64,000 bases of DNA, taken from positions 8,049-72,048 of the forward strand of contig JAUPKX010000005.1 in NCBI GenBank assembly GCA_030837225.1. The letters are read 5' to 3'. Source of the DNA: Patescibacteria group bacterium (GTDB lineage: Bacteria > Patescibacteriota > Minisyncoccia > Phycocordibacterales > Phycocordibacteraceae). The notes under the pieces were generated by a model. That model was not told the DNA's origin. It searched no databases and worked only from the letters and a program-made list of their open reading frames with translations. Positions 1 through 64,000 of this stretch are shown here, one piece after another; positions within the stretch are counted from its first letter, which is position 1; every line of letters begins with the position of its first letter. The translations under genes and the position numbers were made by a program.

Positions 1-36
1 AGGATACGTTTTGGGTGGCTTTCCCTCGCAACTTCC

Positions 37-1440
37 GTGTTTGTGGCCATGTTCTATAGTATAACTGCAAGCATGATATATGGCGGCACGCGCGCTCCGG
101 CGCTCCTCTTTTTCGGTGATATCGCCGTTTTTGCTATTTCACTCTGGATAACGCTGTTTATTCGTACTGGTGCACTCCCGAAGAGTACGCTGCTTGAGGA
201 CCACTTGGGTCCCTTCGCACTCTTGTTCCTTGTATGGGTACTCGTGTTCTACATGTCAGGTCTCTACGGGAAGGGAACTATTCTTCTGAAGAGCCACTTG
301 CCGCAGGCCTTGCTTCGTACACAGGTAGCGAACATCGTACTCGCAGCGCTCTTCTTTTTCTTGGTGCCTGGCGTTGGTATCGCGCCAAAGACGAATCTCG
401 CGATTTATCTCGCGGTGTCACTCCTCTTGATCTTCCTATGGCGCCTCGCGATATATCCGCGCATCTCCGTGAGCAACACCCGTTCGCGTGCTGTACTTAT
501 CGCCGAAGGGCCCGACGCAGAGTATCTTATGAGCGAGGTGAATGGAAACGTACGGTACCCGCTCACGTTCGTCGACAAACTCTCACCGTCTGATTTCCTC
601 GCACTTTCTGACGAAGGTCGTCGAGCACTCATACCGGACGACGTTGATGCGGTTGTCGCGGACATTCCTGCCTGCAATGCACACGGACTCTTGCCGGTGC
701 TCTACGATTTGCCGCGCGGTATCGGCAACTACGATATTGTTGATTTCACCGATCTTTACGAGGAAGTCTTCGACCGTATCCCACTCTCGCTTCTCGATCA
801 GGGTTGGTTTATAGAACACGTCGCCGAAGAGGATCCGCTTTGGTATACGCTTCCTAAGCGACTCATAGATATTCTTGGCGGACTTGGTATGGGACTAGTG
901 ACAGTCCTAGCCGTCCCGTTCGTCTGGCTCGCGCTTAGGCTTGAAGGACCTGGCGCACTCCTTATCTCGCAGGATCGCATGGGCAAGCATGGCACTCGAA
1001 TGCGCGTCTACAAGTTCCGGAGCATGTCTGGCAACAATCGCGCATCTGGAGCGTGGGTAGGGGAGGAAGAGCTGCGTGTCACAAAGGTTGGTGCAATCCT
1101 GCGTCAGACCTCGCTCGACGAGTTCCCGCAGTTCTGGAATATCTTGAAGGGCGACATCTCCCTCATTGGTCCGCGGAACGATATTGTGGGCCTGGGGAAG
1201 CGCCTTGAGGCTGAGCTTCCGTACTACGCTATGCGCTATTCCGTTACGCCAGGTATCACGGGATGGGCGCAGATAAACCAGCAGTACGAGCAGGGGAACC
1301 TTTCACCACAGTCGGTAGAGGAGACCAAAGTGCGTCTCGCGTATGATTTTTACTATCTGAAGCATCGCTCGCTCGGTCTTGATCTCGTGATTGCGCTCAA
1401 GACTATAAAGCGCATGTTCTTTAGGCTTTCTAACTGGTAG
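37..1440 (+). CDS. Polyprenyl-phosphate sugar phosphotransferase (bacterial sugar transferase, WbaP/WcaJ-like priming enzyme). It has multiple N-terminal TM helices and a C-terminal catalytic domain.
   Basis: Translation shows hydrophobic N-terminal helices. The C-terminal motifs 'DRMGKHG', 'KFRSM' and 'DEFPQFWNILKGDISLIGPR' are typical of the exopolysaccharide/O-antigen priming sugar transferase family. Confidence 0.8.
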   Translation: MFVAMFYSITASMIYGGTRAPALLFFGDIAVFAISLWITLFIRTGALPKSTLLEDHLGPFALLFLVWVLVFYMSGLYGKGTILLKSHLPQALLRTQVANIVLAALFFFLVPGVGIAPKTNLAIYLAVSLLLIFLWRLAIYPRISVSNTRSRAVLIAEGPDAEYLMSEVNGNVRYPLTFVDKLSPSDFLALSDEGRRALIPDDVDAVVADIPACNAHGLLPVLYDLPRGIGNYDIVDFTDLYEEVFDRIPLSLLDQGWFIEHVAEEDPLWYTLPKRLIDILGGLGMGLVTVLAVPFVWLALRLEGPGALLISQDRMGKHGTRMRVYKFRSMSGNNRASGAWVGEEELRVTKVGAILRQTSLDEFPQFWNILKGDISLIGPRNDIVGLGKRLEAELPYYAMRYSVTPGITGWAQINQQYEQGNLSPQSVEETKVRLAYDFYYLKHRSLGLDLVIALKTIKRMFFRLSNW

Positions 1441-1449
1441 TCTTTATAT

Positions 1450-2520
1450 ATGAAGCACACCGTACTCGTCACAGGTGCCGCAGGATACGTGGGCTCTATG
1501 CTCGTGCGCAAATTTGCGTCACGTGAGGACGTTGAGTGCGTCATCGGACTCGACAAGGAACCGGTACCCGATCTCATCAAAGACGAAGCAAAGCTCGTCT
1601 ATCTTGAGACGAACACTGCAGACGACGGGTGGGAAGAGAAAGTTGCCGCCTATGCGCCGACGGTTGTTGTGCACACGGCGTGGCAGATTCGTGAGATCTA
1701 TGGAAACCGCCCGCTCTCCTGGAAATGGAATATCGACGGTTCGGATCGTGTCTTCCGGTTCGCGTACAACACACCATCAGTTACGCGATTGGTGCACTTC
1801 TCAACCGTTGCCTCGTACGGAGCATTCTCAACGAACACAATCGAGTACCGCTTTACAGAGGAGGATCCGTTCCGAGAAACAGACTATTTATATGCAGAAG
1901 AGAAACGCATCGCTGAGGAGCACCTTGAGGCGTGCTTTGCAGAAGCGTCGCGTAAGGTGCCTACGGCTATTGTTCGTCCCGCAGCGATAACCGGTCCCCG
2001 GGGTCGCTACATGCGCATACGCTTCGGACTTCAGGCTGCACTCGCGGGCCAGCTTAAGGATTCTTTCGCGTACCGGTTGGTTTCTATGATGACGAGGTTC
2101 GTACCGGTTACACCGAAATGGGTACGGCAGTTCATCCATGAGGATGACGTCGTACGCCTTGTGGAGCTGCTCGCGTTTTCAGAGCCTAAGGGCGAGTATG
2201 AGGTCTTCAATATCTGCCCGCCGGGAGAGGTGGTACTCGGGAACGATATGGCCGCGGCCGTAGGCAAGAAAGCACTCCTAATTCAGCCGTGGATGACTCG
2301 TGTTCCGTTCGCGTTCCTGTGGCATGCGACACGAGGCAAAATTCCAACGGCGAAGGGAAGCTGGAAGGGGTACTCCTATCCAATTGCGGTAGACGGCTCT
2401 AAGCTTTCGAAGGTCTACGGATACGAGTACAAGTACCCGAGTCTCGACGCATTCCGTTACACTGACGGCGAGTACGAAGTGTTCGTGCCGGAAGGAGAGC
2501 GCCGCTCTAAAACCACATGA
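1450..2520 (+). CDS. NAD-dependent epimerase/dehydratase family protein (SDR, Rossmann fold).
   Basis: N-terminal 'VLVTGAAGYVGSMLV' Gly-rich NAD(P)-binding motif. The length and later motifs are consistent with sugar-nucleotide epimerases. Confidence 0.7.
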   Translation: MKHTVLVTGAAGYVGSMLVRKFASREDVECVIGLDKEPVPDLIKDEAKLVYLETNTADDGWEEKVAAYAPTVVVHTAWQIREIYGNRPLSWKWNIDGSDRVFRFAYNTPSVTRLVHFSTVASYGAFSTNTIEYRFTEEDPFRETDYLYAEEKRIAEEHLEACFAEASRKVPTAIVRPAAITGPRGRYMRIRFGLQAALAGQLKDSFAYRLVSMMTRFVPVTPKWVRQFIHEDDVVRLVELLAFSEPKGEYEVFNICPPGEVVLGNDMAAAVGKKALLIQPWMTRVPFAFLWHATRGKIPTAKGSWKGYSYPIAVDGSKLSKVYGYEYKYPSLDAFRYTDGEYEVFVPEGERRSKTT

Positions 2521-3329
2521 TTGTAGACGGACGAGCTATCGCCTCAGAGATCCTCAAGGAGGTGCGTGCGAGGAGTACTCGTGCGGCTATTGTCCGTGCG
2601 GTTGTTGTCATGCCGTCTCCTGCAACAGAGTCGTATCTTGCAATTAAAGAGGCGCGAGCTGAAGAGGCGGGTATGTATCTTGAGGTGATTCGTCTTTCAG
2701 AGTCTGCGACAAATACTGACGTGATCGAAGCGATTGAGAAGCCTGGTGCTGATGCGGTTATCGTTCAGCTTCCGCTGCCTGAACACCTAGACAGCAAGGT
2801 GATACTCGACAAGATTCCGGTTGGACTTGATGCTGATGTCCTTTCCGCGCTCGCGTACTCCCGTTTCAAGGCGGATGAAGACAATGCGATCCTGCCGCCC
2901 GTTGTTGCTAGTATCGCTGAAGTACTCGAGCGCTCGAAGGTGTTTGTTGCTGGGAAGGGAGTAACGGTTATAGGGCAAGGCCGGCTCGTTGGTATACCGG
3001 CAGCTGCGTGGCTCGTTAACCAGGGCGCTGAAGTTATGGTTGTAACGCGCGAAGAAGGGGACCTCTCAAGGCTAGAAGAAGCTGACGTTATCATTGCTGG
3101 TGCTGGAAGTCCGGCCTTGATTCAGCCGCACCATATTCAGGAAGGGGTAGTGCTCATCGATGCAGGAACCTCTGAATCCGGGGGTGCCATCGTTGGCGAT
3201 GTGGATCCAGCGTGCGCTCACAAGGCTTCAGTGTTCACACCGGTTCCTGGCGGTATTGGCCCTATCGCCGTCGCCTGTCTATTTCGCAATGTGATGCTCC
3301 TAATGGAAAGGGGATTGCAGGAAGGCTGA
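2517..3329 (+). CDS. folD: Bifunctional 5,10-methylene-tetrahydrofolate dehydrogenase/cyclohydrolase.
   Basis: The 'DGRAIA...IL' N-terminus and the C-terminal 'PVPGGIGPIAVACLFRNV' motif are characteristic of FolD. There is a 4-nt overlap with the upstream gene. Confidence 0.85.
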   Translation: MIVDGRAIASEILKEVRARSTRAAIVRAVVVMPSPATESYLAIKEARAEEAGMYLEVIRLSESATNTDVIEAIEKPGADAVIVQLPLPEHLDSKVILDKIPVGLDADVLSALAYSRFKADEDNAILPPVVASIAEVLERSKVFVAGKGVTVIGQGRLVGIPAAAWLVNQGAEVMVVTREEGDLSRLEEADVIIAGAGSPALIQPHHIQEGVVLIDAGTSESGGAIVGDVDPACAHKASVFTPVPGGIGPIAVACLFRNVMLLMERGLQEG

Positions 3330-3342
3330 AACCCAGTAGACT

Positions 3343-4662
3343 TTGCATACTATGCGTTACATCCCTGCGGTCCTTGTGCTCCTCGTGTCGGGTTTCCTCG
3401 GCTGGTACGTTCTCTCTCCGGGCCATCCAATCAAACTTGGTCTTGATCTTGCCGGCGGTACTGAGCTTATCTACCGTGCGGACACGAGTCTCGTACAGAC
3501 CGACAAGCAAGGAGCCCTTAATGCACTGCGCGAGGTTATCGAACGACGCGTTAATCTCTTCGGTGTCGCGGAGCCGCTTGTGCAGCTCGAACAATCGAGC
3601 GCGGTTGCGGGTGCGGTTGAAGACAGACTCCTCGTTGAGCTTCCGGGAGTTACTGATGTGCAGGCGGCCGTTGATGCTATTGGCGCGACGCCGTCACTCG
3701 AGTTCCGTCTTGCTGCCGAATCAACAACCGCGACAAGTACGTTTGATTTCATGCCGACAGAACTCACGGGCCGGTACCTCGAGAAGGCTGATCTCCAGTT
3801 CGGTTCTCAAAGCGGAGCAGGTGTCGCTAACGAGCCGATCGTGGTGCTTACGTTCACCGCTGAAGGCGCAGCGCTCTTTGAACAGATAACCCGCGACAAT
3901 GTTGGCAATACCCTTGCGATCTATCTTGATGGCGAGCCAATCTCTACACCGGTTATTCGTGAAGCAATCGCTGGAGGCACTGCGACGGTTTCCGGAGGCT
4001 TTACGCCAGAGGAGGCGCGCAATCTCGTACGGAACTTAAACTTTGGCGCGCTTCCCGTTCCTATTGAGCTTGTGGGAAGCGGTACGGTTGGACCAACCTT
4101 GGGAGCAGAAGCGTATGAAGCGGGACTTATAGCGTCTGCGCTCGGGTTCCTCTTAGTCGCACTCTTCATGATCCTTTGGTACCGCCTCCCGGGATTTATC
4201 GCTTCCGTAGCACTCGTTATTTACATGCTCATCACCGTAGCGGTTATTAAGTTCATGCCAATAACCCTTACGACGTCCGGTATCGCAGCGCTCATACTCT
4301 CGATTGGTATGGCGGTGGATGCAAACGTGCTTATCTTCGAGCGCATGAAAGAGGAGCTCCGAAGAGGGGAAGGAGCACATGACGCGGTACGTATCGGATT
4401 CGCACGTGCATGGACCGCAATTAGAGATGGTCACTTCACGATGCTTATCTCGAGTGTCATTCTCTTCTGGATAGGTACGCCGCTCGTGCAGGGCTTCGCG
4501 CTCGTCTTCGGATTCGGTGTGATCGCGTCTCTTATTTCCGCAGTGTCCATCACACGCGTATTCCTTCTCGCGATCGTGCCTGAAGAGGCGAGTCCGCTCT
4601 GGCGCTTCCTTCTTGGGACCGGGCTTTATCGGCATAACCGCTCCGAGGGAGCCTCCACCTAA
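3343..4662 (+). CDS. secD: Protein translocase subunit SecD.
   Basis: 'LGLDLAGGTELIYRAD' and 'GALPVPIELVGSGTVGPTLG' are SecD hallmark periplasmic and TM motifs. It is followed directly by SecF. Confidence 0.85.
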   Translation: MHTMRYIPAVLVLLVSGFLGWYVLSPGHPIKLGLDLAGGTELIYRADTSLVQTDKQGALNALREVIERRVNLFGVAEPLVQLEQSSAVAGAVEDRLLVELPGVTDVQAAVDAIGATPSLEFRLAAESTTATSTFDFMPTELTGRYLEKADLQFGSQSGAGVANEPIVVLTFTAEGAALFEQITRDNVGNTLAIYLDGEPISTPVIREAIAGGTATVSGGFTPEEARNLVRNLNFGALPVPIELVGSGTVGPTLGAEAYEAGLIASALGFLLVALFMILWYRLPGFIASVALVIYMLITVAVIKFMPITLTTSGIAALILSIGMAVDANVLIFERMKEELRRGEGAHDAVRIGFARAWTAIRDGHFTMLISSVILFWIGTPLVQGFALVFGFGVIASLISAVSITRVFLLAIVPEEASPLWRFLLGTGLYRHNRSEGAST

Positions 4663-4663
4663 T

Positions 4664-5599
4664 ATGTTTGTTGTACGTCATCGCAAATTCTTCTTCATTC
4701 TGACGGGAGTATTGCTCGCAGGCTCCATCCTTGCGACGATTATAGTTCCGCCGAAACTCTCGATTGAGTTCACGGGAGGGTCGCTTCTTGAGGTTGCCTA
4801 CGAAGGCGAGCGGCCTGAGCTCGAAACTGTTCGCGAGCGCATCAGTGTCGTTGATTTAGGCGAGCCATCCGTTCGTGAGAGCGGCGAGAACGCCATTACA
4901 CTCCGCACGCGTACGCTTTCTCCTGAGGAGCGCACAACGCTTCTCTCAGCGCTATCCGTTAACGGTGCAGAGCCCGTTACTGAGCTCCGTTTTAATTCAA
5001 TCGGTCCGTCACTTGGAAATGAGCTCGCCATAAAAGCGCTCTACGCTATCCTCGCCGTTACACTCGCTATTGTGCTCTATATTGCGTTCGCGTTCCGTGG
5101 TGTGTCACGTCCGGTACCCGGCTGGGGCTACGGACTTATTGCGGTGTTCATGCTCGCGATTGATATCATCGTACCGACTGGCTTCTATGCGATTTACGCA
5201 TACTTCACGGGAGCGCAGTTCGACTCCTTGTTTGTTATCGCGCTCCTAGCGCTTCTTGGATACTGCGTGAATGACGTGATTGTTATCTTCGATCGTGTCC
5301 GCGAACACTTGAGGAACAATGTAGAGGACAAGGTGAAGGAATCGTTTGAGGTGACGGTTGGGAAGTCGATCGACGAGACCATGGGCCGTTCAATTAATAC
5401 CGGTATGACGGTTGTCCTTGCACTCCTTGCTCTCGTTATCTTCGGCAGTGAAGCAACGCGCAACTTCGCACTCGTTATGATGGTGGGCGTCGCTGCAGGA
5501 ACGTTCTCTTCAATTACTCGGTCTGCACCACTTTTGATTCCTATTGCGTCCTGGCTCGAGAAGAAGCGCGCGCTCAAAGAAGCTAACGAGAAGAAATAA
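4664..5599 (+). CDS. secF: Protein translocase subunit SecF. The likely start is the ATG at 4664; the listed ORF extends upstream to 4613.
   Basis: 'LSIEFTGGSLLEV' N-terminal motif and a multi-TM C-terminus. It sits immediately after secD in the usual secDF arrangement. Confidence 0.8.
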   Translation: MFVVRHRKFFFILTGVLLAGSILATIIVPPKLSIEFTGGSLLEVAYEGERPELETVRERISVVDLGEPSVRESGENAITLRTRTLSPEERTTLLSALSVNGAEPVTELRFNSIGPSLGNELAIKALYAILAVTLAIVLYIAFAFRGVSRPVPGWGYGLIAVFMLAIDIIVPTGFYAIYAYFTGAQFDSLFVIALLALLGYCVNDVIVIFDRVREHLRNNVEDKVKESFEVTVGKSIDETMGRSINTGMTVVLALLALVIFGSEATRNFALVMMVGVAAGTFSSITRSAPLLIPIASWLEKKRALKEANEKK

Positions 5600-6153
5600 T
5601 GATCATTGGGATTACGGGATCATTCGGGGCAGGGAAGGGTGCGGTTGTTGATTATCTCGTTCGTGAGAAAGGATTCGGTGACTTCTCCGCGCGTTCATTC
5701 ATAACGAAAGAAATTAAGCATCGCGACCTACCTATAAATCGCGACAGCATGATCGAAGTCGCCAATGACCTGCGTCAAAAGCATGGAGCGACCTATATCA
5801 TTGAGTCTCTGTATAACGAGGCGAAGGAGCGGGGAGGTGACGCGGTTGTGGAGAGTCTTCGTGCGGTTGCTGAAGTTCGCCTCATTAAGAAACTCGGTGG
5901 CGTCGTTTTGGGCATTACCGCACAGCCAGAGATTAGGTATGAGCGAGCGCTCGCGCGTGGGAGCGAGACAGACAAGGTAACGTATGAGGAGTGGATCCAA
6001 CAGGAAGTGAAGGAATCGAATCCTGACGATCCAACCAAGCAAGATATATTTGGTGCGCTCAGTGAATCGAGTGTTTTAATAGAGAACAACGGCTCTTTGC
6101 AGGATTTGTACGCAGCAGTGGAGAAGATGCTCAAAGAGCAGCGACTTGGTTAA
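5599..6153 (+). CDS. Small P-loop nucleotide/nucleoside kinase (dephospho-CoA kinase / NMP-kinase-like).
   Basis: N-terminal Walker A 'IIGITGSFGAGKG' with a short about 180-aa kinase-like fold. The specific substrate is not determinable from sequence alone. Confidence 0.4.
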   Translation: MIIGITGSFGAGKGAVVDYLVREKGFGDFSARSFITKEIKHRDLPINRDSMIEVANDLRQKHGATYIIESLYNEAKERGGDAVVESLRAVAEVRLIKKLGGVVLGITAQPEIRYERALARGSETDKVTYEEWIQQEVKESNPDDPTKQDIFGALSESSVLIENNGSLQDLYAAVEKMLKEQRLG

Positions 6154-6935
6154 GAGATAATCGTTCCTTTGAACGGCTTTCCGTCGAGATAATCAGAGAA
6201 GGATTCCAAATTAGCGCCGTTGATGATGGCAACCTCAAGGCCGAGCGACTCGGCTTCTTTCGCAGCTATAGGATCGAACGGGGAAGAGAGACCCGGATCC
6301 CATTCGGACGGGATGAGCTTTCTGAAGTCTGCCCAATTAATATTCTCGATCTTTTCTGCATCCGGATTCTTTCGGGGGTCTGCGGTGTATACGTAATCAA
6401 TGTTGGAGAGGTTCACGAGCTTCTTGGCACCCAGTGTCTTCGCTGCCATAACTGCGCAGTAGTCAGTTGAGCGACCAGGCTTCCAGCCAGCCCCAATAAC
6501 CACACTCTCGCGACCACGGAACCTGCTCGTTGGATTCTTTATGATGCGTGCCTGCGCTTCTTCAATGAAGATGGTGCGGAGGAGATGTGCGTTAAGGCGC
6601 GTGGAGTGAATGCCAAGCCAGTCGACGTCCTCTCGATTAAGTATTTCGCCCCCGCGGATCTCGGCTGCCGCTTCCTGGTAGTCACGAGACAGACGGCCGC
6701 CCCCCGCGATTATATAAAAAGAAGACCCTTCTTGGGTCTTCTCGAGCACGAGCGTACGGAAATTCTGGAGGAAGCTAACGTCAATGCCCTTAGGAACGAG
6801 AAGCGAGCCTCCAACGGAGACGACAATATATTCACGTTTGTTTCTGAGCGAACGCATTGCAAAGCTTGACGGCTGTTTCCATTCTACGCTCATGAGAGGG
6901 GAGTGCAATCTAGAAAAGTCTGATATCGGTGTCAT
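6150..6935 (-). CDS. pyrH: UMP kinase-like protein (amino-acid kinase fold). The probable true start is the internal Met giving 'MRSLRNKREYIVVSVGGSL', near 6857.
   Basis: 'IVVSVGGSL', 'IIAGGGRLSRDY', 'GWKPGRSTDYCA', 'VYTADPRKNPDA' and 'INGANLE...GTII' match conserved UMP kinase motifs. It is divergent from the rRNA gene. Confidence 0.6.
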   Translation of the reverse strand: MTPISDFSRLHSPLMSVEWKQPSSFAMRSLRNKREYIVVSVGGSLLVPKGIDVSFLQNFRTLVLEKTQEGSSFYIIAGGGRLSRDYQEAAAEIRGGEILNREDVDWLGIHSTRLNAHLLRTIFIEEAQARIIKNPTSRFRGRESVVIGAGWKPGRSTDYCAVMAAKTLGAKKLVNLSNIDYVYTADPRKNPDAEKIENINWADFRKLIPSEWDPGLSSPFDPIAAKEAESLGLEVAIINGANLESFSDYLDGKPFKGTIIS

Positions 6936-7047
6936 AAGAGGCTTGAAGGTAGAGTCTGGTTGGTCTCAAAAACCTGGTCATACCGTCTCTCAGAATTGCC
7001 ACAACTTCGGACCCAAAGCGACCTTATTGTACGCCTTAGATTCACGC

Positions 7048-7076
7048 TTGACGCCCCCTATCCCTTCCTATAGTAT
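7048..7076 (+). promoter_or_regulatory. Candidate sigma-70-like promoter for the 16S rRNA gene: -35 TTGACG (7048-7053) and -10 TATAGT/TAGTAT (7069-7076).
   Basis: Seen directly in sequence about 115 nt upstream of the 16S 5' end and upstream of the processing stem. The spacer is 15-17 nt depending on the -10 choice. Confidence 0.35.
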
Positions 7077-7128
7077 GTCTTTACTGCCCTCATGTGAGGG
7101 CGGGGTTTGTTTTCGCTCTTCGAAAGCT

Positions 7129-7184
7129 GAATAGTTAGAATGAAATTGGTAAGAACATGAGTTTTCTTGTGTTCCGCCTATTCT
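7129..7184 (+). repeat. 5' arm of a long rRNA processing stem (inverted repeat partner at 10936-10986).
   Basis: 'tagttagaatgaaattg...aacatg...ttcttgtgttccgcctattc' is the reverse complement of 'gaataggcggaacacaag...catgtt...catttcattctaacta' downstream of the 16S. Confidence 0.75.
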
Positions 7185-7642
7185 TAATGAGAGTTTGATC
7201 CTAGCTCAGGATGAATGCTGGCTGTATGGATAAGGCATGCAAGTCGAACGGACCGCAAGGTCAGTGGCAGACGAGGTAGTAACACGTAGGTACGTACTCC
7301 GAAGTCGGGCATAGCCAACCGAAAGGTTGGGTAATTCCCGATAGTCCCGTAAGGGTAAAGATTTATCGCTTCGGAAGCGGCCTGCGTAGTATCAGCTTGT
7401 TGGTAAGGTAACGGCTTACCAAGGCTACGACGCTTAGGGGAGCTGAGAGGCTGACCCCCACCGATGGGACTGAGACACGGCCCATACTCCTACGGGAGGC
7501 CGCAGTCGAGAATCTTCCGCAATGGACGCAAGTCTGACGGAGCGATACAGCGTGATGGACGAAGTGCTTCGGTACGTAAACATCTTTTATGTGGGACGAA
7601 ATTATTGACGGTACCACATGAATAAGGGGCTCCTAACTCTGT

Positions 7643-8555
7643 AGAGTTAACGGTTAGGAATACCACAGCAAAGAATTCTGTAATTACTGGTGCAGCGTAG
7701 GTGAGCAATCGCCTACGAGAAAACTTGGCTATATGCTGGAAATCTCAAGGGACTGCGTCCTATAAAACTTAGGTTTTATAGGATCCCTTGAGACAATCAG
7801 CAGGGAAGTCGGGTATACTTAGTGAATGATCTGTGCTTTCTCTAATACGCAACGAGATATACTTGTTGGTCTTATGCTCGGAGATGGAAATCTCGAGTTT
7901 AATGGCTACCGAGGTACTCGATTGCAAATAAAGCAATCGGAGGAGAAAGAAGGGTATGTGCTCTGGCTTCACAGCCAGTTTGCAGATCTCGTACGGACTC
8001 CTCCGCAGCAACGAATGGATACACGTCAATGGTATTTCGGGACGCGCTTCTTCGAGAATTTAGAAGATCTAAGAAAGATTTTCTATAGCGATCGAAAGAA
8101 AGTTGTTCCTGCAAATATCAATGATCTGTTCCAGTCACCGCTCACGCTCGCGGTGTGGTTCATGGATGATGGACGGCTCGATTATCGAGCAAAGTCGCAT
8201 TATGCGTACCGTATAAGCACTGATTCCTTTACGGAATCAGAAGTGAAGCAGTTGCAAACATTGTTGTTAGAGAGATTTGGCATAGTGGCAAAAACGTATT
8301 TGTCACTGTGTCGAGGAAAACGCTATCCAAAGCTTTATATCGGAAAGGAAGGACGTGATCAGTTTACAAAGACTGTCGCTCCCTATATCCTTCCGTGCTT
8401 TGGATACAAGCTTCCTCCAGATTATCGCCAATATATCTTGACCCCTCAGAGACTACACGCCGAGCCCCGCATACGAACATAAGCGGGTGATGATATAGTC
8501 CGATCCCTACCGTGAGGTAGGTGGTCTCCTTACAAGAGACCTCTAAAACTGAATG
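7643..8555 (+). mobile_element. Group I intron 1 in 16S, inserted in the 'CTAACTCCGTG|CCAGCAGCCGCGG' region. It carries a homing endonuclease ORF.
   Basis: The upstream exon ends in T (U) and the insertion ends in G, as expected for group I splicing. The flanks reconstitute the conserved 16S sequence. Confidence 0.7.
7826..8482 (+). CDS. LAGLIDADG homing endonuclease (intron-encoded).
   Basis: Two LAGLIDADG-type motifs are present: 'LVGLMLGDGNL' and 'LAVWFMDDGRLD'. The ORF is located entirely inside the 16S insertion. Confidence 0.8.
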   Translation: MICAFSNTQRDILVGLMLGDGNLEFNGYRGTRLQIKQSEEKEGYVLWLHSQFADLVRTPPQQRMDTRQWYFGTRFFENLEDLRKIFYSDRKKVVPANINDLFQSPLTLAVWFMDDGRLDYRAKSHYAYRISTDSFTESEVKQLQTLLLERFGIVAKTYLSLCRGKRYPKLYIGKEGRDQFTKTVAPYILPCFGYKLPPDYRQYILTPQRLHAEPRIRT

Positions 8556-9418
8556 GCCAGCAGGAGCGGTAATACAGAGGCCCCAAGCATTATCCGGAAT
8601 CACTGGGCGTAAAGGGTGTCAAGGCGGTTATGTTAGTCGTTCGTTAAATCTGGGGGCTCAACCTCCAGCCTGCGAGCGAAACGGCATAACTTGAGGTCGG
8701 GAGAGGTATGTGGAACTCATGGTGTAGGGGTGAAATCCGTTGATATCATGGGGAACACCAAAGGCGAAGGCAGCATACTGGCCCGAATCTGACGCTCACA
8801 CACGAAAGCCAGGGTAGCGAATGGGATTAGATACCCCAGTAGTCCTGGCCCTAAACGTTGCTCGCTCGCTTTACGGAGTATCGACCCTCTGTGAGGCTAA
8901 GCTAACGCGGTAAGCGAGCCGCCTGGGTAGTACGATCGCAAGATTAAAACTCAAAGGAATAGACGGGGACTCGCACAAGTGGTGGATGATGTGGCTTAAT
9001 TCGTCGATAAGCGAAAAACCTTACCAAGGCTAGAAACCATGCTGCACGCTCCCAGAAACGGGAGAAGCCTTCGAGGGTGCATGGCAGGTGATGCATGGTC
9101 GTCGTCAGTTCGTGGCTTGAGCTGTTCCCTTCAGTGGGGTAACGAACGCAACCCCCGTTGTCTGTTAAATTTTCAGGCGAGACTGCCCCCTCACGGGGGA
9201 GGAAGGTGGGGATGACGCCAGATCAGCATGTCCCTTGATGCCTTGGGCTGCACACGTCATACAATGGGTGGTACAGAAGGACGCAATACGGTAACGTGGA
9301 GCAAATCCCAAAAACCACCCCCAGTACGGATCGAGGTCTGCAATCGACCTCGTGAAGCCGGAATCACTAGTAATCGTGGGTCAGCACACCACGGTGAATA
9401 CGTTCTCGAGTCTTGTAC

Positions 9419-9843
9419 TCATTCAAAAAAGTGCTCGGCAGGTATATAATCCAGTCCGTTAAAATCGGACCCAGATCTCTGAACGTGATCTGCGTAGCAA
9501 ACGGACAGTCGGAGAACCGCGAGGTTCACGGCAGAGGGTCCTAGTAGCAAAAAGCAGCCCTCCTGTAGTGATACAGGTAATGAAGCGTTCGCGACCCATC
9601 CTGGTGAGTGATGGGGAAGCGGGCCACTGAAAAGCTTCGAGCGGATGCAAGGAACGGAATATATACTGACCCGAGGAGATCTCATGAGGGTAGAGGTTAT
9701 ACACACCTCATGAGAAGTCAGCTGCGTCGTAGTAAGTATTGCAAAATACTGAAGGACAAAACCGGTATCAGTAAGATACTGGGCTCGCGTAGTACGAGAA
9801 ATTCGTACGCTACGTGGGAACGCGAAATTGACCTCAATTATCG
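9419..9843 (+). mobile_element. ORF-less group I-like intron 2 in 16S, inserted in the 'TTGTACACACCGCCCGTCA' region. The boundaries are within +/-3 nt.
   Basis: The 16S signature 'cttgtac' at 9411-9417 is separated from 'ccgcccgtcaagtcagg' at 9847 by about 425 nt. This insertion has no long ORF. Confidence 0.5.
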
Positions 9844-9934
9844 CAATCCGCCCGTCAAGTCAGGGAAGTTGGGGGTACCCGAAATCTTGGTTTATCCAGG
9901 ACTACGGTAAATTCAATGACAAGGACTAAGTCGT

Positions 9935-10738
9935 AGGGGCAATCTGCCCTAGTTGCGACTCTAAGCGAGTAATCGCTTTGCAATCAATTCGGCTATATGC
10001 TGGAACATCTGAGTATCCCTCGCTACGAGGTATAATAATAATTATGCCCGTGACAATGCGTAGGGTGCAGAAAATCAGCAGGGAAGGCCCTGGGGGACAG
10101 CAACTCAGCTCGTCCTCTAGGGAACCCTCAGAGACTACACGCCGAACTCCTCGGTGGACAAAGCGGCAACGCATCGCTCTTGCATACCTTAATGGTGCGC
10201 TTGGTGACGCGAGCCGCAATAAGAGATCACGCATCCGCTATGCGCAAAAGTATCCAGAATGGCTTCGAATGCTTCAGCAGTTACTTGCTGAACTTGGAGC
10301 GAAATCCTGGATGTATAAGGAGGGAAAACAGCGCTCAGTATTCGTACTTGAGACTTGCTGTCCTCAACTTGATTTTGCATGTAACGGAGAGCATCTTGAA
10401 ACGCGAGACGAAAGAATCGCCTACCTTCAAGGGTTCTTCGATGCTGAAGGTGGTGTTCCGCATGGGATACACGCACGCTTCTATATTCAGTTAGTCCAAA
10501 AAGACCGACCGAAAGTAGAGATGCTTGCTCGCATGCTGGACACACTCAGTATCAAGACTGGTGTCGTACATAATCCAAGTGTTCGTGTTGATCCTGAATA
10601 CTGGAGAGTATTCGTATCGACCCGTTCGCATGCTGCGTTCGCGCAGATAATTGGTTCGCGACATCCGGTCAAAGGACCGATCCTCCAGACGAGGATGAAG
10701 ATATAGTCCATGCCGCATGGCGACATGCGGGAAATCAT
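9935..10738 (+). mobile_element. Group I intron 3 in 16S, inserted inside 'AAGTCGT|AACAAGG'. It carries a second homing endonuclease ORF.
   Basis: Exon junction 'aagtcgt'+'aacaaggcacgg' restores the conserved helix-45 sequence. The exon ends in T and the intron ends in G. It shares the motifs 'ggctatatgctggaa' and 'gatatagtcc' with intron 1. Confidence 0.7.
9978..10706 (+). CDS. LAGLIDADG homing endonuclease (intron-encoded), a paralog of the first.
   Basis: 'LAYLNGALGDAS' and 'LQGFFDAEGGV' are LAGLIDADG-type motifs. The ORF is wholly inside the third 16S insertion. Confidence 0.75.
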   Translation: MQSIRLYAGTSEYPSLRGIIIIMPVTMRRVQKISREGPGGQQLSSSSREPSETTRRTPRWTKRQRIALAYLNGALGDASRNKRSRIRYAQKYPEWLRMLQQLLAELGAKSWMYKEGKQRSVFVLETCCPQLDFACNGEHLETRDERIAYLQGFFDAEGGVPHGIHARFYIQLVQKDRPKVEMLARMLDTLSIKTGVVHNPSVRVDPEYWRVFVSTRSHAAFAQIIGSRHPVKGPILQTRMKI

Positions 10739-10935
10739 GAACAAGGCACGGCTAGCGGAAGCTGGTCGTGGAACATATCCAATCGGAATGAGAAGTCAGA
10801 AATGACTCTCTCCGGTCGATTATCGCTCTTCGGAGAGATAGGGAGATGGCGCTGCGTCCCTAAACGCGCGCACGGACGCCGGAAAAACGCACCGGTAGTT
10901 TGGTAGGAGCGCTCAATTGACGCTCGTACTGGACT

Positions 10936-10986
10936 GAATAGGCGGAACACAAGAGTACGTCATGTTCAACATTTCATTCTAACTAT
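10936..10986 (+). repeat. 3' arm of the rRNA processing stem (pairs with 7129-7184).
   Basis: Reverse-complementary to the 5' arm across roughly 45 of 50 positions. Confidence 0.75.
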
Positions 10987-10989
10987 CTG

Positions 10990-11045
10990 AAAAACCCCGT
11001 GCGGAACGATTCTCCTTGGAGTATCGTTCCGCACGGGGTTTTTCT
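10990..11045. terminator. Strong GC hairpin flanked by A-run and T-run; a rho-independent, potentially bidirectional terminator after the 16S unit.
   Basis: 'aaaaaccccgtgcggaacgat-tctccttggagt-atcgttccgcacggggttttt' has a 20-bp perfect stem. Confidence 0.6.
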
Positions 11046-11118
11046 GTAGTAGGCCAAAGCTGGAAGGAAACCCAGGATTCTGGTAGTATCCTCTAGTTCA
11101 GGGAGACAGAAGAAACAG

Positions 11119-11194
11119 GCAAGCGTAGCTCAGTTGGTAGAGCACTCGACTGATACTCGAGCGGTCGTAGGTTCGAATCCTACCGCTTGCACCA
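11119..11194 (+). tRNA. tRNA-Ile (anticodon GAU).
   Basis: Manual cloverleaf: acceptor gcaagcg/cgcttgc, D-arm gctc-agttggta-gagc, anticodon stem ctcga/tcgag with loop 'ctGATac', T-arm gtagg-ttcgaat-cctac, discriminator A and encoded CCA. Confidence 0.85.
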
Positions 11195-11196
11195 AG

Positions 11197-11231
11197 AGAA
11201 GAAGCCGGTCCCTGGGGACCGGCTTCTTCTA
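11197..11231 (+). terminator. Hairpin terminator immediately after tRNA-Ile.
   Basis: 'agaagaagccggtcccc-tgg-ggaccggcttcttct' followed by 'at'. The stem is perfect and 15-16 bp long. Confidence 0.55.
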
Positions 11232-11282
11232 TACCCACCTTATGTTCACGGAGACTCACTCGTCCCGGTATACTGCATCTAT

Positions 11283-11819
11283 ATGCGACACATGCTCATT
11301 GTGCTTGGGATCTCTCTCGCTGCCATCGTGGTTGGTGCGGGTCTCTATTTCTACGGACCGTCTGAATTGCGCGAGACACCGGTGCTGAATGGAACAGAAG
11401 CCTCAGCGCTTAGTGCAGACCAGGCCGTCCCTGTTTCGTTTGCGGTACTTGCAGAAGGTACGAATGCGTCGAGCGTTTCCGAACGCAAGAACTTCGCGGT
11501 ATATACCGAAGAAGATTTCGCACGTCTATGGGCTATGGCGTATGACACAGACGGAGAAACGATGCCATCGATTGATTTCGATACCCAGTACGTAATTGGG
11601 GTGTTCGCTGGCGAGAAGTCGAGCGGAGGACACACTATCGAGGTGGCGAGCGTTACGGACGCGAGCTCAATCCGAACGGTCTCCATGGCCCTCACGCGTC
11701 CAGGGGAGGGCTGTATGGTGTCAGAGGCTCTCACGAGCCCATTCCAGCTTATTTCCGTGCCGGTATCAGACCGGGAGCTCGCACGCACCGAGACCGAGGT
11801 CGTGACTGTCTGCCAGTAG
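11283..11819 (+). CDS. Hypothetical membrane-anchored protein (N-terminal TM helix plus extracytoplasmic domain). The listed ORF extends upstream to 11187, into the terminator.
   Basis: 'MLIVLGISLAAIVVGAGLYFYG' hydrophobic N-terminus. No confident family assignment. Confidence 0.45.
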   Translation: MRHMLIVLGISLAAIVVGAGLYFYGPSELRETPVLNGTEASALSADQAVPVSFAVLAEGTNASSVSERKNFAVYTEEDFARLWAMAYDTDGETMPSIDFDTQYVIGVFAGEKSSGGHTIEVASVTDASSIRTVSMALTRPGEGCMVSEALTSPFQLISVPVSDRELARTETEVVTVCQ

Positions 11820-11850
11820 CCGTATTGTGAGAATGCGCTAGGATTCCAGA

Positions 11851-13173
11851 GTGGAACTACAGAGCTATTTCTCCGGGAAGAAGATAACCGTTATGGGACT
11901 CGGCCTTTTGGGTCGGGGGGTTGGCGATGCACGCTACCTGGCTTCCCAAGGGGCTGAGCTCATTGTTTCGGACCTCAAGTCCAAAGAGGACCTTGTAACG
12001 TCTGTTGAGGCACTTTCCAGCTTCCCGAACATAACCTTTGTCCTTGGCGAGCACCGGCTCGAGGATTTCCAGGACCGGGATTTCATACTTAAGGCCGCAG
12101 GCGTACCACTCGATTCAATCTATATAGATGAAGCGAGGAAGGCAGGGGTACCGATCAAAATGAGCGCCTCCTGGTTCAAGGAGCTTTCTGGTATTCCGCT
12201 CATCGGCATCACGGGCACGCGCGGCAAGTCCACCGTTACCCACATGCTCCACGACATACTTTCGGCTGCAGGCGGAAAGATTCTTCTTGGCGGGAACGTG
12301 CGGGGCGTTTCAACGCTCGCGCTTCTTGAAGAGGCGACGCCTGAGCACACCGCACTCTTCGAGCTCGACTCCTGGCAGCTTCAGGGATTCGGGGAAGACC
12401 GTATGAGTCCAGAACTTTCACTCTTCACAACGTTCTACCCAGACCATCTTTCGTATTACAAGGACGATATCGATGCGTACCTAGCAGATAAGGCAAACAT
12501 TTTCCTGTACCAGAAGCCAAGCGATACACTCATTCTCGGCGAGCAGATGGCACTTACCGTTATAGACAAGTATGAGAACCAGATTGCGTCAAAGGTTCAA
12601 GTTGCCGGAGAGAAGACGCTTCCGGAAGGTCTCGAGCTCTTGGTACCAGGCGAGCACAACCGGTACGATGCGGCGCTTGCGCTTGCGGCAGCGCGTGCGC
12701 TTGGTGTGGACGACAGCATAAGCGTGAAGGCGCTTGAAGCCTTCCTTGGTATTCCGGGCAGGTTGGAGCTCGTTGCGCTCAAAGACGGTGTTTCCTTCTA
12801 CAACGATACGAACTCAACTACACCAGAGGCGACAATCGTAGCGCTCCATGCGCTCGCAGAAGAGGGAGGTGCGCGCATCAATCTCATCTTGGGCGGGCAT
12901 GACAAGGGACTCGAAATGAAGAACCTTCTTGAGCTTATCGGCGAGAGTACGAAGCATGTTTCGCTACTTGCCGGGAGCGGTACAGATCGCATCACGGAGT
13001 CTCTTCCGGATGCGCCTATTTTTGATTCGCTTGAGGAAGCGGTTACCGATGCGAGGAGTCATGCAGAGCCCGGAGACACAGTACTCCTTTCTCCGGCCTT
13101 TGCGTCCTTTGGTATGTTTACGAACGAGTATGATCGCGGCGACCAGTTTACTGCTATCGTTAAGGGTCTATGA
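11851..13173 (+). CDS. murD: UDP-N-acetylmuramoyl-L-alanine--D-glutamate ligase.
   Basis: N-terminal 'GLGLLGRGVG' Rossmann-like motif, 'GITGTRGKSTVTHML' P-loop and C-terminal Mur ligase domain. Confidence 0.85.
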   Translation: MELQSYFSGKKITVMGLGLLGRGVGDARYLASQGAELIVSDLKSKEDLVTSVEALSSFPNITFVLGEHRLEDFQDRDFILKAAGVPLDSIYIDEARKAGVPIKMSASWFKELSGIPLIGITGTRGKSTVTHMLHDILSAAGGKILLGGNVRGVSTLALLEEATPEHTALFELDSWQLQGFGEDRMSPELSLFTTFYPDHLSYYKDDIDAYLADKANIFLYQKPSDTLILGEQMALTVIDKYENQIASKVQVAGEKTLPEGLELLVPGEHNRYDAALALAAARALGVDDSISVKALEAFLGIPGRLELVALKDGVSFYNDTNSTTPEATIVALHALAEEGGARINLILGGHDKGLEMKNLLELIGESTKHVSLLAGSGTDRITESLPDAPIFDSLEEAVTDARSHAEPGDTVLLSPAFASFGMFTNEYDRGDQFTAIVKGL

Positions 13174-13664
13174 CCAGTATCTATCAGCATACGGTTGAGA
13201 ATCCATTCCATATTTCGGTTGGGGCGGTGTTGGTAAACGAAAAAGGAGAGATATGCGTGCATACGTTTCCGGTCAGTGAGCTAGCACAAGATTTGCAGGC
13301 TACTCTTTCTGTTGAGCGACTCCACATTCTTATGCGGGAATCGGTCGAAGAAGGGGAGACCTTGAGTGAGGCAGTACTACGAGGTCTTCAAGAAGAGTTC
13401 GGCGCCACGGGTACGGTTAAGCGCTATCTAGGGTCGTTGTGTGGGCGAGCTTTCTCGCCGAAGGGAAGTTTTGAGAAAACTACTCTTTATTTTTTGGTGG
13501 AGCTCGATCAGATGGGCGAGCGACCAGAAGATCTCGAGTCCTCCTCGGAGCTTCGGTGGATTGAGCCCGGCTTTCTTATGGAAAAGATGCGCGCCCAAAG
13601 GAGCGACATACGAGACGATTTAGATGAGTCAGGGATAATCGAAAACTATGTCAAATATCGCTAG
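13170..13664 (+). CDS. NUDIX hydrolase family protein.
   Basis: Nudix-box-like segment 'RESVEEGETLSEAVLRGLQEEFG' (Gx5Ex7REUxEExGU pattern). Confidence 0.55.
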   Translation: MTSIYQHTVENPFHISVGAVLVNEKGEICVHTFPVSELAQDLQATLSVERLHILMRESVEEGETLSEAVLRGLQEEFGATGTVKRYLGSLCGRAFSPKGSFEKTTLYFLVELDQMGERPEDLESSSELRWIEPGFLMEKMRAQRSDIRDDLDESGIIENYVKYR

Positions 13665-14937
13665 TGTAAAGAAGGTTCACTTCGTCGGTATTGGCGGGAT
13701 TGGTATGTCTGCACTTGCGCAGTACCTCGTTGATCTTGGCATTGAGGTTACGGGGTCTGATCGCGACGCAAGTCCCGTTACCGATCTCCTCGAGAGTCGG
13801 GGAATTTCCGTGATGCTCACGCAGGTAGCAGAAAACGTGCCAAAAGATGCTGACCTCATTGTTTATTCTGAGGCGGTATGGGCAGATAATCCTGAACGAG
13901 CACGAGCAACGGAGCTCGGTATACCGCAGAAGTCATACTTTGAGGTGCTCGGGGACGCGTCAGAAGCGAAGCGCACCGTTGCCGTATCTGGAACGCACGG
14001 GAAGACCACAACCACCGGCATGCTGGCGCGGATCCTTCGCGATGCACAGGTGTCTCCAACGGCTATCGTTGGAAGCCTGGTACGGGACTTCGGCTCGAAC
14101 TATCTCCCCGGCTCGTCCGACTGGCTCGTGGTTGAGGCATGTGAATACAAGCGTGACTTCCTTACGCTTGCTCCGGAGATTTTGGTTATAACGAATATCG
14201 AGCTCGACCACACCGATTACTACAAGGACCTCGAGGACGTGCAGAACGCGTTCAGGACGCTTGCTGAGAAACTACCACCCAACGGCACTATCATTACGGA
14301 CGCTACGCACCCGAACATTGCGCCAGTACTCGAGGGTCTTTCAGCAAAGATTGTCGACTATACGCTCGAGCCGTCATATGAGACGCGTTTCCCGGGCGAG
14401 TACAACAAGATGAATGCACGTGCTGCCGCTGCCGCTGCTCGTATTGTTCTTCCAAGCATCACTGAGTCACAGATTGCCGATGCACTTGCAGCGTTCGAAG
14501 GTACCTGGCGCAGGTTTGAATACAAAGGAACAACAAAGAAGGGTGCCGGTGTGTATGACGACTATGCGCATCATCCAACCGCAGTCCGCAAGACTATTAC
14601 GGAGCTGCGTGCAAAGACAAACGGACAGGTGTTTGTTGCGTTCCATCCACATCTCTTCAGTCGCACCCGTGATCTGCTCGACGACTTCGCAACTGCATTT
14701 GAAGGAGCGGACAGGGTGCTTATTGCACCAATCTTTGCGGCACGAGAGATCGATGACGGTACCGTATCGAACGCCATACTTGCAGAACGCATTCGAGAAA
14801 ACGGCGTCGTTGCGGACGCCATGAGTCTTGAGGAGATCAATGACGTTCTTGAAAGCGAGCCGGGAGACCAGGATCTCATCATGACCATGGGTGCAGGGAA
14901 TATATATAAGATTGCTGACCAGCTCGTGAAGCACTAG
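13648..14937 (+). CDS. murC: UDP-N-acetylmuramate--L-alanine ligase.
   Basis: 'VHFVGIGGIGMSALAQYLVDLGIEVTGSD' N-terminus and 'GTHGKTTTTGMLA' P-loop are MurC signatures. Confidence 0.85.
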   Translation: MSNIASVKKVHFVGIGGIGMSALAQYLVDLGIEVTGSDRDASPVTDLLESRGISVMLTQVAENVPKDADLIVYSEAVWADNPERARATELGIPQKSYFEVLGDASEAKRTVAVSGTHGKTTTTGMLARILRDAQVSPTAIVGSLVRDFGSNYLPGSSDWLVVEACEYKRDFLTLAPEILVITNIELDHTDYYKDLEDVQNAFRTLAEKLPPNGTIITDATHPNIAPVLEGLSAKIVDYTLEPSYETRFPGEYNKMNARAAAAAARIVLPSITESQIADALAAFEGTWRRFEYKGTTKKGAGVYDDYAHHPTAVRKTITELRAKTNGQVFVAFHPHLFSRTRDLLDDFATAFEGADRVLIAPIFAAREIDDGTVSNAILAERIRENGVVADAMSLEEINDVLESEPGDQDLIMTMGAGNIYKIADQLVKH

Positions 14938-14968
14938 GGTTCCGGGCGTATTCTGATACAGTCTTTCC

Positions 14969-15655
14969 ATGCAGGGCACTCTCTCCGTTGTCGCCACCCC
15001 GATCGGCAATCTCGCCGATATCACGCTCCGTGCGCTCGATACCCTGAAAGCCGCTGACGCCATCGCTTGCGAGGATACGCGCGTAACCGCAAAGCTTCTG
15101 GCTCGCTACGACATTCAGAAGCCGCTCCTTATCTTCCATGCGCAGAGCGGCCGCCATGCCTCGACCCGTATTCTCCAAATGCTCGCGGAAGGGAAGCATA
15201 TCGCGCTCGTGACGGACGCCGGGACCCCGGGCATCTCGGACCCAGGAAGTGCGCTCGTGCGCGAGGTCCGCGATACGCTTCGCGAGGACGCCCGAATCGA
15301 GGTTATCCCAGGACCTGCTGCGGTAACGGCTGCACTTTCGATTGCAGGCGTGCCTACCGACGAATTCACGTTCCTCGGCTTCCTCCCCCATAAGAAGGGA
15401 AGGCAAACGCTCTTCAAGGAAATTGCCGACTCAACTCGGACCATGGTCTTCTACGAGTCCCCGCACCGTATCGAGAAGGCGCTCGCCTCGCTTTCTGACG
15501 TCCTCGAGGATGACCGAAAGGTTATTATCCTTCGCGAGCTCACGAAGATGTTCGAGTCCTTTGTTGAGGGTACGGCTGCTGAGGTTGCCGCCCATTTCGC
15601 CGAGAAGCAGGACCAGGTACGCGGCGAATTCGTCGTTATCGTCACGCCTGCGTAG
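14969..15655 (+). CDS. rsmI: 16S rRNA (cytidine1402-2'-O)-methyltransferase.
   Basis: 'LSVVATPIGNLADITLRALDTLKAADAIACEDTR' is the RsmI tetrapyrrole-methylase-like N-terminus. The length, about 228 aa, is typical. Confidence 0.8.
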   Translation: MQGTLSVVATPIGNLADITLRALDTLKAADAIACEDTRVTAKLLARYDIQKPLLIFHAQSGRHASTRILQMLAEGKHIALVTDAGTPGISDPGSALVREVRDTLREDARIEVIPGPAAVTAALSIAGVPTDEFTFLGFLPHKKGRQTLFKEIADSTRTMVFYESPHRIEKALASLSDVLEDDRKVIILRELTKMFESFVEGTAAEVAAHFAEKQDQVRGEFVVIVTPA

Positions 15656-15687
15656 CGCTCTACGAGGGGCAGGGTATACTGTCCTCA

Positions 15688-15876
15688 ATGTCTCGAAGCC
15701 TTATGCTCATTGTGCTTGGCGCACTCACCGTGCTCTCACCCTTTTCAGGACTCCCTATGAGTATCCTTACCTGGATACTGCCGCTCTTCGGTCTTGCGGT
15801 TGTGGCAATTGGCGTGTCGTATCGCAGACAGCCTGCCCGAGCCTCGCATGAAGCATCTCTCTCCACATCTTCGTAA
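15688..15876 (+). CDS. Possible small two-TM membrane protein. It overlaps the start of the next ORF in another frame, so it is uncertain.
   Basis: The 62-aa ORF has two hydrophobic segments. There is no other support. Confidence 0.25.
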   Translation: MSRSLMLIVLGALTVLSPFSGLPMSILTWILPLFGLAVVAIGVSYRRQPARASHEASLSTSS

Positions 15877-16927
15877 TCCGCTGGTCCTCATCGTAGGGCT
15901 CGGTGTCCTGATACTCCTTCTCGGCCTCCTCGTTATCCCGCACGCAGCCGCGACGCGCTTTGATCGTAGTAGCGAGACCGCTACCTCTACACTCGATACG
16001 CTCTTCAACAAGGAGCCGGAGAAGCCAGTCTTTGATAACGCGGCGTATGACGCGAAGATGCTCTCGATGGCGAATTATGCGTCTACCACCTCGACGACTA
16101 CTGAGCGTATCTGGCCCGTAAAGGCTGCCTATCCAAAGGAAGGTGCTTTGCTGCCGTTCAATCGCATCATCGCGTACTACGGAAACTTCTACTCAACGAA
16201 GATGGGTGTCCTCGGCGAGTACCCCGAGGCACAGATGCTCCAAATGTTAGCTAGCGAGCAAAAGAAATGGGAGACGGCTGACCCGAAAACTCCAACAGTC
16301 CCTGCGATCAACTACATTGCCATAACGGCGCAGGAGCTTCCTGGAAAGGAAGGGAAGTATATCTTGCGCATGCCCGACACGGAGATTGATAAGGCGGTAG
16401 AGCTTGCGAAGAAAATCGACGGTATCGTTATCCTCGATATCCAGATCGGGTTCTCAACACTCGAGCATGAACTCCCGATGCTTGAGAAGTATCTTGCGAT
16501 GCCGAATGTGCACCTCGGGCTCGATCCGGAATTCCATATGATTGGCGAAGATCCACCGGGTCACGTCATTGGTTCGTTTGATGCACGAGATATTAACTAC
16601 GCGGCAGAGTACATGGCAGAGCTCGTACGGAAGCATAATCTACCGCCAAAGGTTTTGATTGTGCATCGCTTTACACAGCGCATGGTTACGAATTACCAGA
16701 ACATCACACCGCTTCCTGAAGTGCAGGTGGTCATGGACATGGATGGCTGGGGCCCACCACTGAAGAAGATCAATACCTATAAGGCGTTCGTGGCACCAGA
16801 ACCGGTCCAATTCACAGGATTCAAGATCTTCTACAAGAACGACCTGAAGCCGCCGTCTGAGCGCTTGCTTACACCAGGCGACCTCCTGAAGCTCACGCCG
16901 CAGCCAATGTTCATCCAGTATCAGTAA
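15845..16927 (+). CDS. Hypothetical membrane-anchored protein, possibly a TIM-barrel glycoside-hydrolase-like domain. The start is taken at 'MKHLSPHL'.
   Basis: N-terminal TM 'LVLIVGLGVLILLLGLLVI'. The remainder is a soluble domain with no confident family call. Confidence 0.45.
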   Translation, partial: RMKHLSPHLRNPLVLIVGLGVLILLLGLLVIPHAAATRFDRSSETATSTLDTLFNKEPEKPVFDNAAYDAKMLSMANYASTTSTTTERIWPVKAAYPKEGALLPFNRIIAYYGNFYSTKMGVLGEYPEAQMLQMLASEQKKWETADPKTPTVPAINYIAITAQELPGKEGKYILRMPDTEIDKAVELAKKIDGIVILDIQIGFSTLEHELPMLEKYLAMPNVHLGLDPEFHMIGEDPPGHVIGSFDARDINYAAEYMAELVRKHNLPPKVLIVHRFTQRMVTNYQNITPLPEVQVVMDMDGWGPPLKKINTYKAFVAPEPVQFTGFKIFYKNDLKPPSERLLTPGDLLKLTPQPMFIQYQ

Positions 16928-16963
16928 TCAAGGCTTGGTCGGCGGCCCATGGTCTGAGGATTG

Positions 16964-16972
16964 TGGTATAAT
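16964..16972 (+). promoter_or_regulatory. Extended -10 promoter element (TGgTATAAT) just upstream of hicB.
   Basis: 'ttgtggtataatg' read directly. It ends 6-7 nt before the hicB ATG at 16979, suggesting a very short or absent leader. Confidence 0.35.
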
Positions 16973-16978
16973 GTGGCT

Positions 16979-17191
16979 ATGAAGCACGGAACATTTCCTA
17001 TCATTCTCCAGAAAGAGCAGGAAGGCGGCTACTCCGTCTCAAATGTTGCGCTGGAAGGCTGCTACTCTCAGGGCGAGACCGTAGAAGAAGCGCTCGAGAA
17101 CATCAAAGAGGCAACGCTCTTGTGTCTGGAGGATGCTGACTCAGCCACTGCCAAGAGCAAGGACGTGAGTCTTCACATGGTCACGGTCTAG
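16979..17191 (+). CDS. hicB: HicB-family antitoxin (type II toxin-antitoxin).
   Basis: 'GTFPIILQKEQEGGYSVSNVALEGCYSQGETVEEALENIKEA' matches the HicB/UPF0150 RNase-H-like fold consensus. It is immediately followed by a HicA-like gene. Confidence 0.7.
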   Translation: MKHGTFPIILQKEQEGGYSVSNVALEGCYSQGETVEEALENIKEATLLCLEDADSATAKSKDVSLHMVTV

Positions 17192-17194
17192 TAT

Positions 17195-17419
17195 ATGCCG
17201 AAGCTCCCTATCCTCTCGGGAGCGGAATTGATACGCATACTCGAACGACATGGATACGAACAGGTTAGGGTACGAGGGAGTCACGTGCGCCTGTACCCTT
17301 CGGTGCCTACTTCTGGCTTGAAAAAAGTGACTGTCCCGCTCCATAAGGAGATCAGGCCAGGTACACTCCTGAGCATCATGAGGGATGCAGGACTAGGTGT
17401 CGAAGATGTTGATGACTAA
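17195..17419 (+). CDS. hicA: HicA-family mRNA interferase toxin.
   Basis: 'ELIRILERHGYEQVRVRGSHVRL...VPLHKEIRPGTLLSIMRDAGL' matches the HicA (YcfA-like) consensus, including the GSH catalytic motif. Confidence 0.75.
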   Translation: MPKLPILSGAELIRILERHGYEQVRVRGSHVRLYPSVPTSGLKKVTVPLHKEIRPGTLLSIMRDAGLGVEDVDD

Positions 17420-17448
17420 TCCAAAGGAGAGACCGATCGGAAGAGTCG

Positions 17449-19173
17449 GTGTTCGAGTATAATCCTTATATGGAGAATCCGGATCGCGTCACCTATTTTG
17501 CGGCCACTGATGCACGCGGAAAGCGCGTACCGTTTGGCATAAAGGCGAAAGACCGCTCGAAGCACATGTACGTCATCGGGAAGACGGGTATGGGTAAGTC
17601 GACAATGCTTGAGAACATGGCCATTCAGGACATACGGAACGGAGAGGGTATGGCCTTCATCGATCCGCACGGCAGCGCGGTTGATAAGCTGCTCGATTTC
17701 ATACCAGAAGATCGCGTGAAGGACGTTGTGTACTTCGCACCGTTCGATCTCGAAAACCCTATCGCATTCAACGTGATGGAGGACGTTGGCTATGACAAGC
17801 GACACCTCGTGGTGTCAGGGCTCATGGCTACCTTCAAGAAGATCTGGGTTGATGCGTGGTCGGCACGTATGGAGTACATCCTTACGAACACCTTGCTCGC
17901 GCTCCTTGAATATCCAGGCGCGACGTTGCTCGGGGTGAATCGTATGTACACCGACAAGAACTATCGCAAGAAGGTGGTTGAGAACATCAAGGATCCGGTT
18001 GTGAAGGACTTCTGGGTAAGCGAGTTCGCGAACTATGGAGACCGCTATACCCAGGAGGCGACACCGGCCATTCAGAACAAGATCGGCCAGTTCACCTCAA
18101 ACCCTCTTATTCGAAACATCATCGGACAGCCACACTCGTCCTTTGATATCCGTGACCTCATGGATAACCGAAAGATTCTCCTTGTGAATCTGTCGAAGGG
18201 ACTTGTGGGCGACACCAACATGCAGCTACTCGGCTCCATGCTCACCACGCGTATCTTCCTCGGTGCGATGAGTCGTGCGGACCTGCCGTCCCATGAGCTC
18301 GCAAAGACGCCAAGCTTCTATTTCTACGTGGACGAGTTCCAGAACTTCGCGAACGAGAGCTTCTCGGAGATTTTGTCCGAGGCTCGCAAGTACCAGTTGA
18401 GCCTCATTATCGCGCATCAGTATGTGGCACAAATGGAAGAAGAGGTGCAGGCAGCGGTGTTCGGCAACGTGGGAAGTACGGTGTCCTTCCGCGTGGGTCC
18501 ACTCGATGCGGAGCTTCTTGAGAAAGTATTCATGCCGAAGTTCCTGCAGGAGGATCTCGTTAATCTCGGATTCACGCAGATATACCTATCTCTCATGATC
18601 GATGGCGTTGGTTCGCAGCCATTCTCTGCGGTTACGATTCCTGGTATCGAACCGCCGCCACGTTCCTATCGTCTTGAAGTGCTCGAGAATTCACGCCAGC
18701 AGTTCGCAACCAAGCGTGCTGGTATCGAGAATGCCATCCTCACAGAACTCTCTCAGGCAGCTGAAGAAGCGGCCATGAATCACAAGGCAGCGTCTGCGGG
18801 TCCGGCCAATAAGAAGCCGGGCATGGGTGCGCCCCGTAGGGAAGACCGACCAGCTCCGAGAGTAGAGGCATCGCGCAGGGAAGAGCGTCCTGCACCCCGG
18901 CCTGAGCGAGTAGAGCGTCCAGCGCCTCCGCAAGCCGCAAAGACCGCAGACGATCTTAAGGCAATCTTGCGCGCAACTGTTGCGAACGTTGAGAAGAACA
19001 AGCAGAAGAAGCAGGGAGGGAAACAAGAATCCTTAAAGGATGCGCTCCGCACTACGATTGGGAACGTACCGCAGGCGCCAGTGCCACCTGCGCCTAAGAG
19101 TCCCGCTCAAGAACCGAAGCCCGTGTTCGAAGTCCCGGAAGAAACACTGCGCTCCCTTTTTAAAGATGTATAA
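17449..19173 (+). CDS. FtsK/HerA/VirD4-superfamily P-loop ATPase (type IV secretion coupling-protein-like). It has a long disordered Pro/Arg/Ala-rich C-terminal tail.
   Basis: Walker A 'GKTGMGKST', 'FIDPHG', Walker B 'FYFYVDEFQNFA'. The tail contains degenerate repeats 'REDRPAPRVE / REERPAPRPE / RVERPAPP'. Confidence 0.55.
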   Translation: MFEYNPYMENPDRVTYFAATDARGKRVPFGIKAKDRSKHMYVIGKTGMGKSTMLENMAIQDIRNGEGMAFIDPHGSAVDKLLDFIPEDRVKDVVYFAPFDLENPIAFNVMEDVGYDKRHLVVSGLMATFKKIWVDAWSARMEYILTNTLLALLEYPGATLLGVNRMYTDKNYRKKVVENIKDPVVKDFWVSEFANYGDRYTQEATPAIQNKIGQFTSNPLIRNIIGQPHSSFDIRDLMDNRKILLVNLSKGLVGDTNMQLLGSMLTTRIFLGAMSRADLPSHELAKTPSFYFYVDEFQNFANESFSEILSEARKYQLSLIIAHQYVAQMEEEVQAAVFGNVGSTVSFRVGPLDAELLEKVFMPKFLQEDLVNLGFTQIYLSLMIDGVGSQPFSAVTIPGIEPPPRSYRLEVLENSRQQFATKRAGIENAILTELSQAAEEAAMNHKAASAGPANKKPGMGAPRREDRPAPRVEASRREERPAPRPERVERPAPPQAAKTADDLKAILRATVANVEKNKQKKQGGKQESLKDALRTTIGNVPQAPVPPAPKSPAQEPKPVFEVPEETLRSLFKDV

Positions 19174-20488
19174 AACACTCGCCGTGTGTCTTGTTGGTGT
19201 AGGAGCACTCGCCCCGATGCCAACGCATGCGGCAGTAACCATAAGCGAGATTGCCTGGATGGGAACTTCCGTTGATAGCGGGAGTTTTTGCGAATGGGTA
19301 GAGCTCGCAAATGATGGTCTTGAATCAGTGTCTCTCTCGGGATGGACCCTGAAGACTACTGATGGCGGCATGTCAGTATCGCTTGCGGGCAGCATAGATG
19401 CTGGAGGTTTCTATCTAATAGAGCGCTCAACACCAACGGCATGTCCTGATCCAGTTCCAGGCATTAGTGCTGACCTGAGTCGTACGTTCGGTGGCGGTCT
19501 TTCAAATGCCGGAGAAGTATTGGTGCTTGCATCCGGAAGTACTGAGATGGATCGGATAGATGCATCCCTAGGATGGGAGGGATCGGTGGGTGGTGATAGT
19601 GCCCTTAAATACACAGCTCAGAGGAACGGGACAGCATGGGTTACAGCCGTAGCGACACCGCGGGCACTGAATGCAACTGAATCAGTTGCGGTAGTTACGA
19701 GCTCTTCAGAGACAACTACTTCCTCATCAAAGAAGACTGTCGGGAATCCCGTACCAACGCTCCTCATTGAAACGGGCGGAGATCGTGTTGTCTCTACGAA
19801 AGCGCATACGAAGTACCAACCGATTGTCTATGACAGTACTGGGCGCCATGTGCGGCAGCCGTATCTCACGTGGGCGTTCGGGGACGGCGGAAGACACGTA
19901 GGAACTAATGTTGAGCATGCGTATCGAGAACCTGGAGAATACCTCGTCGTTGTCCGTGCACAAGACCGCTACAGTCAGGGCACTGCATCGTTCATTGTTA
20001 CGGCAGACCCAGCAGACATACACATTACGGGTCTCTCTGAGAAGGGAGTAACTCTCAAGAATAGCGACACCCGTATTCTCGATCTTTCTCGATACCAGCT
20101 TGTATCAGGAAAGCAACAATTCAAGATTCCTGAAGACACCCAGATACTTCCGGGCCGCGCGGTTATCTTTCCGCCAGAGACAACCAGGCTTGCAACGACA
20201 ACATCCTCTATAAGTCTGTTGTATCCGAGTGGGGAGGTAGCGTCTGTCTATACGCATGCCACGACGACGCCAGCAGTGCTACCTAAGACCTCTGAGCCCA
20301 GTACTAATGTATTGAGAGCGGTCGAAGTACCAGCCAAAGCAGCGCCTCAGAATGATCAGACTATGATGGTCCCTGCCCAGACAATTGAACCTGTCGGGGC
20401 AGGGACGCTTTCTGCACTTCGAGCCTTTCTGGCGCCACTCTGGCCTCCTGTCCCGGAATATCGTAGGCTTTCCATAGTACTTCCATGA
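19166..20488 (+). CDS. Secreted protein with a signal peptide, two lamin-tail-domain-like modules and a central PKD domain. The start is taken at 'MYKTLAV', overlapping the upstream stop by 8 nt.
   Basis: Signal peptide 'MYKTLAVCLVGVGALAPMPTHA'. LTD-like 'ISEIAWMG...CEWVELANDG...SGWTLK'. PKD motif 'WAFGDGGRHVGTNVEHAYREPGEYLVVVRAQD'. Confidence 0.65.
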   Translation: MYKTLAVCLVGVGALAPMPTHAAVTISEIAWMGTSVDSGSFCEWVELANDGLESVSLSGWTLKTTDGGMSVSLAGSIDAGGFYLIERSTPTACPDPVPGISADLSRTFGGGLSNAGEVLVLASGSTEMDRIDASLGWEGSVGGDSALKYTAQRNGTAWVTAVATPRALNATESVAVVTSSSETTTSSSKKTVGNPVPTLLIETGGDRVVSTKAHTKYQPIVYDSTGRHVRQPYLTWAFGDGGRHVGTNVEHAYREPGEYLVVVRAQDRYSQGTASFIVTADPADIHITGLSEKGVTLKNSDTRILDLSRYQLVSGKQQFKIPEDTQILPGRAVIFPPETTRLATTTSSISLLYPSGEVASVYTHATTTPAVLPKTSEPSTNVLRAVEVPAKAAPQNDQTMMVPAQTIEPVGAGTLSALRAFLAPLWPPVPEYRRLSIVLP

Positions 20489-21927
20489 GCAAACTCATTC
20501 TCGTAACCGGGGGCGCCGGCTTTGTCGGTTCGCACCTCGTGAAGCGTCTCGTTGCTGAAGGGCACCGAGTTATTTCGCTTGATAACTATTTCGCGGGATC
20601 GAGAGAGACTCATGTAGCTGGTGTCGATTATCGCGAAGGGCACACTAAAGATATCGAATCTCACGTGCCTGAGTCGCCAGACCTCGTGTTCCACCTTGGA
20701 GAGTACTCGCGTGTAGAGAAGAGCTTCGAAGACATTGAGACAGTGTGGGACCTTAATAAGACAGGAACGTTTGCTGTCCTTGAGTTTGTGCGTCGTCGAG
20801 GATCTAAGATCGTCTATGCCGGTTCCTCTACGAAGTTCGGTGACGATGGCGCGGGGCGCGATCAGAGTCCGTATGCATGGGCCAAGGCTACCAATACCGA
20901 GCTCGTAAAGAACTACTCATCGTGGTTCGGTATTCCGTACGCTATTACGTATTTCTATAACGTGTACGGACCGGGAGAGCGTGCCGGAAGTTTTGGAACA
21001 GTAATCGAGATTTTCCGCCAGAACTATTTGTCGGGACGACCTTTTACTATTACTGCGCCAGGAACGCAGCGACGCAACTTTACGCACGTAGAAGACATTG
21101 TTGAAGGCCTAGTGCTCGTTGGAGAGAAAGGAGAAGGTGACGAGTATGGTCTAGGTGACGAGCGTGCGTATGCGATTAAGGAGGTTGCAGAGCTTTTCGG
21201 TAGCTCGATAATTATGCTCCCGGAACGTCCCGGGAATCGTATGGGATCGAGTCTTGAGACTGCAAAAGCGCGTGCTCTTGGTTGGGAACCAAAGCGTCAT
21301 CTCGCAGACTATATCAAGAGTATTAAGGAGAGCGGTGAGATACGCATAAAGAAAGAAGCTCGAGTGCTTGTCTTCACTACAACCTTCTATCCAGTTGAGG
21401 GTCCTGCAGAAGAAGCGCTCTGCGAACTTATGAAGCAGTTGCCCGACGTACAGTTCGATATCGTAACGACCCTTTACACAAAGAAAGCAAAGGACGTGCA
21501 GTGTCCTGCAGCCAACGCAACGCTCCATCGTGTTGGGTGGGGAACACCGTTTGATAAGCTGCTTCTTCCGTTCCTGGGCGGAAGCATTGCCCGCAGGCTT
21601 GCACGGGAACACGAGTACCTATTTTCCTGGTCTGTCATGGCAAGCTACGGTACGCTCGCAGCACTTTCGGTGCGCAGGGACCGTAAGCTTCCGCTTTTGG
21701 TAACACTTGCCGACCAGTCTCTCGCTTTCCATGAGCGTCTCTTCCTCAGACTCGTTATAGGCAGTGTCGATCAGGTATATGCTTCCAAGCCCGAACAAGG
21801 ACAAAGGTTGGGATCGCTAGAGTCCCGTATGCGCGCACGCAGGACCTTGGGTGAGGGAGATGCGTTCGCGAACCAGATTCGTTTTGCTTACTCCCAGATC
21901 TTAAATAAGCGAGAGCGGAAGATATGA
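20485..21927 (+). CDS. NAD-dependent sugar-nucleotide epimerase/dehydratase, about 300 aa. It is fused to a roughly 180-aa C-terminal domain resembling the N-terminal half of a GT-B (GT4) glycosyltransferase.
   Basis: 'LVTGGAGFVGSHLVKRLVAEGHRVISLDNYFAGS' is UDP-xylose-synthase/4-epimerase-like. C-terminal 'RVLVFTTTFYPVEGPAEEA...' is paralogous to the N-terminus of the next gene, 'RVLIFSLNYYPRFIGGAEVA...'. Confidence 0.65.
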   Translation: MSKLILVTGGAGFVGSHLVKRLVAEGHRVISLDNYFAGSRETHVAGVDYREGHTKDIESHVPESPDLVFHLGEYSRVEKSFEDIETVWDLNKTGTFAVLEFVRRRGSKIVYAGSSTKFGDDGAGRDQSPYAWAKATNTELVKNYSSWFGIPYAITYFYNVYGPGERAGSFGTVIEIFRQNYLSGRPFTITAPGTQRRNFTHVEDIVEGLVLVGEKGEGDEYGLGDERAYAIKEVAELFGSSIIMLPERPGNRMGSSLETAKARALGWEPKRHLADYIKSIKESGEIRIKKEARVLVFTTTFYPVEGPAEEALCELMKQLPDVQFDIVTTLYTKKAKDVQCPAANATLHRVGWGTPFDKLLLPFLGGSIARRLAREHEYLFSWSVMASYGTLAALSVRRDRKLPLLVTLADQSLAFHERLFLRLVIGSVDQVYASKPEQGQRLGSLESRMRARRTLGEGDAFANQIRFAYSQILNKRERKI

Positions 21928-23132
21928 GACGAGTTCTGATTTTTTCGCTCAACTACTACCCGCGCTTCATTGGGGGAGCAGAGGTTGCCATTAAGGAGAT
22001 AACGGATCGTATCTCTCCAGAAGAGATTGAGTTCCATATGGTAACGCTCCGTATGGACTCCGAACTTCCAAAGACCGAGCAGATTGGGAATGTGATTGTG
22101 CATCGTATCGGACCAACCAAAAAGAACCCGAGCATCGCTGACCTACAGAAAGCACCACTCCATTTCAATAAACACCTTTATCAGTTCCTTGCTGCATGGG
22201 AGGCGCAGAGGCTCCATGCGAAGTTTCGCTTTGATGGAGTGTGGGCGATGATGGCTCATTCATGTGGTATTCCAGCTGGAATCTTCAAGACCTTGAATCC
22301 TAAGGTTACGTACCTGCTCACCCTTCAAGAAGGCGATCCACCTGAGCATATCGAACGTCTCGCAAAGCCGGTTTGGCCGCTCTTCAAGCAAGGATTTACG
22401 AGCGCAGATCATCTCCAGCCTATCTCGAACTTTCTTCTTGCATGGGGGAGACGTATGGGATTTGCGGGAGACGCTGCAGTTATACCGAATGCCGTAGATA
22501 CGGCAAAGTTCATGCAGTCCTATAGTCCTGAGGAAGTTTCGGAAATGAAACAGAATCTTTCAAAGAAGACTGACGACGTCTTTCTTGTAACAACCTCACG
22601 CCTCGTGCACAAGAACGCTGTTGATGATGTTATTCGTGCACTGCCACTCCTTCCTGAGAATGTCTCATTCCTTATCTATGGCATTGGTCCGGACGAAGAG
22701 AAGCTTCAGGTCCTTGCGAAGGAACTCAATGTATCTGAACGAACTCGCTTCATGGGGCAGATTGCGCATGCAGAAATGCCGCTGATGCTCGCTGCATGCG
22801 ATATCTTCATCCGTCCATCGCGGTCTGAGGGAATGGGTAATTCTTTTGTTGAAGCGATGGCCGCTGGGCTCCCCGTTATCGCAACACAAGAAGGTGGTAT
22901 TGCAGACTTCCTCTATGACGAAACTCGCAATCCGGACAAAGAGACTACTGGCTGGGCCGTTGATAGCGATAGTCCTGAACAGATAGCGGCAGCGGTAACT
23001 GATATTCTGACGCGCCCTGAGAAGGTCTCGAAGGTTCGTGACACCGCCCTTACGATGGTGCAGAAGCGCTACGACTGGGATACGGTCGCTAAAGATATGA
23101 AAGCCCTGTTTGTACGCATGTTCGCGGGTTAG
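21924..23132 (+). CDS. GT4-family glycosyltransferase (GT-B fold).
   Basis: N-terminal 'YYPRFIGGAEV' and C-terminal 'SRSEGMGNSFVEAMAAGLPVIATQEGGIADFL' (E-x7-E region). Confidence 0.75.
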   Translation: MRRVLIFSLNYYPRFIGGAEVAIKEITDRISPEEIEFHMVTLRMDSELPKTEQIGNVIVHRIGPTKKNPSIADLQKAPLHFNKHLYQFLAAWEAQRLHAKFRFDGVWAMMAHSCGIPAGIFKTLNPKVTYLLTLQEGDPPEHIERLAKPVWPLFKQGFTSADHLQPISNFLLAWGRRMGFAGDAAVIPNAVDTAKFMQSYSPEEVSEMKQNLSKKTDDVFLVTTSRLVHKNAVDDVIRALPLLPENVSFLIYGIGPDEEKLQVLAKELNVSERTRFMGQIAHAEMPLMLAACDIFIRPSRSEGMGNSFVEAMAAGLPVIATQEGGIADFLYDETRNPDKETTGWAVDSDSPEQIAAAVTDILTRPEKVSKVRDTALTMVQKRYDWDTVAKDMKALFVRMFAG

Positions 23133-23133
23133 A

Positions 23134-24243
23134 ATGGCCTCTATGCGGCTCCTCATAGCCACCCCGTTATATCCACCCGATCCTGGGGGTCCTGCTACCT
23201 ATGCAAAGATACTTGAGCAGGAATTGCCCGGTCGGGGGATCCAGGTAGCGCTTCTAAAGTTCAGCGATGTGCGACGCTATCCAAAGATAGTGAGACATAT
23301 CGCGTATTTCATTCTCCTTGTACGTGCAGGAAAAGACTCTGATGCAATTCTCGCACTCGATCCGGTCTCAACGGGTTTCCCGGCAATGCTCGCAGCGAGA
23401 CTACTCAAGAAACCCTTCTTCGTGAAAGTAGTAGGGGACTATGCATGGGAACAAGGAACGCAGCGCTTCGGTATACGCGTCTCGCTCGACGAGTTCGTAC
23501 GCACGAAGCATGTACCGTTCTCAGTAGAGATTTTTAGAATGATACAAACATACGTTGCGCAATCAGCACGGACGGTTATTGTGCCGAGCGAATACCTTCG
23601 TGGCATCGTATCGCGCTGGGGTATCGATACGGAGTGTGTAACCGTTATCTACAACGCCATGCAAGAAGAGGAGGAAGGGGTACTTCCTCCTTCGGTGGAA
23701 GGTCTAACGCGTCCGCGCATTGTTTCTGTTGGAAGGCTCGTGCCATGGAAGGGGATGCCAGGACTCATCGATGCAATGACAACGGTACAAGAAGAGTTCC
23801 CGGATGCGGTGCTTCTTATTGCTGGAGACGGTCCCGATCTCGACGCACTCGAACGCTTCAGTCACGCGCGGCTCAAGAAGGGAGGGTTGTTACTCGGTCC
23901 GCTTCCGCACCCTGATACGCTTGCACTCATACGGGACGCTGACATCTTTGTCCTTAACTCAACATACGAAGGACTCTCGCATCTACTTATAGAGGCACTC
24001 GCGCTCGGCAAGCCGGTTATCGCAACCAATGTTGGAGGAAATCCTGAGCTTATCGAGGACGGGAAGAATGGCCTTTTGGTCCCTGTGGGGGACCGTACCG
24101 CTCTCGCTGAGGCGATCGTGCACGTGCTTAAGAACCAAAGTCACAGAGACCTTCTTGCGAATACTGCGAAAGAATCAGCGAAGCGATTCTCAACCGCAGC
24201 CATGGCAGATGCAACCGCTGCTACACTTACGCGTTACGTATGA
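23134..24243 (+). CDS. GT4-family glycosyltransferase.
   Basis: 'LLIATPLYPPDPGGPATYA' N-terminus and 'EGLSHLLIEALALGKPVIATNVGGNPELI' C-terminus. The listed ORF begins at 23110, so an alternative start exists. Confidence 0.75.
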   Translation: MASMRLLIATPLYPPDPGGPATYAKILEQELPGRGIQVALLKFSDVRRYPKIVRHIAYFILLVRAGKDSDAILALDPVSTGFPAMLAARLLKKPFFVKVVGDYAWEQGTQRFGIRVSLDEFVRTKHVPFSVEIFRMIQTYVAQSARTVIVPSEYLRGIVSRWGIDTECVTVIYNAMQEEEEGVLPPSVEGLTRPRIVSVGRLVPWKGMPGLIDAMTTVQEEFPDAVLLIAGDGPDLDALERFSHARLKKGGLLLGPLPHPDTLALIRDADIFVLNSTYEGLSHLLIEALALGKPVIATNVGGNPELIEDGKNGLLVPVGDRTALAEAIVHVLKNQSHRDLLANTAKESAKRFSTAAMADATAATLTRYV

Positions 24244-25364
24244 AGGTCCTCTTTATATCAAACGACCCAGCACTCTTTGTTGAAGGAAGCGAGGTACGTG
24301 CCCGCATGCGTTCCTACGCAGAAGCGATAGGGGAGTTGTCGATTATTAGCCGCGCACCAAAGCCCCAAGAGATTCATGAGGGCTCGCTTCATCTCTATGG
24401 CGTACGTACAGGCAAGCTCTTCTCGCCCTTTACCCTCGCGTCCCGAGCGCGCACGTTAATTCTGAAGCAGGGTATAGAGATTGTTTCAGCGCAAGATCCG
24501 TTCGAGCACGGATGGGCAGCGCTTCGGGCAGTACGAGGAACGTCGGCTCGACTACACGTACAGGTACACACCGACTTCTTGTCTCCGTGGTTCCGAAGCT
24601 CGCTTGGTGTCTCGTCGTTTCCGATGCGTGTCTTGAATCGGATTCGCGTGCATATTGCAGACCATGTGATTCCTCGAGCGGCAGGGGTTCGCGCGGTATC
24701 AAAGCGAATTCAGTCTTCACTTTTGAAGCGGTACGCATCTCGCATCAAGGAGGTCCGTGTTGTACCGATTGCAATCCCGAGCGATGTACAAGAAGAGGTA
24801 CCGCTTCCTCCTGCATCGTTTACGTTTAAACTTCTGGCTGTTGGAAGACTAGAATCCGAGAAGCGTCTTCCCGATGTGCTTAAAGCTCTTCATCATATCC
24901 ATCCCCAGTATCCAAGTATTGGTCTGTATATAGCTGGATCGGGCAGGGAGGAAGCACCTCTCAAGAATATGGTTCGAGAGCTCGGTCTCACTGAACGTGT
25001 GGTATTCCTTGGTGCTCGTACGGACGCACAGGGACTCATGCGAAACGCGCATGCATTCATTCAGGCGAGCGCATACGAAGGATACGGCAGGACACTTGTC
25101 GAAGCGGCGCTTGCGCGCGTGCCAATCATCACGACCGACGTGGGCGTTGTGGGAGAAATATTCGAAGGGTATCGAGACGTGCTTTCGGTGCCTCCTGGTG
25201 ATTCTGCTGCAATTGCGGTGCAGATCGTGGGACTCATAGAAGACGAATCCGCTCGACACTCTCTTGTTATTAATGCCGAGATCGCAGCGCGGAAGCACCT
25301 TGCCTCGAGTGAAGAGACCGTACAGGCACTATGCGACGATCTGAGAAGGACGCTTGCCCCCTGA
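24240..25364 (+). CDS. GT4-family glycosyltransferase.
   Basis: 'EGYGRTLVEAALARVPIITTDVGVVGEIF' C-terminal motif. There is a 4-nt overlap with the upstream gene. Confidence 0.75.
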   Translation: MKVLFISNDPALFVEGSEVRARMRSYAEAIGELSIISRAPKPQEIHEGSLHLYGVRTGKLFSPFTLASRARTLILKQGIEIVSAQDPFEHGWAALRAVRGTSARLHVQVHTDFLSPWFRSSLGVSSFPMRVLNRIRVHIADHVIPRAAGVRAVSKRIQSSLLKRYASRIKEVRVVPIAIPSDVQEEVPLPPASFTFKLLAVGRLESEKRLPDVLKALHHIHPQYPSIGLYIAGSGREEAPLKNMVRELGLTERVVFLGARTDAQGLMRNAHAFIQASAYEGYGRTLVEAALARVPIITTDVGVVGEIFEGYRDVLSVPPGDSAAIAVQIVGLIEDESARHSLVINAEIAARKHLASSEETVQALCDDLRRTLAP

Positions 25365-25398
25365 TACCCCAGGAAGAGATTCAGGGTTATCCTAGAGT

Positions 25399-26367
25399 AT
25401 GGTCAATATCGTAACGATAGGCGGCGGAACGGGTACGTTCGTGGTCCTTTCAGGCCTCAGGAGGCTTCCAGAGGTCTCTCTTTCGGCTATCGTCACAGCC
25501 GCGGACGACGGGGGCTCTACGGGGCACCTACGAGACGCATACGGGTTTCTTCCTGCGGGGGATGCCCGCCAGGCCCTTGTGGCGCTTGCAGAGGACGGGA
25601 ACGTCCTGCGAGACCTCTTTGCGTACCGGTTCGAGAAGAGCGAGGTTGCTGGGCATAATCTCGGGAACCTGTTCTTAACTGCCCTCACTGATCTTCTCGG
25701 TTCAGACGCAGCAGCGCTTGAAGAAGCATCACGGATTTTGCGAGTAGCAGGGAAGGTAATCATGGCAACTGACACACCTGCCACCCTTAAGGCTACGCTC
25801 GAAGATGGAAGCGTCGTTATGAATGAGCGAGAGATTGATGAGCGTATTGCGGGACGTTCTCGTATTGCTGAGCTCGCACTCGAGACATCGCTGTCGGTGT
25901 CGCTTGCTGCACGTACTGCCATAGAAGAGGCCGATCTAATTATTCTTGGACCAGGAGATCTCTACACGTCGAGCATTGCTGCACTCTTGCCAAGCGGTAT
26001 GAAGGAGACGATTGCGGGCTCAAAGGCTCGTCTTGTATATGTCACGAACCTGTTTACGAAGACGGGCCAGACTAATGGCTATAGCGTTAGCGATCATGTA
26101 CGCGAGATTGCGCGGTACGCCGGGCGCGAACCGGACGTTATATTCTTGAATGATGGTAGGCTATCGCAAGAGCTTCTTGATCGCTATGCCGAGGAAGAGG
26201 AGTATCCGCCCGTTGACGATTCCATTGATTTAGATGCGCGCGTGCAGCGCATGCCACTTGTTTCGGTCTATCAGGTTCCTGCCGTTCCGGGAGACCCGCT
26301 CCTTCGCTCCCTGGTTCGCCATGACCCGGCAAAGCTTGCTGCTGCCATTAGCACTCTTTTTGTATGA
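25399..26367 (+). CDS. YvcK / CofD-like family protein (gluconeogenesis factor / 2-phospho-L-lactate transferase-like, UPF0052).
   Basis: 'IVTIGGGTGTFVVLSGL...AADDGGSTGHLRD' and 'NLGNLFL' are family hallmarks. Confidence 0.7.
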   Translation: MVNIVTIGGGTGTFVVLSGLRRLPEVSLSAIVTAADDGGSTGHLRDAYGFLPAGDARQALVALAEDGNVLRDLFAYRFEKSEVAGHNLGNLFLTALTDLLGSDAAALEEASRILRVAGKVIMATDTPATLKATLEDGSVVMNEREIDERIAGRSRIAELALETSLSVSLAARTAIEEADLIILGPGDLYTSSIAALLPSGMKETIAGSKARLVYVTNLFTKTGQTNGYSVSDHVREIARYAGREPDVIFLNDGRLSQELLDRYAEEEEYPPVDDSIDLDARVQRMPLVSVYQVPAVPGDPLLRSLVRHDPAKLAAAISTLFV

Positions 26368-26882
26368 GGTACTATCTCGATTTCGATCGCACGCTCTTCG
26401 ATACGGATTCGTTCTATGAGTATCTCGCAAACCGGCCGGGTCTTGAAAGGACTAGAGGGCTTCCTGCGGTAGAGCTTGTGGAAGCTCTTAATCAGATGGC
26501 GATGGACAGCACGCTTACATTCGCTCCTGGCGAACTCTCGCAGTTCTTGTTTCAGGATGCGGCAAGCTTTCTACGCGAGAAGGAGAATGCGGTTACGATT
26601 ATCACCTATGGGAATGCGACGTTCCAGGAGATAAAGGTGAAGAGTGCACTTACGAGTATACCCCGTATGTCGGTTATGTATACGAATGAAGTCCGGAAGG
26701 GTATCTATCTTGCGCCGCACACCCACCTTCATGCGGGCGCGGTGCTCGCTGACGACGCTGTTGTTGAGCTTGAGATTCTTGCGGAGAAGTGTCCTTCCTT
26801 AACACTGTACGAAATGCGACGTGACGGCGGGGAAGGGGATGGACGCTGGCCGGTTATCAGGTCACTCGCAGAACTACCATGA
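26364..26882 (+). CDS. Small HAD-like hydrolase/phosphatase (tentative).
   Basis: N-terminal 'YLDFDRTLFDT' resembles HAD motif I (DxDxT). Confidence 0.4.
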   Translation: MRYYLDFDRTLFDTDSFYEYLANRPGLERTRGLPAVELVEALNQMAMDSTLTFAPGELSQFLFQDAASFLREKENAVTIITYGNATFQEIKVKSALTSIPRMSVMYTNEVRKGIYLAPHTHLHAGAVLADDAVVELEILAEKCPSLTLYEMRRDGGEGDGRWPVIRSLAELP

Positions 26883-27916
26883 GAGTCCTCTTCGTAACGC
26901 AGGCACTTGATCTGGATGAGCCAGTTCTGAGCACGTATCACGAGTGGGTCTCTGCGCTCGCTAACCGTGTCGATCATGTCGAAGCGATCTGCCTTAAGGA
27001 GGGAAGGCACGAACTCCCAAAGAACGTGAGAGTTCATTCGTTAGGAAAAGAGGATGGAAGGCAGTCGAAGATGCAGTATGCACTACGCTTTTTCTTGCTC
27101 TCGTGGAAGCTACGCAATGAGTATGACGTAGTGTTCGTACATATGAATCAGGAATATATCCTCATTTCTGGATGGCTATGGAAACTTCTAGGGAAACGGG
27201 TGTATCTCTGGAGAAACCATTACGCTGGTTCATTCCTCACAGACGTTACATCTTTCTTCTGTACGAAGATTTTTTGTACCTCGAGATACTCTTATACTGC
27301 GCGGTATAAGAAGACAGTGTTCATGCCGGTTGGTGTTGATGTTGGGCGGTTTATCGCTCGTGCTGGTGTTGTTCGCAAACCACAGTCAATTCTTTTCTTC
27401 TCGCGCATGTCCCCGTCTAAGCGACCCGAGATTCTCCTTGAGGTGCTCGCGTTACTTAAAGAAAAGGATGTGTCATTTACGGCATCCTTTTATGGAAGTC
27501 CGCTTCCGGAAGACGTGCCGTATTACGAGGGTCTAAAAAGGTTAGCGGAAGAAAAGGATCTTAACGATGTCGTTTCGTTCTTTTCGGGTGTTGTGAACAA
27601 AGAGGCGCCGGACGTGTTCCAGGCGCACGAAATATTCGTAAACTGTTCTCGGTCCGGCATGTTCGACAAGGTGTTGTTTGAAGCTGCGGCGTCGGGGTGC
27701 TTAGTACTTGCGGTGAGCGAGGACCTCGGAAGGGAGGCAGGGTCCGAGTTCATCTTTGATGAGGCTGATCCTACAGACCTTGCTGAAAAGATTGAGAAAT
27801 GGCTCGCGATAGACCTGGTAGGAGGTACGGAAGCCCTTGAGACCTTGATGGCTATGGCGAAGCGCCATAGTTCGGGAACACTCTTTGATACGCTCTACGC
27901 CGAGATGGGCACTTAG
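26879..27916 (+). CDS. Glycosyltransferase, GT-B fold (GT4/GT1-like).
   Basis: The domain layout and the C-terminal 'FEAAASGCLVLAVSEDLG' region are consistent with a GT-B nucleotide-sugar-binding half. Confidence 0.55.
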   Translation: MRVLFVTQALDLDEPVLSTYHEWVSALANRVDHVEAICLKEGRHELPKNVRVHSLGKEDGRQSKMQYALRFFLLSWKLRNEYDVVFVHMNQEYILISGWLWKLLGKRVYLWRNHYAGSFLTDVTSFFCTKIFCTSRYSYTARYKKTVFMPVGVDVGRFIARAGVVRKPQSILFFSRMSPSKRPEILLEVLALLKEKDVSFTASFYGSPLPEDVPYYEGLKRLAEEKDLNDVVSFFSGVVNKEAPDVFQAHEIFVNCSRSGMFDKVLFEAAASGCLVLAVSEDLGREAGSEFIFDEADPTDLAEKIEKWLAIDLVGGTEALETLMAMAKRHSSGTLFDTLYAEMGT

Positions 27917-27977
27917 GCCCTCCTGCATCCTTGCTTTCCCAACGCGAGTTATAAGCATATGCTAGTGTCATACTGCT

Positions 27978-30035
27978 ATGAATACTCCTAAAATCGTCAT
28001 TACCGGCGGCCTCGGCTTCATTTTCTCCTACGTCACAGAGTACTTCGTTCGGAAGGGCTGGCAGGTGGTGGTCATCGATAATCTGTCTGCGGGGGCTAAT
28101 CCGGACATTATCGACGGCTCCTTTGTCCACCATAACGTCCATACGAGCAATCCGGACATCGTACCTCTCATCATAAAGGAGAACCCTGACTATCTAATCC
28201 ACGCAGCGGCGATCACGGACGTCGATTACTCGACGCTCGAGCCGCATCGTACGATGACCAAGAATACGCTGGGTACGCTGCATGCATTTGAGGCTGCGCG
28301 CAGACTTCCGAACCTCAAAAAGTTCATGTACGTGGCGACTGACGAGATATACGGAGAGTGCGACCGTCCCATGACGGAAGAGGACCTTATTCAACCGAGA
28401 AATCCGTACTCGTGTTCGAAGGCGGTAGGATCCCTGGTGCGGGTCGCGTACGACAACACCTTTCCGATACTAAAGGGTAAGACCGTCGAGACGAGAATGT
28501 GTAACATCTTTGGTGCACGCCAGGATACGCGCAAGATCATGCCGCAGATAAAGAAAAGCCTCGAGGAAGGGTACTCTATCCCACTGCATCAAGACGGGAC
28601 GGGATACCGAGAGTATTTGTATGTAAAGAACGTCGCACCAGCAGTCGACCTCATATTGCGCGAGGGGACCGGCGCGTACAACATCTCGCTCGGGAACGGA
28701 CTTACAGTCCGCGAGCTCATACAGAGAGCAGAGACGCTCACGGGAAAAAAGGTCACGACGCACGAGGCAAATCGTCCGGGTATGGACATGCAGTATCAGG
28801 CTGATGCAACGCGCCTTCTAGATCTCGGCTGGAAGCCGCTCTACACCTTCGACGAAGGACTCAAGGAATATCTCACCGAGCATTCAGAGGAGCAGCAGAA
28901 GAAAACTCTTATTATCGGTACGAACGATCTGCTCATGGCAGGTGCGCAACGACTGGCTATAGATCAGTTGAACGCGGTAGACCGGACTGTGTTCGATGTT
29001 CACCTCGTCGTACTCATGGAGTTTCGGGGTCAGGCAACCTTCGATGATCTGATACCCGACGACGTAACAGTTCACCGCATCCGATACTCAGGACTTGCGG
29101 ATATCGCTGCGTGGCAGCGCCTATATCGAGTCCTTTCTCGCGTACGTCCTGACATCGTTAAGACTGCGACGTTCTTCAGTAACATCACCTTCCTTATTTT
29201 GAAGGTGTTCTTCGGCTATGCAGTTATCGCGGCAGAGCATAATACTGTCCGCGCGAAGCCCACATGGCAGCGTTTCGTTGATCGACTCCTCCTTCCAAGG
29301 GCGTTTACGGTAGTGGCCGATTCGAAGGCGGTGGTTGATTTCGTGAGTTCAACCGAAGGCATCGCACCAGAGAACTTCACCATTATTTACAACGGTGTCG
29401 ATCTTGATGCGGTCCGCTCGAGCAAGGAGCTCTATGCAAGAGATCGCGCAAGCATCCGTGCCGAATACGATATTCCTTCTGACGCGTTTGTTATCTTCAC
29501 TGCGTCAAGGTTGGTCCACCAGAAGAACCATCACCTCATGCTCGAAGGCTTCGCTAAGGTGCGCGATCGAGAGAAGACATACCTCGTTATCGCTGGAGGA
29601 GGGAAGTATGCTGAAGAACTAAAAGTGCTTGCAGAGGAACGAAATATCAGTGATCGTGTCCTCTTCCTTGGTGAGCAGAAGAATCTTCATCGTCTCTATG
29701 CGACTGCTGATATGTTCTTACTCACCTCGAGACACGAGGGTTTCTGCATCGCGGCCATGGAAGGACTTGCGTTCGGTTTGCCGCTCGTGTCCACTCGCGT
29801 GGCAGGAGTGTCCGAATATCTACGGGATGGGGAGAATGGCTTCTTTATCGAGGCAACACCCGAGGACATTGCAGCGAAGATCGAACGAGTTGTTGATTTC
29901 TCTAGCGAAGAGCGCTCAGGCTTTTCGAGGGCTGCAGAGGAGACCGCAGAAAACTACAGCCTTGCGAAGTATGCTGATGAATTCACATCGCTCCTAAAGC
30001 GCATTGTGGGCGATATGGACTATTCGAATGAGTAA
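27978..30035 (+). CDS. Bifunctional fusion of an N-terminal NAD-dependent epimerase/dehydratase (about aa 1-310) and a C-terminal complete GT4 glycosyltransferase (about aa 315-685).
   Basis: 'IVITGGLGFIFSYVTEYFVRKGWQVVVIDNLSAG' and 'YSCSKAVGSL' are SDR epimerase motifs. 'SRHEGFCIAAMEGLAFGLPLVSTRVAGVSEYL' is the GT4 E-x7-E motif. Confidence 0.7.
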   Translation: MNTPKIVITGGLGFIFSYVTEYFVRKGWQVVVIDNLSAGANPDIIDGSFVHHNVHTSNPDIVPLIIKENPDYLIHAAAITDVDYSTLEPHRTMTKNTLGTLHAFEAARRLPNLKKFMYVATDEIYGECDRPMTEEDLIQPRNPYSCSKAVGSLVRVAYDNTFPILKGKTVETRMCNIFGARQDTRKIMPQIKKSLEEGYSIPLHQDGTGYREYLYVKNVAPAVDLILREGTGAYNISLGNGLTVRELIQRAETLTGKKVTTHEANRPGMDMQYQADATRLLDLGWKPLYTFDEGLKEYLTEHSEEQQKKTLIIGTNDLLMAGAQRLAIDQLNAVDRTVFDVHLVVLMEFRGQATFDDLIPDDVTVHRIRYSGLADIAAWQRLYRVLSRVRPDIVKTATFFSNITFLILKVFFGYAVIAAEHNTVRAKPTWQRFVDRLLLPRAFTVVADSKAVVDFVSSTEGIAPENFTIIYNGVDLDAVRSSKELYARDRASIRAEYDIPSDAFVIFTASRLVHQKNHHLMLEGFAKVRDREKTYLVIAGGGKYAEELKVLAEERNISDRVLFLGEQKNLHRLYATADMFLLTSRHEGFCIAAMEGLAFGLPLVSTRVAGVSEYLRDGENGFFIEATPEDIAAKIERVVDFSSEERSGFSRAAEETAENYSLAKYADEFTSLLKRIVGDMDYSNE

Positions 30036-30813
30036 GCAGTACCGACCGGTGCGCTCAGTACTTCTCGCGATCCTTGCAATCGTATCTCATCTTGTGCCCG
30101 CGAGGCCTCGTATGACTGTGCTGGTATATCACGGGATTACGTCGGGTACGGATTTCTTCGCAGTTAAGCCAAAGGAGTTTGAACGCCAGCTTGAACACCT
30201 CACGAAGCGATACACGGTTGTTCCACTTGAACGCGCATTCCGGCATGCGGCGGGCGAGCCCGCAACGGAAGACAGTGTCGCACTGACGTTCGATGATGGG
30301 TACAAGAACTTCTTAACTGATGCGGTGCCGCTTCTCTGTGCGCATAACGCCCCGGCAACTGTCTTCGTACTCTCAGGTACGCCTGGCGCAGCAGACATCG
30401 GCAACGACGCTCCACTCCTTGCTACTGAGGACTTTGCGTCCGTCGCCTCCTCAACGATAGGGGTTGGTTCGCATGGAGAGACACACAAAAAACTTGCAAA
30501 GCTGTCCTACGAGGAAGCGCTCCGTGAGATGCGAGATTCAAAGCGCGTCATCGAGACTCAGTATGGGGTACCAGTGCGTTACCTTGCGTATCCGAAGGGG
30601 AGCTATAACGCTCAGACTATGCAAGCAGCGGAGCGTGCAGGCTACAAGGGTGCGGTTTCGGTAGTCGAGCGTAGCGTTAAGGTGGGAGATCTGGCGTACG
30701 CCCTGCCGCGCGTGCAGATCGACGCATCGACCTCACTCGCCGATTTCAAGGCCAAGCTCACGCCCGCCGCTGACTGGTATTATTGGCTCTGGAGTACATT
30801 TAAACGACATTAA
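30004..30813 (+). CDS. Polysaccharide deacetylase (NodB homology domain). An alternative start at 'MSKQY' lies near 30028.
   Basis: 'LTFDDGYKNFLTDAVPLL...ATVFV' and 'HGETH' NodB-type motifs. Confidence 0.7.
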   Translation: MWAIWTIRMSKQYRPVRSVLLAILAIVSHLVPARPRMTVLVYHGITSGTDFFAVKPKEFERQLEHLTKRYTVVPLERAFRHAAGEPATEDSVALTFDDGYKNFLTDAVPLLCAHNAPATVFVLSGTPGAADIGNDAPLLATEDFASVASSTIGVGSHGETHKKLAKLSYEEALREMRDSKRVIETQYGVPVRYLAYPKGSYNAQTMQAAERAGYKGAVSVVERSVKVGDLAYALPRVQIDASTSLADFKAKLTPAADWYYWLWSTFKRH

Positions 30814-30828
30814 GCGAGATACGGTATC

Positions 30829-31488
30829 ATGTACCCAATGTTCATCGGCGTATGGAAACAGCTTGCAGCGGGGAAGACGCCGCTCCGGGCACTCATGAAT
30901 CAGGCGCTTTCTGCGCATACACTCTCGACCGGAGTAGTGGTTGATCTCGGTGGCGGTAAAAATCCAAGCTACCTCAACTTCCTAAAAGGAGTAAAAGAAG
31001 CGACGTTACAGACGATCGATATGCAGCACGGGGTAGGCGAAGCACGGCTCATCGACTTCGAGAAGGATATGCTCCCTTACGTAGACAACAGTGTCGACCA
31101 GGTGCTCATGCTGAACGTGCTCGAGCATATCTATAATCATGAGTTCTTTGTCCAAGAGACACGTCGTATCCTGAAGGACGGTTCGACTGTCATAGGATTC
31201 GTCCCGTTCCTCATCAATTATCATGCGGACCCGCATGATTATTTCCGCTACACGCACGAGGCTCTGAAGCGCATATTTGCCGACACAGGATTCACCGAGA
31301 GTCGTATCGAGACGATCGGTGGCGGCCCTATGCTTCTGAATTTCAATACTATCGCGTCCTTCGCTCCACGCCTCGTTACGACGATACTTTGGCCCTTCTA
31401 CTACGCGCTCGATTGCTCCCTGCTTCGTATAAAGCCAGGCTTCAAGAAGCGGTTCCCGCTCGGGTACCTGTTCGTACTTACGAAGTAG
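30829..31488 (+). CDS. Class I SAM-dependent methyltransferase.
   Basis: 'VVDLGGGKNP' motif I and 'VLMLNVLEHI' motif are typical of Methyltransf_11/23. Confidence 0.65.
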   Translation: MYPMFIGVWKQLAAGKTPLRALMNQALSAHTLSTGVVVDLGGGKNPSYLNFLKGVKEATLQTIDMQHGVGEARLIDFEKDMLPYVDNSVDQVLMLNVLEHIYNHEFFVQETRRILKDGSTVIGFVPFLINYHADPHDYFRYTHEALKRIFADTGFTESRIETIGGGPMLLNFNTIASFAPRLVTTILWPFYYALDCSLLRIKPGFKKRFPLGYLFVLTK

Positions 31489-31492
31489 CACC

Positions 31493-32299
31493 ATGGAAAA
31501 GATACAGGCAACGGTCGGCATCCTGACCTTCAATTCAGGAAATACGCTCGCCCGCGCGCTAGAGTCTGTGCAGAATTTTGCTGATATCGTCATCTGCGAT
31601 GGAGGGTCTGCTGATGACACGCTCGACATCGCGGCGTCCTTTGGTGCTCGCGTAATAACGCAAGACAGAAACTTCCAAAACGGGAACGGCGTGTTGCGGG
31701 ACTATGCAGGAGTCCGTAACCAATGCCTCGATACTGCGGTCTTCGATTGGTTTCTGTATATCGATTCGGACGAGCAAGCGACGCCCGAGCTTGTTGCGGA
31801 GATTTGCAGGATTACTGAACAGAGAGAGCCCGTATTCCTTGTCTACAATGTCTCGCCTCGTATCGTGCTCGATGGTGTTCGGATACAACACTCATCGAAT
31901 TACCCTGGCTGGCAGAACCGTTTCTTCAATAAGAGAAGTGGTGCTCGGTTCCGTAAGGCTGTGCACGAGCGCATCGATTACGACAAAGCGGAGTATCCGG
32001 CAGGCTTTCTAAAGGGGCACTGGCTCTACTTCATCTCAAACAATCAGGACGGGGTGAAGAACAGGAAGTATGCGTATATGGACGCGACGCATCATGCTAC
32101 GAAGAAGTCTTCCGTGTTCCTTGTTCTCGTAGGGAAGCGGCTCATTGTGCTCCTGAAGGCAGTGCTGAAGATCCTTTATAACCGCGTGCGCTATGGTAAC
32201 AAGGCTAATCTTCCTCTCGTGCTCGAGTTCACGCGCGTGCAGTACCATATCTATTTCTTACAAGCGCTTGCAAGACACTTCTTTAACCGAACATCATGA
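31493..32299 (+). CDS. GT2-family glycosyltransferase.
   Basis: 'VGILTFNSGNTLARALESV...IVICDGGSADDTLDIA' and the 'DSDE' DxD region. Confidence 0.7.
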   Translation: MEKIQATVGILTFNSGNTLARALESVQNFADIVICDGGSADDTLDIAASFGARVITQDRNFQNGNGVLRDYAGVRNQCLDTAVFDWFLYIDSDEQATPELVAEICRITEQREPVFLVYNVSPRIVLDGVRIQHSSNYPGWQNRFFNKRSGARFRKAVHERIDYDKAEYPAGFLKGHWLYFISNNQDGVKNRKYAYMDATHHATKKSSVFLVLVGKRLIVLLKAVLKILYNRVRYGNKANLPLVLEFTRVQYHIYFLQALARHFFNRTS

Positions 32300-33396
32300 G
32301 GATCGCCTACCTCGCTAACGTGCGGATACCAACGGAGCGTGCCTACGGCCTGCAGATCATGAAGACCTGCGAGGCGCTCGCGAACGCAGGTGCAGATGTG
32401 ACGCTTGTGACACCGTTTCGCCGGAACACGCTTACAGATGAAGCTTTCTCGTATTACAACGTTTCCCCTGTTTTCAGGCTACTTACATTGCGCACGCCGG
32501 ACTTGGTGAGCTTCGGACCTCTCGGCTTCTTATTATCGACCTTCTTTTTCGCCGAAGCAGCGCGATGGAAGAAGGAGTTCTTCGAAGCTGATCTCGTCTA
32601 CTCACGCGATGCTCTCGTGCTTATACAGTACGTGCTCCTGCAAAAGCCGTTCGTGTTCGAAGCGCATGCGAAGCCTTCGTTCGCGTCTCGCGTTGTAGCC
32701 AAAAAGGCCCGAAATGTCGTGGTGATCTCCAACGGTCTACGCCGTGCATATGAAGCGGCAGGAATCCCTCCTGAGCGCATTACCGTTGCGCCGGATGCTG
32801 TCGATGAGCATCTATTCGACGGGGTGCCGGACCGTTTTGCGGCGAGAATAGCCCTCAAGCTTCCTTCGGAAGCCAGTATCGTAGTGTACGCAGGCCATCT
32901 TTATCCTCGTAAGGGAGCGGTAACGCTGGCTCGAGCAGCGACACACCTTTCTGGGATTGAGATTGTATTTGTCGGAGGCACATCGACTGATATAGCAGCC
33001 TTCAAGAAGGAGTGGGGAGTCCAGAAGAACATACGTATCGTTGGGCACGTGCCGCACGCGCAAGTAGCGTGGTATTTGCGTGCTGCTGACGTGCTTGTGC
33101 TGCCGAATTCTGGTAAGGACACGGATTCTGCGGAGTTCACCTCACCCATGAAGCTCTTCGAGTACATGGCATCCGGCACGCCGATCGTCGCATCAGATGT
33201 GCTCTCCTTGAGAGAGGTACTCAATGACGGAACCGCTATGCTCGTATCGCCTGACGATGCTCAGGCGCTTGCTGAAGCAGTGTCAGGGGCGCTTTCGAAT
33301 CGGGAGGCTATGGGGGAAAAAGCAGAAAAAGCTCTCGCGCGGGTCAAAGACTATACGTGGACCGAGCGCGCCAAAAGAATCCTTACGACGTGTTAG
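32296..33396 (+). CDS. GT4-family glycosyltransferase.
   Basis: GT-B organisation with the C-terminal 'FTSPMKLFEYMASGTPIVASDV' motif. Confidence 0.75.
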   Translation: MRIAYLANVRIPTERAYGLQIMKTCEALANAGADVTLVTPFRRNTLTDEAFSYYNVSPVFRLLTLRTPDLVSFGPLGFLLSTFFFAEAARWKKEFFEADLVYSRDALVLIQYVLLQKPFVFEAHAKPSFASRVVAKKARNVVVISNGLRRAYEAAGIPPERITVAPDAVDEHLFDGVPDRFAARIALKLPSEASIVVYAGHLYPRKGAVTLARAATHLSGIEIVFVGGTSTDIAAFKKEWGVQKNIRIVGHVPHAQVAWYLRAADVLVLPNSGKDTDSAEFTSPMKLFEYMASGTPIVASDVLSLREVLNDGTAMLVSPDDAQALAEAVSGALSNREAMGEKAEKALARVKDYTWTERAKRILTTC

Positions 33397-34672
33397 TGGA
33401 GCCTGCGCGTAGGAAATAACCACGGACCAGGAACGCGCTTGTTGCGAGCGAGAATCCGCGCGCGATGATGCGCGCCACAATCGCGCCAACAAGGCCAAAA
33501 AGGATTGTAAAGACGATCAGTGCTGCGATCTGGATAATCGGCGTCGCGATATTGAATATGTAGAGCTCGCGTTTGGCAGCGTGTGCTTGAAGAAGGGCGG
33601 TCGGTATGGTCGCCGAAGTCATGATGAGCGATAGTGCGAAGAACTGGGAGTACCCGACAGCGTTCATATAGGTCGGCAGGAAGAGCGAGAAGGCGAATGG
33701 AGCGATAACGATATAGGCGAGCGACGCTACGCCGAGTACGCCAGTGAACGCCCATAGACGGCTCCAGAAATTACTGCGTATCTCGTCGATGCTTCGGTTA
33801 GCGAACTTCGGCATCGCGAGGGTGGAGACCGCACTGAAGAGGCCGCGTACCTGTTCTGGCATCGCTGTCGCAATCGCGTAGACAGCGAGCTGTACCGCGC
33901 CGAGGAAATGGAACACCACGAGCTTGTCGATCTGTGCCGCTATGGTCGTCAAGAGATTCATTGCACTGAAGTGCCCGATCAGCGAGCGAAGGTCTGGACT
34001 TAGGCGATCGTTCGGGCGGTAGACAACGTAGGTGTACGCGTACAGCGACATGCCAGTGAGCACTGTAAGACAGAGGTACATGAGGAGGAATACAACCGGG
34101 CTTTGGGTGTAGAACATGGCAATCCCAAGGCCGATAGCGGGGACGGCAGCGAACACGATTCCAAGCAAGGTCATCGCCTTGAAGTTTTTCTTGCCGGAGA
34201 GGTAGGCACCAAAGAGATAGGACGGCTGGAGAAGTGGACCTAGCAAGCCGATAACGAAGAAGCCGCTCGAAAGCAGCACGTTGTCCATGAAGAGATAGTA
34301 GAGGCTCGCGACAAAGGAGATGGCCATGAGGGGTAAACCACCAATGATGCTCCACAGAAAGGAGTGACGGAATGCACCTTCGAATCCGCGGGCAACGGCC
34401 TGGGAAAGGGCCGCAGGGAGCCCGGTCAGAGTGAATGCGGCAAGGATCCATAGGGCCGCGAGTAGGTAGCGGTAGGTGCCGTATACTTCCGGAGACACGA
34501 ACTGTGCGAACCCGATAACAAGAAGTAGCGCGATAAGACCGCTCGCGAGCTGGTCAATCGTGAGCCACAAGCCGCCGATGCTCAGGTATTTAAGATCTGT
34601 GCGCATAGTGCGCTCGAAGAAGCCGAAGATCCGGTTCCGTTTGGGCGAGGGCGTGCTAGGGTCAGGAGGCAT
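33383..34672 (-). CDS. Polysaccharide biosynthesis protein / oligosaccharide flippase (MOP superfamily, Wzx-like).
   Basis: About 12 predicted TM helices across 429 aa with a typical Wzx-like hydrophobic profile. Confidence 0.65.
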   Translation of the reverse strand: MPPDPSTPSPKRNRIFGFFERTMRTDLKYLSIGGLWLTIDQLASGLIALLLVIGFAQFVSPEVYGTYRYLLAALWILAAFTLTGLPAALSQAVARGFEGAFRHSFLWSIIGGLPLMAISFVASLYYLFMDNVLLSSGFFVIGLLGPLLQPSYLFGAYLSGKKNFKAMTLLGIVFAAVPAIGLGIAMFYTQSPVVFLLMYLCLTVLTGMSLYAYTYVVYRPNDRLSPDLRSLIGHFSAMNLLTTIAAQIDKLVVFHFLGAVQLAVYAIATAMPEQVRGLFSAVSTLAMPKFANRSIDEIRSNFWSRLWAFTGVLGVASLAYIVIAPFAFSLFLPTYMNAVGYSQFFALSLIMTSATIPTALLQAHAAKRELYIFNIATPIIQIAALIVFTILFGLVGAIVARIIARGFSLATSAFLVRGYFLRAGSTNTS

Positions 34673-34745
34673 GACTTCAGTACTCTTATGGTAACACCGC
34701 CCGTGTATTCATAGGTTTCAGTAATGCTCTGGTATAGTACGCGTC

Positions 34746-35537
34746 ATGGAAAGCTCCTATAATCGCACTGAGACCGCGCGCCGGTATGTGGAGTCGCGTT
34801 TCCCGAATGCTTCACCGGCTGAACGGGAGAAGATAATAAAGGACTGGGAGACGAAGCCGAAGCAGTCAGTAGGTATCGCTGCGGATTTCGAAGTGCGCGC
34901 TCATTCACTTAAAGATGCTCGGGTGCTCGATGCCGGATCAGGGAACGGAGGTATCGGTATTGCGTTCGCTGCACGTGGTGCCCTCGTCGAGGGTGTCGAC
35001 ATCGAGGAAGAGCTTGTCGAGGTTGCGCGTTCAGAAGCGCTGGCCGCTAACTCGTCTGCGGCATTCCGCTGGTACGAAGGGACCACGCTCCCGTTTACGG
35101 ACCATACATTTGATGCTGTGCTCTCCGTGAGTGTTATAGAGCATGTGAGTGATCCGGTGCGCTATTTCAGCGAGATCCTGCGAGTCGTAAAACCCGGAGG
35201 TGTACTGTATCTCGCGTTCCCGAATCGCTTGGTACCAGTGGAGACGCACACTGGCCTCTTTGGTCTCTCGTATCTGCCTGCACCACTCGCTCGGGTATAC
35301 GCGCGTGCAACCGGACACAATCCGATCGAGGATAATAATCTCCATTTCTATACGTACTGGGATATGCGTCGCTTGCTCGCGGCCGCTAGTGTTGAAGGGC
35401 GCGCTTGGAAGATACGTGAAGAAGAAGGGAAGAGTACGAGCGTCCGGGTGCGCTTCCTGAAGCATGTACTTGGCGTATTCGGTATTCCACACCAGGCTCT
35501 CTTGCCGCACGTGATGCTTCTAGTCGAAGCGACGTAG
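34746..35537 (+). CDS. Class I SAM-dependent methyltransferase.
   Basis: 'VLDAGSGNGGIGIAFAARGALVEGVDI' motif I/II and 'LSVSVIEHV'. Confidence 0.65.
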   Translation: MESSYNRTETARRYVESRFPNASPAEREKIIKDWETKPKQSVGIAADFEVRAHSLKDARVLDAGSGNGGIGIAFAARGALVEGVDIEEELVEVARSEALAANSSAAFRWYEGTTLPFTDHTFDAVLSVSVIEHVSDPVRYFSEILRVVKPGGVLYLAFPNRLVPVETHTGLFGLSYLPAPLARVYARATGHNPIEDNNLHFYTYWDMRRLLAAASVEGRAWKIREEEGKSTSVRVRFLKHVLGVFGIPHQALLPHVMLLVEAT

Positions 35538-36923
35538 CTCGGGAGGGGCGAAGAGTTTCCTGCCACGCATCCTGTTCTGGTTTATGAGCGATGCTGCGCC
35601 GAACGCTGTCATGAGGATGAATGGCTCAACCGGCATACGGTAGCGCGCGTGTGCGATAGGTCCCGTCACAAGTGCGAAGTACATCGTGAACGAAAACAGC
35701 ACCCAGGCAAGTCTCCGATTAGGAGAGCGCCACAAGCCGATGATCATCAGAAGGGTAATGATGCCCCAGAACATATTCTCTGCGAGGGTCCAGCCATGAT
35801 TCTCGAGTACGGTCAGGAGCATCGGAAGCGAGAAAGGATACAGCGCCTGGATTAGGGACGGCTCTGGCTCAGGATCGAAGGTCGGGTGGAGAGCCTCCGC
35901 GAAGAACCAATAGTTCTGGGCACCACTTGAGAGGAAGAACTGGAGGAAGGTCGAGAGATGGAAGATCGCGTAACGGACAGGATGCTCGCTGATGACTTCT
36001 ATCGCAACTTCTTTTAGTGCTGCGCCGCTCGCGAAGTCCATCGGTACGGGTCCTGGAGGGAAGCCCGCACGCTCGAGAAGGGTATAGCGCGCCTCTATGT
36101 TCGATACGTCGGTGAGTGATTCGTAGAACTGAACTGCATTCTGTCGGAAGAGCACGAAGGGTCCGGTTGATGCGAAGGAGAAGTGGTCGAACACTTCGTA
36201 GTTTCGGTAATACCACGGGAGAAGTGCGGCGACGAACACCACGGACAAGAGCGCGAGCGCGGTGAGATGTCGTCGCGTGATTGATCCCCACCCAATGAAG
36301 AAAACGAGGTAGGCACCGATGAAGAAAGGAATGATATACAAGGACGCCGGACGAATGTAGGTGGCGACAGCAAGAAGGAGTCCAGCAATCGCGAAGCGCA
36401 CGAACTCGCCTTGCCACCTCGAGAAGAAGCAGAGATACACCGCGAGCATAAAGCAGAAGATGAACAGGGTCTCGGTCAGGAGAGAGGCAACAGCAAGGAG
36501 TGTTCCAGGGAGAAGGAGATAGAGGAGGGTAAGTGCGAAGGCCCAGCGTCTGTCCATAAACTTCTGCGCCATGGCATTGAGCAGGAGAAGTGTGAGGTAA
36601 AGGATGATGACCTGAGCTATGAGTACCGGATAGAAGCTCCCTAACAAGGCGTAGAAGGGTGCAAGGAACGCAGGGTAGCCGGGCGTTCGCCACGCATCAG
36701 GCTCGAGTGGAGTGCTGGTGCTCAGAGAGAAGACCCTGGAGTCCACCATATTTCGAGCGAGAGTCCCGAACTCTCCTGACATGGTGCCGGTAAGTGCCGG
36801 AAATTCTGTAGAAACAGGTTCTCCTGCACTGTTTGCGACATTCGTGAGGTACAGAAGACTCGCTCCTGCAGCGAGCACAGTTACTATAAAAAGGAACAAG
36901 AATGGTCGTGATCCGGTGAGCAT
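35520..36923 (-). CDS. Integral-membrane GT-C-fold glycosyltransferase (ArnT/PMT/GtrC-like polyprenol-phosphate-sugar-dependent transferase).
   Basis: 467 aa with about 11 TM helices and loop regions. The operon context with the GT2 polyprenol-P-sugar synthase and GtrA supports the role. The family assignment is inferred, not motif-proven. Confidence 0.5.
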   Translation of the reverse strand: MLTGSRPFLFLFIVTVLAAGASLLYLTNVANSAGEPVSTEFPALTGTMSGEFGTLARNMVDSRVFSLSTSTPLEPDAWRTPGYPAFLAPFYALLGSFYPVLIAQVIILYLTLLLLNAMAQKFMDRRWAFALTLLYLLLPGTLLAVASLLTETLFIFCFMLAVYLCFFSRWQGEFVRFAIAGLLLAVATYIRPASLYIIPFFIGAYLVFFIGWGSITRRHLTALALLSVVFVAALLPWYYRNYEVFDHFSFASTGPFVLFRQNAVQFYESLTDVSNIEARYTLLERAGFPPGPVPMDFASGAALKEVAIEVISEHPVRYAIFHLSTFLQFFLSSGAQNYWFFAEALHPTFDPEPEPSLIQALYPFSLPMLLTVLENHGWTLAENMFWGIITLLMIIGLWRSPNRRLAWVLFSFTMYFALVTGPIAHARYRMPVEPFILMTAFGAASLINQNRMRGRKLFAPPELRRFD

Positions 36924-36928
36924 AAAGA

Positions 36929-37603
36929 TTAGTCTATAAAGCGATAGATAATAACGGCGAACAGAATGCGGAAGCCATCACGCCAGTTGATTTTCTTTCC
37001 TTCATTGTAGTCCCTAGGTGCGTAGGAAATAGGGACTTCAACCAGACGAAAGCGCTTCTTGAGGAGCTTCGCGATCAGTTCGTGCTCGTAGGCGAATCCG
37101 TCCGAACGAACCGTAACCGAGTCCACGCCCGTTTTCGTGAAGAGTTTGTAGCCTCCAGTGTATTCGGAGACGCGCGCCCCATACAACACGTTTGTGGCGA
37201 TGGTGATCGCATGATTCCCGAGCTTGTAGAAGAGTCCCCGTTTAGGGTTCCTTGGACGTACACCCGTTACTAAGTCTGCGCGTCCTGAAAATAATGGCTC
37301 GAGAAGCGCAGGGAAGTCGGCAGGATCGTACTCGAGATCAGCATCCTGAATGAGTAAGAAGTCTCCCGTGGCATGCTTGAAGCCGGTACGGACCGCCGCG
37401 CCTTTTCCGGGCCTCTTTTCTCTAAAGACACGAACGCCCGCAAAGGCGCTCGCGATAGCGTAGGTTTCGTCCGTGGAGTTATTATCGACGACGATAATTT
37501 CCTTGGTGGCGTTTCCGATAGTGGCGCGCTGTACCCGCTCAATTACCTCCTTGAGCGTCCGTTCTTCGTTAAAGGCAGGAATGACAATGGATACCGAGGA
37601 CAT
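36929..37603 (-). CDS. GT2 polyprenol-phosphate sugar synthase (dolichol-phosphate mannosyltransferase / GtrB-like).
   Basis: 'VSIVIPAFNEE', 'IIVVDNNSTDET' and 'IQDADLEYDP' are canonical DPM1/GtrB motifs. Confidence 0.75.
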   Translation of the reverse strand: MSSVSIVIPAFNEERTLKEVIERVQRATIGNATKEIIVVDNNSTDETYAIASAFAGVRVFREKRPGKGAAVRTGFKHATGDFLLIQDADLEYDPADFPALLEPLFSGRADLVTGVRPRNPKRGLFYKLGNHAITIATNVLYGARVSEYTGGYKLFTKTGVDSVTVRSDGFAYEHELIAKLLKKRFRLVEVPISYAPRDYNEGKKINWRDGFRILFAVIIYRFID

Positions 37604-37681
37604 TGGAGCGGTGAATTACCAAAACTATACCACGCGGTATTTCTTTGACGTGCCCGACCCCGTATACTCAGAGGTACTGCT

Positions 37682-38392
37682 ATGAGCGCTACTAAGTATG
37701 ATGGCCGCGACCTCGAGGCCATGTCGTTCGCGAAGAACTATCACGAGTGGATACTTGCGATGTTTCGTCCGTTCCTTCGAGGTAAGGTGGCAGAGGTGGG
37801 GGCTGGGTCAGGAAGCTTCTCCGAGCTTCTCTTAGAGGAGTCTATCGCCGAACTCGTCGCGATTGAACCGTCTGACGACATGTACCGTCTCCTCGTTGAT
37901 GAGACGAAGCATGACGAGCGCGTGCAAACGTACAACGGTTTCTTTTCAGGAATCGGTGCCGAGCGCCCTTCGTATTTCGATACGGTTGTATATGTGAACG
38001 TCCTTGAGCATGTCGAAGACGATCGGGGAGAGCTCATTGCGGTCTTCGAAGCGCTGCGGCCTGGGGGTCACCTGTGCATCTTCGTACCCGCATTGCCGTG
38101 GCTCTATAGCGCGCACGATGCGTCGATAGGTCATCATCGCCGGTATCTGAAGGGACTGCTTGTTGCAAGCGCGCGCAGTATCGGTTTTGAGATCGTAGAA
38201 GCACGGTATTTCGATTTCTTCGGGATAGTCCCATGGTTCGTACTCATGACGCTCCTCAAGACGAAGCCAGGGGCGGGAAAGGTGGCCTTCTACGATCGTC
38301 TGGTGGTCCCGGTAGCCCGTATGATCGAGTCGCTCGTTACGCCGCCCATCGGCAAGAACGTTCTGCTCGTCGTGAGAAAGCCGGAGGGGTAG
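37682..38392 (+). CDS. Class I SAM-dependent methyltransferase.
   Basis: 'VAEVGAGSGSFSELL' motif I and 'VNVLEHVEDD'. Confidence 0.6.
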   Translation: MSATKYDGRDLEAMSFAKNYHEWILAMFRPFLRGKVAEVGAGSGSFSELLLEESIAELVAIEPSDDMYRLLVDETKHDERVQTYNGFFSGIGAERPSYFDTVVYVNVLEHVEDDRGELIAVFEALRPGGHLCIFVPALPWLYSAHDASIGHHRRYLKGLLVASARSIGFEIVEARYFDFFGIVPWFVLMTLLKTKPGAGKVAFYDRLVVPVARMIESLVTPPIGKNVLLVVRKPEG

Positions 38393-38394
38393 CC

Positions 38395-38802
38395 TTAGGT
38401 CTTCTTGAAGACGAACGTCTGGTAGGCCACGTAGGCCGTAATCGCGATTACGCCGCCGCAGATGATCTGTGCCGCGATGTACCAGACGCCGAATGTCGAC
38501 ACGAGCACATACATGAGAGCCGTGTTGATGCAGAGGTTCCCGAATGTGACGAGAATGTATCCACCGAGCTGGATCCCCATCTGATTCGGCTCGCGATTCT
38601 GAAATGCCCAGAATTTCTGGAAGCTGAACCCGGCCGCAATGGAACCTATATAGGAGAGGATAGAGGCAAGGAGATAGTGCACCTCGCCGTACTGCACGAG
38701 AAGGAAAAGGATGAGGATGTTTACTCCCGCAGCCGACGTGCCGGCAATAAGGAAACGCAGGACTTTTTGGACCTGAGCAGAACGCAGTAGGGCGATAATC
38801 AT
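38395..38802 (-). CDS. GtrA-family small membrane protein (polyprenol-P-sugar flippase-like).
   Basis: 135 aa with four TM segments. N-terminal 'KVLRFLIAGTSAAGVNILILFLLV' matches the GtrA consensus. Confidence 0.7.
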   Translation of the reverse strand: MIIALLRSAQVQKVLRFLIAGTSAAGVNILILFLLVQYGEVHYLLASILSYIGSIAAGFSFQKFWAFQNREPNQMGIQLGGYILVTFGNLCINTALMYVLVSTFGVWYIAAQIICGGVIAITAYVAYQTFVFKKT

Positions 38803-38878
38803 GGCTTGTTGCCTTGGAGTATACCCTGTGTCATCCCGGATAGGCAGTTTGAATTAAGGCGTTTATACTAGCTGTACT

Positions 38879-41056
38879 ATGAAACAAGCTGCCCACTGGA
38901 TCGCGATTATTGCGCTCTTTACCATCCCGTTCCTGCCGCTCTATGTCTCAAGTGAGCTCTTCTTTCCATTCATAACAGGAAAGGGATTCGCTTTTAGAAT
39001 CTTGGTTGAGATTGCACTCGTCGCGTACGTAGTCCTTGCGGTACTCGACAAACGGTATCGTCCGAAATTCTCTTGGGTACTGGCGCTCTTCGGCGGGTTC
39101 GTTCTCTGGATGGCGGTGGCCAATTTCTTCGGCGTCCATCCTGCGAAAGCCTTCTGGAGCAACTACGAGCGTATGGATGGCTGGGTAACACTGGCACATC
39201 TCTTCGCGTTCTTTGTAGTTAGCGGATCAATTCTTGCGGTTGATAAACTGTGGCGCAGATGGTGGATGTATTTCATTTCGGTGGCCGTGGTGGTGTGCGG
39301 GTATGGTGTTCTGCAGCTTATGGGCGCTGCAGACATTCACCAGGGTGGGGTACGTGTTGATGCATCCTTCGGGAACGCTATCTACCTTGCGGTGTACCTC
39401 ATGTTCTCGATGTTTGTGGCTGGGTGGCTTGCAGTTCGATCGGGTAAACAGCTTAGGTACTGGCTGATTGCATTCATTGCGCTGGCGTTCGTCATACTCT
39501 TCTTTACTGCGTCACGTGGTGCGCTCATCGGTCTAGTTGCGGGAGCAAGTATTGCTGGCCTACTCTATCTCTATCTCGGTCTAAAGGATGGAAAGAGCGG
39601 GATTAAATCGGCAGGATTTAAGATCGTTGCTGGTCTGCTCGTGTCACTTGTTGTTGCGGGCGGAGCGTTCTACCTCCTCAGGGATTCCGCGCTTGTGCAG
39701 GGAGAGCCAGCGCTCGCTCGTCTTTCCACTGTCTTCTCTTTGAGTGGGGAGCTCAAGGTTCGTTCAACCATATGGGGTATGGCCTATGACGGCGTACAAG
39801 AAGATCCTCTAACGGGTTGGGGCCAGGAAGGCTTTAACCAGGTGTTCAACAAGTACTACGTGCCTGCGCTCTATGAGCAGGAGACCTGGTTTGATCGTGC
39901 GCACAACATGTACATCGACTGGCTGGTTGCGGGCGGATTCCCGGCGTTGCTTCTCTTCGTTGCGCTCCTTCTGGCGGGCATAGTTGCACTTGTTCGAGCG
40001 TCAGACGTGTCACGTACAGAACGCATGCTCCTTGTTGGCGCTTTAGTTGCGTATGCAGTTCAGGCGCTCGTTGTATTCGATAACCTCTTCAGCTACGTTC
40101 CTTTTGCTGTGCTTCTTGCTATGGCACACGCAGCATCGGGTAGACCAGTCGCTGTGCTCGAGGACCTGCCTGAAGTATCTAACCAGAACCATGCGGGTAT
40201 TTTGGGAGCGGGAGGAGTTGTAGCCCTCGTTGCTCTTGTGTGGATGATAAACGTGCCGAGCATACAGGCTGCGAATCATCTGGTATACGCGGTGTCTCCG
40301 CTCCCGCAGGGTGCAAAAGCAAACCTTGAGTACTTTAAGCAGGCGCTTGGGGACGGATCGTTCGGAAGCCAGGAAATACGTGAGCAACTATCCATTCATG
40401 CGGCTAAGGTGGCTGCAGACGAGAAGATCCCGAAAGGCCTACGAAAGGACTACGTTGAACTCGCACTTCTTGAGATGGGTAAGGAAATTGAGACCTCTCC
40501 AAACGACGCTCGTCTTCGCGCACAGTATGCAAGTATTTATGAAGCTACCGGAGACCTGGACGCGTCGCTTGCTCAGATAGAAAAGGCTATCGAGCTCTCG
40601 CCCCAGAAGCAGGCGTTGCATCTTAGTAAAGCTTTCAAGCTTATAGATATGGGACGCGTTGAGGAAGCGCGTGCAGTATTCCGCTATGCGTATGCGCTCG
40701 ACACCTCGTTCGAGCAGGTTGCGGTGACGGTGGCCTCTGGGTACCTATTGATGGGAGACAATGCCGAAGCGAAAGAGCTTCTCCTAGAAGCACTTGGTAC
40801 CACAACACCTGACAACGAGAGTCTCTTCTTTGCCTACTATCAGACAAAGCAATGGAATGAGCTTATAGCAGTGGCGCGTGCTCGTGTCGCAGCGACGAAC
40901 GATTCACCAGCAAGCAGACTAAGGCTCGGGCAAGCGCTTGCAGCAGCGGGTCGCTTTAGTGAGGCGCGCGCAGAAATAACCGCAACCATAGAGAAGTATC
41001 CTGAAGTCCGTGCAGAAGGGGAGGGACTTCTCACCCGCATACCTGTCTTACGATGA
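38879..41056 (+). CDS. O-antigen ligase/polymerase-like (Wzy_C) membrane protein with C-terminal TPR repeats.
   Basis: About 10-12 TM helices in the first 420 aa, followed by a soluble helical repeat region with TPR-like periodicity ('AQYASIYEATGDLDASLAQIEKAIELSP'). Confidence 0.6.
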   Translation: MKQAAHWIAIIALFTIPFLPLYVSSELFFPFITGKGFAFRILVEIALVAYVVLAVLDKRYRPKFSWVLALFGGFVLWMAVANFFGVHPAKAFWSNYERMDGWVTLAHLFAFFVVSGSILAVDKLWRRWWMYFISVAVVVCGYGVLQLMGAADIHQGGVRVDASFGNAIYLAVYLMFSMFVAGWLAVRSGKQLRYWLIAFIALAFVILFFTASRGALIGLVAGASIAGLLYLYLGLKDGKSGIKSAGFKIVAGLLVSLVVAGGAFYLLRDSALVQGEPALARLSTVFSLSGELKVRSTIWGMAYDGVQEDPLTGWGQEGFNQVFNKYYVPALYEQETWFDRAHNMYIDWLVAGGFPALLLFVALLLAGIVALVRASDVSRTERMLLVGALVAYAVQALVVFDNLFSYVPFAVLLAMAHAASGRPVAVLEDLPEVSNQNHAGILGAGGVVALVALVWMINVPSIQAANHLVYAVSPLPQGAKANLEYFKQALGDGSFGSQEIREQLSIHAAKVAADEKIPKGLRKDYVELALLEMGKEIETSPNDARLRAQYASIYEATGDLDASLAQIEKAIELSPQKQALHLSKAFKLIDMGRVEEARAVFRYAYALDTSFEQVAVTVASGYLLMGDNAEAKELLLEALGTTTPDNESLFFAYYQTKQWNELIAVARARVAATNDSPASRLRLGQALAAAGRFSEARAEITATIEKYPEVRAEGEGLLTRIPVLR

Positions 41057-42066
41057 TCGTTAGCGAGAACGTACCACTCTCTACACACACCACTTTGCGT
41101 GTAGGAGGCACCGCGCGATTCTTTATTGAATGCGAAAGCAAGGAAGATATCCAAAATGCTCTCGCTTTTGCGCTAGAGCACGGGCTCCTATGGAGCGTTC
41201 TCGGGGAAGGGAGCAATGTACTTGCCGGTGACGACGTCTATAACGGCGTCGTTATTGCGATACGTATTCCTGGTATAGCGTTCGTTGATGCAGGCGAAGA
41301 AGTACAGATAACCGCAGGAGCCGGTGTGGCGTGGGACGCGCTCGTGCTTGAGGCTGCCCGGTGTGGACTGTGGGGTCTTGAGAACCTAGCGGGCATTCCA
41401 GGAACTGTCGGCGCGGCACCGGTACAAAACATCGGCGCCTATGGGGCTGAGGTGAAAGACACCCTCAAGGAAGTGAGTGCTCTTGATACCCGCACCGGCC
41501 AAATACGCATCCTTGTACGAGACGAGTGTGCGTTCGGGTATCGGGACAGCATATTCAAATTTAGTGCCCGGTTCGTCATACTTTCCGTCACGTTCTGTCT
41601 ACAGAAAGCAGCGCAACCGAGCATCGAGTACAAAGACCTTAAGGAGGCTCTTGCGCAAGGAACGGACCTCTCTACACCAGCATCTATTGGGAACGCAGTG
41701 CGGACTATTCGTGGACGAAAGTTTCCTGACCTTTCACTGGTAGGAACTGCCGGTTCGTTTTTCAAGAACCCAACGATTTCAGAGGAAGCCTACGCTTCAC
41801 TTAAAGAGAAATTCAGTGATATGCCAGGATTCCCGAATGCACGAGGAGTAAAGATACCTACTGCTTTTATTCTCGATCATATGCTTGGTCTTCGCGGCTA
41901 TACAGAAGGGAATATTTCTCTCTTTGAGAATCAGCCGCTCGTCCTTGTTGCACGCAACGGAGCAACACAAAAAGAGATAGATACCTTTGCAAATAACATT
42001 GCAGCGCGCGTGCATGATGCAACAGGAATTTTTATTGAACGAGAAGTAAGAAATTTTCCAACGTAA
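41053..42066 (+). CDS. murB: UDP-N-acetylenolpyruvoylglucosamine reductase.
   Basis: 'NVPLSTHTTLRVGGTARFFIE' FAD-binding N-terminus and 'GSFFKNP' MurB motif. Confidence 0.8.
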   Translation: MIVSENVPLSTHTTLRVGGTARFFIECESKEDIQNALAFALEHGLLWSVLGEGSNVLAGDDVYNGVVIAIRIPGIAFVDAGEEVQITAGAGVAWDALVLEAARCGLWGLENLAGIPGTVGAAPVQNIGAYGAEVKDTLKEVSALDTRTGQIRILVRDECAFGYRDSIFKFSARFVILSVTFCLQKAAQPSIEYKDLKEALAQGTDLSTPASIGNAVRTIRGRKFPDLSLVGTAGSFFKNPTISEEAYASLKEKFSDMPGFPNARGVKIPTAFILDHMLGLRGYTEGNISLFENQPLVLVARNGATQKEIDTFANNIAARVHDATGIFIEREVRNFPT

Positions 42067-42146
42067 AACTTTTTTGAAAGAAATTTGTTGCTAACGTTTT
42101 AAAAAACTTATCCACACATAAATTATTTTTTGTAACAAATTATTTA

Positions 42147-42178
42147 TTATGCGCGCATAATATTTTATAGCGCGCATA
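42147..42178. promoter_or_regulatory. Two GC-rich boxes sharing the core GCGCGCATA. One is a perfect 14-bp palindrome, TTATGCGCGCATAA (42147-42160). They sit in an otherwise extremely AT-rich intergenic region upstream of the histone-like gene.
   Basis: Read directly: 'ttatgcgcgcataa' and 'tatagcgcgcatac', about 19 bp apart. Confidence 0.35.
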
Positions 42179-42254
42179 CGAAAGAAATTTTTCGTAAGAA
42201 AAACTTCTTCTATGCGGGTCGACAATACTAGTCATAGAAAATTTTCATTGACCT

Positions 42255-42443
42255 ATGGCCGCAAAGAAGAAGGCAGTAAAGAAGGCAGTTCGCAAGCCAG
42301 CTAAGAAGGCAGCTCCAAAGAGGAAGCCAGCTAAGAAGGCAGCTCCAAAGAGGAAGGCAGCTAAGAAGGCTGCGAAGAAGTCTGTCAAGAAAGTAGCTAA
42401 GAAGGCTCCTGCAAAGAAGCGCAAGGCTGCAAAGCGCAAGTAG
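42255..42443 (+). CDS. Lys/Ala-rich histone H1-like (Hc1/AlgP-like) basic DNA-binding protein.
   Basis: 62-aa product composed of K/A/P repeats ('AKKAAPKRKPAKKAAPKRK'). A strong terminator hairpin follows. Confidence 0.65.
   Translation: MAAKKKAVKKAVRKPAKKAAPKRKPAKKAAPKRKAAKKAAKKSVKKVAKKAPAKKRKAAKRK
42297..42356 (+). repeat. Perfect 30-bp tandem duplication (x2, plus a partial third copy) inside the histone-like gene.
   Basis: 'gccagctaagaaggcagctccaaagaggaa' at 42297-42326 and again at 42327-42356. Confidence 0.8.
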
Positions 42444-42462
42444 TCCTTAGGACTCTTGTTGT

Positions 42463-42488
42463 AAAAGCCTCCCTCACGGGAGGCTTTT
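42463..42488 (+). terminator. Rho-independent terminator after the histone-like gene.
   Basis: 'aaaagcctccc-tcac-gggaggctttt' followed by a T-rich tract. Confidence 0.6.
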
Positions 42489-42557
42489 ACGTTTTCTTTC
42501 CTGACTGTTACAGAGAGGGCGAATGCGGTATAGTGCCGATACCTATATAGAGTACGT

Positions 42558-45086
42558 ATGGCCAATATTCTCAGCAAAATTTTCTCCAAGAACCAGTCGC
42601 AGGGCTTCGTAAAACAGGCACAGCCTGTTGTTGATCATGCGAACAGTCTCTCGGAGGCGTTTGAGAGCCTTTCAGGAGATGAGATCAAAATACGCCTTGC
42701 GGATGTACGGGGCCGTACTAATGGCGTACCGACTGAAACCGCTGACATAGCCGAGGTATTCGCGCTCGTGCGTGAGGCAGCGCGCCGTACGCTCAACGAG
42801 CGTCACTACGACGTACAGCTCGTCGGGGGTCTTGCCCTTGGAAAGGGAAAGATTGCTGAGATGCGCACCGGAGAAGGAAAGACGCTTGTGGCAACCCTTC
42901 CTGTTTCGCTTTACGCCCTTGCCGGGAAGGGGGTGCATGTGGTGACCGTGAACGATTACCTCGCACGGCGTGATGCCGCATGGATGGGTCAGGTGTATGC
43001 CGCGGTCGGTCTTACGGTTGGTGTCGTTACCAGTGGAGGTGCGTATGTATACGATGCCTCTCATGTTGAGACTGAAGAAGATAAGGCACGTGACGAAGAA
43101 GGGTCCTTCCGTGTCTTCTATGACTTCCTTCGTCCGGCAACGAAGCAGGAGGCGTATGCGGCCGATATTACCTACGCTACCAACAACGAGCTCGGGTTTG
43201 ATTATCTGCGTGACAATACTGCGTACGACGCCTCGCAGATTGTGCAGCGTGGACACCACTACGCGATTGTTGATGAGATCGATTCGATCCTTATCGACGA
43301 GGCGCGTACGCCACTCATTATCTCAGGGCCTGCAGGAGACGCTGAGGGTCTGTACGAGCGCTTCGCGTCCATCGTGCGTAACTACGTACAGGAAGAGGAC
43401 TATACTGTCGACGAGAAGCAACGCGCTGTGCAGATAACAGAAGAAGGTATTTCTAAAGCGGAGAAGGCACTCGGTATCGAAAACTTGTACGCCGAGGGCG
43501 GTATGAAGTATGCGCATCACCTTGATACGGCCGTACGAGCAAAAGCCCTCTTCAGGGGAGACAAGGAGTACGTCGTTAAGGAAGGAGAGATCGTTATCGT
43601 TGACGAGTTCACGGGGCGCCTTCAGCCAGGGCGTCGCTGGAGCGAGGGTCTCCACCAGGCTATTGAGGCTAAGGAGGGTGTGCCGATCCAGAAAGAGACG
43701 CGCACGTATGCGTCAGTTACGTTCCAAAACTATTTCCGTATGTACGAGGCTGTTGCCGGCATGACGGGTACCGGTCTTTCTTCAGAAGAGGAGTTCTATA
43801 CGGTGTATGGGCTTGAGGTTGTGCAGGTACCTACACATCGTCCGATTGCCCGAAAGGATTATGACGATCTTATCTTTCAGAATGCACGCGGGAAGTACAC
43901 GGCGCTCGCGGCACACGTGAAGGAGGTGCATGAGAAGGGGCAACCAGTTCTTATTGGAACGGTATCTATTGAAGACAACGAGGTGGTGAGCGATGCGTTG
44001 CACGAGGTTGGCATTCCGCACGAAGTGCTGAACGCAAAGAATCATGAGCGCGAAGGAGAGATTATCGCGAGTGCCGGCAGGAAGGGCGGTGTTACGGTTG
44101 CAACCAACCTTGCAGGGCGCGGTGTCGACATTAAGCTCGGCGGCATCGGTGCATCTGAGGAAATGCGTGAAGAAGTCCGATCGTTTGGCGGCCTTGCGGT
44201 TATCGGTACCGAGCGCCACGAAGCACGCCGCATTGATGACCAGCTTCGCGGGCGTTCTGGGCGCCAGGGCGATCCGGGTGAGACACGGTTCTTTGTCTCG
44301 CTCGACGACAAGCTCATGCGCGTCTTCGCATCGGATATGGTCAAGAACGTTATGGGATCCTTCAAAATCCCTGAAGACGAGCCGATACAGAGCTCGTTAA
44401 TCACTAAGGCGCTTGAGACCGCCCAGAAGCGTATTGAAGGCTTCAACTTCGACTCACGCAAGCAGGTGCTCTCCTATGATGATGTGCTTAATACACAACG
44501 TCTGTCGGTATACCGCGAGCGCATGACTGCCCTCAAGGGAACTAACGAGGAGATCGAAGAGCTCATACGAATGATGATTGCTGGAAGCCCTGAAGCGGTT
44601 ACTGCCTTCGAGCAGAAGCGTGAGGAGTTTGGACCTGAAGCCGTTGCGATGCTTATGCGCCGCCTGCTACTCCAGGTTACGGATACCTTCTGGCTCGAGC
44701 ACCTCGAAACGATGGATTATCTTCGTCGCTCAGTGTCTCTGCGTGCGTACGGACAGCGCGATCCGCTTATTGAGTATCGAAGGGAGGGTCTTGTGCGTTT
44801 CCAGACAATGCAGGAAAGCATCGCTACAGCAGTTGCTGAAGCGATTCCCCGCATACGTCCGGCAGACGATGCTCGCATTCGAGCAGAAGAAGAGAAAACG
44901 CGCGCAAGACTCGTTGCAGCGTCAGAGGGGAGCGACACAAGCGCCGAAGCTCCAGAGCCGGTCCGGAACGAGAACGCGTACAACAGGAACGACGAGGTAA
45001 CAATTAAGAAGGGGGAAGAGACGCAGACTCTGAAATATAAGAAGGCAGAGCCACTTCTTTCAGATGGTTGGACGATCGTCTCGTAA
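42558..45086 (+). CDS. secA: Preprotein translocase ATPase SecA.
   Basis: 842-aa product with DEAD-motor motifs ('MRTGEGKTLVATL', 'DEIDSILIDEARTPLIISG') and the SecA scaffold. Confidence 0.9.
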   Translation: MANILSKIFSKNQSQGFVKQAQPVVDHANSLSEAFESLSGDEIKIRLADVRGRTNGVPTETADIAEVFALVREAARRTLNERHYDVQLVGGLALGKGKIAEMRTGEGKTLVATLPVSLYALAGKGVHVVTVNDYLARRDAAWMGQVYAAVGLTVGVVTSGGAYVYDASHVETEEDKARDEEGSFRVFYDFLRPATKQEAYAADITYATNNELGFDYLRDNTAYDASQIVQRGHHYAIVDEIDSILIDEARTPLIISGPAGDAEGLYERFASIVRNYVQEEDYTVDEKQRAVQITEEGISKAEKALGIENLYAEGGMKYAHHLDTAVRAKALFRGDKEYVVKEGEIVIVDEFTGRLQPGRRWSEGLHQAIEAKEGVPIQKETRTYASVTFQNYFRMYEAVAGMTGTGLSSEEEFYTVYGLEVVQVPTHRPIARKDYDDLIFQNARGKYTALAAHVKEVHEKGQPVLIGTVSIEDNEVVSDALHEVGIPHEVLNAKNHEREGEIIASAGRKGGVTVATNLAGRGVDIKLGGIGASEEMREEVRSFGGLAVIGTERHEARRIDDQLRGRSGRQGDPGETRFFVSLDDKLMRVFASDMVKNVMGSFKIPEDEPIQSSLITKALETAQKRIEGFNFDSRKQVLSYDDVLNTQRLSVYRERMTALKGTNEEIEELIRMMIAGSPEAVTAFEQKREEFGPEAVAMLMRRLLLQVTDTFWLEHLETMDYLRRSVSLRAYGQRDPLIEYRREGLVRFQTMQESIATAVAEAIPRIRPADDARIRAEEEKTRARLVAASEGSDTSAEAPEPVRNENAYNRNDEVTIKKGEETQTLKYKKAEPLLSDGWTIVS

Positions 45087-45099
45087 TATATAAAAAGAA

Positions 45100-45130
45100 G
45101 AGCCGTCCCGTTTCCAGGGCGGCTCCTTTT
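45100..45130. terminator. Bidirectional hairpin terminator between convergent secA (+) and aspartate kinase (-).
   Basis: 'gagccgtccc-gtttcca-gggcggctc' flanked by A-run and T-run. Confidence 0.55.
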
Positions 45131-45133
45131 CTG

Positions 45134-46474
45134 TCACAGGTGATTTCGAAGTATGTACTCATAGATGGTGCCGACCGTTTCTCGTAGGCGTACCTGTGCA
45201 ACGCCAATGATAAGGTTGGCGCGGTTTCCACCGAGTTCATAGAATATAGGTTCTATGCCTCGTACCGCGAGTACATTCAGGATATGGGTTACCTTCACGA
45301 AGCTTCTCCCGAGATCCTGGCCGACAATACAAACAATGCCGATTTCAGACGTTAGAGTCACCTCAGCGGAGCATGAGTCCCGGATCGCTTGCGCGATCGT
45401 CTCACGCTGGTCGCCAATTTTTTTGTCGGGAACGATGACGTCCAATGTATCGAGCCCGGTTGTTACGTGACAGTCTCCGAGTCCGTACCCAGAAAGCGCT
45501 GAGAGCGCGTCGAGGGTGTTTTGATACTTTGCATTCATTCCTGGCTTCGCGATGGTGAACATCGTGAATCCCGGCTTTTCGGTAATGCCCGTAAAGCAGT
45601 GATTGCTGGCGGCTCGTTTGTCGCCATCAGGGTACACATACGTCCCGGGGTTGTTCGGGGTCTCGAGACCGAAGAGCCTCGTGGAAATCCCAGACTCTCG
45701 AACCGGGCCGACTGCTTCGTGGCCGAGCACGTTTGTGTCGCGATAGGCCATTTCCTGCATCTGCGAGTACCCCATACGACCAATTAGAGTCGGCGGCATA
45801 GGAAGCATTTTTGGATTGGCCACGTACACACCGGGCATATCCGTCGCATACTCGTAGAGTTCAGCTTCAATCATTGCGGCAACAATCGCCCCGGTGTTAG
45901 CGGAACCGTCTCGCGGGAAAGTGTGAATCTTTCCGCGTGAATCGCCAGCGTAGTATGCAGGGACAACTACATTGCCAGAAAGTTTAGCTCGACGAATAGC
46001 ACGCTTGGTCATAATCGCGTCATACCGTCCTGAAATACTGTATCGAATCAGTTTTGTTGCATCGATACAGCGCCAGTTTGGCCCGAGCATTTCCGTGAAC
46101 ATGAGTGCGCTCAGATATGGGCCACGGCTTTCGATGTAGTCGAATCGATTCTCGCACCGAAGCTTGTTGAAGCGACCTTCAGCTTCACGAAGGTTTGCGA
46201 TAAGCGCGTCCACGAAGCCCTGTTTAAGTTCAAGGTCCTTTGCGATTTCGACGAAGAGCTCCTTCACGGCGCGCATCGTTTCGATTGGATGTTCTGTGTG
46301 TCGTAAGCTCTGGAGAAGCTCAGCAACACTCATGTCGTGCTCAAGGCGCCTTCCGGGGGCCGGCACAACGATGTACCGACGCTTCGGATCGCTGCGAATG
46401 ACTTTGGCGGCCTGCTTGAAACCTTCAGCAGATGCCAGACAGGAGTCGTCAATTTCTAGTACGGTGTCGCCCAT
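45134..46474 (-). CDS. lysC: Aspartate kinase (amino-acid kinase domain plus C-terminal ACT domains).
   Basis: Kinase-fold N-terminus and tandem ACT-like C-terminal region ('IVCIVGQDL...'). Confidence 0.65.
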   Translation of the reverse strand: MGDTVLEIDDSCLASAEGFKQAAKVIRSDPKRRYIVVPAPGRRLEHDMSVAELLQSLRHTEHPIETMRAVKELFVEIAKDLELKQGFVDALIANLREAEGRFNKLRCENRFDYIESRGPYLSALMFTEMLGPNWRCIDATKLIRYSISGRYDAIMTKRAIRRAKLSGNVVVPAYYAGDSRGKIHTFPRDGSANTGAIVAAMIEAELYEYATDMPGVYVANPKMLPMPPTLIGRMGYSQMQEMAYRDTNVLGHEAVGPVRESGISTRLFGLETPNNPGTYVYPDGDKRAASNHCFTGITEKPGFTMFTIAKPGMNAKYQNTLDALSALSGYGLGDCHVTTGLDTLDVIVPDKKIGDQRETIAQAIRDSCSAEVTLTSEIGIVCIVGQDLGRSFVKVTHILNVLAVRGIEPIFYELGGNRANLIIGVAQVRLRETVGTIYEYILRNHL

Positions 46475-46572
46475 GGCACACCTCCTATTCTGATGTGAGT
46501 GGATACGTTCTCAAGGAACGCCTGTTCGCATCATGCCTATAATACTAGGTAAAGTCAACGTTCTGTGGTACC

Positions 46573-47562
46573 ATGCATAAAATGGCTTTCGTTGATGAGA
46601 TGCACGTACACGCAGTAGCCGGACACGGGGGTCCGGGTGTTGTGCGATGGCTCCATATGAAAGGGCAAGACAAAGGCGGTCCCGCCGGAGGCGATGGTGG
46701 ACGCGGTGGCGACATTATCGTAGAGACCGTTCGCGATCTTGGTGCACTCGCTGCGTATCGTTACACGAAGCGCATCAAGGCAGAGAATGGAGGGCCGGGC
46801 GAGGGTAACGACCGTCACGGGAAGGATGGTGAGCCAGTAGTACTCAAGCTCCCGGTTGGGAGTACGGTAGCGGTCTCCTCAACAGGTGACGTGTTCGACC
46901 TTCTTAAGGAAGGGGAGCGTATCATCGTTCTCAAGGGAGGACCTGGAGGTTATGGCAATGCCCACTACAAAGGCCCGACAAATCAGAACCCGATGAACTC
47001 CATGCCGGGTCGAAACGGCCAGACTGGGGATATCCATATCACCCTTAAGCTCATCGCTGACGCGGGTCTTATCGGCTTCCCGAACGCAGGGAAGTCCTCC
47101 CTCTTGAACGAGCTCACCCGTGCGCGCTCTCGTGTCGGCGCCTATCCGTTTACGACGCTCGATCCTCATCTCGGAGATTTCTATGGGCGTATTCTTGCTG
47201 ATATTCCAGGACTTATCGAGGGTGCCTCGGAAGGGCGAGGTCTCGGTTCTCGGTTCCTCAAGCACATAGAACGTACTAAGTTTCTTGTACATCTCGTCTC
47301 GGTTGAACAAGAAGACGTTGTTGCAGCCTATAGGGCCATACGGGACGAACTAAGTGCGTTTGGTAACGGTCTGGACGAGAAGGAAGAGCTGGTGGTGCTC
47401 TCGAAAGTGGACCTCTTGACCCCAGAAGAGGCTGAAAAGCTCCGAATTGGCCTGGAGGAGGCAGCAGGGAAGCGGGTGCTCGCACTCTCCATTGCAGACG
47501 AGAATCTCCTGAAGGCATTTTCCGATACGCTCACGAAAGAGCTAACCCGGGACGAGGCGTAG
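46573..47562 (+). CDS. obg: GTPase Obg.
   Basis: Gly-rich Obg fold 'GGPAGGDGGRGGDII', G-domain 'GFPNAGKSSLLN' and 'DIPGLIEGA'. Confidence 0.85.
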   Translation: MHKMAFVDEMHVHAVAGHGGPGVVRWLHMKGQDKGGPAGGDGGRGGDIIVETVRDLGALAAYRYTKRIKAENGGPGEGNDRHGKDGEPVVLKLPVGSTVAVSSTGDVFDLLKEGERIIVLKGGPGGYGNAHYKGPTNQNPMNSMPGRNGQTGDIHITLKLIADAGLIGFPNAGKSSLLNELTRARSRVGAYPFTTLDPHLGDFYGRILADIPGLIEGASEGRGLGSRFLKHIERTKFLVHLVSVEQEDVVAAYRAIRDELSAFGNGLDEKEELVVLSKVDLLTPEEAEKLRIGLEEAAGKRVLALSIADENLLKAFSDTLTKELTRDEA

Positions 47563-47600
47563 GTGGCGGGGGAACTTGTGCCTGTGCTAGCATCACTCCT

Positions 47601-49031
47601 ATGAGCGAATACCGACCGACCATAGGCCTTGAGATCCATGCTGAGCTAAACACTTCAACGAAGATGTTCTGCTCCTGCAAGAACGAGCCTGAGGGCTCTG
47701 AACCAAACGTGCATGTCTGCCCGGTATGTATGGCTCACCCTGGAGCGCTACCGGTTGCGAACAAGGAGGCAGTGCGAAAGGTGCTTCAAGTCGGGACTGC
47801 TCTCGGCAGTACGCTCGCGGACTTTACTGAGTTCGATCGCAAGAGCTATTTCTATCCAGACATTCCGAAGGGATATCAGATCAGCCAGTACGAACATCCT
47901 CTCGTTTCAGGAGGTGAGCTCGCTGGCGTTGCGATCACGCGCGTGCATCTTGAAGAAGATACGGCACGCTCGTCGCATACAACAAGTGAAGGGGTTAGTC
48001 TTGTTGATTTTAATCGAGCCGGGGTGCCACTCATGGAGCTTGTTACAGAACCCGTTATCCATGACGCAGAAACAGCAGGAGTATTTGCGCGTGAGCTTCA
48101 GCTCCTCCTTCGAACCATTGGCGCGTCGCATGCAAATCTTGAAAAGGGAGAGATGCGAATCGAGGCTAATGTTTCGGTCTCAAAAGATGGCACCATGGCA
48201 AAGAAATATGTGGAGGTTAAAAATATAAACTCCTTCCGTTCGGTCGAACGTGCGATTGCATTTGAAATTGCACGACAGTCAAAGCTCATTGACGAGGGAG
48301 GTGTCGTTTTGCAAGAGACGCGCGGGTGGGACGAAGGAGGCCAGAAGACCTTCTCGCAGCGCCTTAAGGAAGGGAGTGCCGATTACCGCTATTTCCCGGA
48401 ACCAGATCTTCCGAAACTTATCCTCTCAGAGATACCTGAGTTTGCCGCCGAGGCATTGCGTGCGTCGTTACCCGAGCTGCCTTGGGAACGAAGAGCGCGA
48501 TACCGAGAACTCGGTCTCAAGGAAAACGACATAGTGTTTCTTGCGGGCTCAAAGGAACGAGGGGAATTTTTCGATGCTGTCATTACCGAAGTTGAGGGCG
48601 ACACCGATCTCCTCATCGCGTGTGCAAATTACCTCATCTCTGACGTAGCAGGTTGGTATACAAAAAGCAGCAAGGAGGAGTATGAAGGACTCGCTCCAAC
48701 TTCGTTAGTTTCGTTAATTCGGCTTGTGTCCAAGGGAGACCTTTCTTCCCGTGGTGCCAAGGATGTCCTCGTAGTCCTCTTAGAAGAGGGAGGTGATCCA
48801 GAGACCATCGCCAAGGATCGAGGATTAATCCAGGTTAGTGACGAGAACGCGCTTCATGTGGCGGTCCTAGGAGTCCTTAGAGAGCACGAGGGTCCTGTGG
48901 CGGAATATCGGTCAGGCAAGGAATCGTCCCTTCAATTCCTCATAGGTATGGGTATGAAGGCAACCCAAGGAGCCGGCAATCCCGGTACGCTTAAGAAGCT
49001 TCTCCTCGAGGAGCTCAACAAGGGGACGTAG
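47601..49031 (+). CDS. gatB: Asp-tRNA(Asn)/Glu-tRNA(Gln) amidotransferase subunit B.
   Basis: 'PTIGLEIHAELNTSTKMFCSC' N-terminus and the overall GatB motifs. Confidence 0.85.
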   Translation: MSEYRPTIGLEIHAELNTSTKMFCSCKNEPEGSEPNVHVCPVCMAHPGALPVANKEAVRKVLQVGTALGSTLADFTEFDRKSYFYPDIPKGYQISQYEHPLVSGGELAGVAITRVHLEEDTARSSHTTSEGVSLVDFNRAGVPLMELVTEPVIHDAETAGVFARELQLLLRTIGASHANLEKGEMRIEANVSVSKDGTMAKKYVEVKNINSFRSVERAIAFEIARQSKLIDEGGVVLQETRGWDEGGQKTFSQRLKEGSADYRYFPEPDLPKLILSEIPEFAAEALRASLPELPWERRARYRELGLKENDIVFLAGSKERGEFFDAVITEVEGDTDLLIACANYLISDVAGWYTKSSKEEYEGLAPTSLVSLIRLVSKGDLSSRGAKDVLVVLLEEGGDPETIAKDRGLIQVSDENALHVAVLGVLREHEGPVAEYRSGKESSLQFLIGMGMKATQGAGNPGTLKKLLLEELNKGT

Positions 49032-49048
49032 GTCGTGGTTGCTAAGTA

Positions 49049-49085
49049 GAAACCACCCGGGTTTGCTCCCGGGTGGTTTCTTTCT
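49049..49085 (+). terminator. Rho-independent terminator after gatB.
   Basis: 'gaaaccacccgg-gtttgctc-ccgggtggtttc' followed by tttctgttt. Confidence 0.6.
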
Positions 49086-49158
49086 GTTTAAATCAGGCTG
49101 GAGTTATGGGTGTTCATAACCTATTCGAAACGAGGCAAGAAAGTATTATAATCCATGC

Positions 49159-50067
49159 ATGGATGAGATAACTATTGGTGACAAGACATATGTCTCGTCA
49201 AAGCAGGCGGCAAAAATTACTGGTTACGCGAAAGACTATGTCGGTCAGCTTTGTCGAGAAGGGAGAGTAGAGGCTCGCTTAGTTGGCCGTAACTGGTATG
49301 TACTAGATTCAGCTATCCGAGAGCATAGATTTGGAAAGGAAGATGAAGTTGAGCTGGTAGTTAAACAGGAGCACGCCGTTACTGATAGAGCCTCAACATG
49401 GCAGAAGCCTCAGTATGTAGCTGAAACGCCTGTTTTAGTGCCTGAATTTAGCAATAAGGCAACAGAAACTGTGGGATCTCCGGCAATTGCTGATATGCAG
49501 TCTGCATGGAGAGAGTGGTTCGATGAGAAAAAGCCTCCACAGGTAGCGTTACCTGACGGGTCTGATGACTTTAAGGATGAGTATCTTCCAATAATCGTAC
49601 CAGAAACCGCTCCTGAGCCTGTTTTAGAGGCTCCAGCGATAGCGCAGACACAGAACGCTGACCAGGAAGAAATAGTCGCTATCTCACGAATTCGAAACCC
49701 TGAGCCAGAACCGCTAACAGTCGCAGAACAAGCAATACCGGAAGAAGAAAGAGTTGAGCTACATCGATCATATGCAACAGCGAACACTCCCCGCGAGGAA
49801 TACGAGGAAGTCTATCCAGAACAGCCGTTTGTTCGACAGGCACAGAGGCCAATAACTAAGCCAGCTGCTGTAGAGGTTAAGACATCGGGCAGCAGCATCG
49901 TCGTACGCGCACTCCTAGTCGTCGTATCTGTAGCTGCAATACTTACAGCGCTTATAGGAACAGGGAATGCGGAACAGCTTCTTTCAGGAACGAGCCTTGA
50001 TTACGGAGTGCAGAAGTCGATAGTAGACTTTCTCGGAGGAAAGAGCACGTATAAAAGTAGCTTATAA
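49159..50067 (+). CDS. Hypothetical protein with an N-terminal excisionase/MerR-like HTH-like domain, an acidic Pro/Glu-rich linker and a C-terminal TM helix. The N-domain is paralogous to the start of the downstream giant gene.
   Basis: 'SSKQAAKITGYAKDYVGQLCREGRVEARLVGRNWYV' fits the HTH_17-like pattern. C-terminal 'IVVRALLVVVSVAAILTALIG' is hydrophobic. Confidence 0.5.
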   Translation: MDEITIGDKTYVSSKQAAKITGYAKDYVGQLCREGRVEARLVGRNWYVLDSAIREHRFGKEDEVELVVKQEHAVTDRASTWQKPQYVAETPVLVPEFSNKATETVGSPAIADMQSAWREWFDEKKPPQVALPDGSDDFKDEYLPIIVPETAPEPVLEAPAIAQTQNADQEEIVAISRIRNPEPEPLTVAEQAIPEEERVELHRSYATANTPREEYEEVYPEQPFVRQAQRPITKPAAVEVKTSGSSIVVRALLVVVSVAAILTALIGTGNAEQLLSGTSLDYGVQKSIVDFLGGKSTYKSSL

Positions 50068-50175
50068 AATAACAGTTTCTCGTCTCGTATATACGAGATA
50101 GACCAATAAGATTCTAGTTAACGAGATTGGTGCAAATTAGGTAAGATCATCTACTCTAACCGATCTGTTAAAGAT

Positions 50176-50198
50176 AAAGCCCTCATTTGAGGGCTTTA
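50176..50198 (+). terminator. Hairpin terminator downstream of the 49159 gene.
   Basis: 'aaagccctca-ttt-gagggcttt' followed by AT-rich sequence. Confidence 0.5.
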
Positions 50199-50679
50199 TG
50201 TACATAAGGGGTCATGGCAAGCATCCAGATAAAGGGTGCAATATCCTCTATTGTAATGCGCTGCATGCACTTAACTGGTGAAAATACCTTTTTAAGTCTA
50301 ACAATCAGTAACTATACCTATATATAGGATACGTAAGTGCAATAGAGTCTAGCTATTTCAATCCGACTTACTAGGTAAGTACTAACTATAACGGATTGCC
50401 GACCTTACGTGCTTAATTAATGTATAGATACGATAGAGTTCGAGCTTTTTTGTTGAGTCGTGGCTCTTTGCACACAAACTTAAATACTCTAGGTATGAAA
50501 TGTTGATCATGGCGCCTAAATCTTCTGTGAGAATTTTGTTTTTCTTTATAAACAAATTCCTATGGTTGCGATCGATAACTTTGTGAACTTACGCTTAAGA
50601 CTATCCACAAATGAGTATGCGGTAAATGCTAAATAACAAGCTAAAATGTAGCTAATTCGGATATCCGACCTACTGCACC

Positions 50680-53600
50680 TTGAACTCTCTTCTCCAGAAA
50701 AATTTAATCTCAACGAAAGAGGCTTCTGCACTTTCTGGTTACAACGCCGACTACTTGTCGAGACTTTGTCGTGAGAAGAAAATTGCGAGTTCACAAGTTG
50801 GTCGCACGTGGCTGATTGAGAGAGCCTCACTCGAGGTTTTCATGGAGACTCAATTAGATAGGAAAATTGAGCTTGCTGAGAATCTTGCTCGGGAGAGGGA
50901 GCTTGAATATAGAAAGGCAAATAGTTCTGTCACCCAGGTTTTTGAGGCGGGGAATGATCTTGAGAATAAGATGCGCGTGGCAGCGAGTTCAATGCTTGGA
51001 GCTTTTTCCTCTGTACGCATACCACGTTCTATGCCAGTTATGAGTGGTCGTGCATTTGCTGCAGGACTTACTGCAGTCATACTCGGCGCTAGCGTAACAC
51101 TAGCGGGTAGTGGCGTTGTGGCACGCGCAGGTGAAATGTTATTGGCTTCAGCATTTGAGGTTCGCGCACTCGTTGTTACTGCTGTCTCCACATCAAACTC
51201 ACTTGCAGTAGAGAAGACTGCGGAATTTTCTAGAATTGCAGAAGATGAAATAAAAAAAGTAGACACATCGCTTGTTCGTGCGGCAGACACACGAGTGGCA
51301 ATGTTTCCCCTTACTCTCGGTGGAGTCATTGAGAATTCACACGAGCCGGTAGAGATGACTGAACTCGCGTATGCCCGTGCAAATGAAATCTTTGAAACGT
51401 ATCCCGAGCCTATTGCGTCCACGCAGACGGTTGAAAAAATCATGTATGCAGCAATGCACCCTAAAGAAGTGCTGGCAACAATTGCACGTGAGGCGATGTT
51501 TGCATACAGCCGACTTGGCGTGTACGCACTCAACGATATTCAAACCGTCCTCGCTCTTCACCTATATGGAGTTGAGGCGGCAGCGAACGGCCTCCTATCA
51601 GTTAGTGACAATACGAGGGATATCGCAGGACAGGCACCACTAGCTATCGGAAATGCATTTGTTACTACGTCCTCTGCAGTGCTGTCTTCGTACGAACATG
51701 CGGTCTACGCATATGTCGAGAACATTGATGTACTACCGAGCGCTATCACCGGTTTGGTATACGGGCTCGGGAACGGTATTGGCGGCTCAGTAGCGATGGG
51801 TGTACAGACTGCACCGGTTGCCTACGAAGAGAGCGTACTGGCCTTCGTAGAGGAGTCAGTATCTGCAGGATCGATGATCTCCGAAGGCTCGTTCGCCTTT
51901 GGAAAAGAAGCAGATAGAACGGTTTCAGGCCTTCTGGAAGCTGAGGACCGTGCCATAGTCCAGTCAGTAGAGAGTGTAAGGCTGGCCGTTACGAGTATTG
52001 AGAACACGACAGCAAGCGCAGCGCTCGCCATCGAATCAGTACCCTCAGTGGCTACTGACAAAGTCCTTGGAATTGTGGGAGGTATTGCACTTCGTATCGA
52101 GTCGACGGATACCAGCATGCTCTCAGCATCGCCGCTAGTTTCTCTTGATATTGATCGATTCATTCCGGGGTTCCTACGGAACGTAACTGCGGTTCTGGCG
52201 CATGCAGTGGGCAGCGCTTTCCACGGAATCTTCGGTCCGCTCGCTGGTTTCTTCGGCGCGTCGGAAGAAGTGGGACTCGCGGTTATCCCAAGCGATGGGA
52301 GTTCATTCTCTGGACCAAGTGGTGCAACCGGTACGGAAGAGGCAGTGAAAGGAAACACGACGGTCTATACCGGACCGGTAACCATCGTACGTAACGAATA
52401 CCCAACGGTGACGTACGGCGGGGTACCGCAGTCCTACGTCGACGAGCGCTACGAGTTCCTTCGCCGTACGCTTTATAACCGAATCGAAGATGTTTCAAAT
52501 GACGACACGTTCTACGGCGAGGTACGAGATAGCGGTATTTACGATAGCAGCATTGTTGATTCGACTTTTACCAATGGCGAAATCATCGATTCAACAATCA
52601 CTGGAGGAACTATCACGGGCGCTGCCCTCGATGTTTCGACCTCGACTATCACTGGCTCGCTAACTGTTAATGGAGACATCGCAGCTAATGCCATTGTCTC
52701 GACAAGCTCGACAAGTACGAACGCTACGTCAACGAATCTTTTTGCAACTAATGCATCCTTCACCAACCTTCTTGGCGGGAGTGCAACAATAACGAACGCA
52801 ACCTCGACATCGTTCTACGCAACACTCGCAACCATCGTTGATGGATTCTTCACGAACCTCACCGCGACACTCGCAACCATTACGAATGCGGTTATCACAA
52901 ACCTCACCGCAACGAACGCGACGCTCACGAATGCGACATCGACTAACGCTACGTCAACGAACCTCTTCGCCACCAACCTCACGGCTACGAGCGCAACCTC
53001 AACAAACCTCTTTGCTACAAGTGCACGCATCACGACCGGTATCATCGACGCGCTCACCTCACCGCTCGCAACCATAACCACTGCGATTGTCACAAACCTC
53101 ACGGCAACGAACTCAACGCTTACAAACGCAACCTCAACAAACTCGTTCGCACTTTCGTACCTCACCCCGTCCAGACTCTTGTCCGTCGGATCGAATGGCG
53201 TCGCAACCTCAACCAGCCTTTCCTCATGGGTTGCGGGTACCCTAAACCAACTCACCGTAACGGATAACGGTACCGGGGGAATCACACTCTCGCTCCCTTC
53301 GACCATTGCGATCGGCACCTCGCAGGTAACTACCATCCGAAGCGATGGTGCTACCTCGACCTTTGGTGGCGGTATTCAGGCCTCTATTGTCGAGGGAGGG
53401 CAGTATATCGCTGGTCCGTACGTCCTTGCTACCTCAACAACCGCTACCTCTGCATTCTCGGGCAATATTGCAGTTGGCAGGAATGCGACCTTTGGAACCA
53501 GTGCCTCTGATCTCCTTACGGTTAATAGCTCCGTAGCATCAAACCTCATTCCGACCACCAACAACACGTATGACTTCGGCTCAACCGCAAGCTACTGGCG

Positions 53601-56600
53601 CCGGGGCTATATAGACGACCTTACCGTTAACAATCTCTCGGCCGCATCGACTTCTATTGCAGGTACGGTTTCAAACTCGTTTACAATTAACGCCGACAAC
53701 GCGACGAACGACACGGAGGACGTAACACTCATTTTCAAGAGGGGCACCGCATCACCAAATGCGCTCATGACGTGGAATAGCTCAACGGATCGTTTTGAGT
53801 TCAACATGCCGGTATTCTCCGCAACCGGCCTCTTCACGAGCGCAACTTCGACAAACTTCGGCACCACGAACTTCACCCTTAACAGCAACACCTTCACGAG
53901 TCTTCTTGGTACGGGACTCTCGAACGTGAGCGGTGCACTTACGGTTGATTACGACGCCCTCGATTCCGACTTCTTCCGTCAGGGAGGGAACTCATACGCA
54001 ACTACTGCAATGCTCGGTACAAATGATGCTAACGATCTCGCGTTTGAGACGAATGGTACGACGAAGATGACGATCCTTTCGGGAGGGAATGTTGGTATCG
54101 GCACCACGACACCAACCGGCAGACTCTCCATTGTTGCGAGCACAACCGGGGACTCACTCGTGATAGCAAGCACTACGGGCGCCCGCATGCTCACCGTTAA
54201 TCCAGGCGGATCCCTCATCTTCTCTGCAACGGGCCAGTCATACAAAGTGGTGTCTGGCGCAGACGAATATGGCCCAGACATTTTCCTTAATCGCACAATA
54301 GGGACCGAAGCGACCGCGAACGAGCACGGCATCATCGATCGCAACCAATTTGGAAGGGCGACCAAGGCCTATAACTCGTACGATTCTCAAACATACTTCA
54401 CTGGTACGAGTAACTACGACCACTACGCCGGCTTCCAGGCGCGGGGCGTGATGAATTCATCCGGTACGCTGACGGACTACTACTCGTTCTACTCAGCGCC
54501 TCAAGCAAGTGCAGGAACCATAACGAACGTATACGGGCTCAAGGCAGCTAATCCAGCAGGTGCAGGTGCAGTTACGAACAACTACGGTGTCTATATTGAT
54601 AGTCAGACGAAGGGAACGAATAACTTTGCCATCTACACAGATGGCACCACGAAGTCCTATTTCGGAGGAAACGTCGGCATCGGTACAACGACACCATCTT
54701 CTCTCCTCGACCTGTATAAGAGCACGGACGGATACACCAAAATAACCGTACGGAACCCGAACACGGGTACTGATGCGTTAACTGGTATAGATTTCGTGCA
54801 GGACCTGGGCGGCGTGGGATCCTTGTACGCTACAGGAAATACCTTTGACGGAAATGCAGACTTTGGCGCAATGTCAGGCTTCTCGAATAGCCTCTGGTTA
54901 GACGCATCGTTTGAACTAACTGGAGGCTTGAAGCTCGTAGCACGCAATGGAGACATTGGCTTCTATGCAGGAAGTAGATCGACACAGAACGTAACAATAT
55001 CGGGTACGAATGGAAACTTAGGCGTTGGCTCAACCACGCCGTATGCAAGACTCTCTGTTAAGGGAGCAGGTACAACTACCGGTGTTAACTTCCAGACCAC
55101 CAACTCAAGCAACTCACCACTCTTTACGGTACTTGATAGCGGTAACGTTGGTATCGGTACTACAACACCTGCCGAGCTACTCACCATTGATAGCGGAAGT
55201 CTCCGTTTCGAGTCAGTAAGCGCAGGGAGAGGAATACTCGCCAGCAGTAACGGTGTTAACCAGGTGTTCTCACTTACGCGGCAGGATACGGTTGCGTCTG
55301 CCGACCTATCAATATCTGGGTACGGGGGGGTCGGTATTACGGGCGGAAGGACGTCATCTCCTGCTACATCTGCCTACCACTTGTACGTAAATAGTGCCGG
55401 CAACGTTGGTATCGGTTCTACCACTCCAGCTGAGAACCTCACGGTTAACGGAGCAATTCAGTGGGGTAACACAACTCCTTCTACAGGAACAGCAAATATC
55501 TATAACTCAGGACGGCTCGGCACATACAACAGTGGTGCGTCACCGCTTGCACAATACAATTACGTGCAACCAGCAACAGGGAAAGCGCTTGTTGTCTGGA
55601 ACGCAAACAGCAATATAGTTGCAGCGTTCGGTCAGACCGGTAGTGATACGAACACTAACTCCTATTTTGCAGGCAACGTGGGTATTGGTACTACAAGCCC
55701 AGCTCAGAATCTGCATATAGATCAGGGCACAGCAAGTACCCTCCCTATTATTCAGCTTAGCGGAGCAGGCGGAACCATCGCAAAAATTGGTCGGGCAAGT
55801 AATTTCATGAATGCCGGAACTGCCGCTGACCTAGGAATTAATGCTCCGACAAGTCAATCACTGTATCTCGGAGTGGGCGGCTCATCGTTTGTAACACTTA
55901 AATCGACAGGCAACGTGGGTATTGGAACAACGACGCCTATCGGCAAACTCACCGTCTACGAGGATTCTGACGCCGTGATGTACACCGCTAATCCTTCTGC
56001 CAATGTATTCTCAGAAAACTACATTGACACAACCAACAATGTTACCAACCACCGGTCCGTTGCGTACGCTCACCAGTTTTACACTTCTGGTAGCACGATA
56101 GCAGCAGCAACAGAGAAGATGCGTATACACCAAAATGGAAACGTCGGTATTGGTACTACCTCACCTGAAGCAGCGCTCACCGTTAATGGAGATATAAAGA
56201 CAAACGGTGGCTTTACGACATACGCAACAAATGAAGTGTTTAAGGCTATAAACGGCGGTACGAGTGCTGTGGCGGCTCGCTACGGCAATAGCAACAATGA
56301 TTTCTATGTCGGTACAGAAGGCAATACTGCGGGAGGCTACTTCACCGGTGCACTCGCAAATAGCTCTGTACTCTATAGTACCCGCGCAGTGCAGACCATC
56401 ATAGGAGGAGTATCGAGAATGATTATTGATACGTCAGGCAACGTTGGTATTGGTACGACCAGCCCAGAAGGGAAGCTTGATGTCAATGCTGGACTCGGGG
56501 TCTACTCATACATTGGAGGTTCAGTACTGGGACATAGAAGCATCCGTATGGGCGCTGACGCTAGTGGGTATGCAACGATTCAAGGCACAGGAAGAGGTAC

Positions 56601-59600
56601 ACAGATAGGGAGTTTCTTTAACATAACGCTACAGCCAGGCGGTGGCAACGTTGGTATTGGCACTGTGAGTCCTGGGGAAAAGTTAGAGGTTTCTGGAAAT
56701 ATAAAGCTTTCGACATCCGCTAGTTATCTAGCATTTGGCAATCCGAGTACTCCGCTTTACCTTGGTAGCGGAAACTCTTTATTGTTTTCTCCGGATAATA
56801 ATGAGCAATATGCAGTATTAAGGGGCTATGCTGGGGCTGTATTAGCGGTAGGAGGTAATCCGGGGCTGCTCTTAAACGCCAGTAGCAACGTCGGTATTGG
56901 CACGACGAACCCCGGGACCAAGCTCCATGTCCTCTCTACCAATGCCGGCGGAGACTCAAACACCCTCATGCTAGATAACGCTGGAGCATCCGGCATTACT
57001 ACCACGAGTCTCACGTTCGCGAACGGAGGAGCGGTAAAGGCAAGAATAACGGGTGCTGTGTATGGTGATGGATACCTCGCGTTCAACACGAATGACGATA
57101 CTGAGAAAATGCGTATTACCGCAGTAGGCAGGGTCGGTATTGGAACGACTACACCGCAAGGCAAATTCCACGTTAAGGGCTCAGATGGCGAATCCTTACT
57201 AAGAGTGTCTGGCGCAACAGGAGGTATAAGAATACGCCCGTATGTGGACGCAACCTCAGGCACCTACATTGAAAGTGTGAATACTGCAGAAAGTGCCTAT
57301 CTACCGTTGCGTCTTGAAGCCTCAACGACAATATTAGGCATAAACGGCAATGTCGGTATTGGTACAACCACACCGCTTTCTAAACTCCAGGTTTCAACAA
57401 GTGGTGCAGATGCGTTCAGTCTCGATCTTCTTACAGGAAGCTCTCACGATACCGGCATACGCATCGGACGTGGTAGTGGTGCTAATGGTGCAGGAATACA
57501 GATGGTGACTTCCGCTACAGACTATCTTAGTTTCTACGTAAATGGTTCCGCGCTCCCTGCTATTAATACAGCAGCTCAGATGGTGCTTACGGAGGGTGGC
57601 AACGTCGGTATTGGTACCACGGGACCGTTAGGAAAACTCCATGTCCTAACCTCTACCGACACCACACCAAACACCATTGCGGCGTTTGATGCACGGCACG
57701 CTGTCTTCGGTCCAGGCACTGTCGATGGTGTTTCTATCTCTAAGACAACGGGGGGTAGTGCCTACATCAGCTCCGTTCGTCCAGGTATTGCATGGGATCC
57801 GCTAGCTGTACAAGCAAGTACCTTTAGTGTTAATCCTAGTAGCGGTACCACAGCCTTCCATGTTACTGCGGCAAGCAACGTCGGTATCGGCACGGTATCT
57901 CCTGGAAGTAAATTACAAGTTAGTACGGGCAACTCTAGTTATGTAGCCAGCACAGCCGCCTTTTCTGTGCGGAAAAACGAAGAGGGGTACGGACTGTTTG
58001 TTGGTAATGCCAGCTCTGGCAACAGTTGGTTACAGGCAGGCTATTCCGACGGCTCACTACTCTATGACTTGATACTGCAACCTAATGGCGGAAAGGTTGG
58101 TATTGGTACTACGACGCCTTCGGAAAAGCTTTCGGTTGCAGGAGACATCTTTGTGAGTGATGCCACAGACCCAGAACTCAAACTCAATAAGACTAGCGGT
58201 ACTCAAAAAACATTCTCGTTTAATGTAAATAATGACAACGCATTTCAATGGCTAGACAGGACAGCAGGCCTTACGCGCTTGTACCTCACGACAGGCGGCA
58301 ACATGGGTATCGGGGACTACTACGGGGCAACTACCAATACCCCACAGAATAAGCTCTCAGTAGCAGGAAGTGCGTCGATCGGGTATGCCGTGGGTAGTGA
58401 TGTTGCGGCTCCTACCAATGGCCTCATCGTTAATGGCAACGTCGGTATTGGTACTACCACTCCACAGGAGGAACTATCAGTCTCGAAGAACGGCGTTCCA
58501 CAGATTAGCCTTGAAAATAGGAGCGGCACTACTCGTAACGCCCAAATCATATTCCGCAATACAGCGGGTCCTACGTGGCGGCTCGGTACGGACATGAGCA
58601 CCAATAACAATACGGACAACTTCCAAATCTATAAGGATGCCCTAGGTCTTCCGGTGCTTACTATCGACTCCGCGGGTGACGTCGGTATCGGTACCGGACA
58701 TACAAATCCACTCTACCCACTCGATGTAAATGGACTCGCTCTCATTCGCGGATACACGGTTGGTGTTACCGCCGCACTCGCTGATGCCTATAAGTTTACC
58801 CATGACGGCGGAACCTCATTCGTGAACAACCAAGGAGGGAGCTTTGGTGTCGGCACAACGACCCCAACAGTTGAAATGGAAATTGGTGGTAGCAGCTCGC
58901 CATCATTACGTTTGCGTCCGTATTTCGCAGGCGCTCCTGACGCAAGCGGGTACTACACAACAATTAATGCGGCGTACTCTGATGAGGCAATGAATCTTAG
59001 TGTTGGTGGCTACAAGGTGCTCTCAACACTCGGCTACGACACTCCGACTCAGTTGCTTCTCTACACAGGCAACACCGAGCGATTGCGCATTAATTCCTCA
59101 GGCAACGTTGGTATTGGTACCTCGAACCTCTTTAAGCCCCTTACGGTTGAAGTAGGAACTGCGGGAGGTGTTAATCAGGGAATTGTAATAAACAGCTCAC
59201 ACGCTTTCGGTAGCGGCCAGGGAACGGCTGCAGCAGCGCTTGTGTTCGCGCGCAATCGCACTATAGACACCTCATCTTTGTATGCTATGGCGCAGATCGA
59301 TGGAGGAAATGAGAGCGAAACCACGAGTGCATACGGCTACCTTGCGTTCTCAACTGCGAACAGTGGCGGAACGCTGGTGGAGCGAATGCGCACTTCGTCC
59401 TCAGGCAACGTCGGTATTGGTACCACCACTCCAGACTCAAAACTCAATATCCAGATGGCGGGAGATGGAACGGGACTTGCTATAAATTCGAGCTACTCAG
59501 CAGGAGGATACAAAAAAATCATTGACGCCGGTCAGACTGGTTCGGACGGGTATCTCAAAGTGAACGACGCGCTCGGTGCCACGGTGAGTTACTTGAGTGG

Positions 59601-62600
59601 CTACACTTCGAGTCCTTCATATTTCTTGAGTAGTGTCGGTATTGGTACAAGTACCCCGGTAAGTAAGTTCAGTGTGTATCAAGCATCAGGTGCAGGAAGG
59701 AGCATTGCCGAATTCTCCAATGGTAACAGGGACCGGATGCTCCAGGTCGTACATGATATTTCTGGAGACTCAACCTCTTACATCGGTCTCAATGCCCGAG
59801 AATTTGGATCGACTCTTGGACGTGACTTCGTCATTCAGACAGGAGGGACTGAAAGAATGCGCGTAGCGTATTCAACAGGCAACGTCGGTATTGGTACCGT
59901 GAATCCCGGCGCAACGCTCGACGTTAAGAGCCAGATCAACCTAACTAATGCAACCGGTAATTCGATGGTAGGAGTCAGGGGGACTGAGTTCGGATATGCT
60001 GCGGGCTACAAGGCGCTGCAGATAGGAGCTACATCTGGCACCTACACCGTAAGTATCGGCTACGATCCGTCGACCAACGCAAGCCCAGCATTCACGGGGG
60101 ACGGCAGTGAGGTTATCTTCAGGAACGGCGTGAAGTTCCTAACGCCGAACGCTGCGAATAATAGCTATCTCAGCACCATGACGATGCTGAATGGCAACGT
60201 CGGTATTGGCGAGACTGCTCCAAGTGAGAAACTCGTTGTTGCAGGGCAGGGAACAGGCAGGATGCTCGTTGGAGACGTAGGGTTCGGTGACGGGTACACG
60301 GGCCTTTCGATGAATGGCGTACTTTCCACCACGAATTACAACCTCTTAGGCTCGCCTGGTCAGGCGCACTTTTGGATTAATCGTGCAACAGGAGGGAATA
60401 TCAGCTTCCGTGAGAATAACGGTACCGACCAGATGACTATTGCGTCAGGTGGTAACGTTGGTATTGGTGTAACTGCCCCTGACGGCAAGCTTCATATTCT
60501 CAACAATACGGCCTCGCAAGCGTTAAGTAGCGGTAGTATTCGGCTCGCCGGTTCCGCATACGCATCTTCAGGATGGGCAATGCGCATACCTGATGACGGA
60601 TCTACGGGAAATTTGTACTTCGACAGGGAATACGCCGGCTGGGCTTCAACCCCTGTCCTTATGTTGCAACGATCTACAGGCAACGTAGGTATTGGCACAA
60701 CAAACCCTACCGCTAAGCTAACGTTGAATGGAACTGCCGGAGCTAATCCAAATGCTGGTGCAGAGATTGAGTATACAAATGCGCTTATTTTCCAATCAAG
60801 CAGCGCACATTCCGTTGGTGCAATTAAAACAGTGCAACCAACTGGGTACTATGTGGATGCTGCCGACATGACTTTCTCTACAGGATACGGCAGTTTAACT
60901 GAACGTATGCGTATTCAGGGCAGCACAGGCAACGTCGGTATTGGCACCACAACTCCATCCGGAACCCTTGATATATACAAAGCAGGCAATGCCACCCTTA
61001 ATATAACGGGTACTAACATCGCGGGCATAAACCTGAAGGGTGATAATGGTAGTGGATTTGCAAACATAAACACCTACAACGACGGTACCTTGCGTATAGG
61101 GGCAAGCGTCTCTGGATACAACTCAGGCACAACAGATCTTGTGATTAAGAATGGTTATGTTGGTATGGGTACTGCAAGTCCGCTAGCCAGGTTACAGGTT
61201 GGTGATAGTGCATCTCTCACTAATTATCAAGGTGCAACTGTAGGTATCGTACGGCCTGCCGGCTCAGGCTCATGGTTAGAGTTAGCTGACAACACAACTT
61301 ACGGCTCGGCGTTCCGTATTTCGCAGGATTCAAATAGTGGAATAGCTTTTAACTCTAATGGTCGTGATATTGGTTTTAGGGCAAGCGGCTATAGTACTGC
61401 CATTGCCGATGCGCAGCTTGTTTTGAAGTCGTCGGGTAATGTCGGTGTCGGCGCCCAAATTCCGCTGGCAAAATTACACGTACAGCAAGCGCTACCAACT
61501 AGCATTGGCAGTTTGCCATCAAATGTCGGCCTAATCTTAGATTCAAACACTCACAACTACTTGCTATTTAGAAACACCGCCGATAATAGTACGTATTCCG
61601 GACTTCAATTCCAAGATAATAATGTCGGGGGATATTTGGTATTCCAAAATTTTAGTGGCGGCGTCACAAGCGACAGCATGCTCTTTGGTACATATCAGGA
61701 CTTTGTCTTCCAAACTGGTACTTCGGAAACAGTTGGGGGCAAGAGCACAGTTATGACGATTAAACAGACTGGAAACGTTGGTATTGGTACAACCAATCCT
61801 CTCGCTATAGATGGCGGTGCTGCAACACGCTTTCACACTAAAGTTACGGGTGGAACAGGGAATATTGAAGTGGCTCGATTTGAAGGAGGCGACGATACCG
61901 ATAACACCTACGCAGTGTTGCGCGTAAACCATAACAACGATCGCGGTTTCTTTGTGAAAGGTGGGCGGCAGACAGGGGACACGGCCATAGCTACCATGGG
62001 ACTCACAAACAATGGAGGAGCAATGACAGACATCATGACATTCCTCGGCAGCAACGTTGGTATTGGAAATACCTCTCCAGGCGAAAAACTCACCATTGAA
62101 GGCAACAGTGCTGCCATGCTCATTCAGACGGCATCTGATCCTACGGTCTATCGAGCAAAGATCACTGCTAACTACAACTATACGAACTCAGTACTCTTCA
62201 CGGGACTCAACAACACGGAAATTATTGGCCAGTATGCGTATAACGTTACGGTAGGTAATTCGTCAGGTAACGTTGGTGTCGGTACAACAGGTCCAACTCA
62301 GAAGTTCTCTATTCTCGCCACGGGCATATCTAATCAATTCGAACTTCGCAATAATAATCAGGCCCTTTGGATTCGCCAAGGATACAAATCGGATGGAACC
62401 GCTACCCCCGCCGCAGACACAAATAATGTGCAGTTCCAGTCAAGTGGAAGCTCTAGCGGTACCTTCTCCTTCACTAGCGGAAACGATGAAGTGTTGCGTA
62501 TGACACTTGGTAGTAGTGGTATACGATTCAATGCCTATGGAGCAGGTACGCTCGTGACTGACGCTTCAGGAAATATAACCGCATCATCTGACGAACGTCT

Positions 62601-64000
62601 CAAGGACATAGAGGGGGAGTTCACTCGTGGTCTGGATGATCTCATGAACATCAACCCCATTAACTATCGCTGGAAAGCGTCAACTGGATTAGATACAGTT
62701 AATAGCTATAGCGGATTCTCAGCACAGGATGTTCAGAATGCTATTCCTGAGGCCATCGATACTGATCCTCAAGGGTATCTCACACTCTCTGATCGTCCGA
62801 TTCTTGCAGCATCCGTTAATGCCATTAAGGAGCTCAACCTTAGAACCCTTTCGCTCGCACCTAGTGCACAGAACCAGGAAGCACACTCGCTCGCTGTTTC
62901 AAGCGACGCCTCAATCGCTGGCATACTCACCGTTACTGGAATCGGAACCTTTAGCGACTCGCTTACTGCGGCAAGCGTGCTTACGGATGGTTCTGTAACA
63001 GCACTATCGTTCCTCACAGGAACGGACGGAACTCTTCCACAAGAAGTCCTTACGGGAGGCAACGCAGATCTCTTCAAGATGGCGAGCTACGCTATAACAG
63101 GTATACAGGCACTCTCCGAGCGTACTGACCTCCTTGCGACTCGTATTGATGAGATTGATGCCCGCGTAACAGCACTCGAGAACGGCTCTACAGCGGACGA
63201 GATATCCGGCGCCGTTGGCCTTACGGTTGCAACCATAAAGAGCGCACTCCAGACCCTCGGTATCTATCTTGAAAACGGGGTAGCTACATTCGAGACCCTC
63301 GTATTCCGCCAGCTTGCGGTTGCCAAGGACACCAATGGCGACTCCTCAGCAGGAAGCGAGACCATCCTTGCGGGCAACACGGTTGTTGAAGTAGAGAACC
63401 CCTACGTCCTTCCAACCTCAAAGATCTTTGTTACCTTCACGGGACCGATTCAAGGCGCTTGGTACATCAGCAACAAAGAGGAAGGGAAGTTCCGGGTAAC
63501 GCTTGCAACAGGCCAGTCCGCAGACGTATCCTTCGACTACTTCATCCTTCAGACTGAAGGCCAGCTAGCGTCCCCTGGCGCTGCGGCGCCAATACAGACT
63601 CCGAACGACCCAGCTCCATCGAACGATCCGCTCCCTCCTGTCTTCCCAGGTGAGGGAACAGGCACCACAACACCGGTTATGGGCTCTGGAGACACAACAC
63701 CGCCTTCTATCACCTTAAACGGCCCTGCAGCGCGCGAAATAGACCAAGGTGCCACTTGGATTGATCAAGGCGCTACTGCCTCAGATGAGACCGATGGCGA
63801 CCTCACAAGCTCCATACAGGTCCAAGGAACTGTTGATACGGGTACACCAGGCACCTATACGGTATCGTACTCGGTATCAGACGCAGCAGGGAATGAGGCG
63901 CATGTATCCAGGATAGTCTCAGTGCAGGTTGTATCAGAGCCAGCACCAAGTCCAGAACCGGCGCCAGAGCCAGCACCAAGCCCAGAACCGGCGCCAGCAC
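50680..64000 (+). CDS. Giant repeat-rich membrane-anchored surface / fibre-like protein, 5' partial: it runs off the window end, so at least 4,440 codons lie in the window. It is absent from the supplied ORF track because no stop codon occurs. The start is probably TTG at 50680; the first in-frame ATG is at 50842.
   Basis: Manual translation in the frame whose codon starts are congruent to 1 mod 3. A TAA lies at 50653-50655, then there is no stop through 64000. The frame was re-verified at 50992, 52441, 55441, 58441, 61441 and 63901. The product has a coherent domain architecture, detailed in the sub-features. Confidence 0.8.
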   Translation, partial: MNSLLQKNLISTKEASALSGYNADYLSRLCREKKIASSQVGRTWLIERASLEVFMETQLDRKIELAENLARERELEYRKANSSVTQVFEAGNDLENKMRVAASSMLGAFSSVRIPRSMPVMSGRAFAAGLTAVILGASVTLAGSGVVARAGEMLLASAFEVRALVVTAVSTSNSLAVEKTAEFSRIAEDEIKKVDTSLVRAADTRVAMFPLTLGGVIENSHEPVEMTELAYARANEIFETYPEPIASTQTVEKIMYAAMHPKEVLATIAREAMFAYSRLGVYALNDIQTVLALHLYGVEAAANGLLSVSDNTRDIAGQAPLAIGNAFVTTSSAVLSSYEHAVYAYVENIDVLPSAITGLVYGLGNGIGGSVAMGVQTAPVAYEESVLAFVEESVSAGSMISEGSFAFGKEADRTVSGLLEAEDRAIVQSVESVRLAVTSIENTTASAALAIESVPSVATDKVLGIVGGIALRIESTDTSMLSASPLVSLDIDRFIPGFLRNVTAVLAHAVGSAFHGIFGPLAGFFGASEEVGLAVIPSDGSSFSGPSGATGTEEAVKGNTTVYTGPVTIVRNEYPTVTYGGVPQSYVDERYEFLRRTLYNRIEDVSNDDTFYGEVRDSGIYDSSIVDSTFTNGEIIDSTITGGTITGAALDVSTSTITGSLTVNGDIAANAIVSTSSTSTNATSTNLFATNASFTNLLGGSATITNATSTSFYATLATIVDGFFTNLTATLATITNAVITNLTATNATLTNATSTNATSTNLFATNLTATSATSTNLFATSARITTGIIDALTSPLATITTAIVTNLTATNSTLTNATSTNSFALSYLTPSRLLSVGSNGVATSTSLSSWVAGTLNQLTVTDNGTGGITLSLPSTIAIGTSQVTTIRSDGATSTFGGGIQASIVEGGQYIAGPYVLATSTTATSAFSGNIAVGRNATFGTSASDLLTVNSSVASNLIPTTNNTYDFGSTASYWRRGYIDDLTVNNLSAASTSIAGTVSNSFTINADNATNDTEDVTLIFKRGTASPNALMTWNSSTDRFEFNMPVFSATGLFTSATSTNFGTTNFTLNSNTFTSLLGTGLSNVSGALTVDYDALDSDFFRQGGNSYATTAMLGTNDANDLAFETNGTTKMTILSGGNVGIGTTTPTGRLSIVASTTGDSLVIASTTGARMLTVNPGGSLIFSATGQSYKVVSGADEYGPDIFLNRTIGTEATANEHGIIDRNQFGRATKAYNSYDSQTYFTGTSNYDHYAGFQARGVMNSSGTLTDYYSFYSAPQASAGTITNVYGLKAANPAGAGAVTNNYGVYIDSQTKGTNNFAIYTDGTTKSYFGGNVGIGTTTPSSLLDLYKSTDGYTKITVRNPNTGTDALTGIDFVQDLGGVGSLYATGNTFDGNADFGAMSGFSNSLWLDASFELTGGLKLVARNGDIGFYAGSRSTQNVTISGTNGNLGVGSTTPYARLSVKGAGTTTGVNFQTTNSSNSPLFTVLDSGNVGIGTTTPAELLTIDSGSLRFESVSAGRGILASSNGVNQVFSLTRQDTVASADLSISGYGGVGITGGRTSSPATSAYHLYVNSAGNVGIGSTTPAENLTVNGAIQWGNTTPSTGTANIYNSGRLGTYNSGASPLAQYNYVQPATGKALVVWNANSNIVAAFGQTGSDTNTNSYFAGNVGIGTTSPAQNLHIDQGTASTLPIIQLSGAGGTIAKIGRASNFMNAGTAADLGINAPTSQSLYLGVGGSSFVTLKSTGNVGIGTTTPIGKLTVYEDSDAVMYTANPSANVFSENYIDTTNNVTNHRSVAYAHQFYTSGSTIAAATEKMRIHQNGNVGIGTTSPEAALTVNGDIKTNGGFTTYATNEVFKAINGGTSAVAARYGNSNNDFYVGTEGNTAGGYFTGALANSSVLYSTRAVQTIIGGVSRMIIDTSGNVGIGTTSPEGKLDVNAGLGVYSYIGGSVLGHRSIRMGADASGYATIQGTGRGTQIGSFFNITLQPGGGNVGIGTVSPGEKLEVSGNIKLSTSASYLAFGNPSTPLYLGSGNSLLFSPDNNEQYAVLRGYAGAVLAVGGNPGLLLNASSNVGIGTTNPGTKLHVLSTNAGGDSNTLMLDNAGASGITTTSLTFANGGAVKARITGAVYGDGYLAFNTNDDTEKMRITAVGRVGIGTTTPQGKFHVKGSDGESLLRVSGATGGIRIRPYVDATSGTYIESVNTAESAYLPLRLEASTTILGINGNVGIGTTTPLSKLQVSTSGADAFSLDLLTGSSHDTGIRIGRGSGANGAGIQMVTSATDYLSFYVNGSALPAINTAAQMVLTEGGNVGIGTTGPLGKLHVLTSTDTTPNTIAAFDARHAVFGPGTVDGVSISKTTGGSAYISSVRPGIAWDPLAVQASTFSVNPSSGTTAFHVTAASNVGIGTVSPGSKLQVSTGNSSYVASTAAFSVRKNEEGYGLFVGNASSGNSWLQAGYSDGSLLYDLILQPNGGKVGIGTTTPSEKLSVAGDIFVSDATDPELKLNKTSGTQKTFSFNVNNDNAFQWLDRTAGLTRLYLTTGGNMGIGDYYGATTNTPQNKLSVAGSASIGYAVGSDVAAPTNGLIVNGNVGIGTTTPQEELSVSKNGVPQISLENRSGTTRNAQIIFRNTAGPTWRLGTDMSTNNNTDNFQIYKDALGLPVLTIDSAGDVGIGTGHTNPLYPLDVNGLALIRGYTVGVTAALADAYKFTHDGGTSFVNNQGGSFGVGTTTPTVEMEIGGSSSPSLRLRPYFAGAPDASGYYTTINAAYSDEAMNLSVGGYKVLSTLGYDTPTQLLLYTGNTERLRINSSGNVGIGTSNLFKPLTVEVGTAGGVNQGIVINSSHAFGSGQGTAAAALVFARNRTIDTSSLYAMAQIDGGNESETTSAYGYLAFSTANSGGTLVERMRTSSSGNVGIGTTTPDSKLNIQMAGDGTGLAINSSYSAGGYKKIIDAGQTGSDGYLKVNDALGATVSYLSGYTSSPSYFLSSVGIGTSTPVSKFSVYQASGAGRSIAEFSNGNRDRMLQVVHDISGDSTSYIGLNAREFGSTLGRDFVIQTGGTERMRVAYSTGNVGIGTVNPGATLDVKSQINLTNATGNSMVGVRGTEFGYAAGYKALQIGATSGTYTVSIGYDPSTNASPAFTGDGSEVIFRNGVKFLTPNAANNSYLSTMTMLNGNVGIGETAPSEKLVVAGQGTGRMLVGDVGFGDGYTGLSMNGVLSTTNYNLLGSPGQAHFWINRATGGNISFRENNGTDQMTIASGGNVGIGVTAPDGKLHILNNTASQALSSGSIRLAGSAYASSGWAMRIPDDGSTGNLYFDREYAGWASTPVLMLQRSTGNVGIGTTNPTAKLTLNGTAGANPNAGAEIEYTNALIFQSSSAHSVGAIKTVQPTGYYVDAADMTFSTGYGSLTERMRIQGSTGNVGIGTTTPSGTLDIYKAGNATLNITGTNIAGINLKGDNGSGFANINTYNDGTLRIGASVSGYNSGTTDLVIKNGYVGMGTASPLARLQVGDSASLTNYQGATVGIVRPAGSGSWLELADNTTYGSAFRISQDSNSGIAFNSNGRDIGFRASGYSTAIADAQLVLKSSGNVGVGAQIPLAKLHVQQALPTSIGSLPSNVGLILDSNTHNYLLFRNTADNSTYSGLQFQDNNVGGYLVFQNFSGGVTSDSMLFGTYQDFVFQTGTSETVGGKSTVMTIKQTGNVGIGTTNPLAIDGGAATRFHTKVTGGTGNIEVARFEGGDDTDNTYAVLRVNHNNDRGFFVKGGRQTGDTAIATMGLTNNGGAMTDIMTFLGSNVGIGNTSPGEKLTIEGNSAAMLIQTASDPTVYRAKITANYNYTNSVLFTGLNNTEIIGQYAYNVTVGNSSGNVGVGTTGPTQKFSILATGISNQFELRNNNQALWIRQGYKSDGTATPAADTNNVQFQSSGSSSGTFSFTSGNDEVLRMTLGSSGIRFNAYGAGTLVTDASGNITASSDERLKDIEGEFTRGLDDLMNINPINYRWKASTGLDTVNSYSGFSAQDVQNAIPEAIDTDPQGYLTLSDRPILAASVNAIKELNLRTLSLAPSAQNQEAHSLAVSSDASIAGILTVTGIGTFSDSLTAASVLTDGSVTALSFLTGTDGTLPQEVLTGGNADLFKMASYAITGIQALSERTDLLATRIDEIDARVTALENGSTADEISGAVGLTVATIKSALQTLGIYLENGVATFETLVFRQLAVAKDTNGDSSAGSETILAGNTVVEVENPYVLPTSKIFVTFTGPIQGAWYISNKEEGKFRVTLATGQSADVSFDYFILQTEGQLASPGAAAPIQTPNDPAPSNDPLPPVFPGEGTGTTTPVMGSGDTTPPSITLNGPAAREIDQGATWIDQGATASDETDGDLTSSIQVQGTVDTGTPGTYTVSYSVSDAAGNEAHVSRIVSVQVVSEPAPSPEPAPEPAPSPEPAPA
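52560..53170 (+). repeat. Thr/Asn/Ala/Leu-rich low-complexity segment of the giant protein, with quasi-periodic 'ATSTNLFATN' / 'LTATNATLTN' units. It is dense in N-x-T/S sequons.
   Basis: Translation: '...TNATSTNLFATNASFTNLLGGSATITNATSTSFYATLATIVDGFFTNLTATLATITNAVITNLTATNATLTNATSTNATSTNLFATNLTATSATSTNLFATSA...'. Confidence 0.6.
54084..62300 (+). repeat. Array of about 30 divergent tandem protein repeats, about 70-100 aa each, within the giant gene. Each is marked by the motif (S/G)GNVGIGTTxP followed by xKL(x)V.
   Basis: The nucleotide word 'ggcaacgt(c/t)ggtat(t/c)gg' recurs near 54084, 54664, 55150, 55410, 55672, 55905, 56141, 56436, 56645, 56887, 57130, 57341, 57600, 57885, 58095, 58436, 58678, 59101, 59404, 59640, 59878, 60193, 60455, 60676, 60928, 61150, 61436, 61775, 62052 and 62270. 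Several copies share identical 20-23-nt stretches. Confidence 0.75.
62587..62856 (+). other. Peptidase S74 / intramolecular chaperone auto-processing domain (endosialidase-type CIMCD), internal to the giant protein.
   Basis: 'SSDERLKDIEGEFTRGLDDLMNINPINYRWKASTGLDTVNSYSGFSAQDVQNAIPEAIDTDPQGYLTLSDRPILAASVNAIKELN' matches the family consensus (S-D-x-R-L-K, Y-RWK, GF-AQ-V, P-E, GYL, AIKEL). Confidence 0.75.
63701..63921 (+). other. DUF5011/Ig-like surface domain within the giant protein, downstream of the S74 domain.
   Basis: 'PPSITLNGPAAREIDQGATWIDQGATASDETDGDLTSSIQVQGTVDTGTPGTYTVSYSVSDAAGNEAHVSRIVSV' follows the DUF5011 pattern (ItLnG...G..y.DpGatA.D..DGdlt..v...g.vdt...GtYtvtY.vtD.aGN.a...R.V.V). 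Confidence 0.5.
63937..64000 (+). repeat. Tandem 30-nt repeat encoding an (EPAPSPEPAP)n Pro/Glu linker. It continues past the window edge.
   Basis: 'gagccagcaccaagtccagaaccggcgcca' at 63937-63966 and 'gagccagcaccaagcccagaaccggcgcca' at 63967-63996. Confidence 0.7.

Follow-up and report, generated by a model that had tools for sequence, protein, structure and literature searches.

The locus described here, located in a window (the whole stretch of DNA analysed) of 64,000 nt, is the 16S rRNA gene of an uncultured, ultra-small CPR/Patescibacteria bacterium, a relative of the Kaiser-, Taylor- and Zambryskiibacteria, and contains two introns of group I and one of group II (Table 1). By cmscan, the bacterial SSU rRNA model RF00177 was matched piecewise on the + strand from 7183, and the gene reaches ~10790 with three insertions of 913, 426 and 805 nt, nearly identical to the ~913, ~425 and ~804 nt estimated in the initial annotation; the SSU covariance model did not treat them as expansion segments. 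Splicing in silico (7183-7642 + 8556-9421 + 9848-9934 + 10740-~10790) generated a 1464-nt product, compared with the ~1.45 kb earlier given as the exon sum, which aligned end to end with E. coli rrsH and placed the insertions after U516, A1398 and U1498. The introns coincide exactly with the sites of the standard ‘universal’ PCR primers. A single-copy-type 16S gene, with introns 1 and 3 belonging to group I and intron 2 to group II, is very probably the best explanation of the locus as a whole.

Table 1. Features of the intron-containing 16S rRNA locus (positions in the window)
Feature	Position	Strand	Evidence or remark
5′ arm of long-range stem around the whole 16S precursor (presumed RNase III processing stem)	7131..7183	+	inverted repeats, cofold
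16S exon 1	7183..7642	+	E. coli ~1-516, last base U7642; RF00177 (cmscan), rrsH alignment, L021/L040/L050 alleles
Intron 1, group I at S516 (913 nt)	7643..8555	+	RF00028, core blocks common with intron 3, covariation
LAGLIDADG_2 homing-endonuclease ORF, 218 aa, two motifs	7826..8482	+	Pfam PF03161, 1.4e-32
16S exon 2	8556..9421	+	E. coli 517-1398, 3′ end ACUCA (IBS1, 9417-9421)
Intron 2, ORF-less group II (IIC-like) at S1398 (426 nt)	9422..9847	+	RF01998, DV/DVI, EBS1-IBS1, covariance model
Intron 2 5′ linker UUCAAAAAA	9422-9430		9 nt, precedes GUGCU
Intron 2 GUGCU motif	9431-9435
Intron 2 EBS1 UGAGU	9605-9609		5-bp pairing with IBS1 ACUCA 9417-9421
Intron 2 DII/DIII	9685-9757		RF01998 match
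Intron 2 DIV hairpin	9762-9782
Intron 2 DV	9784-9818		CGC triad 9786-9788, AC bulge 9807-9808
Intron 2 DVI	9822-9844		bulged A9840; intron 3′ end AAU
16S exon 3	9848..9934	+	E. coli 1399-1498, last base U9934
Intron 3, group I at S1498 (805 nt)	9935..10739	+	RF00028 above gathering score; intron-less alleles L058, L061
LAGLIDADG_3 homing-endonuclease ORF, 220 aa from first in-frame ATG, two motifs	10044..10706	+	Pfam PF14528, 9.7e-17, two stretches
16S exon 4	10740..~10790	+	helix 45 + 3′ tail GGAACAUAUCC...; approximate mature end
3′ arm of enclosing stem	10936..10986	+	inverted repeats, cofold
27-bp hairpin then T run, candidate intrinsic terminator	10989..11044	+	sequence
tRNA-Ile(GAU)	11119-11194		downstream of hairpin 10989..11044

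All six junctions were fixed by uninterrupted alleles in related genomes, each identical to the predicted ligation, namely CTAACTCTGT/GCCAGCAGGAGC at S516 in L021, L040 and L050, CTTGTACTCA/CCGCCCGTCAAG at S1398 in L061, and AAGTCGT/AACAAGG at S1498 in L061 and L058; the introns are thus polymorphic in presence among relatives. Together with cmscan and in silico splicing, these alleles bore out the initial annotation of a 16S gene carrying three insertions. The 3′ tail in exon 4 lacks the CCUCC anti-Shine-Dalgarno motif. We regard a pseudogene, or a chimera assembled from several 16S/intron variants, as improbable, although intron-rich rRNA genes are difficult to assemble and intron 2 has a DIII-DIV segment (9735-9778) unrelated to its counterpart in the otherwise 97.5-100% identical relative L058. 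This relative, an independent assembly from NCBI, matches the window colinearly with 97.5% identity over 2.1 kb, from exon 1 through intron 1 and exon 2 into intron 2, the exons are intact and can be aligned over their full length, both intron ORFs are uninterrupted, the arms of the enclosing stem are perfectly complementary, and the window has its gene order in common with L059 and L061.

The enclosing stem, ∼55 bp long, consists of two arm pairs (7131-7146/10971-10986 and 7165-7183/10936-10954), each 100% complementary, and exhibited a cofold energy of −66.4 kcal/mol versus −28.6 ± 2.7 of shuffles; thus the single long processing stem noted earlier is real, the CPR-type arrangement of three introns inside it is supported, and the stem is presumably cleaved by RNase III. 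Fragmented rRNAs and intervening sequences excised by RNase III are known in bacteria, and it has been suggested that some short CPR insertions belong among them (PMC11270868), which would favour some or all of the insertions being excised in this way without ligation, leaving a fragmented 16S, or being retained as expansion segments. We consider this just as improbable as a defective or misassembled gene: none of the insertions has a long flanking stem of its own, they possess conserved ribozyme cores with guide or EBS pairings to both exons, and they sit in universally conserved functional strands (the 530 loop, the 1400 decoding site and 1498), where neither a break nor an insert of 400-900 nt is likely to be tolerated.

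As regards the spliced-intron reading, introns 1 and 3 are both group I ribozymes and closely related to each other. In both, the preceding exon ends with U (U7642 and U9934) and the intron with omega-G (8555 and 10739), in agreement with the U/G junction rule previously invoked. The guide of intron 1, CUGGU/GCAG (7687-7695), pairs through 7687-7691 with GCCAG of the 3′ exon (P10) and through 7692-7695 with CUGU of the 5′ exon (P1), while that of intron 3, GUU/GCGACU (9952-9960), pairs with AAC (P10) and AGUCGU (P1), respectively. Four core blocks of 15, 14, 20 and 10 nt are identical between the two introns, i.e. GGCTATATGCTGGAA at 7727 and 9991, GATATAGTCC at 8492 and 10700, and, beyond the common elements already recognized by the initial annotation, two more of 20 and 14 nt. 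By cmscan, intron 3 exceeded the RF00028 gathering score of 50 (54.3 bits) and intron 1 fell below it (34.1 bits, E 4e-6); counting against the latter is also its short P1 of only 4 bp. Its P1, P2, P3, P8 and P9 nevertheless covary in homologues, such as guide GCAG with exon CUGU versus GCGUAG with CUACGU, and CUUGGC/GCCGAG, CUUAGC/GCUGAG or UUCGGC/GCCGAA in P3. Group I introns occur at conserved small-subunit rDNA sites, including S516 in eukaryotic nuclear rDNA, and in Thiomargarita and cyanobacterial rRNA genes. Introns 1 and 3 presumably resemble these in their locations, after U516 in the 530-loop strand and near the 3′ end of helix 44, and in having a P1-P10 guide, an omega-G and LAGLIDADG ORFs in peripheral loops; they differ from the eukaryotic S516 introns in their bacterial (CPR) host.

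Both introns encode intact double-motif LAGLIDADG proteins, as initially described, and the products would be active endonucleases. The proposed paralogy of the two does not hold in any meaningful sense, since they fall into different Pfam families (PF03161 and PF14528), BLASTP detected no similarity between them (best E=14), and they occupy different loops. The intron 1 ORF, as positioned from sequence, is inserted in P6 and runs through J6/7, P7 and P3′ into P8; its product has 455 homologues, several from named CPR MAGs. The intron 3 ORF has its body in P8, to which cmscan assigned the large insertion, with its N-terminal part overlapping P5 to P3′, and tblastn found homologues of it in the S1498 introns of L002, L030, L033 and L014. 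This P6 versus P8 placement in otherwise closely related ribozymes points to independent ORF acquisitions.

Intron 2 belongs to group II, is class IIC-like and ORF-less, and shows a six-domain architecture in which domains V and VI are canonical. RF01998 scored 31.3 bits in the window copy, below its gathering score of 35, but 36-63 bits in 15 of the 30 homologous loci scanned; RF00029 (domain V/VI) matched neither intron 2 nor any homologue scanned. Using a pattern derived from the window, 37 further distinct same-site homologues were retrieved, of which 27 were aligned with the window copy; bases in the retrieval pattern are therefore conserved by construction, but the pattern covers neither the domain I model nor EBS1. 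RNAalifold predicted 89 pairs, 69 of them with compensatory changes, and, scored on the very alignment from which the structure was predicted, 95.9% of the cells were paired versus 37-44% with the partners slid (covariation score 0.70 versus ∼0.1). EBS1-IBS1 is paired in 28/28 sequences, including a compensatory change to UGUGU/ACACA. With the window left out of its construction, a covariance model for the domain I half had its sole match at 9422-9624 (150 bits, E 4e-43), beginning exactly at the first intron base. The window copy and most homologues retain the bulged A, 7-8 nt before the 3′ end; counting against the assignment, the 5′ motif reads GUGCU, not GUGYG, and shows a 9-nt offset.

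The absence of an ORF from intron 2 was confirmed, and of the three group I introns initially annotated, introns 1 and 3 stood on their U/G ends, P1/P10 pairings and core, whereas intron 2 did not. That all three are group I, the middle one having lost its ORF, is the least credible alternative and is refuted for intron 2. In its favour, two of the three insertions do belong to group I, and the middle one, which is strongly structured (z = −4.6), is about as long as ORF-less group I introns typically are. Against it, no RF00028 match was found in 9405-9865 even at E<=10, the intron has U (AAU) as its last base, hence no omega-G, and follows an exon with a terminal A, none of the core blocks shared by introns 1 and 3 occurs within it, its group II domains are present and covary, and homologues of it exceed the Rfam group II threshold.

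Following Brown et al. 2015, Tsurumaki et al. 2024 (J Bacteriol, PMC11270868) have already listed all three intron types, and the sites they occupy, for 16S genes of CPR bacteria, so the present gene is an ordinary example. In that catalogue, where insertions were classed by Rfam models, several insertions per 16S likewise lie at a few conserved sites, with LAGLIDADG_2 and LAGLIDADG_3 at group I sites and ORF-less and ORF-bearing insertions intermixed among relatives. Its group II-like insertions are described only at position 1400, with LAGLIDADG_1 (39/53 carry LHE) or no ORF, never a reverse transcriptase. Each of these traits recurs here. We see no essential difference between the present gene and that catalogue, from whose main text the 5′ linker, EBS1-IBS1 and domain V/VI anatomy worked out here are absent; its site labels 16IS5, 16IS9 and 16IS10 are only approximately matched here to S516, S1398 and S1498.

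Compared by description, intron 2 resembles the bacterial rns-1396 group IIC-LHE family of Thiomargarita and other Thiotrichaceae (Salman et al. 2012), which Liu et al. 2026 (PMC13190283) found in only four Thiotrichaceae genera. Both reside in the 1396-1400 strand, are compact and IIC-type, and have a 5′ terminal linker between the exon and the 5′ motif (in all rns-1396 members); that family is without EBS2, which is unreported in intron 2. The rns-1396 LHE, where present, is a single-motif protein in domain IV, and the L058 copy of intron 2, in a gene that lacks intron 3, likewise carries a single-motif LAGLIDADG_1 ORF in domain IV, whereas the window copy has no ORF, a 21-nt domain IV hairpin and a CPR host. 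Mitochondrial rRNA group II introns, whose splicing occurs 1-33 nt ahead of the GUGYG motif (Li et al. 2011, via PMC4424553), and Clostridium tetani C.te.I1 are similar in the linker-displaced 5′ splice site and in exon recognition by EBS1-IBS1 with EBS2 lost, but are of class IIB1, where the linker usually accompanies loss of the branch-point A, whereas intron 2 is IIC-like and keeps the bulged A.

Judging from this anatomy, the gene would be transcribed as a ∼3.8 kb precursor with its flanks paired into the enclosing stem, and the three ribozymes would be excised and the exons religated into a ∼1.46 kb 16S rRNA, both of which are required because the 530 loop is broken by intron 1, the decoding centre (1398/1399) by intron 2 and the top of helix 44 (1498/1499) by intron 3. 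Introns 1 and 3 would undergo guanosine-initiated two-step transesterification, the guide holding both exons by P1, with a U·G wobble at the splice site, and P10, and omega-G ending the intron. In intron 2, the 5-bp EBS1-IBS1 would set the 5′ splice site 9 nt upstream of GUGCU (the ‘5′ terminal linker’), domain V carries the catalytic CGC triad, with its G·U wobble, and an AC bulge, and the bulged A9840 of domain VI is positioned for lariat formation. At the DNA level, the LAGLIDADG enzyme of each group I intron would cut intron-less 16S alleles and drive copying of that intron; the intron 2 copy cannot home alone, as it has no endonuclease gene.

Downstream of the enclosing stem, the hairpin with its T run resembles an intrinsic terminator, which would close the 16S unit before tRNA-Ile(GAU).

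The bacterial SSU rRNA model of Rfam matches the plus strand of the window in pieces, from position 7183 on, and the exon-intron map of the 16S rRNA gene (table below) was drawn by direct reading of the sequence and by alignment of the in silico spliced product to E. coli rrsH. Three insertions, at S516, S1398 and S1498 (E. coli numbering), interrupt exons that sum to 1464 nt, in good agreement with the about 913, 425 and 804 nt and the exon sum of about 1.45 kb estimated in the initial annotation. The junctions do not depend on alignment alone, because in relatives lacking an insertion the sequence is identical to that predicted for the joined exons, namely CTAACTCTGT/GCCAGCAGGAGC (slash, junction) at S516 in the related loci L021, L040 and L050, CTTGTACTCA/CCGCCCGTCAAG at S1398 in the Kaiserbacteria MAG L061, and AAGTCGT/AACAAGG at S1498 in both L061 and L058, an NCBI MAG contig closely related to the window. 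At S1498 the DNA allows a 1-nt (A) ambiguity, so the limits of intron 3 were set by the group I rule. All introns of the gene would be spliced out at the RNA level, and the relatives' intron-less alleles provide ready-made target sequences of the three sites for biochemistry (CTAACTCTGTGCCAGCAGGAGC, AAGTCGTAACAAGGCACGG and CTTGTACTCACCGCCCGTCAAG).

Features of the 16S rRNA locus and its introns (positions in the window)
Feature	Position	Strand	Length	Remark
Enclosing stem, outer arm pair	7131-7146/10971-10986			perfectly complementary
Enclosing stem, inner arm pair	7165-7183/10936-10954			perfectly complementary
Exon 1	7183-7642	+	460 nt	
Intron 1	7643-8555	+	913 nt	after E. coli U516
Intron 1 guide	7687-7695			CUGGU/GCAG
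ORF 1	7826-8482			LAGLIDADG ORF of intron 1
Exon 2	8556-9421	+	866 nt	
IBS1	9417-9421			ACUCA, last five exon nucleotides
Intron 2	9422-9847	+	426 nt	after E. coli A1398 (between A1398 and C1399)
EBS1	9605-9609			UGAGU
Intron 2 domain IV	9762-9782			hairpin
Intron 2 domain V	9784-9818			
Intron 2 domain VI	9822-9844			
Exon 3	9848-9934	+	87 nt	
Intron 3	9935-10739	+	805 nt	after E. coli U1498
Intron 3 guide	9952-9960			GUU/GCGACU
ORF 3	10044-10706			LAGLIDADG ORF of intron 3
Exon 4	10740-~10790	+	51 nt	
Hairpin with T run	10989-11044			27 bp
tRNA-Ile(GAU)	11119-11194			
Core block of introns 1 and 3				GGCTATATGCTGGAA, P3/J3-4/P4
Core block of introns 1 and 3				AATCAGCAGGGAAG, P4'/P6
Core block of introns 1 and 3				CCTCAGAGACTACACGCCGA, J6/7-P7-P3'
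Core block of introns 1 and 3				GATATAGTCC, J8/7-P7'

As initially annotated, a single stem encloses the whole gene, with a partly complementary middle between its two perfect arm pairs and a cofold energy of -66.4 kcal/mol versus -28.6 +/- 2.7 for shuffles, and the 16S precursor would be processed at this stem by RNase III. A spacer of ~150 nt (10790-10935) separates the 16S 3' end from the 3' stem arm. The 16S gene stands by itself, parted from tRNA-Ile(GAU) by the strong hairpin with its T run; 23S and 5S genes were found nowhere in the 64-kb window, so the rRNA genes are unlinked.

Intron 2 had been annotated as a group I intron like its neighbours, a reading ruled out by its junctions, with A as the last nucleotide of the exon and U as that of the intron, together with the lack of any group I match at E<=10 when this intron was scanned by itself under permissive filters. 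As judged from sequence and covariation, intron 2 is instead a group II intron. Its sole Rfam signal was RF01998 (group II D1-D4) at 31.3 bits (E 6e-4), below the gathering score of 35, a threshold that 15 of 30 homologous loci passed at 36-63 bits. RF00029 (group II DV-DVI) gave no match at E<=10 in the window copy and none in the 30 homologous loci, and domains V and VI were therefore set by direct reading and covariation. Domain V is canonical, comprising the triad C9786-G9787-C9788 (with a G9787.U9815 wobble), five pairs, the bulge A9807-C9808, four pairs and a GAAAU loop, and its helix covaries across 28 sequences. Domain VI, which was read by eye and is absent from the RNAalifold consensus, carries a bulged A9840, 8 nt from the 3' end AAU9847, and most homologues share the ...AAU end and have an A 7 or 8 positions from it (-7 or -8). 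The DII/DIII region holds the conserved GAAGUCAGC...GUAGUA...GAAGGAC. The ORF-less state noted at first was borne out, with no credible Pfam domain in the mechanical ORFs inside the intron.

A pattern linking the DII/DIII motifs to the 3' exon retrieved 44 loci from metagenomes and 12 from genomes, and the named genomes carrying the S1398 intron were nearly all Patescibacteria (Taylor-, Azam-, Andersen-, Uhr-, Zambryskii- and Kaiserbacteria, and Paceibacterota). Alignment of 28 distinct full S1398 introns, the window copy included, yielded an RNAalifold consensus of 89 pairs with compensatory changes in 69; 95.9% of the cells were paired versus 37-44% with the partners slid by 1-3 columns, and the covariation score was 0.70 versus about 0.1. 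As the retrieval pattern could inflate the conservation of DII-DVI, a covariance model of the domain I half built from 27 homologues, with the window left out, served as a control; it gave one match in the 64-kb window, 9422-9624 (150 bits, E 4e-43), beginning exactly at the first nucleotide of intron 2.

Intron 2 does not carry GUGYG directly at the splice site, and has GUGCU at 9431, 9 nt 3' of it, after the linker UUCAAAAAA; its homologues have G[U/C]GC[C/U] behind a 9-10-nt A-rich linker, with a consensus of ~RAAUURAAW and AAA directly before G[U/C]GC. By alignment-based extraction, the pairing of the EBS1 loop with IBS1 holds in 28/28 sequences, with a compensatory change in the related loci L012 and L044 (UGUGU in the loop, ACACA in the exon) and a shifted register in L010 and L020; this pairing and its covariation place the 5' splice site ahead of the linker. 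An intron start at GUGCU itself, which would keep UUCAAAAAA in the mature rRNA, was rejected because the intron-less allele of L061 reads CTTGTACTCA/CCGCCCGTCA and EBS1 pairs with ACUCA. A sigma-70-like TTCAAA-17-TATAAT (10/12, the best in the region) at 9422-9450 overlies the intron start; it is not conserved in the homologues and is therefore probably a chance match. A variant group II subfamily was also seen in L010, L020, L047 and L049 (16S ~1397), one host being labelled Gammaproteobacteria and one Andersenbacteria, with a linker of only 1-2 nt (TCGG/GTGCC) and a 3' end of ...TA; the EBS1 loop, CGAGUAC paired to GUACUCG, lies in a shifted position, from which the site of insertion seems to be displaced by one nucleotide.

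The 9-nt offset corresponds to the '5' terminal linker' variant documented in PMC13190283 and PMC4424553. The bacterial IIC-LHE family at rns-1396, reported from Thiotrichaceae only, has a 5' terminal linker in all members and is without EBS2 (PMC13190283), and rRNA group II introns splicing upstream of GUGYG are known, the 5' linker usually going with loss of the branch site in mitochondrial rRNA introns (PMC4424553). According to PMC11270868, CPR 16S genes often carry several insertions, with group I introns at few conserved sites bearing LAGLIDADG_2 or _3 and group II-like insertions at position 1400 only; of the 53 group II-like insertions described there, 39 had an LHE and none a reverse transcriptase, and the 14 ORF-less members were intermixed with the ORF-bearing ones. 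Intron 2 resembles 16IS9 and rns-1396 in its insertion site, 5' linker and want of a reverse-transcriptase ORF; it is homologous to the other CPR S1398 introns by the leave-one-out model, and likened to the Thiomargarita family by description. It is unlike the rns-1396/16IS9 members with LAGLIDADG_1 in domain IV in that its own domain IV is a 21-nt hairpin. We regard it as IIC-like from the literature assignment of the family, its size and the triad.

All observations on the window 16S introns match published descriptions, and the window is thus another member of known families and leaves current understanding unchanged; only the ribozyme anatomy of the CPR 1398 introns, with the conserved A-rich linker and the retained branch A, seems mildly under-described. 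It is rather improbable that the widespread ORF-less 1398 introns of Patescibacteria form a distinct IIC-like lineage, in which the A-rich 9-10-nt linker would be functional, allowing the ribozyme to choose a splice site 9 nt upstream of the GUGYG equivalent with the branch A kept; were it so, the 5' splice site would be displaced here by another mechanism than in the mitochondrial introns, and splicing might be coupled to the way the 16S decoding centre folds.

Introns 1 and 3 are the two for which the group I annotation held, and they share four identical core blocks, P1/P10 guides and U/G junctions. Intron 3 matched RF00028 over the full-length model (1-253, 9923-10730) at 54.3 bits, above the gathering score of 50. 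Its P1 is formed by AGUCGU (9929-9934) with GCGACU (9955-9960), including the U.G wobble, and its P10 by GUU (9952-9954) with AAC (10740-10742) of the 3' exon; the 5' exon ends in U and the intron in G10739. Intron 1 scored 34.1 bits (E 4e-6), below the same gathering score, and the S516 homologues were likewise low at 27-33 bits; in the RF00028 alignment of intron 1 the ORF insertion was misplaced by the model. In P1, GCAG of its guide is matched to CUGU of the 5' exon, the U.G wobble marking the splice site, and in P10 CUGGU is matched to GCCAG of the 3' exon; the 5' exon ends in U and the intron in G8555 (omega-G).

Compensatory changes in P1, P2, P3, P8 and P9 of intron 1 were identified among the window, L037, L055, L059, L061 and L063-L066, homologues that were retrieved via the endonuclease or were already among the loci. 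The S516 variants include GCAG with CUGU versus GCGUAG with CUACGU in P1, CGUAGGUG with CGCCUACG versus CACUCGUG with UGCGAGUG in P2, CUUGGC with GCCGAG, CUUAGC with GCUGAG and UUCGGC with GCCGAA in P3, and CCUACC with GGUAGG, CUCAUA with UAUGAG, CUCACA with UGUGAG and others in P9, while the P8 sequences are unrelated and the hairpin is always formed. Intron 1 therefore combines a P3-P9 core of compensatory helices with P1/P10 and omega-G, and because of the shared core blocks, the guide, the U/G ends and these helices we accept it as a group I intron despite the sub-threshold Rfam score. Two S516 homologues have peculiarities of their own. In L061:3615-4735 an additional ~190 nt (TTCCCGAATTG...CCAATGGGG), possibly an element nested in P4, interrupts the conserved GGCTATATG/CTGGAAA block, and L037:2683-3519 apparently ends in A (...GAAATTTA/GCCAGCAG), not G, and so is without an obvious omega-G at the inferred junction.

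The ORFs of introns 1 and 3 had been described as paralogous double-motif LAGLIDADG proteins. Both indeed carry two motifs with an acidic residue at the end of each (ILVGLMLGDG and LAVWFMDDG in ORF 1; LAYLNGALGDA and IAYLQGFFDAEGG in ORF 3), and the products are predicted to be active endonucleases. The paralogy was rejected, as BLASTP between the two found no similarity (best E 14) and they belong to different Pfam families: ORF 1 to LAGLIDADG_2 (PF03161, 113.4 bits versus a cut-off of 25, 1.4e-32) and ORF 3 to LAGLIDADG_3 (PF14528, 61.5 bits versus 22.5, 9.7e-17). By the cmscan alignment the body of ORF 3 lies within P8; ORF 1, placed by direct reading of the sequence, sits in P6, ahead of the J6/7 block, and reads through into P8. 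Unrelated-looking ORFs in different loops of closely related ribozymes argue for independent ORF invasions rather than paralogy. The S1498 introns of relatives carry either LAGLIDADG_2 or LAGLIDADG_3, in agreement with what PMC11270868 reports for CPR.

Very close relatives differ in intron content. L058, which matches window 7588-9734 at 97.5% identity and 9779-9935 at 100%, is without intron 3, and holds an 850-nt form of intron 2 (L058:1835-2684) with a 152-aa single-motif LAGLIDADG_1 ORF in domain IV and a domain III completely unlike that of the window. Compared with L058, the DIII-DIV segment of the window thus appears to have been exchanged rather than simply deleted; a search of 66 loci for a donor of 9735-9778 gave no close match beyond the universally conserved GAAGGACAAAACC. 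Of the three introns, L061 carries just intron 1, and other relatives have two to seven insertions per 16S gene. Mobile elements that are driven by homing endonucleases and gain and lose their ORFs would be expected to leave such a presence/absence pattern, and the differences in intron 3 and in the endonuclease gene of intron 2 offer a clean natural illustration of this cycle. The 16S gene of L038 (Ga0210057_1000207) apparently has seven insertions, at spliced ~164, 293, 406-461, 738, 1028, 1095 and 1326, including group I-like matches and a group II intron.

The three introns lie inside the binding sites (E. coli numbering) of the most used "universal" 16S primers, 515F, 1391R/1406R and 1492R, so such organisms are invisible or truncated in amplicon surveys. 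Their 16S genes often end up wrongly annotated or fragmented in assemblies, and a group II ribozyme in the decoding-centre strand, having neither reverse transcriptase nor endonuclease, can readily be mistaken for a group I intron or labelled an "insertion".

By 16S identity and gene neighbourhood, the host is assigned to Patescibacteria (CPR). Identity of the spliced 16S is 82-84% with named MAGs of Paceibacteria type (Taylor-, Zambryskii- and Paceibacterota) and 67.4% with E. coli in global alignment (68.8% over BLAST segments), and the gene order SecDF, AAA_18, AA_kinase, 16S, PrcB_C, Mur ligase is common to the window and a Kaiserbacteria MAG.

The 3' tail of the window 16S (10770-10790) is GGAACAUAUCCAAUCGGAAUG, without the CCUCC anti-Shine-Dalgarno. 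The same loss was observed in L005, L013, L015, L016, L018, L025, L027, L029, L031, L032, L034, L039, L041-L043, L045, L050, L051, L055, L059, L061 and L065, a set of Taylor-, Zambryskii- and Kaiserbacteria and Paceibacterota whose tails have a short palindrome instead (UCCAAUCGGA, UUCAAAUUGAA); Azam-, Andersen-, Uhr- and Kerfeldbacteria with the same group II intron retain GGAUCACCUCCUUUCUA. A literature search for anti-Shine-Dalgarno loss in Parcubacteria/CPR found nothing relevant. With starts called crudely, GGAG, GAGG or AGGA occurred at -20 to -4 in only 6 of 53 long window ORFs versus a 15.6% background, and hence no Shine-Dalgarno enrichment was detected. At many of the starts that come first in an operon, a TAnnnT box resembling a -10 element stands 6-15 nt ahead of the ATG (long-ORF starts, e.g. 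17470, 27978, 34746, 38879 and 49159, and 36923 and 38802 on the minus strand), as if the mRNAs were leaderless or had very short leaders, and this appearance and the lack of Shine-Dalgarno enrichment fit the missing anti-Shine-Dalgarno.

Follow-up and report, generated by a model that had tools for sequence, protein, structure and literature searches.

Short-chain dehydrogenases joined to a glycosyltransferase half-domain or to a complete glycosyltransferase in a Patescibacteria glycan cluster

Related systems and the genomic setting

Glycosylation of the streptococcal serine-rich-repeat adhesins is carried out by GtfA/GtfB (Gtf1/Gtf2; PDB 5e9t and 5e9u, which we take to be the corresponding entries), in which a catalytic GT4 is paired with a noncatalytic, acceptor-binding GT-B paralog. 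In Alg13/Alg14 and the split MurG-like transferases of bacteria (e.g., Cps14F/G), half GT-B domains are encoded separately. Sugar-nucleotide enzymes can also have several domains, as in ArnA (formyltransferase and short-chain dehydrogenase [SDR] decarboxylase) and plant RHM (dehydratase and epimerase/reductase), and engineered GalE-galactosyltransferase fusions exist. The locus described here resembles GtfA/GtfB in that a catalytic GT4 is encoded beside a derived, noncatalytic paralog which has kept the fold and not the donor-side catalytic apparatus. However, the paralog is an N-terminal half only, linked covalently to an SDR; the organism and glycan differ, and a complex between the two proteins is putative here. 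As in Alg13/Alg14 and Cps14F/G, a GT-B N-terminal Rossmann half occurs in isolation as its own folding unit, but those systems comprise GT1/GT28-type halves with a matching C-terminal half, whereas here the family is GT4 and the neighbor is a complete GT4. The covalent joining of an SDR sugar-nucleotide domain to the next pathway enzyme is shared with ArnA, RHM, and the GalE-galactosyltransferase fusions; what sets the present proteins apart is that a GT4, whole or as a half-domain, is the natural partner. A full-text literature search found no published description of an SDR-GT4 or SDR-GT4-half architecture.

CPR/Patescibacteria cells depend on surface contact with their hosts, and to our knowledge their envelopes are almost uncharacterized. 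The window analyzed here, a stretch of 64,000 nucleotides from the genome of a tiny, uncultured Paceibacteria (CPR/Patescibacteria) bacterium, carries a conserved cell-envelope glycan cluster adjoining murC/murD (Table 1). All three open reading frames (ORFs) named in an earlier sequence-only reading, encoding 480, 402, and 685 aa, were found. The start of the 480-aa gene is overlapped by the stop codon of the LTD+PKD gene, and its own stop codon overlaps the start of the 402-aa GT4 gene (ATGA). The order of the ATPase, LTD+PKD, and 480-aa genes is common to six related loci, and that of the remaining core genes is repeated in three. The 172-aa ORF was considered as a half-glycosyltransferase and rejected; it had no Pfam or NCBIfam match, and its N-terminal motif is of the HAD type.

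Table 1. Features of the glycan cluster, in window coordinates
Feature	Coordinates	Strand	Basis
Upstream neighbors, conserved: TrwB/VirD4-like ATPase, LTD+PKD protein	17449..20488	+	Pfam
480-aa protein ORF	20485-21927	+	ORF list
SDR domain of 480-aa protein, aa 1-285	20485..21339	+	PF01370, E 5.7e-43
Tail of 480-aa protein, aa 286-480 (21925-21927, stop codon)	21340..21927	+	
Complete GT4, 402 aa	21924-23132	+	PF13439 + PF00534 (Pfam)
Rest of conserved core: two further GT4s, YvcK/CofD-like protein, 172-aa protein, GT1-type transferase	23110..27916	+	Pfam, NCBIfam
172-aa ORF, D-x-D-x-T motif at N terminus	26364-26882	+	Translation
685-aa fusion ORF	27978-30035	+	ORF list
RmlB-like NDP-hexose 4,6-dehydratase domain (predicted), 685-aa protein aa 1-300	27978..28877	+	TIGR01181, PDB 2hun, motifs
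Interdomain linker of 685-aa fusion, ~aa 301-307	28878..28898	+	Ortholog alignment
Complete GT4 domain of 685-aa fusion, aa 308-685	28899..30035	+	PF13439 at 322-477, PF00534 at 490-655
Variable distal part, 1: polysaccharide deacetylase, methyltransferases, GT2, GT4	within 30004..41056		Pfam, NCBIfam
Variable distal part, 2: Wzx-type flippase, PMT_2 GT-C, GtrA	within 30004..41056	-	Pfam, NCBIfam
Variable distal part, 3: polyprenyl-phosphate sugar synthase GT2	within 30004..41056	-	Pfam, NCBIfam
Variable distal part, 4: Wzy_C/O-antigen-ligase-like protein with TPRs	within 30004..41056		Pfam, NCBIfam

The 480-aa protein and its tail

Pfam placed PF01370 at aa 5 to 221 of the 480-aa protein. Both the GxxGxxG NAD-binding motif and the Ser/Thr...YxxxK arrangement of extended SDRs are present, and GGAGFVG, S114-S115-T116, Y130, and K134 were invariant in 66 homologs. 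A profile of the family matched PDB GalE 4zrm and UXS1 over positions 4 to 283 only, the best PDB matches being tied. The score against the GalE family TIGR01179 was 67 bits (cutoff, 262.3) and that against TIGR01181 (RmlB) 93.1 bits (cutoff, 365.1). Aligned by motif, S114-S115-T116 fits the S-A-T register of GalE, and SSTKFG stands in place of the RmlB Thr-Asp-Glu triad, which is absent. By motif, the domain would be a GalE-like extended SDR, and epimerase chemistry is predicted for it.

The Pfam domains anticipated by the sequence-only reading (PF01370/PF16363 and PF13439/PF00534) were found as expected, but the tail of the 480-aa protein, from ~aa 286, had no Pfam match even at E values up to 10. 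Neither the tail nor its profile matched any PDB sequence, and the domain was recognized only through a fold search and profile-profile comparison. The proposal that it is paralogous to the acceptor-side half of the neighboring GT4 was borne out by three methods. BLASTP aligned the tail to the N-terminal half of that protein with 29% identity over 146 aa (E value, 2e−7). Using hhalign, it matched a 4-sequence profile of the adjacent GT4 with 97.3% probability (E value, 1.7e−11) and a 61-sequence profile of the GT4's subfamily with 100% probability (E value, 1.7e−39; 157 columns, tail 6 to 167 against GT4 1 to 181). When an HMM of the tail was run on 46 ORFs chosen from the window, all large ones included, the adjacent GT4 was the sole match (E value, 1.6e−11), and none of the window's other six GT4-type proteins was matched. 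The same residue occurs in 27 of the 38 columns conserved in both the tail and GT4 N-domain families; the tail departs at the GG loop (second Gly; G18 to P307) and at QEG (to ADQ). Its C-terminal helix carries an invariant G-x-G-D/N-x-x-R-F-x-Y motif, and F461 is nearly invariant. AF2 models gave a pLDDT of 88 for the tail and a pTM of 0.82 for the full-length protein.

These features are those of a GT4 N-terminal Rossmann domain (PF13439/PF13579-like). Only one helix follows the N-domain before the protein stops at aa 480; the donor-binding C-domain (PF00534, EX7E) is absent, and therefore the tail cannot transfer sugar by itself. It differs in this from the retaining GT4s PimB', MshA, WbnH, and SPS, and solved GT4s are 10 to 15% identical to it in sequence. 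The adjacent 402-aa GT4 bears its EX7E motif in SEGMGNSFVEAM, and tail and GT4 together form the arrangement of a pseudoenzyme pair, in which a noncatalytic paralog is encoded beside a catalytic glycosyltransferase. Judged from these comparisons, the tail is a noncatalytic paralog of a GT4 N-terminal Rossmann domain whose source family is that of the neighboring 402-aa GT4. It has no name in any domain library, and its recognition as a selected GT4 N-domain paralog corrects the present SDR-only annotation of homologs, which are labeled only "epimerase/dehydratase" or "UDP-glucose 4-epimerase."

An identical 480-aa protein was present in four independent SRA assemblies, upholding the in-frame joining of an epimerase-like SDR to a GT4 half, and more than 120 clusters of ~480 aa shared 63 to 93% identity. 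A GTDB scan detected this type in 143 genomes at species level. Of these, the 80 best-matching were analyzed, nearly all of them titled Patescibacteria, and SDR and tail lay in one frame in 79 of the 80. Over 120 homologs, mean identity was 62.5% for the tail, with ~50 near-invariant positions, and 74% for the SDR. Identities among species-level homologs fall to 45%, so the family is not nearly clonal. The tail is thus kept under strong purifying selection and folds confidently. The same tail is also found on another type of SDR (520 aa), which is more divergent.

Free-standing tails (160 to 290 aa) were rejected as a real class because almost all lay on ~1-kb contigs and were taken as gene fragments, and in the single case on a long contig (P0355, locus L013), nothing but a stretch of N in the scaffold divides the gene. 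A 179-aa free GT4 N-half from the related locus L008 was ruled out as a relative of the tail (hhalign E value, 0.44).

A partner-type GT4 was adjacent to the tail (51 loci), fused to it (4 loci), or 0.6 to 2.7 kb downstream (16 loci) in 71 of the 74 usable loci from the best 80 of the 143 genomes, all within 3 kb, and was absent from 3. The SDR-tail/GT4 pair is among the best-conserved parts of the glycan cluster, beside the murein ligase genes, and was retained in one locus (L012) despite a different genomic context. In L008, a tail-less SDR is followed by the partner-type GT4, and the tail is therefore not indispensable. Triple SDR-tail-GT4 fusions of ~876 aa were identified in at least four species and on two further contigs, in the same synteny. 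A 1-nt assembly error at the ATGA overlap could in principle create such proteins, yet they recur in at least four species. These in-frame fusions lend indirect support, and no more, to a putative physical association of the 480-aa protein with the GT4.

Possible roles of the tail

With moderate confidence, we favor the reading that both fusions are genuine multidomain enzymes, that the tail docks the SDR on the GT4 or its acceptor, and that the 685-aa protein derives from joined genes. A single origin is proposed for the tail copy, the simplest route being that part of the GT4 gene, its 5′ half, was duplicated at the SDR/GT4 junction; selection would then have retained the copy across the class. 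As a putative noncatalytic docking or acceptor-binding module, it could tether the SDR to its partner GT4 or bind it, at the membrane, to the lipid-linked acceptor that the GT4 also uses, and the modified NDP-sugar would then be made where it is used and perhaps channeled to transfer. The downstream GT4 is a testable predicted partner of the 480-aa protein, and the tail adds a natural example of a half pseudoglycosyltransferase fused to a sugar-nucleotide enzyme. Tentatively, the SDR-tail protein and the GT4 could form a class-wide three-Rossmann-domain machine in Paceibacteria, in which the pseudo-half-glycosyltransferase heterodimerizes with the GT4 or takes turns with the GT4 N-domain on the single donor-binding domain. 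If so, NDP-sugar epimerization would be coupled to transfer, or two acceptor specificities would be served by one donor domain, a new way to build a glycosylation metabolon.

The tail may instead be a regulatory or ligand-binding domain that works within the same molecule: by attaching to the membrane or to a small ligand (acceptor, product, or lipid), it would gate or localize the SDR without any contact with the GT4. Acceptor and membrane binding are common among GT-B N-domains, the pTM of the full-length model suggests a fixed SDR-tail arrangement, and the divergent 520-aa SDR type carries the same tail. We consider this somewhat improbable, as it leaves unexplained both why 71 of 74 loci have the source GT4 beside the tail, fused to it, or a short distance away and why in-frame fusion to that GT4 recurs.

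A split glycosyltransferase seems unlikely. In that case, the tail would form the acceptor-side half of another GT-B enzyme and be completed in trans, much as Alg14 recruits Alg13; the rest would come from a separate donor-binding half or from the neighboring GT4, its C-domain swapping between two N-domains. Most family-specific GT4 N-domain residues are kept in the tail (the 27 of 38 shared columns), a GT4 of the neighbor's type lies near it in nearly all loci, and free-standing GT4 N-half proteins occur in related clusters (L008, 3596-4135). However, the tail has other residues at the second GG-loop Gly and at the QEG motif, it had no Alg14-type Pfam match at E values up to 10, and Pfam identified no C-half-only glycosyltransferase among the window proteins, each GT1-type protein there having its own N-terminal region.

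The sequence-only reading had called the tail a relic. On this view, it would be the decaying, functionless leftover of an earlier SDR-GT4 fusion from which the C-domain was lost. The missing catalytic domain, the lack of a Pfam match, and the complete absence of the tail from L008 would suit such a history. It is contradicted by the sequence conservation over 120 homologs, by the confident predicted fold, and by the intact, in-frame tail in all but one of the best 80 genomes, and we consider it highly improbable.

The 685-aa dehydratase-glycosyltransferase fusion

In the 685-aa protein, Pfam identified an SDR (E value, 1.6e−40; PF16363 at aa 8 to 297 and PF01370 at aa 6 to 236) followed by a complete GT4 (Table 1). 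The top NCBIfam match of the SDR was TIGR01181 at 169.6 bits, under the equivalog cutoff of 365.1, and PDB 2hun was matched with an E value of 2.9e−42. Across eight orthologs, T121-D122-E123, Y144, and K148 were invariant, as was the sequence ATDEIYGE, which holds the RmlB Thr-Asp-Glu triad before YG. The NAD-binding motif is GGLGFIF, GxxGxxF replacing GxxGxxG, and Phe replaces the third Gly in seven of the eight orthologs, those that cover this region. Despite this substitution, the protein was counted as an extended SDR by its NAD-binding and Thr...YxxxK motifs. Fold, TDE and YxxxK motifs, and best matches are shared with RmlB (TIGR01181; PDB 2hun and 1g1a); unlike RmlB, the domain scores well below the family cutoff and carries GxxGxxF, it is joined to a GT4, and no RmlA/C/D lies nearby. 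It is predicted from its motifs to be an RmlB-like NDP-hexose 4,6-dehydratase. The rare-sugar glycan at which the sequence-only reading hinted is speculative: a 6-deoxy-4-keto intermediate is suggested by TDE and YxxxK, but the window yielded neither a 4-reductase nor a 3,5-epimerase nor an aminotransferase that could act on a 4-keto-6-deoxy product. The EX7E motif of the GT4 domain (HEGFCIAAMEG) is invariant among the aligned orthologs, and the domain is a full GT4 of the retaining type.

The in-frame union of an SDR with a complete GT4 recurs in other genomes, as about 9 clusters at 90% identity. Eight related clusters share 64 to 73% identity; seven are full length (663 to 688 aa), and the eighth, at 589 aa, is a fragment that aligns with 85% of the query. 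The 685-aa fusion is therefore rare, and the earlier description of such fusions as uncommon holds for this type and fails for the 480-aa type, with its 143 species-level genomes.

Split versions, sought in related genomes, were found in L008, which besides its tail-less SDR and GT4 has a dehydratase fused to a methyltransferase and, overlapping it by ATGA, a separate GT4 gene. Residues 2 to 299 of the window protein share 71% identity with the SDR portion of this methyltransferase-SDR protein, and residues 308 to 673 share 57% with the stand-alone GT4 encoded next to it; the ATGA overlap is replaced in the window by a linker of about 7 to 8 residues. Identity of the GT4 domain to a stand-alone GT4 of another locus (L005) was 38%. 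The fusion probably arose when two neighboring, translationally coupled genes, which relatives still keep apart, lost their stop/start overlap. Among the seven clusters aligned with the window protein, the linker differs in sequence and length, and the catalytic motifs are conserved.

That a sequencing or assembly error merged adjacent genes in one or both fusions is scarcely credible: a single indel would fuse neighboring cluster genes because they overlap by 4 nt, and a scaffold gap did produce the apparent split in L013, but the same frames recur in independent assemblies and dozens of species, linker length varies while both flanking domains remain in frame, and the junction DNA is free of homopolymer runs and ambiguous bases.

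In this cluster, the dehydratase is an accessory module that moves between partners, joined elsewhere to a methyltransferase or, as the PMT_2-SDR fusion of locus L010, to a GT-C. These variable fusions, with GT4, methyltransferase, or GT-C, show repeated welding of overlapping neighbor genes in small genomes.

Domain layout and origin of the tail

All three ORFs that the sequence-only reading had reported were found at the positions listed in the table, and the epimerase-glycosyltransferase joins it proposed were borne out. Pfam placed an extended short-chain dehydrogenase (SDR) epimerase/dehydratase domain at residues 6 to 297 of the 685-aa protein, followed by both halves of a GT4 glycosyltransferase (PF13439 at 322 to 477 and PF00534 at 490 to 655). 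The SDR domain of the 480-aa protein covers residues 5 to 242 according to Pfam, but solved GalE and UXS structures indicate that it continues to approximately residue 283. The last 195 residues (the tail) had no Pfam match up to an E value of 10 and no PDB match by sequence. The stop codon of this gene overlaps the start of the adjacent GT4 gene (ATGA).

Coordinates of features in the window
Feature	Position	Strand	Remark
Polyprenyl glycosylphosphotransferase	37-1440		
16S rRNA gene, Rfam matches	7183-7763; 8361-9460	+	Interrupted, bacterial
LAGLIDADG_2 endonuclease ORF	7826-8482		Encoded by the insertion between the 16S segments
Group I intron	9923-10730		After the 16S segments
LAGLIDADG_3 protein	9978-10706		Encoded in the group I intron
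tRNA-Ile(GAT)	11119-11194		
HicB-like antitoxin and HicA toxin	16961-17419	+	Between rsmI and the TrwB-like ATPase
TrwB/VirD4-like coupling ATPase and LTD+PKD-domain protein	17449-20488	+	
SDR-tail protein	20485-21927	+	480 aa
Adjacent GT4	21924-23132	+	402 aa
YvcK/CofD-like protein and 172-aa protein	25399-26882	+	
SDR-GT4 fusion	27978-30035	+	685 aa
NAD-binding glycine motif of the fusion	27978-28010		Residues 10-16
Giant ORF	∼50680 to beyond 64000	+	At least 4,440 codons; runs past the window end
ORFs at 50.8-54 kb	50.8-54 kb	-	Shadows of the giant ORF

BLASTP aligned the tail to the adjacent GT4 with 29% identity over 146 residues (E value, 2e−7). Profile-profile comparison gave 97.3% probability against a four-sequence GT4 profile and 100% (E value, 1.7e−39) against a 61-sequence profile of the neighbor's GT4 subfamily, with tail residues 6 to 167 aligning to GT4 residues 1 to 181. 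When a tail HMM was run against 46 selected window ORFs, including every large one, the adjacent GT4 was the sole match; the six other GT4-type window proteins gave none. In a joint alignment, 38 columns were strongly conserved in the two families alike, and tail and GT4 shared the residue at 27 of them, including P303, G306, A308-E309, D357-K358, W382, M385-A386-S387, T407-L408, and N463. The tail departs from the GT4 at QEG, which becomes ADQ, and in the GG loop, where P307 takes the place of the second glycine (G18). Its C-terminal ∼28 residues make up a long helix marked by an invariant G-x-G-D/N-x-x-R-F-x-Y motif, in which F461 is nearly invariant, and no counterpart of this helix was detectable in the GT4. 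These comparisons identify the tail as a paralogue specifically of the N-domain of the adjacent GT4, and its location precisely at the junction of SDR and GT4 would fit a partial tandem duplication of the GT4 5′ half.

Conservation, partnership, and possible role of the tail

Because the tail has neither the donor-binding C-domain nor the EX7E motif, it cannot be a transferase alone. The best-supported reading is that it serves as a docking or acceptor-binding module, a noncatalytic, acceptor-side GT4 half that would tie the SDR to its partner GT4 or to the membrane-bound acceptor of that GT4. The closest known design is GtfA/GtfB, a pair of a catalytic GT4 and a pseudo-GT, and Alg13/Alg14 offers the nearest precedent for a GT-B half standing alone. 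The SDR-tail protein, widespread in Paceibacteria yet unannotated, is a variation on known designs, the SDR fusion and the pseudo-GT partner.

A GTDB scan with one genome per species matched the 480-aa type in 143 genomes, of which the best 80 were analyzed; titles were almost all Patescibacteria (Paceibacterota/Paceibacteria and Kaiser-, Yonath-, Nomura-, Azam-, and Uhrbacteria), many carrying "Saccharibacteria" as a pipeline label. A GT4 of the neighbor's subfamily directly followed the SDR-tail gene at 51 of the 80 loci; the two genes lay −5 to +13 nt apart at 50 of these loci and 194 nt apart at the other (L027). It lay 0.6 to 2.7 kb downstream, behind one or two inserted genes, at 16 loci, was fused in frame at 4, and was absent from 3; at 6, the DNA was too short to judge. 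Separately from these loci, two contigs encoded 876-aa SDR-tail-GT4 proteins in the same synteny, and a more divergent 520-aa SDR-tail protein, whose neighborhood otherwise differs, also preceded such a GT4. In other lineages, this GT4 and the one after it in the cluster are fused into ∼750-aa proteins. The proposed search of related genomes for split versions identified separate, overlapping SDR and GT4 genes in L008, a locus from a Pacebacteria MAG. There, a tail-less SDR (50% identical) stops at the equivalent of residue 283 and overlaps the start of a GT4 44% identical to that of the window. A regulatory role of the tail confined to its own protein would be a less likely alternative to docking or acceptor binding, and participation in a split enzyme or a domain swap with the GT4 a slightly less likely one still.

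More than 120 clusters (90% identity) of ∼480-aa proteins, 63 to 93% identical, span the full length of the 480-aa protein; across them, mean identity was 62.5% for the tail versus 74% for the SDR, and ∼50 tail positions were near invariant. SDR and tail shared a single reading frame in 79 of the best 80 genomes, the remaining one being cut by a contig end. The sequence-only reading was upheld on the fusions and on the tail/GT4 paralogy, but its view of the tail as a relic is contradicted by this conservation and shared frame. The sole "split" SDR/tail on a long contig (L013) resulted from a stretch of N in its scaffold. Sequencing or assembly error is contradicted as well, since four independently assembled sequencing runs encode the identical 480-aa product, the junction DNA is clean with the same frames in independent assemblies, and other clusters share both architectures; the fusions are real rather than frameshifts.

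The 685-aa fusion and inferred chemistry

The window derives from a Patescibacteria MAG, and an NCBI entry with that label has the very sequence of the 685-aa protein. The architecture of this protein was common to eight clusters (64 to 73% identity), seven full length (663 to 688 aa) and one a 589-aa fragment (85% query coverage). TDE, YSxSK, and EX7E were invariant in seven sequences aligned with the window protein, as was GGLGFIFS wherever the N terminus was present (one sequence lacked it); the linker varied in sequence and differed in length by one or two residues. Within the NAD-binding motif (GGLGFIF, in the seven of eight orthologues covering the region), Phe replaces the third Gly, which is unusual among extended SDRs.

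At the corresponding position of its cluster, L008 encodes a 571-aa methyltransferase-SDR protein and then a separate 376-aa GT4, the two genes overlapping by ATGA. Window residues 2 to 299 were 71% identical to the SDR part and residues 308 to 673 were 57% identical to the GT4; at the junction, L008 ...GLKEYLGS(stop) / MTDSKIRVLIGANDL aligns to window ...GLKEYLTEHSEEQQKKTLIIGTNDL. L010 joins the dehydratase domain (65% identical) to a PMT_2 GT-C, followed by a DegT-type aminotransferase, and L005 carries a stand-alone GT4 with the dehydratase absent. Fusion to a methyltransferase, PMT_2, or GT4, and absence from L005, show the dehydratase to be an accessory module, repeatedly welded to whichever gene is its neighbor.

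The SDR of the 685-aa protein best matched dTDP-glucose 4,6-dehydratases (TIGR01181, 169.6 bits, short of the equivalog cutoff of 365) and matched PDB 2hun (E value, 2.9e−42). It carries Thr-Asp-Glu and YxxxK, which, as established for RmlB, define 4,6-dehydratases. In the 480-aa protein, S114-S115-T116 occupies the GalE S-A-T / RmlB T-D-E / UXS T-S-E register, which argues for an epimerase-like SDR and against a dehydratase- or decarboxylase-like one; scores did not separate GalE from UXS. PimB′ and BshA were the nearest solved relatives of the GT4s, the match being confined to the C-domain.

Genomic surroundings

Upstream of the cluster lie murD, murC, rsmI, a HicAB pair (Pfam annotation via the identical locus L001), a TrwB-like ATPase, and an LTD/PKD protein. 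The cluster also contains GT4s, a YvcK-like protein, a deacetylase, methyltransferases, a Wzx-type flippase, a GT2/GtrA/PMT_2 trio, and a Wzy_C-TPR protein, followed by murB and secA. This gene content is that of a lipid-carrier-based envelope glycopolymer pathway.

The TrwB-like ATPase and LTD+PKD genes overlap the SDR-tail/GT4 genes and are conserved directly upstream of them; the linkage was also found in L001, L005 to L007, L009, L012, and L013. Even in L012, where the locus is rearranged, a TrwB-like ATPase again lies close to the pair. The YvcK/CofD-like protein (TIGR01826, 271 bits) and the 172-aa protein, which has an N-terminal D-x-D-x-T motif, sit mid glycosyltransferase run, as in L002, L008, and L009. 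The minus strand of L008 (2505 to 4135), a related Pacebacteria cluster, carries overlapping genes for a 364-aa protein without domain matches and for a free protein of 179 aa that resembles a GT4 N-half (weak PF13439); the latter has no relationship to the tail (hhalign E value, 0.44) and may be a second, independent half-GT.

Interrupted rRNA genes like the 16S gene of this window are typical of CPR. The giant ORF probably encodes a giant surface protein; its product has a high content of G, T, S, and A, and GNVGIGTTxP-like motifs recur in it.

Follow-up and report, generated by a model that had tools for sequence, protein, structure and literature searches.

Gene organization of the locus

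The window, a 64,000-nucleotide stretch of DNA from a Patescibacteria group bacterium (GCA_030837225.1), carries a trio of genes for a GtrA-family protein, a GT2 glycosyltransferase and a GT-C-like membrane protein. The trio and the relevant neighbors are as follows.

37-1440: Bac_transf, WbaP-like priming transferase
31493-32299: second GT2 of the cluster, matching SunS and GmaR
32296-33396, plus strand: GT4b, cytoplasmic GT4 glycosyltransferase, 366 aa (Glyco_trans_1_4, E 1.9e-24)
33383-34672, minus strand: Wzx-like MOP-family flippase, 429 aa (Polysacc_synt PF01943, E 4.7e-11)
34746-35537, plus strand: MT1, second SAM methyltransferase, 263 aa (Methyltransf_11, E 6e-21)
35520-36923, minus strand: GT-C, PMT_2/ArnT-like integral-membrane glycosyltransferase, 467 aa
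36929-37603, minus strand: GT2, predicted polyprenyl-phosphate monosaccharide synthase of the DPMS/ArnC/GtrB type, 224 aa
37682-38392, plus strand: MT2, cytoplasmic class I SAM-dependent methyltransferase, 236 aa
38395-38802, minus strand: GtrA, GtrA-family small membrane protein with four hydrophobic helices, 135 aa
38879-41056, plus strand: polytopic membrane protein with Wzy_C (E 1.7e-19) and C-terminal TPR families, 725 aa

An ORF check confirmed exactly the coordinates of the trio, which spans 3.3 kb, and of the interleaved MT2. The trio had been described as three consecutive minus-strand genes. The common strand held, but the genes were neither strictly consecutive nor one operon. Only GT2 and GT-C were co-directional neighbors, with a gap of 5 bp, and MT2 on the opposite strand split GtrA from them. 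The gene layout placed the trio in three separate transcription units, and promoter and terminator scans were uninformative. MT1 and GT-C were convergent, and their 3' ends overlapped by 18 bp. A hydropathy scan gave approximately 11-13 hydrophobic segments in GT-C and four in GtrA, and none in GT2 or the methyltransferases.

The trio lies within a glycan cluster of ~20 kb containing GT4s, the Wzx-like protein and the Wzy_C/TPR protein. The glycan genes of the window were at least six GT4 and one GT2, together with Polysacc_synt, Wzy_C and Bac_transf. The original prediction was a complete Wzx/Wzy pathway, and genes for the Wzx-like, Wzy_C/TPR and Bac_transf proteins were indeed present. However, the whole pathway was plausible rather than proven, because ligases and O-oligosaccharyltransferases also carry a Wzy_C domain and the primer gene is far away. 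The primer was located 19 kb from the nearest gene of the cluster, with SecDF, an intron-bearing 16S rRNA gene and mur genes in between. The membrane domain of the Wzy_C/TPR protein gave no sequence match in the PDB, and the protein may act as polymerase, as ligase or as O-oligosaccharyltransferase. It was found in eight of nine related loci, the exception being a 4.3-kb fragment (L011). The Wzx-like flippase, which is the context for a backbone glycan pathway, was syntenic in L004-L006, L008, L010, L011 and L013. GT4b directly followed the GT-C gene in L006, L008, L010 and L013, and it is probably a partner working on the same glycan as the module.

Families, folds and conserved motifs of the trio

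GT2 matched Glycos_transf_2 (PF00535, E 7.6e-35) in Pfam. In NCBIfam it matched AglJ (3e-41) and PpgS (1e-17), both under the equivalog cut-offs. The best PDB sequence matches were the dolichol-phosphate-mannose synthase of P. furiosus (PfDPMS, 5mlz; 1.3e-19) and ArnC, and DPMS and ArnC were the nearest neighbors in sequence and structure over the full length. The AF2 model had a pLDDT of 91.9, and the protein ended in an amphipathic helix (residues 207-219). D87, A88, D89, R116, F170, R197, G202, K203 and K204 were invariant in 41 homologs, and in a wider alignment E201 was kept in 29 of 30 sequences. Loss of the DxD residues had been set beforehand as evidence against the prediction, and both Asp were retained.

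The motifs had been called canonical for DPMS, which was correct in part. Compared with the PfDPMS residues used to define type-III DPMS (PMC12992685), D87 and D89 aligned with Asp89 and Asp91, R116 with Arg117, F170 with Phe177, and R197, E201 and K203 with the acceptor-loop residues 202-208. The type-III motif 89-DADxQHPP-96, however, was not matched. GT2 has DADLEYDP, which keeps both Asp but replaces Gln93 by Glu91, His94 by Tyr92 and Pro95 by Asp93. The Dol-P phosphate of PfDPMS is coordinated by Arg117, Arg131, Ser135 and Lys178 (PMC12992685). Arg131 aligned with K127 in a variable loop, Ser135 with G129, and Lys178, which was not kept, with A171. K153 of GT2 was invariant and may stand in for one of these phosphate-coordinating residues.

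The GT-C protein scored 24.7 bits against PMT_2, just below the gathering score of 26.1, and most members of its family exceeded the cut-off. PMT_2 also takes in ArnT-like enzymes. A match to the LA_3751/3752 family was obtained at 7.6e-7, and the family profile matched GPI mannosyltransferase I at E 6e-5. The AF2 model had a pLDDT of 94, and its structural neighbors were exclusively of the GT-C superfamily. The 467-aa protein was classed as GT-C-like and not as an unrelated transporter or permease, which had also been set beforehand as evidence against the prediction. It carries an all-helical, extracytoplasmic insert at approximately residues 250-360. The family comprised 548 cluster representatives at E<=1e-30, and its invariant residues were N58, R79, P81, G82, E151, R240, N241, R260, R279, E354, NHGW375-378, E382, N383 and RYR427-429. 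Position 51 was acidic in 32 of 36 sequences and hence not invariant. The catalytic acid likely lies in the first external loop, as E51 or D61. Assignment of GT-C as an ArnT (GT83) was rejected, since sequence-level membership and the C-terminal alpha/beta periplasmic domain were not found.

GtrA matched GtrA_DPMS_TM (PF04138, E 1.6e-20) in Pfam. Its best PDB match, a weak one (E 0.023), was the GtrA-like TM domain of PfDPMS. The protein is a candidate translocator or hand-off partner for polyprenyl-P-sugar. Candidate lipid-sugar flippases in three-component systems are of the GtrA, SMR/EamA or MATE/Wzx type (PMC11127046; PMC7389260), and direct proof of flippase activity is absent for every GtrA-family member (PMC11127046).

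Linkage and domain fusions in related loci

Synteny and fusions were used to check the trio as a joint module, and both bore it out. In nine related Paceibacteria-type loci, GT2 was within 7 kb of GT-C in eight and GtrA was present in five, at the same position (L004, L005, L007, L009, L012). GtrA was not found in the available flanks of the other four (L006, L008, L010, L013), so it is either not obligatory or encoded elsewhere. Distant GT-C homologs (25-28% identity) in L014 and L017 adjoined a small GT2. In L016, the gene after a GT2 of 46% identity encoded a small EamA-type membrane protein, an ArnE/F-like alternative type of flippase.

Among ten long GT-C homologs tested, six were GtrA–GT-C fusions (P0352, P0340, P0366, P0389, P0461, P0334) and two were GT2–GT-C fusions. 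P0352 carried a GtrA domain, 34% identical to that of the window, N-terminal to GT-C. In P0430, a GT2 domain 38% identical to the window GT2 was joined to GT-C. P0329, the closest multi-domain homolog, had a C-terminal GT4 domain 37% identical to GT4b. No GT2–GtrA fusion was seen among the top 120 GT2 homologs. The fusions and the recurring linkage gave independent support for a functional link among the trio, and the GtrA–GT-C fusions in relatives suggest that GtrA acts physically beside GT-C.

These data bear on the reading in which the trio is not one pathway. GT2 would then be an ordinary cytoplasmic transferase on a polyprenyl-PP-linked repeat unit, GT-C a polymerase, ligase or oligosaccharyltransferase with a PP-linked donor, and GtrA unrelated. 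STT3, AglB and PglB, which use PP-linked donors, headed the Foldseek list of GT-C, GT2 has no transmembrane segment, and the genes do not share a transcription unit. However, GT-C lacks a C-terminal OST-type domain, and both kinds of fusion exist. The match of GT2 to DPMS/ArnC, which is full-length and takes in both acceptor loop and interface helix, also argues against it. We considered separate pathways extremely improbable.

Three-component Gtr-type systems have been defined previously (PMC11127046, PMC7389260). We found their polyprenyl-phosphate glycose synthase of DPMS/GtrB/ArnC type in GT2, their small membrane protein, a candidate lipid-sugar flippase, in GtrA, and their GT-C-fold transferase with a predicted outside active site in GT-C. 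Functional coupling was seen in the 3.3-kb clustering, the recurrent linkage and the fusions within the GT-C family. The trio is quite probably a new member of these known systems.

Proposed pathway, acceptor and relation to known systems

The genes, families, folds, conserved motifs, recurrent linkage and domain fusions were established directly. The families, motifs, linkage and fusions supported the predicted modification with a lipid-linked monosaccharide outside the membrane, and from these sequence data the locus is quite probably a three-component extracytoplasmic glycosylation system of this kind. By homology, the peripheral GT2, working at the cytoplasmic face, would load polyprenyl phosphate with one sugar taken from a nucleotide sugar, yielding polyprenyl-P-sugar. 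Its DAD would bind the metal, and Arg116, Arg197, Glu201 and Lys203 would hold the lipid phosphate. GtrA would help to transfer or hand the polyprenyl-P-sugar to the outer leaflet. GT-C, judged by fold and family, would then place the sugar on an extracytoplasmic acceptor. The acceptor is the weakest step; it would most likely be the glycan of the surrounding GT4/GT2/Wzx/Wzy_C cluster, modified by a side-branch or cap. The original prediction allowed for either a GtrABC-like module with a glycan acceptor or a Ppm/Pmt-like one with a protein acceptor, and the sequence is compatible with both.

The same donor chemistry could serve a protein acceptor, with GT-C as a Pmt-like O-glycosyltransferase on Ser/Thr of secreted or surface proteins such as the giant surface protein, pili or an S-layer. 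In Pfam the match was to PMT_2, and the name 'glycosyltransferase family 39' is given to close homologs. From 50656 onward, 12 kb downstream of the module, lies a gene for a surface protein that has Pro/Ser-rich linkers and is at least 4448 aa long, and in most related loci secA kept its synteny with the module. However, ArnT, ALG12 and GPI-MT-I outscored PMTs in the GT-C comparison. The external insert is all-helical, and the Pfam search of GT-C gave no match to MIR, the luminal domain of eukaryotic PMTs, or to another PMT luminal domain. GT-C is also embedded among polysaccharide GT4/GT9 enzymes and in relatives fused to them, which indicated a glycan substrate. A protein acceptor therefore seemed rather unlikely.

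An ArnT-like transfer to a lipid or cell-wall precursor (membrane glycolipid, lipoteichoic-acid-like polymer, or lipid II/peptidoglycan), instead of the Wzx/Wzy_C product, was judged very improbable. ArnC was the second-best neighbor of GT2, the module adjoins murB and is near other mur genes, and LTA and WTA are the targets of Gram-positive three-component systems (PMC7389260). In contrast, the identity of GT-C to ArnT was just 14%, its extracytoplasmic part, an all-helical insert, is unrelated, and the mur proximity may merely mirror a compact genome.

Among known systems, the GtrA-GtrB-Gtr* (GtrC) O-antigen glucosylation cassette of Shigella/Salmonella has the same three parts (GtrA, GT2 polyprenyl-P-hexose synthase, GT-C) and acts outside the membrane on a Wzx/Wzy-type glycan (PMC11127046). 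However, GtrB has two C-terminal TM helices and the window GT2 has none. Gene order and strands also differ, with a methyltransferase interleaved and no gtrABC operon. An LPS-type O antigen is lacking in the host, and the locus is not a phage cassette. The Gram-positive LTA/WTA/rhamnan systems (CsbB/GtlA + GtcA + YfhO/GtlB; GacI-GacJ-GacK-GacL) share a single-membrane envelope, a GT2-made C55-P-sugar and a GT-C that carries out the final transfer onto a wall polymer (PMC7389260; 10.1101/180810). GtcA is a GtrA-family protein needed for glycosylation (PMC7389260), in which R95 and N132 are essential, whereas GacI works with the DUF2304 protein GacJ and the Wzx-type flippase GacK, and no GtrA.

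PfDPMS (5mlz) is one polypeptide, in which the catalytic domain is covalently linked to a GtrA-like TM domain that contains the polar pocket Asn248/Asn277/Phe338 (PMC12992685). In the window, GT2 stops at residue 224 without a TM segment, and GT2 and GtrA are two genes with separate transcripts. The ArnC-ArnE/F-ArnT lipid A aminoarabinose pathway uses an EamA/SMR-type flippase instead of GtrA, and its acceptor, lipid A, is absent in the host. The window has no ArnA, ArnB or ArnD genes, and the identities are low (14% and 25%). Mycobacterial PpgS (Rv3631), a GT2 of ~226 aa without TM, aligned end to end with the window GT2, but at 64 bits against an equivalog cut-off of 370 bits. PpgS, Rv3632 and a GT-C carry out GalN modification of arabinogalactan. 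The small membrane protein that stimulates PpgS, Rv3632, is a DUF2304/GacJ homolog and not a GtrA (10.1101/180810).

MT2 matched Methyltransf_23/12/11 in Pfam, and no equivalog was found among its NCBIfam matches. It adjoined GT-C in all nine related loci. Three large contigs were checked, one of them labelled Gammaproteobacteria, and on these, homologs of 55-58% identity occurred in unrelated contexts. MT1 orthologs (65-73% identity) adjoined GT-C in L004, L005 and L011 and were ~9 kb away in L007 and L012. It is possible but distinctly doubtful that MT2 is a fourth component. On the cytoplasmic side it would O-methylate either the polyprenyl-P-sugar or its nucleotide precursor, and GT-C would then cap a Patescibacteria-specific surface polymer or the giant surface protein with the methylated sugar. 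If true, this would make the system a methyl-sugar variant of the three-component type.

The annotation of the locus is a routine, correct call with no new mechanism. The analysis defines a compact GT-C family (~460 aa), whose fusions with GtrA and GT2 are direct genomic evidence for GtrA working alongside GT-C. The GtrA–GT-C fusions bear on the question of GtrA protein function. Patescibacteria are mostly uncultivated, with tiny genomes and a life attached to other cells, and their surface glycans are therefore probably central to host contact. To our knowledge, almost nothing is known experimentally of these glycans. The locus indicates that a Paceibacteria-type organism retains a standard route of lipid-linked sugar decoration, in a conserved glycan cluster by murB and secA.

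Organization of the module and its glycan cluster

The ORF listing contained exactly the genes named in the original prediction, at matching coordinates.

35520-36923, minus strand: GT-C, 467 aa
36929-37603, minus strand: GT2, 224 aa
37682-38392, plus strand: methyltransferase MT2, 236 aa
38395-38802, minus strand: GtrA, 135 aa

GT2 and GT-C were co-directional with a gap of 5 bp. GtrA, GT2 and GT-C (the module) had been described as consecutive genes on one strand. The common strand was confirmed, but the run was interrupted by the opposite-strand MT2 between GtrA and GT2/GT-C. Since MT2 splits GtrA off from GT2/GT-C, this meant three transcription units. The two divergent intergenic regions (37604-37681 and 38803-38878) were both short. 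A promoter and terminator pattern scan of 33-41.2 kb gave counts at or below the shuffled expectation.

The module was enclosed by a glycan cluster some 20 kb long, after which murB and secA were found.

Gene order of the glycan cluster (20485-41056)
First: epimerase/dehydratase; three GT4s; CofD-like protein
Then: GT4; epimerase–GT4 fusion; polysaccharide deacetylase
Next: methyltransferase; GT2; GT4
Last: Wzx-like protein; methyltransferase; module; Wzy_C+TPR protein

The epimerase–GT4 fusion (27978-30035, plus strand, 685 aa) joined an NAD-dependent sugar epimerase/dehydratase domain to a complete GT4, and its orthologs in two related loci (L004 and L005) were 67-72% identical. A complete Wzx/Wzy-type pathway had been proposed around the module. 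Its parts were present in the window, and a backbone pathway of this type is plausible. The sole Bac_transf priming enzyme in the window was located at 37-1440, and SecDF, the rRNA operon, mur ligases and a TraG-like gene intervened between it and the cluster. For the Wzy_C protein, a role as ligase or O-oligosaccharyltransferase is just as possible as a Wzy-type role.

Two features were observed upstream of the cluster. A gene pair between the mur genes and the cluster (17449-20488, plus strand) encoded a 574-aa TrwB/TraG-like type IV coupling-protein homolog, then a 482-aa lamin-tail and PKD-domain protein. The 16S rRNA gene was split (7183-10730), with Rfam SSU matches at 7183-7763 and 8361-9460. 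Its insertions carried LAGLIDADG homing-endonuclease ORFs (7826-8482 and 9978-10706), and at least one was a group I intron, called at 9923-10730. tRNA-Ile followed the 16S rRNA gene at 11119.

Assignment of GT2 and GtrA

GT2 was assigned to Glycos_transf_2 of Pfam (E 7.6e-35). Its homologs formed a very large family of ~228-aa proteins, with more than 7,900 matches at E≤1e-10. AglJ, an archaeal Dol-P-hexose enzyme, ranked first in NCBIfam (3e-41), and PpgS and ArnC matched over the full length; all three were below their equivalog cut-offs. In a PDB sequence search, Pyrococcus furiosus Dol-P-Man synthase (PfDPMS, PDB 5mlz) matched best, at 1.3e-19 over residues 3-205, alongside three entries for ArnC. 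Because the cluster's second GT2 (31493-32299) matched SunS and GmaR in place of DPMS/ArnC, this affinity was specific to GT2 36929-37603. The residues of GT2 were mapped through the PDB-search alignment to the PfDPMS residues listed in PMC12992685.

PfDPMS residues and their GT2 equivalents
Asp89/Asp91: D87/D89, family-invariant
Arg117: R116, invariant
Phe177 ('back door'): F170, invariant
Acceptor loop 202-208: R197/E201/K203; R197 and K203 invariant, E201 almost
Gln93: replaced by Glu91
Lys178: A171, equivalent absent

The predicted DxD was thus retained, as D87/D89 were invariant in the 41-sequence alignment. The hydropathy scan gave no hydrophobic segments in GT2. In the AF2 model built from the 41-sequence alignment (pLDDT 91.9), the C-terminal end was an amphipathic helix at residues 207-219.

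PF04138 covered the whole GtrA domain (E 1.6e-20), and four hydrophobic helices were found by the hydropathy scan. The best PDB match, which was weak (E 0.023), was the GtrA-like TM domain of PfDPMS. GT2 and GtrA might be read as a split PfDPMS. The GT2–GtrA fusions expected from this reading were absent among the top 120 GT2 homologs, all of which were 224-266 aa long, and it was kept as an analogy only. The position preceding the conserved Tyr in helix 3 of GtrA was G, E or R among orthologs when compared by eye; the essential residues of GtcA are R95 and N132. Genetic evidence shows that LTA/WTA glycosylation depends on GtcA (PMC7389260), and flipped Dol-P-Man has been observed held by the GtrA-like domain of PfDPMS (PMC12992685). 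Direct demonstration of flippase activity is lacking for GtrA-type proteins (PMC11127046).

Fold and conserved residues of GT-C

The assignment of GT-C was marginal by sequence alone, with a PMT_2 score of 24.7 bits (cut-off 26.1) and a match to the LA_3751/3752 family (7.6e-7). A PDB sequence search with GT-C alone gave nothing meaningful, and the assignment needed a profile as well as a modeled structure. The window comes from a Patescibacteria genome of Paceibacteria/Parcubacteria type, and the GT-C sequence was 100% identical to that of a 'Patescibacteria group bacterium' MAG at NCBI. About 37 close homologs (45-65% identity) were nearly all from Patescibacteria; most exceeded the PMT_2 cut-off and some carried the name 'glycosyltransferase family 39'. 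The family was sizeable, with 548 cluster representatives at E≤1e-30 in an exhaustive profile search, and its members were mostly 440-490 aa with end-to-end matches. The family profile reached GPI mannosyltransferase I at the sequence level (E 6e-5), with the invariant R79-x-P81 and E151 aligned.

The AF2 model was built from a 52-sequence alignment (pLDDT 94, pTM 0.92). All of the top 35 PDB matches of the model in Foldseek were GT-C-superfamily enzymes, including STT3, AglB, PglB, ArnT, Pmt4, Emb, ALG9, PimE and ALG3.

Structural comparison of the GT-C model (score)
ArnT: 21.1
ALG12: 20.4
GPI-MT-I: 20.2
AglB: 19.3
Pmt4: 18.4
Next unrelated protein: 7.4

The modeled fold indicated that the 467-aa protein is a GT-C, as had been predicted, and not an unrelated transporter. 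The residues invariant in the family were N58, R79, P81, G82, E151, R240, N241, R260, R279, E354, N375-H-G-W378, E382, N383 and R427-Y-R429. In 32 of 36 sequences, positions 51 and 61, both in the first external loop, were acidic. We infer from what is seen in other GT-C enzymes that one of the two is probably the catalytic acid.

Coupling of GtrA, GT2 and GT-C

Synteny was compared across nine related loci, located with the narrower of two alignments in assemblies and species-representative genomes. A DPMS-type GT2 was located within 7 kb of GT-C in eight of them and GtrA was found in five; in L006, L008 and L010, GtrA was not found by a sensitive HMM search. The Wzy_C-TPR gene was missing only from a 4.3-kb fragment, L011 (8/9), and Wzx and SecA were each present in six or seven. 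More distant GT-C homologs (25-28% identity) in L014 and L017 also adjoined a small GT2. In L016, from another phylum, the gene after a 46%-identical GT2 encoded a small EamA-type membrane protein, an ArnE/F-type alternative. L013 carried a second, shorter PMT_2 GT-C (370 aa) tail-to-tail with a 226-aa DPMS-type GT2 (818-2594), 5 kb upstream of the orthologous GT-C, so some relatives have two such modules per cluster. In L008, the DPMS-type GT2 lay inside a 464-codon open frame (2545-3939, plus strand) with a weak Methyltransf_23 match in its N-terminal half (24.3 bits, below threshold). Either a methyltransferase–GT2 fusion or an artefactual start codon may account for this frame.

Domain fusions were examined in ten unusually long GT-C family members. 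Six had an N-terminal GtrA domain (P0334, P0340, P0352, P0366, P0389 and P0461) and two an N-terminal GT2 (P0430 and P0453). The GtrA domain of P0352 was 34% identical to the GtrA of the window (E 2e-27). The GT2 domain of P0430 was 38% identical to the window GT2 from end to end, and the DADLEYDP and EGKK motifs were shared. These two independent lines, synteny and domain fusions, argued that GtrA, GT2 and GT-C cooperate, consistent with the predicted trio.

The closest multi-domain homolog, P0329, was a GT-C–GT4 fusion whose GT4 was 37% identical to GT4 32296-33396 of the cluster, which tied GT-C to the glycan of the cluster. An ortholog of this GT4 came straight after GT-C in four related loci. 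P0406 was a GT-C–GT9 fusion and, like P0329, combined an extracytoplasmic and a cytoplasmic (GT-B) transferase in one chain.

An ortholog of MT2 adjoined GT-C in all nine related loci, and this adjacency within the lineage suggested a link between the two. MT2 was classed as a generic SAM methyltransferase of class I; its PDB matches were all weak, and no curated equivalog was found in NCBIfam. Conservation in the family was unusually high: the top 120 matches, some labelled Gammaproteobacteria or Lysobacterales, had 53-64% identity. On three large contigs (L018, L019 and L020), MT2 homologs (55-58% identity) adjoined topA/gidA-like genes, a Ser/Thr kinase or infA, and neither GT-C nor GT2 was found near them. 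Because homologs sit among unrelated genes, inherited gene order explains the adjacency as well as function does. The methyltransferase between GT-C and GT2 in L017 was non-homologous to MT2.

From homology, GT2 would put a monosaccharide on polyprenyl phosphate at the inner face. GtrA may then help its translocation or hand-off, and the GtrA–GT-C fusions suggested that GtrA is positioned beside GT-C. GT-C would pass the sugar to an outside acceptor, which is most likely the cluster's own glycan. Downstream, a single ORF of at least 4448 codons (50656-63999, plus strand) extended past the window end. An HTH_17-like match was N-terminal, Peptidase_S74 (endosialidase chaperone) and bacterial surface Ig-like domains were placed near residues 3980 and 4350, respectively, and the tail was rich in Pro, Ser and Glu. 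The product looks like a giant surface protein, a type often encoded in CPR genomes, and could conceivably be a glycosylation target.

The locus belongs to the three-component (Gtr-type) extracytoplasmic glycosylation systems, which are well described. It was closest in logic to the Gram-positive CsbB/GtcA/YfhO-type and Shigella Gtr systems, and the nearest solved structures were ArnT/ArnC and PfDPMS. Mycobacterium tuberculosis Rv3632 was ruled out as GtrA-like. The Rv3630-32 trio was a looser parallel because Rv3632 is a DUF2304/GacJ homolog (10.1101/180810). Particular to the locus were a GT2 without a TM segment, a GT-C that is compact and has a helical external insert, an interleaved methyltransferase and a Patescibacteria host, and none of these is a new mechanism. 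The most useful by-product was the set of GtrA–GT-C fusions, which bears on the role of GtrA proteins.
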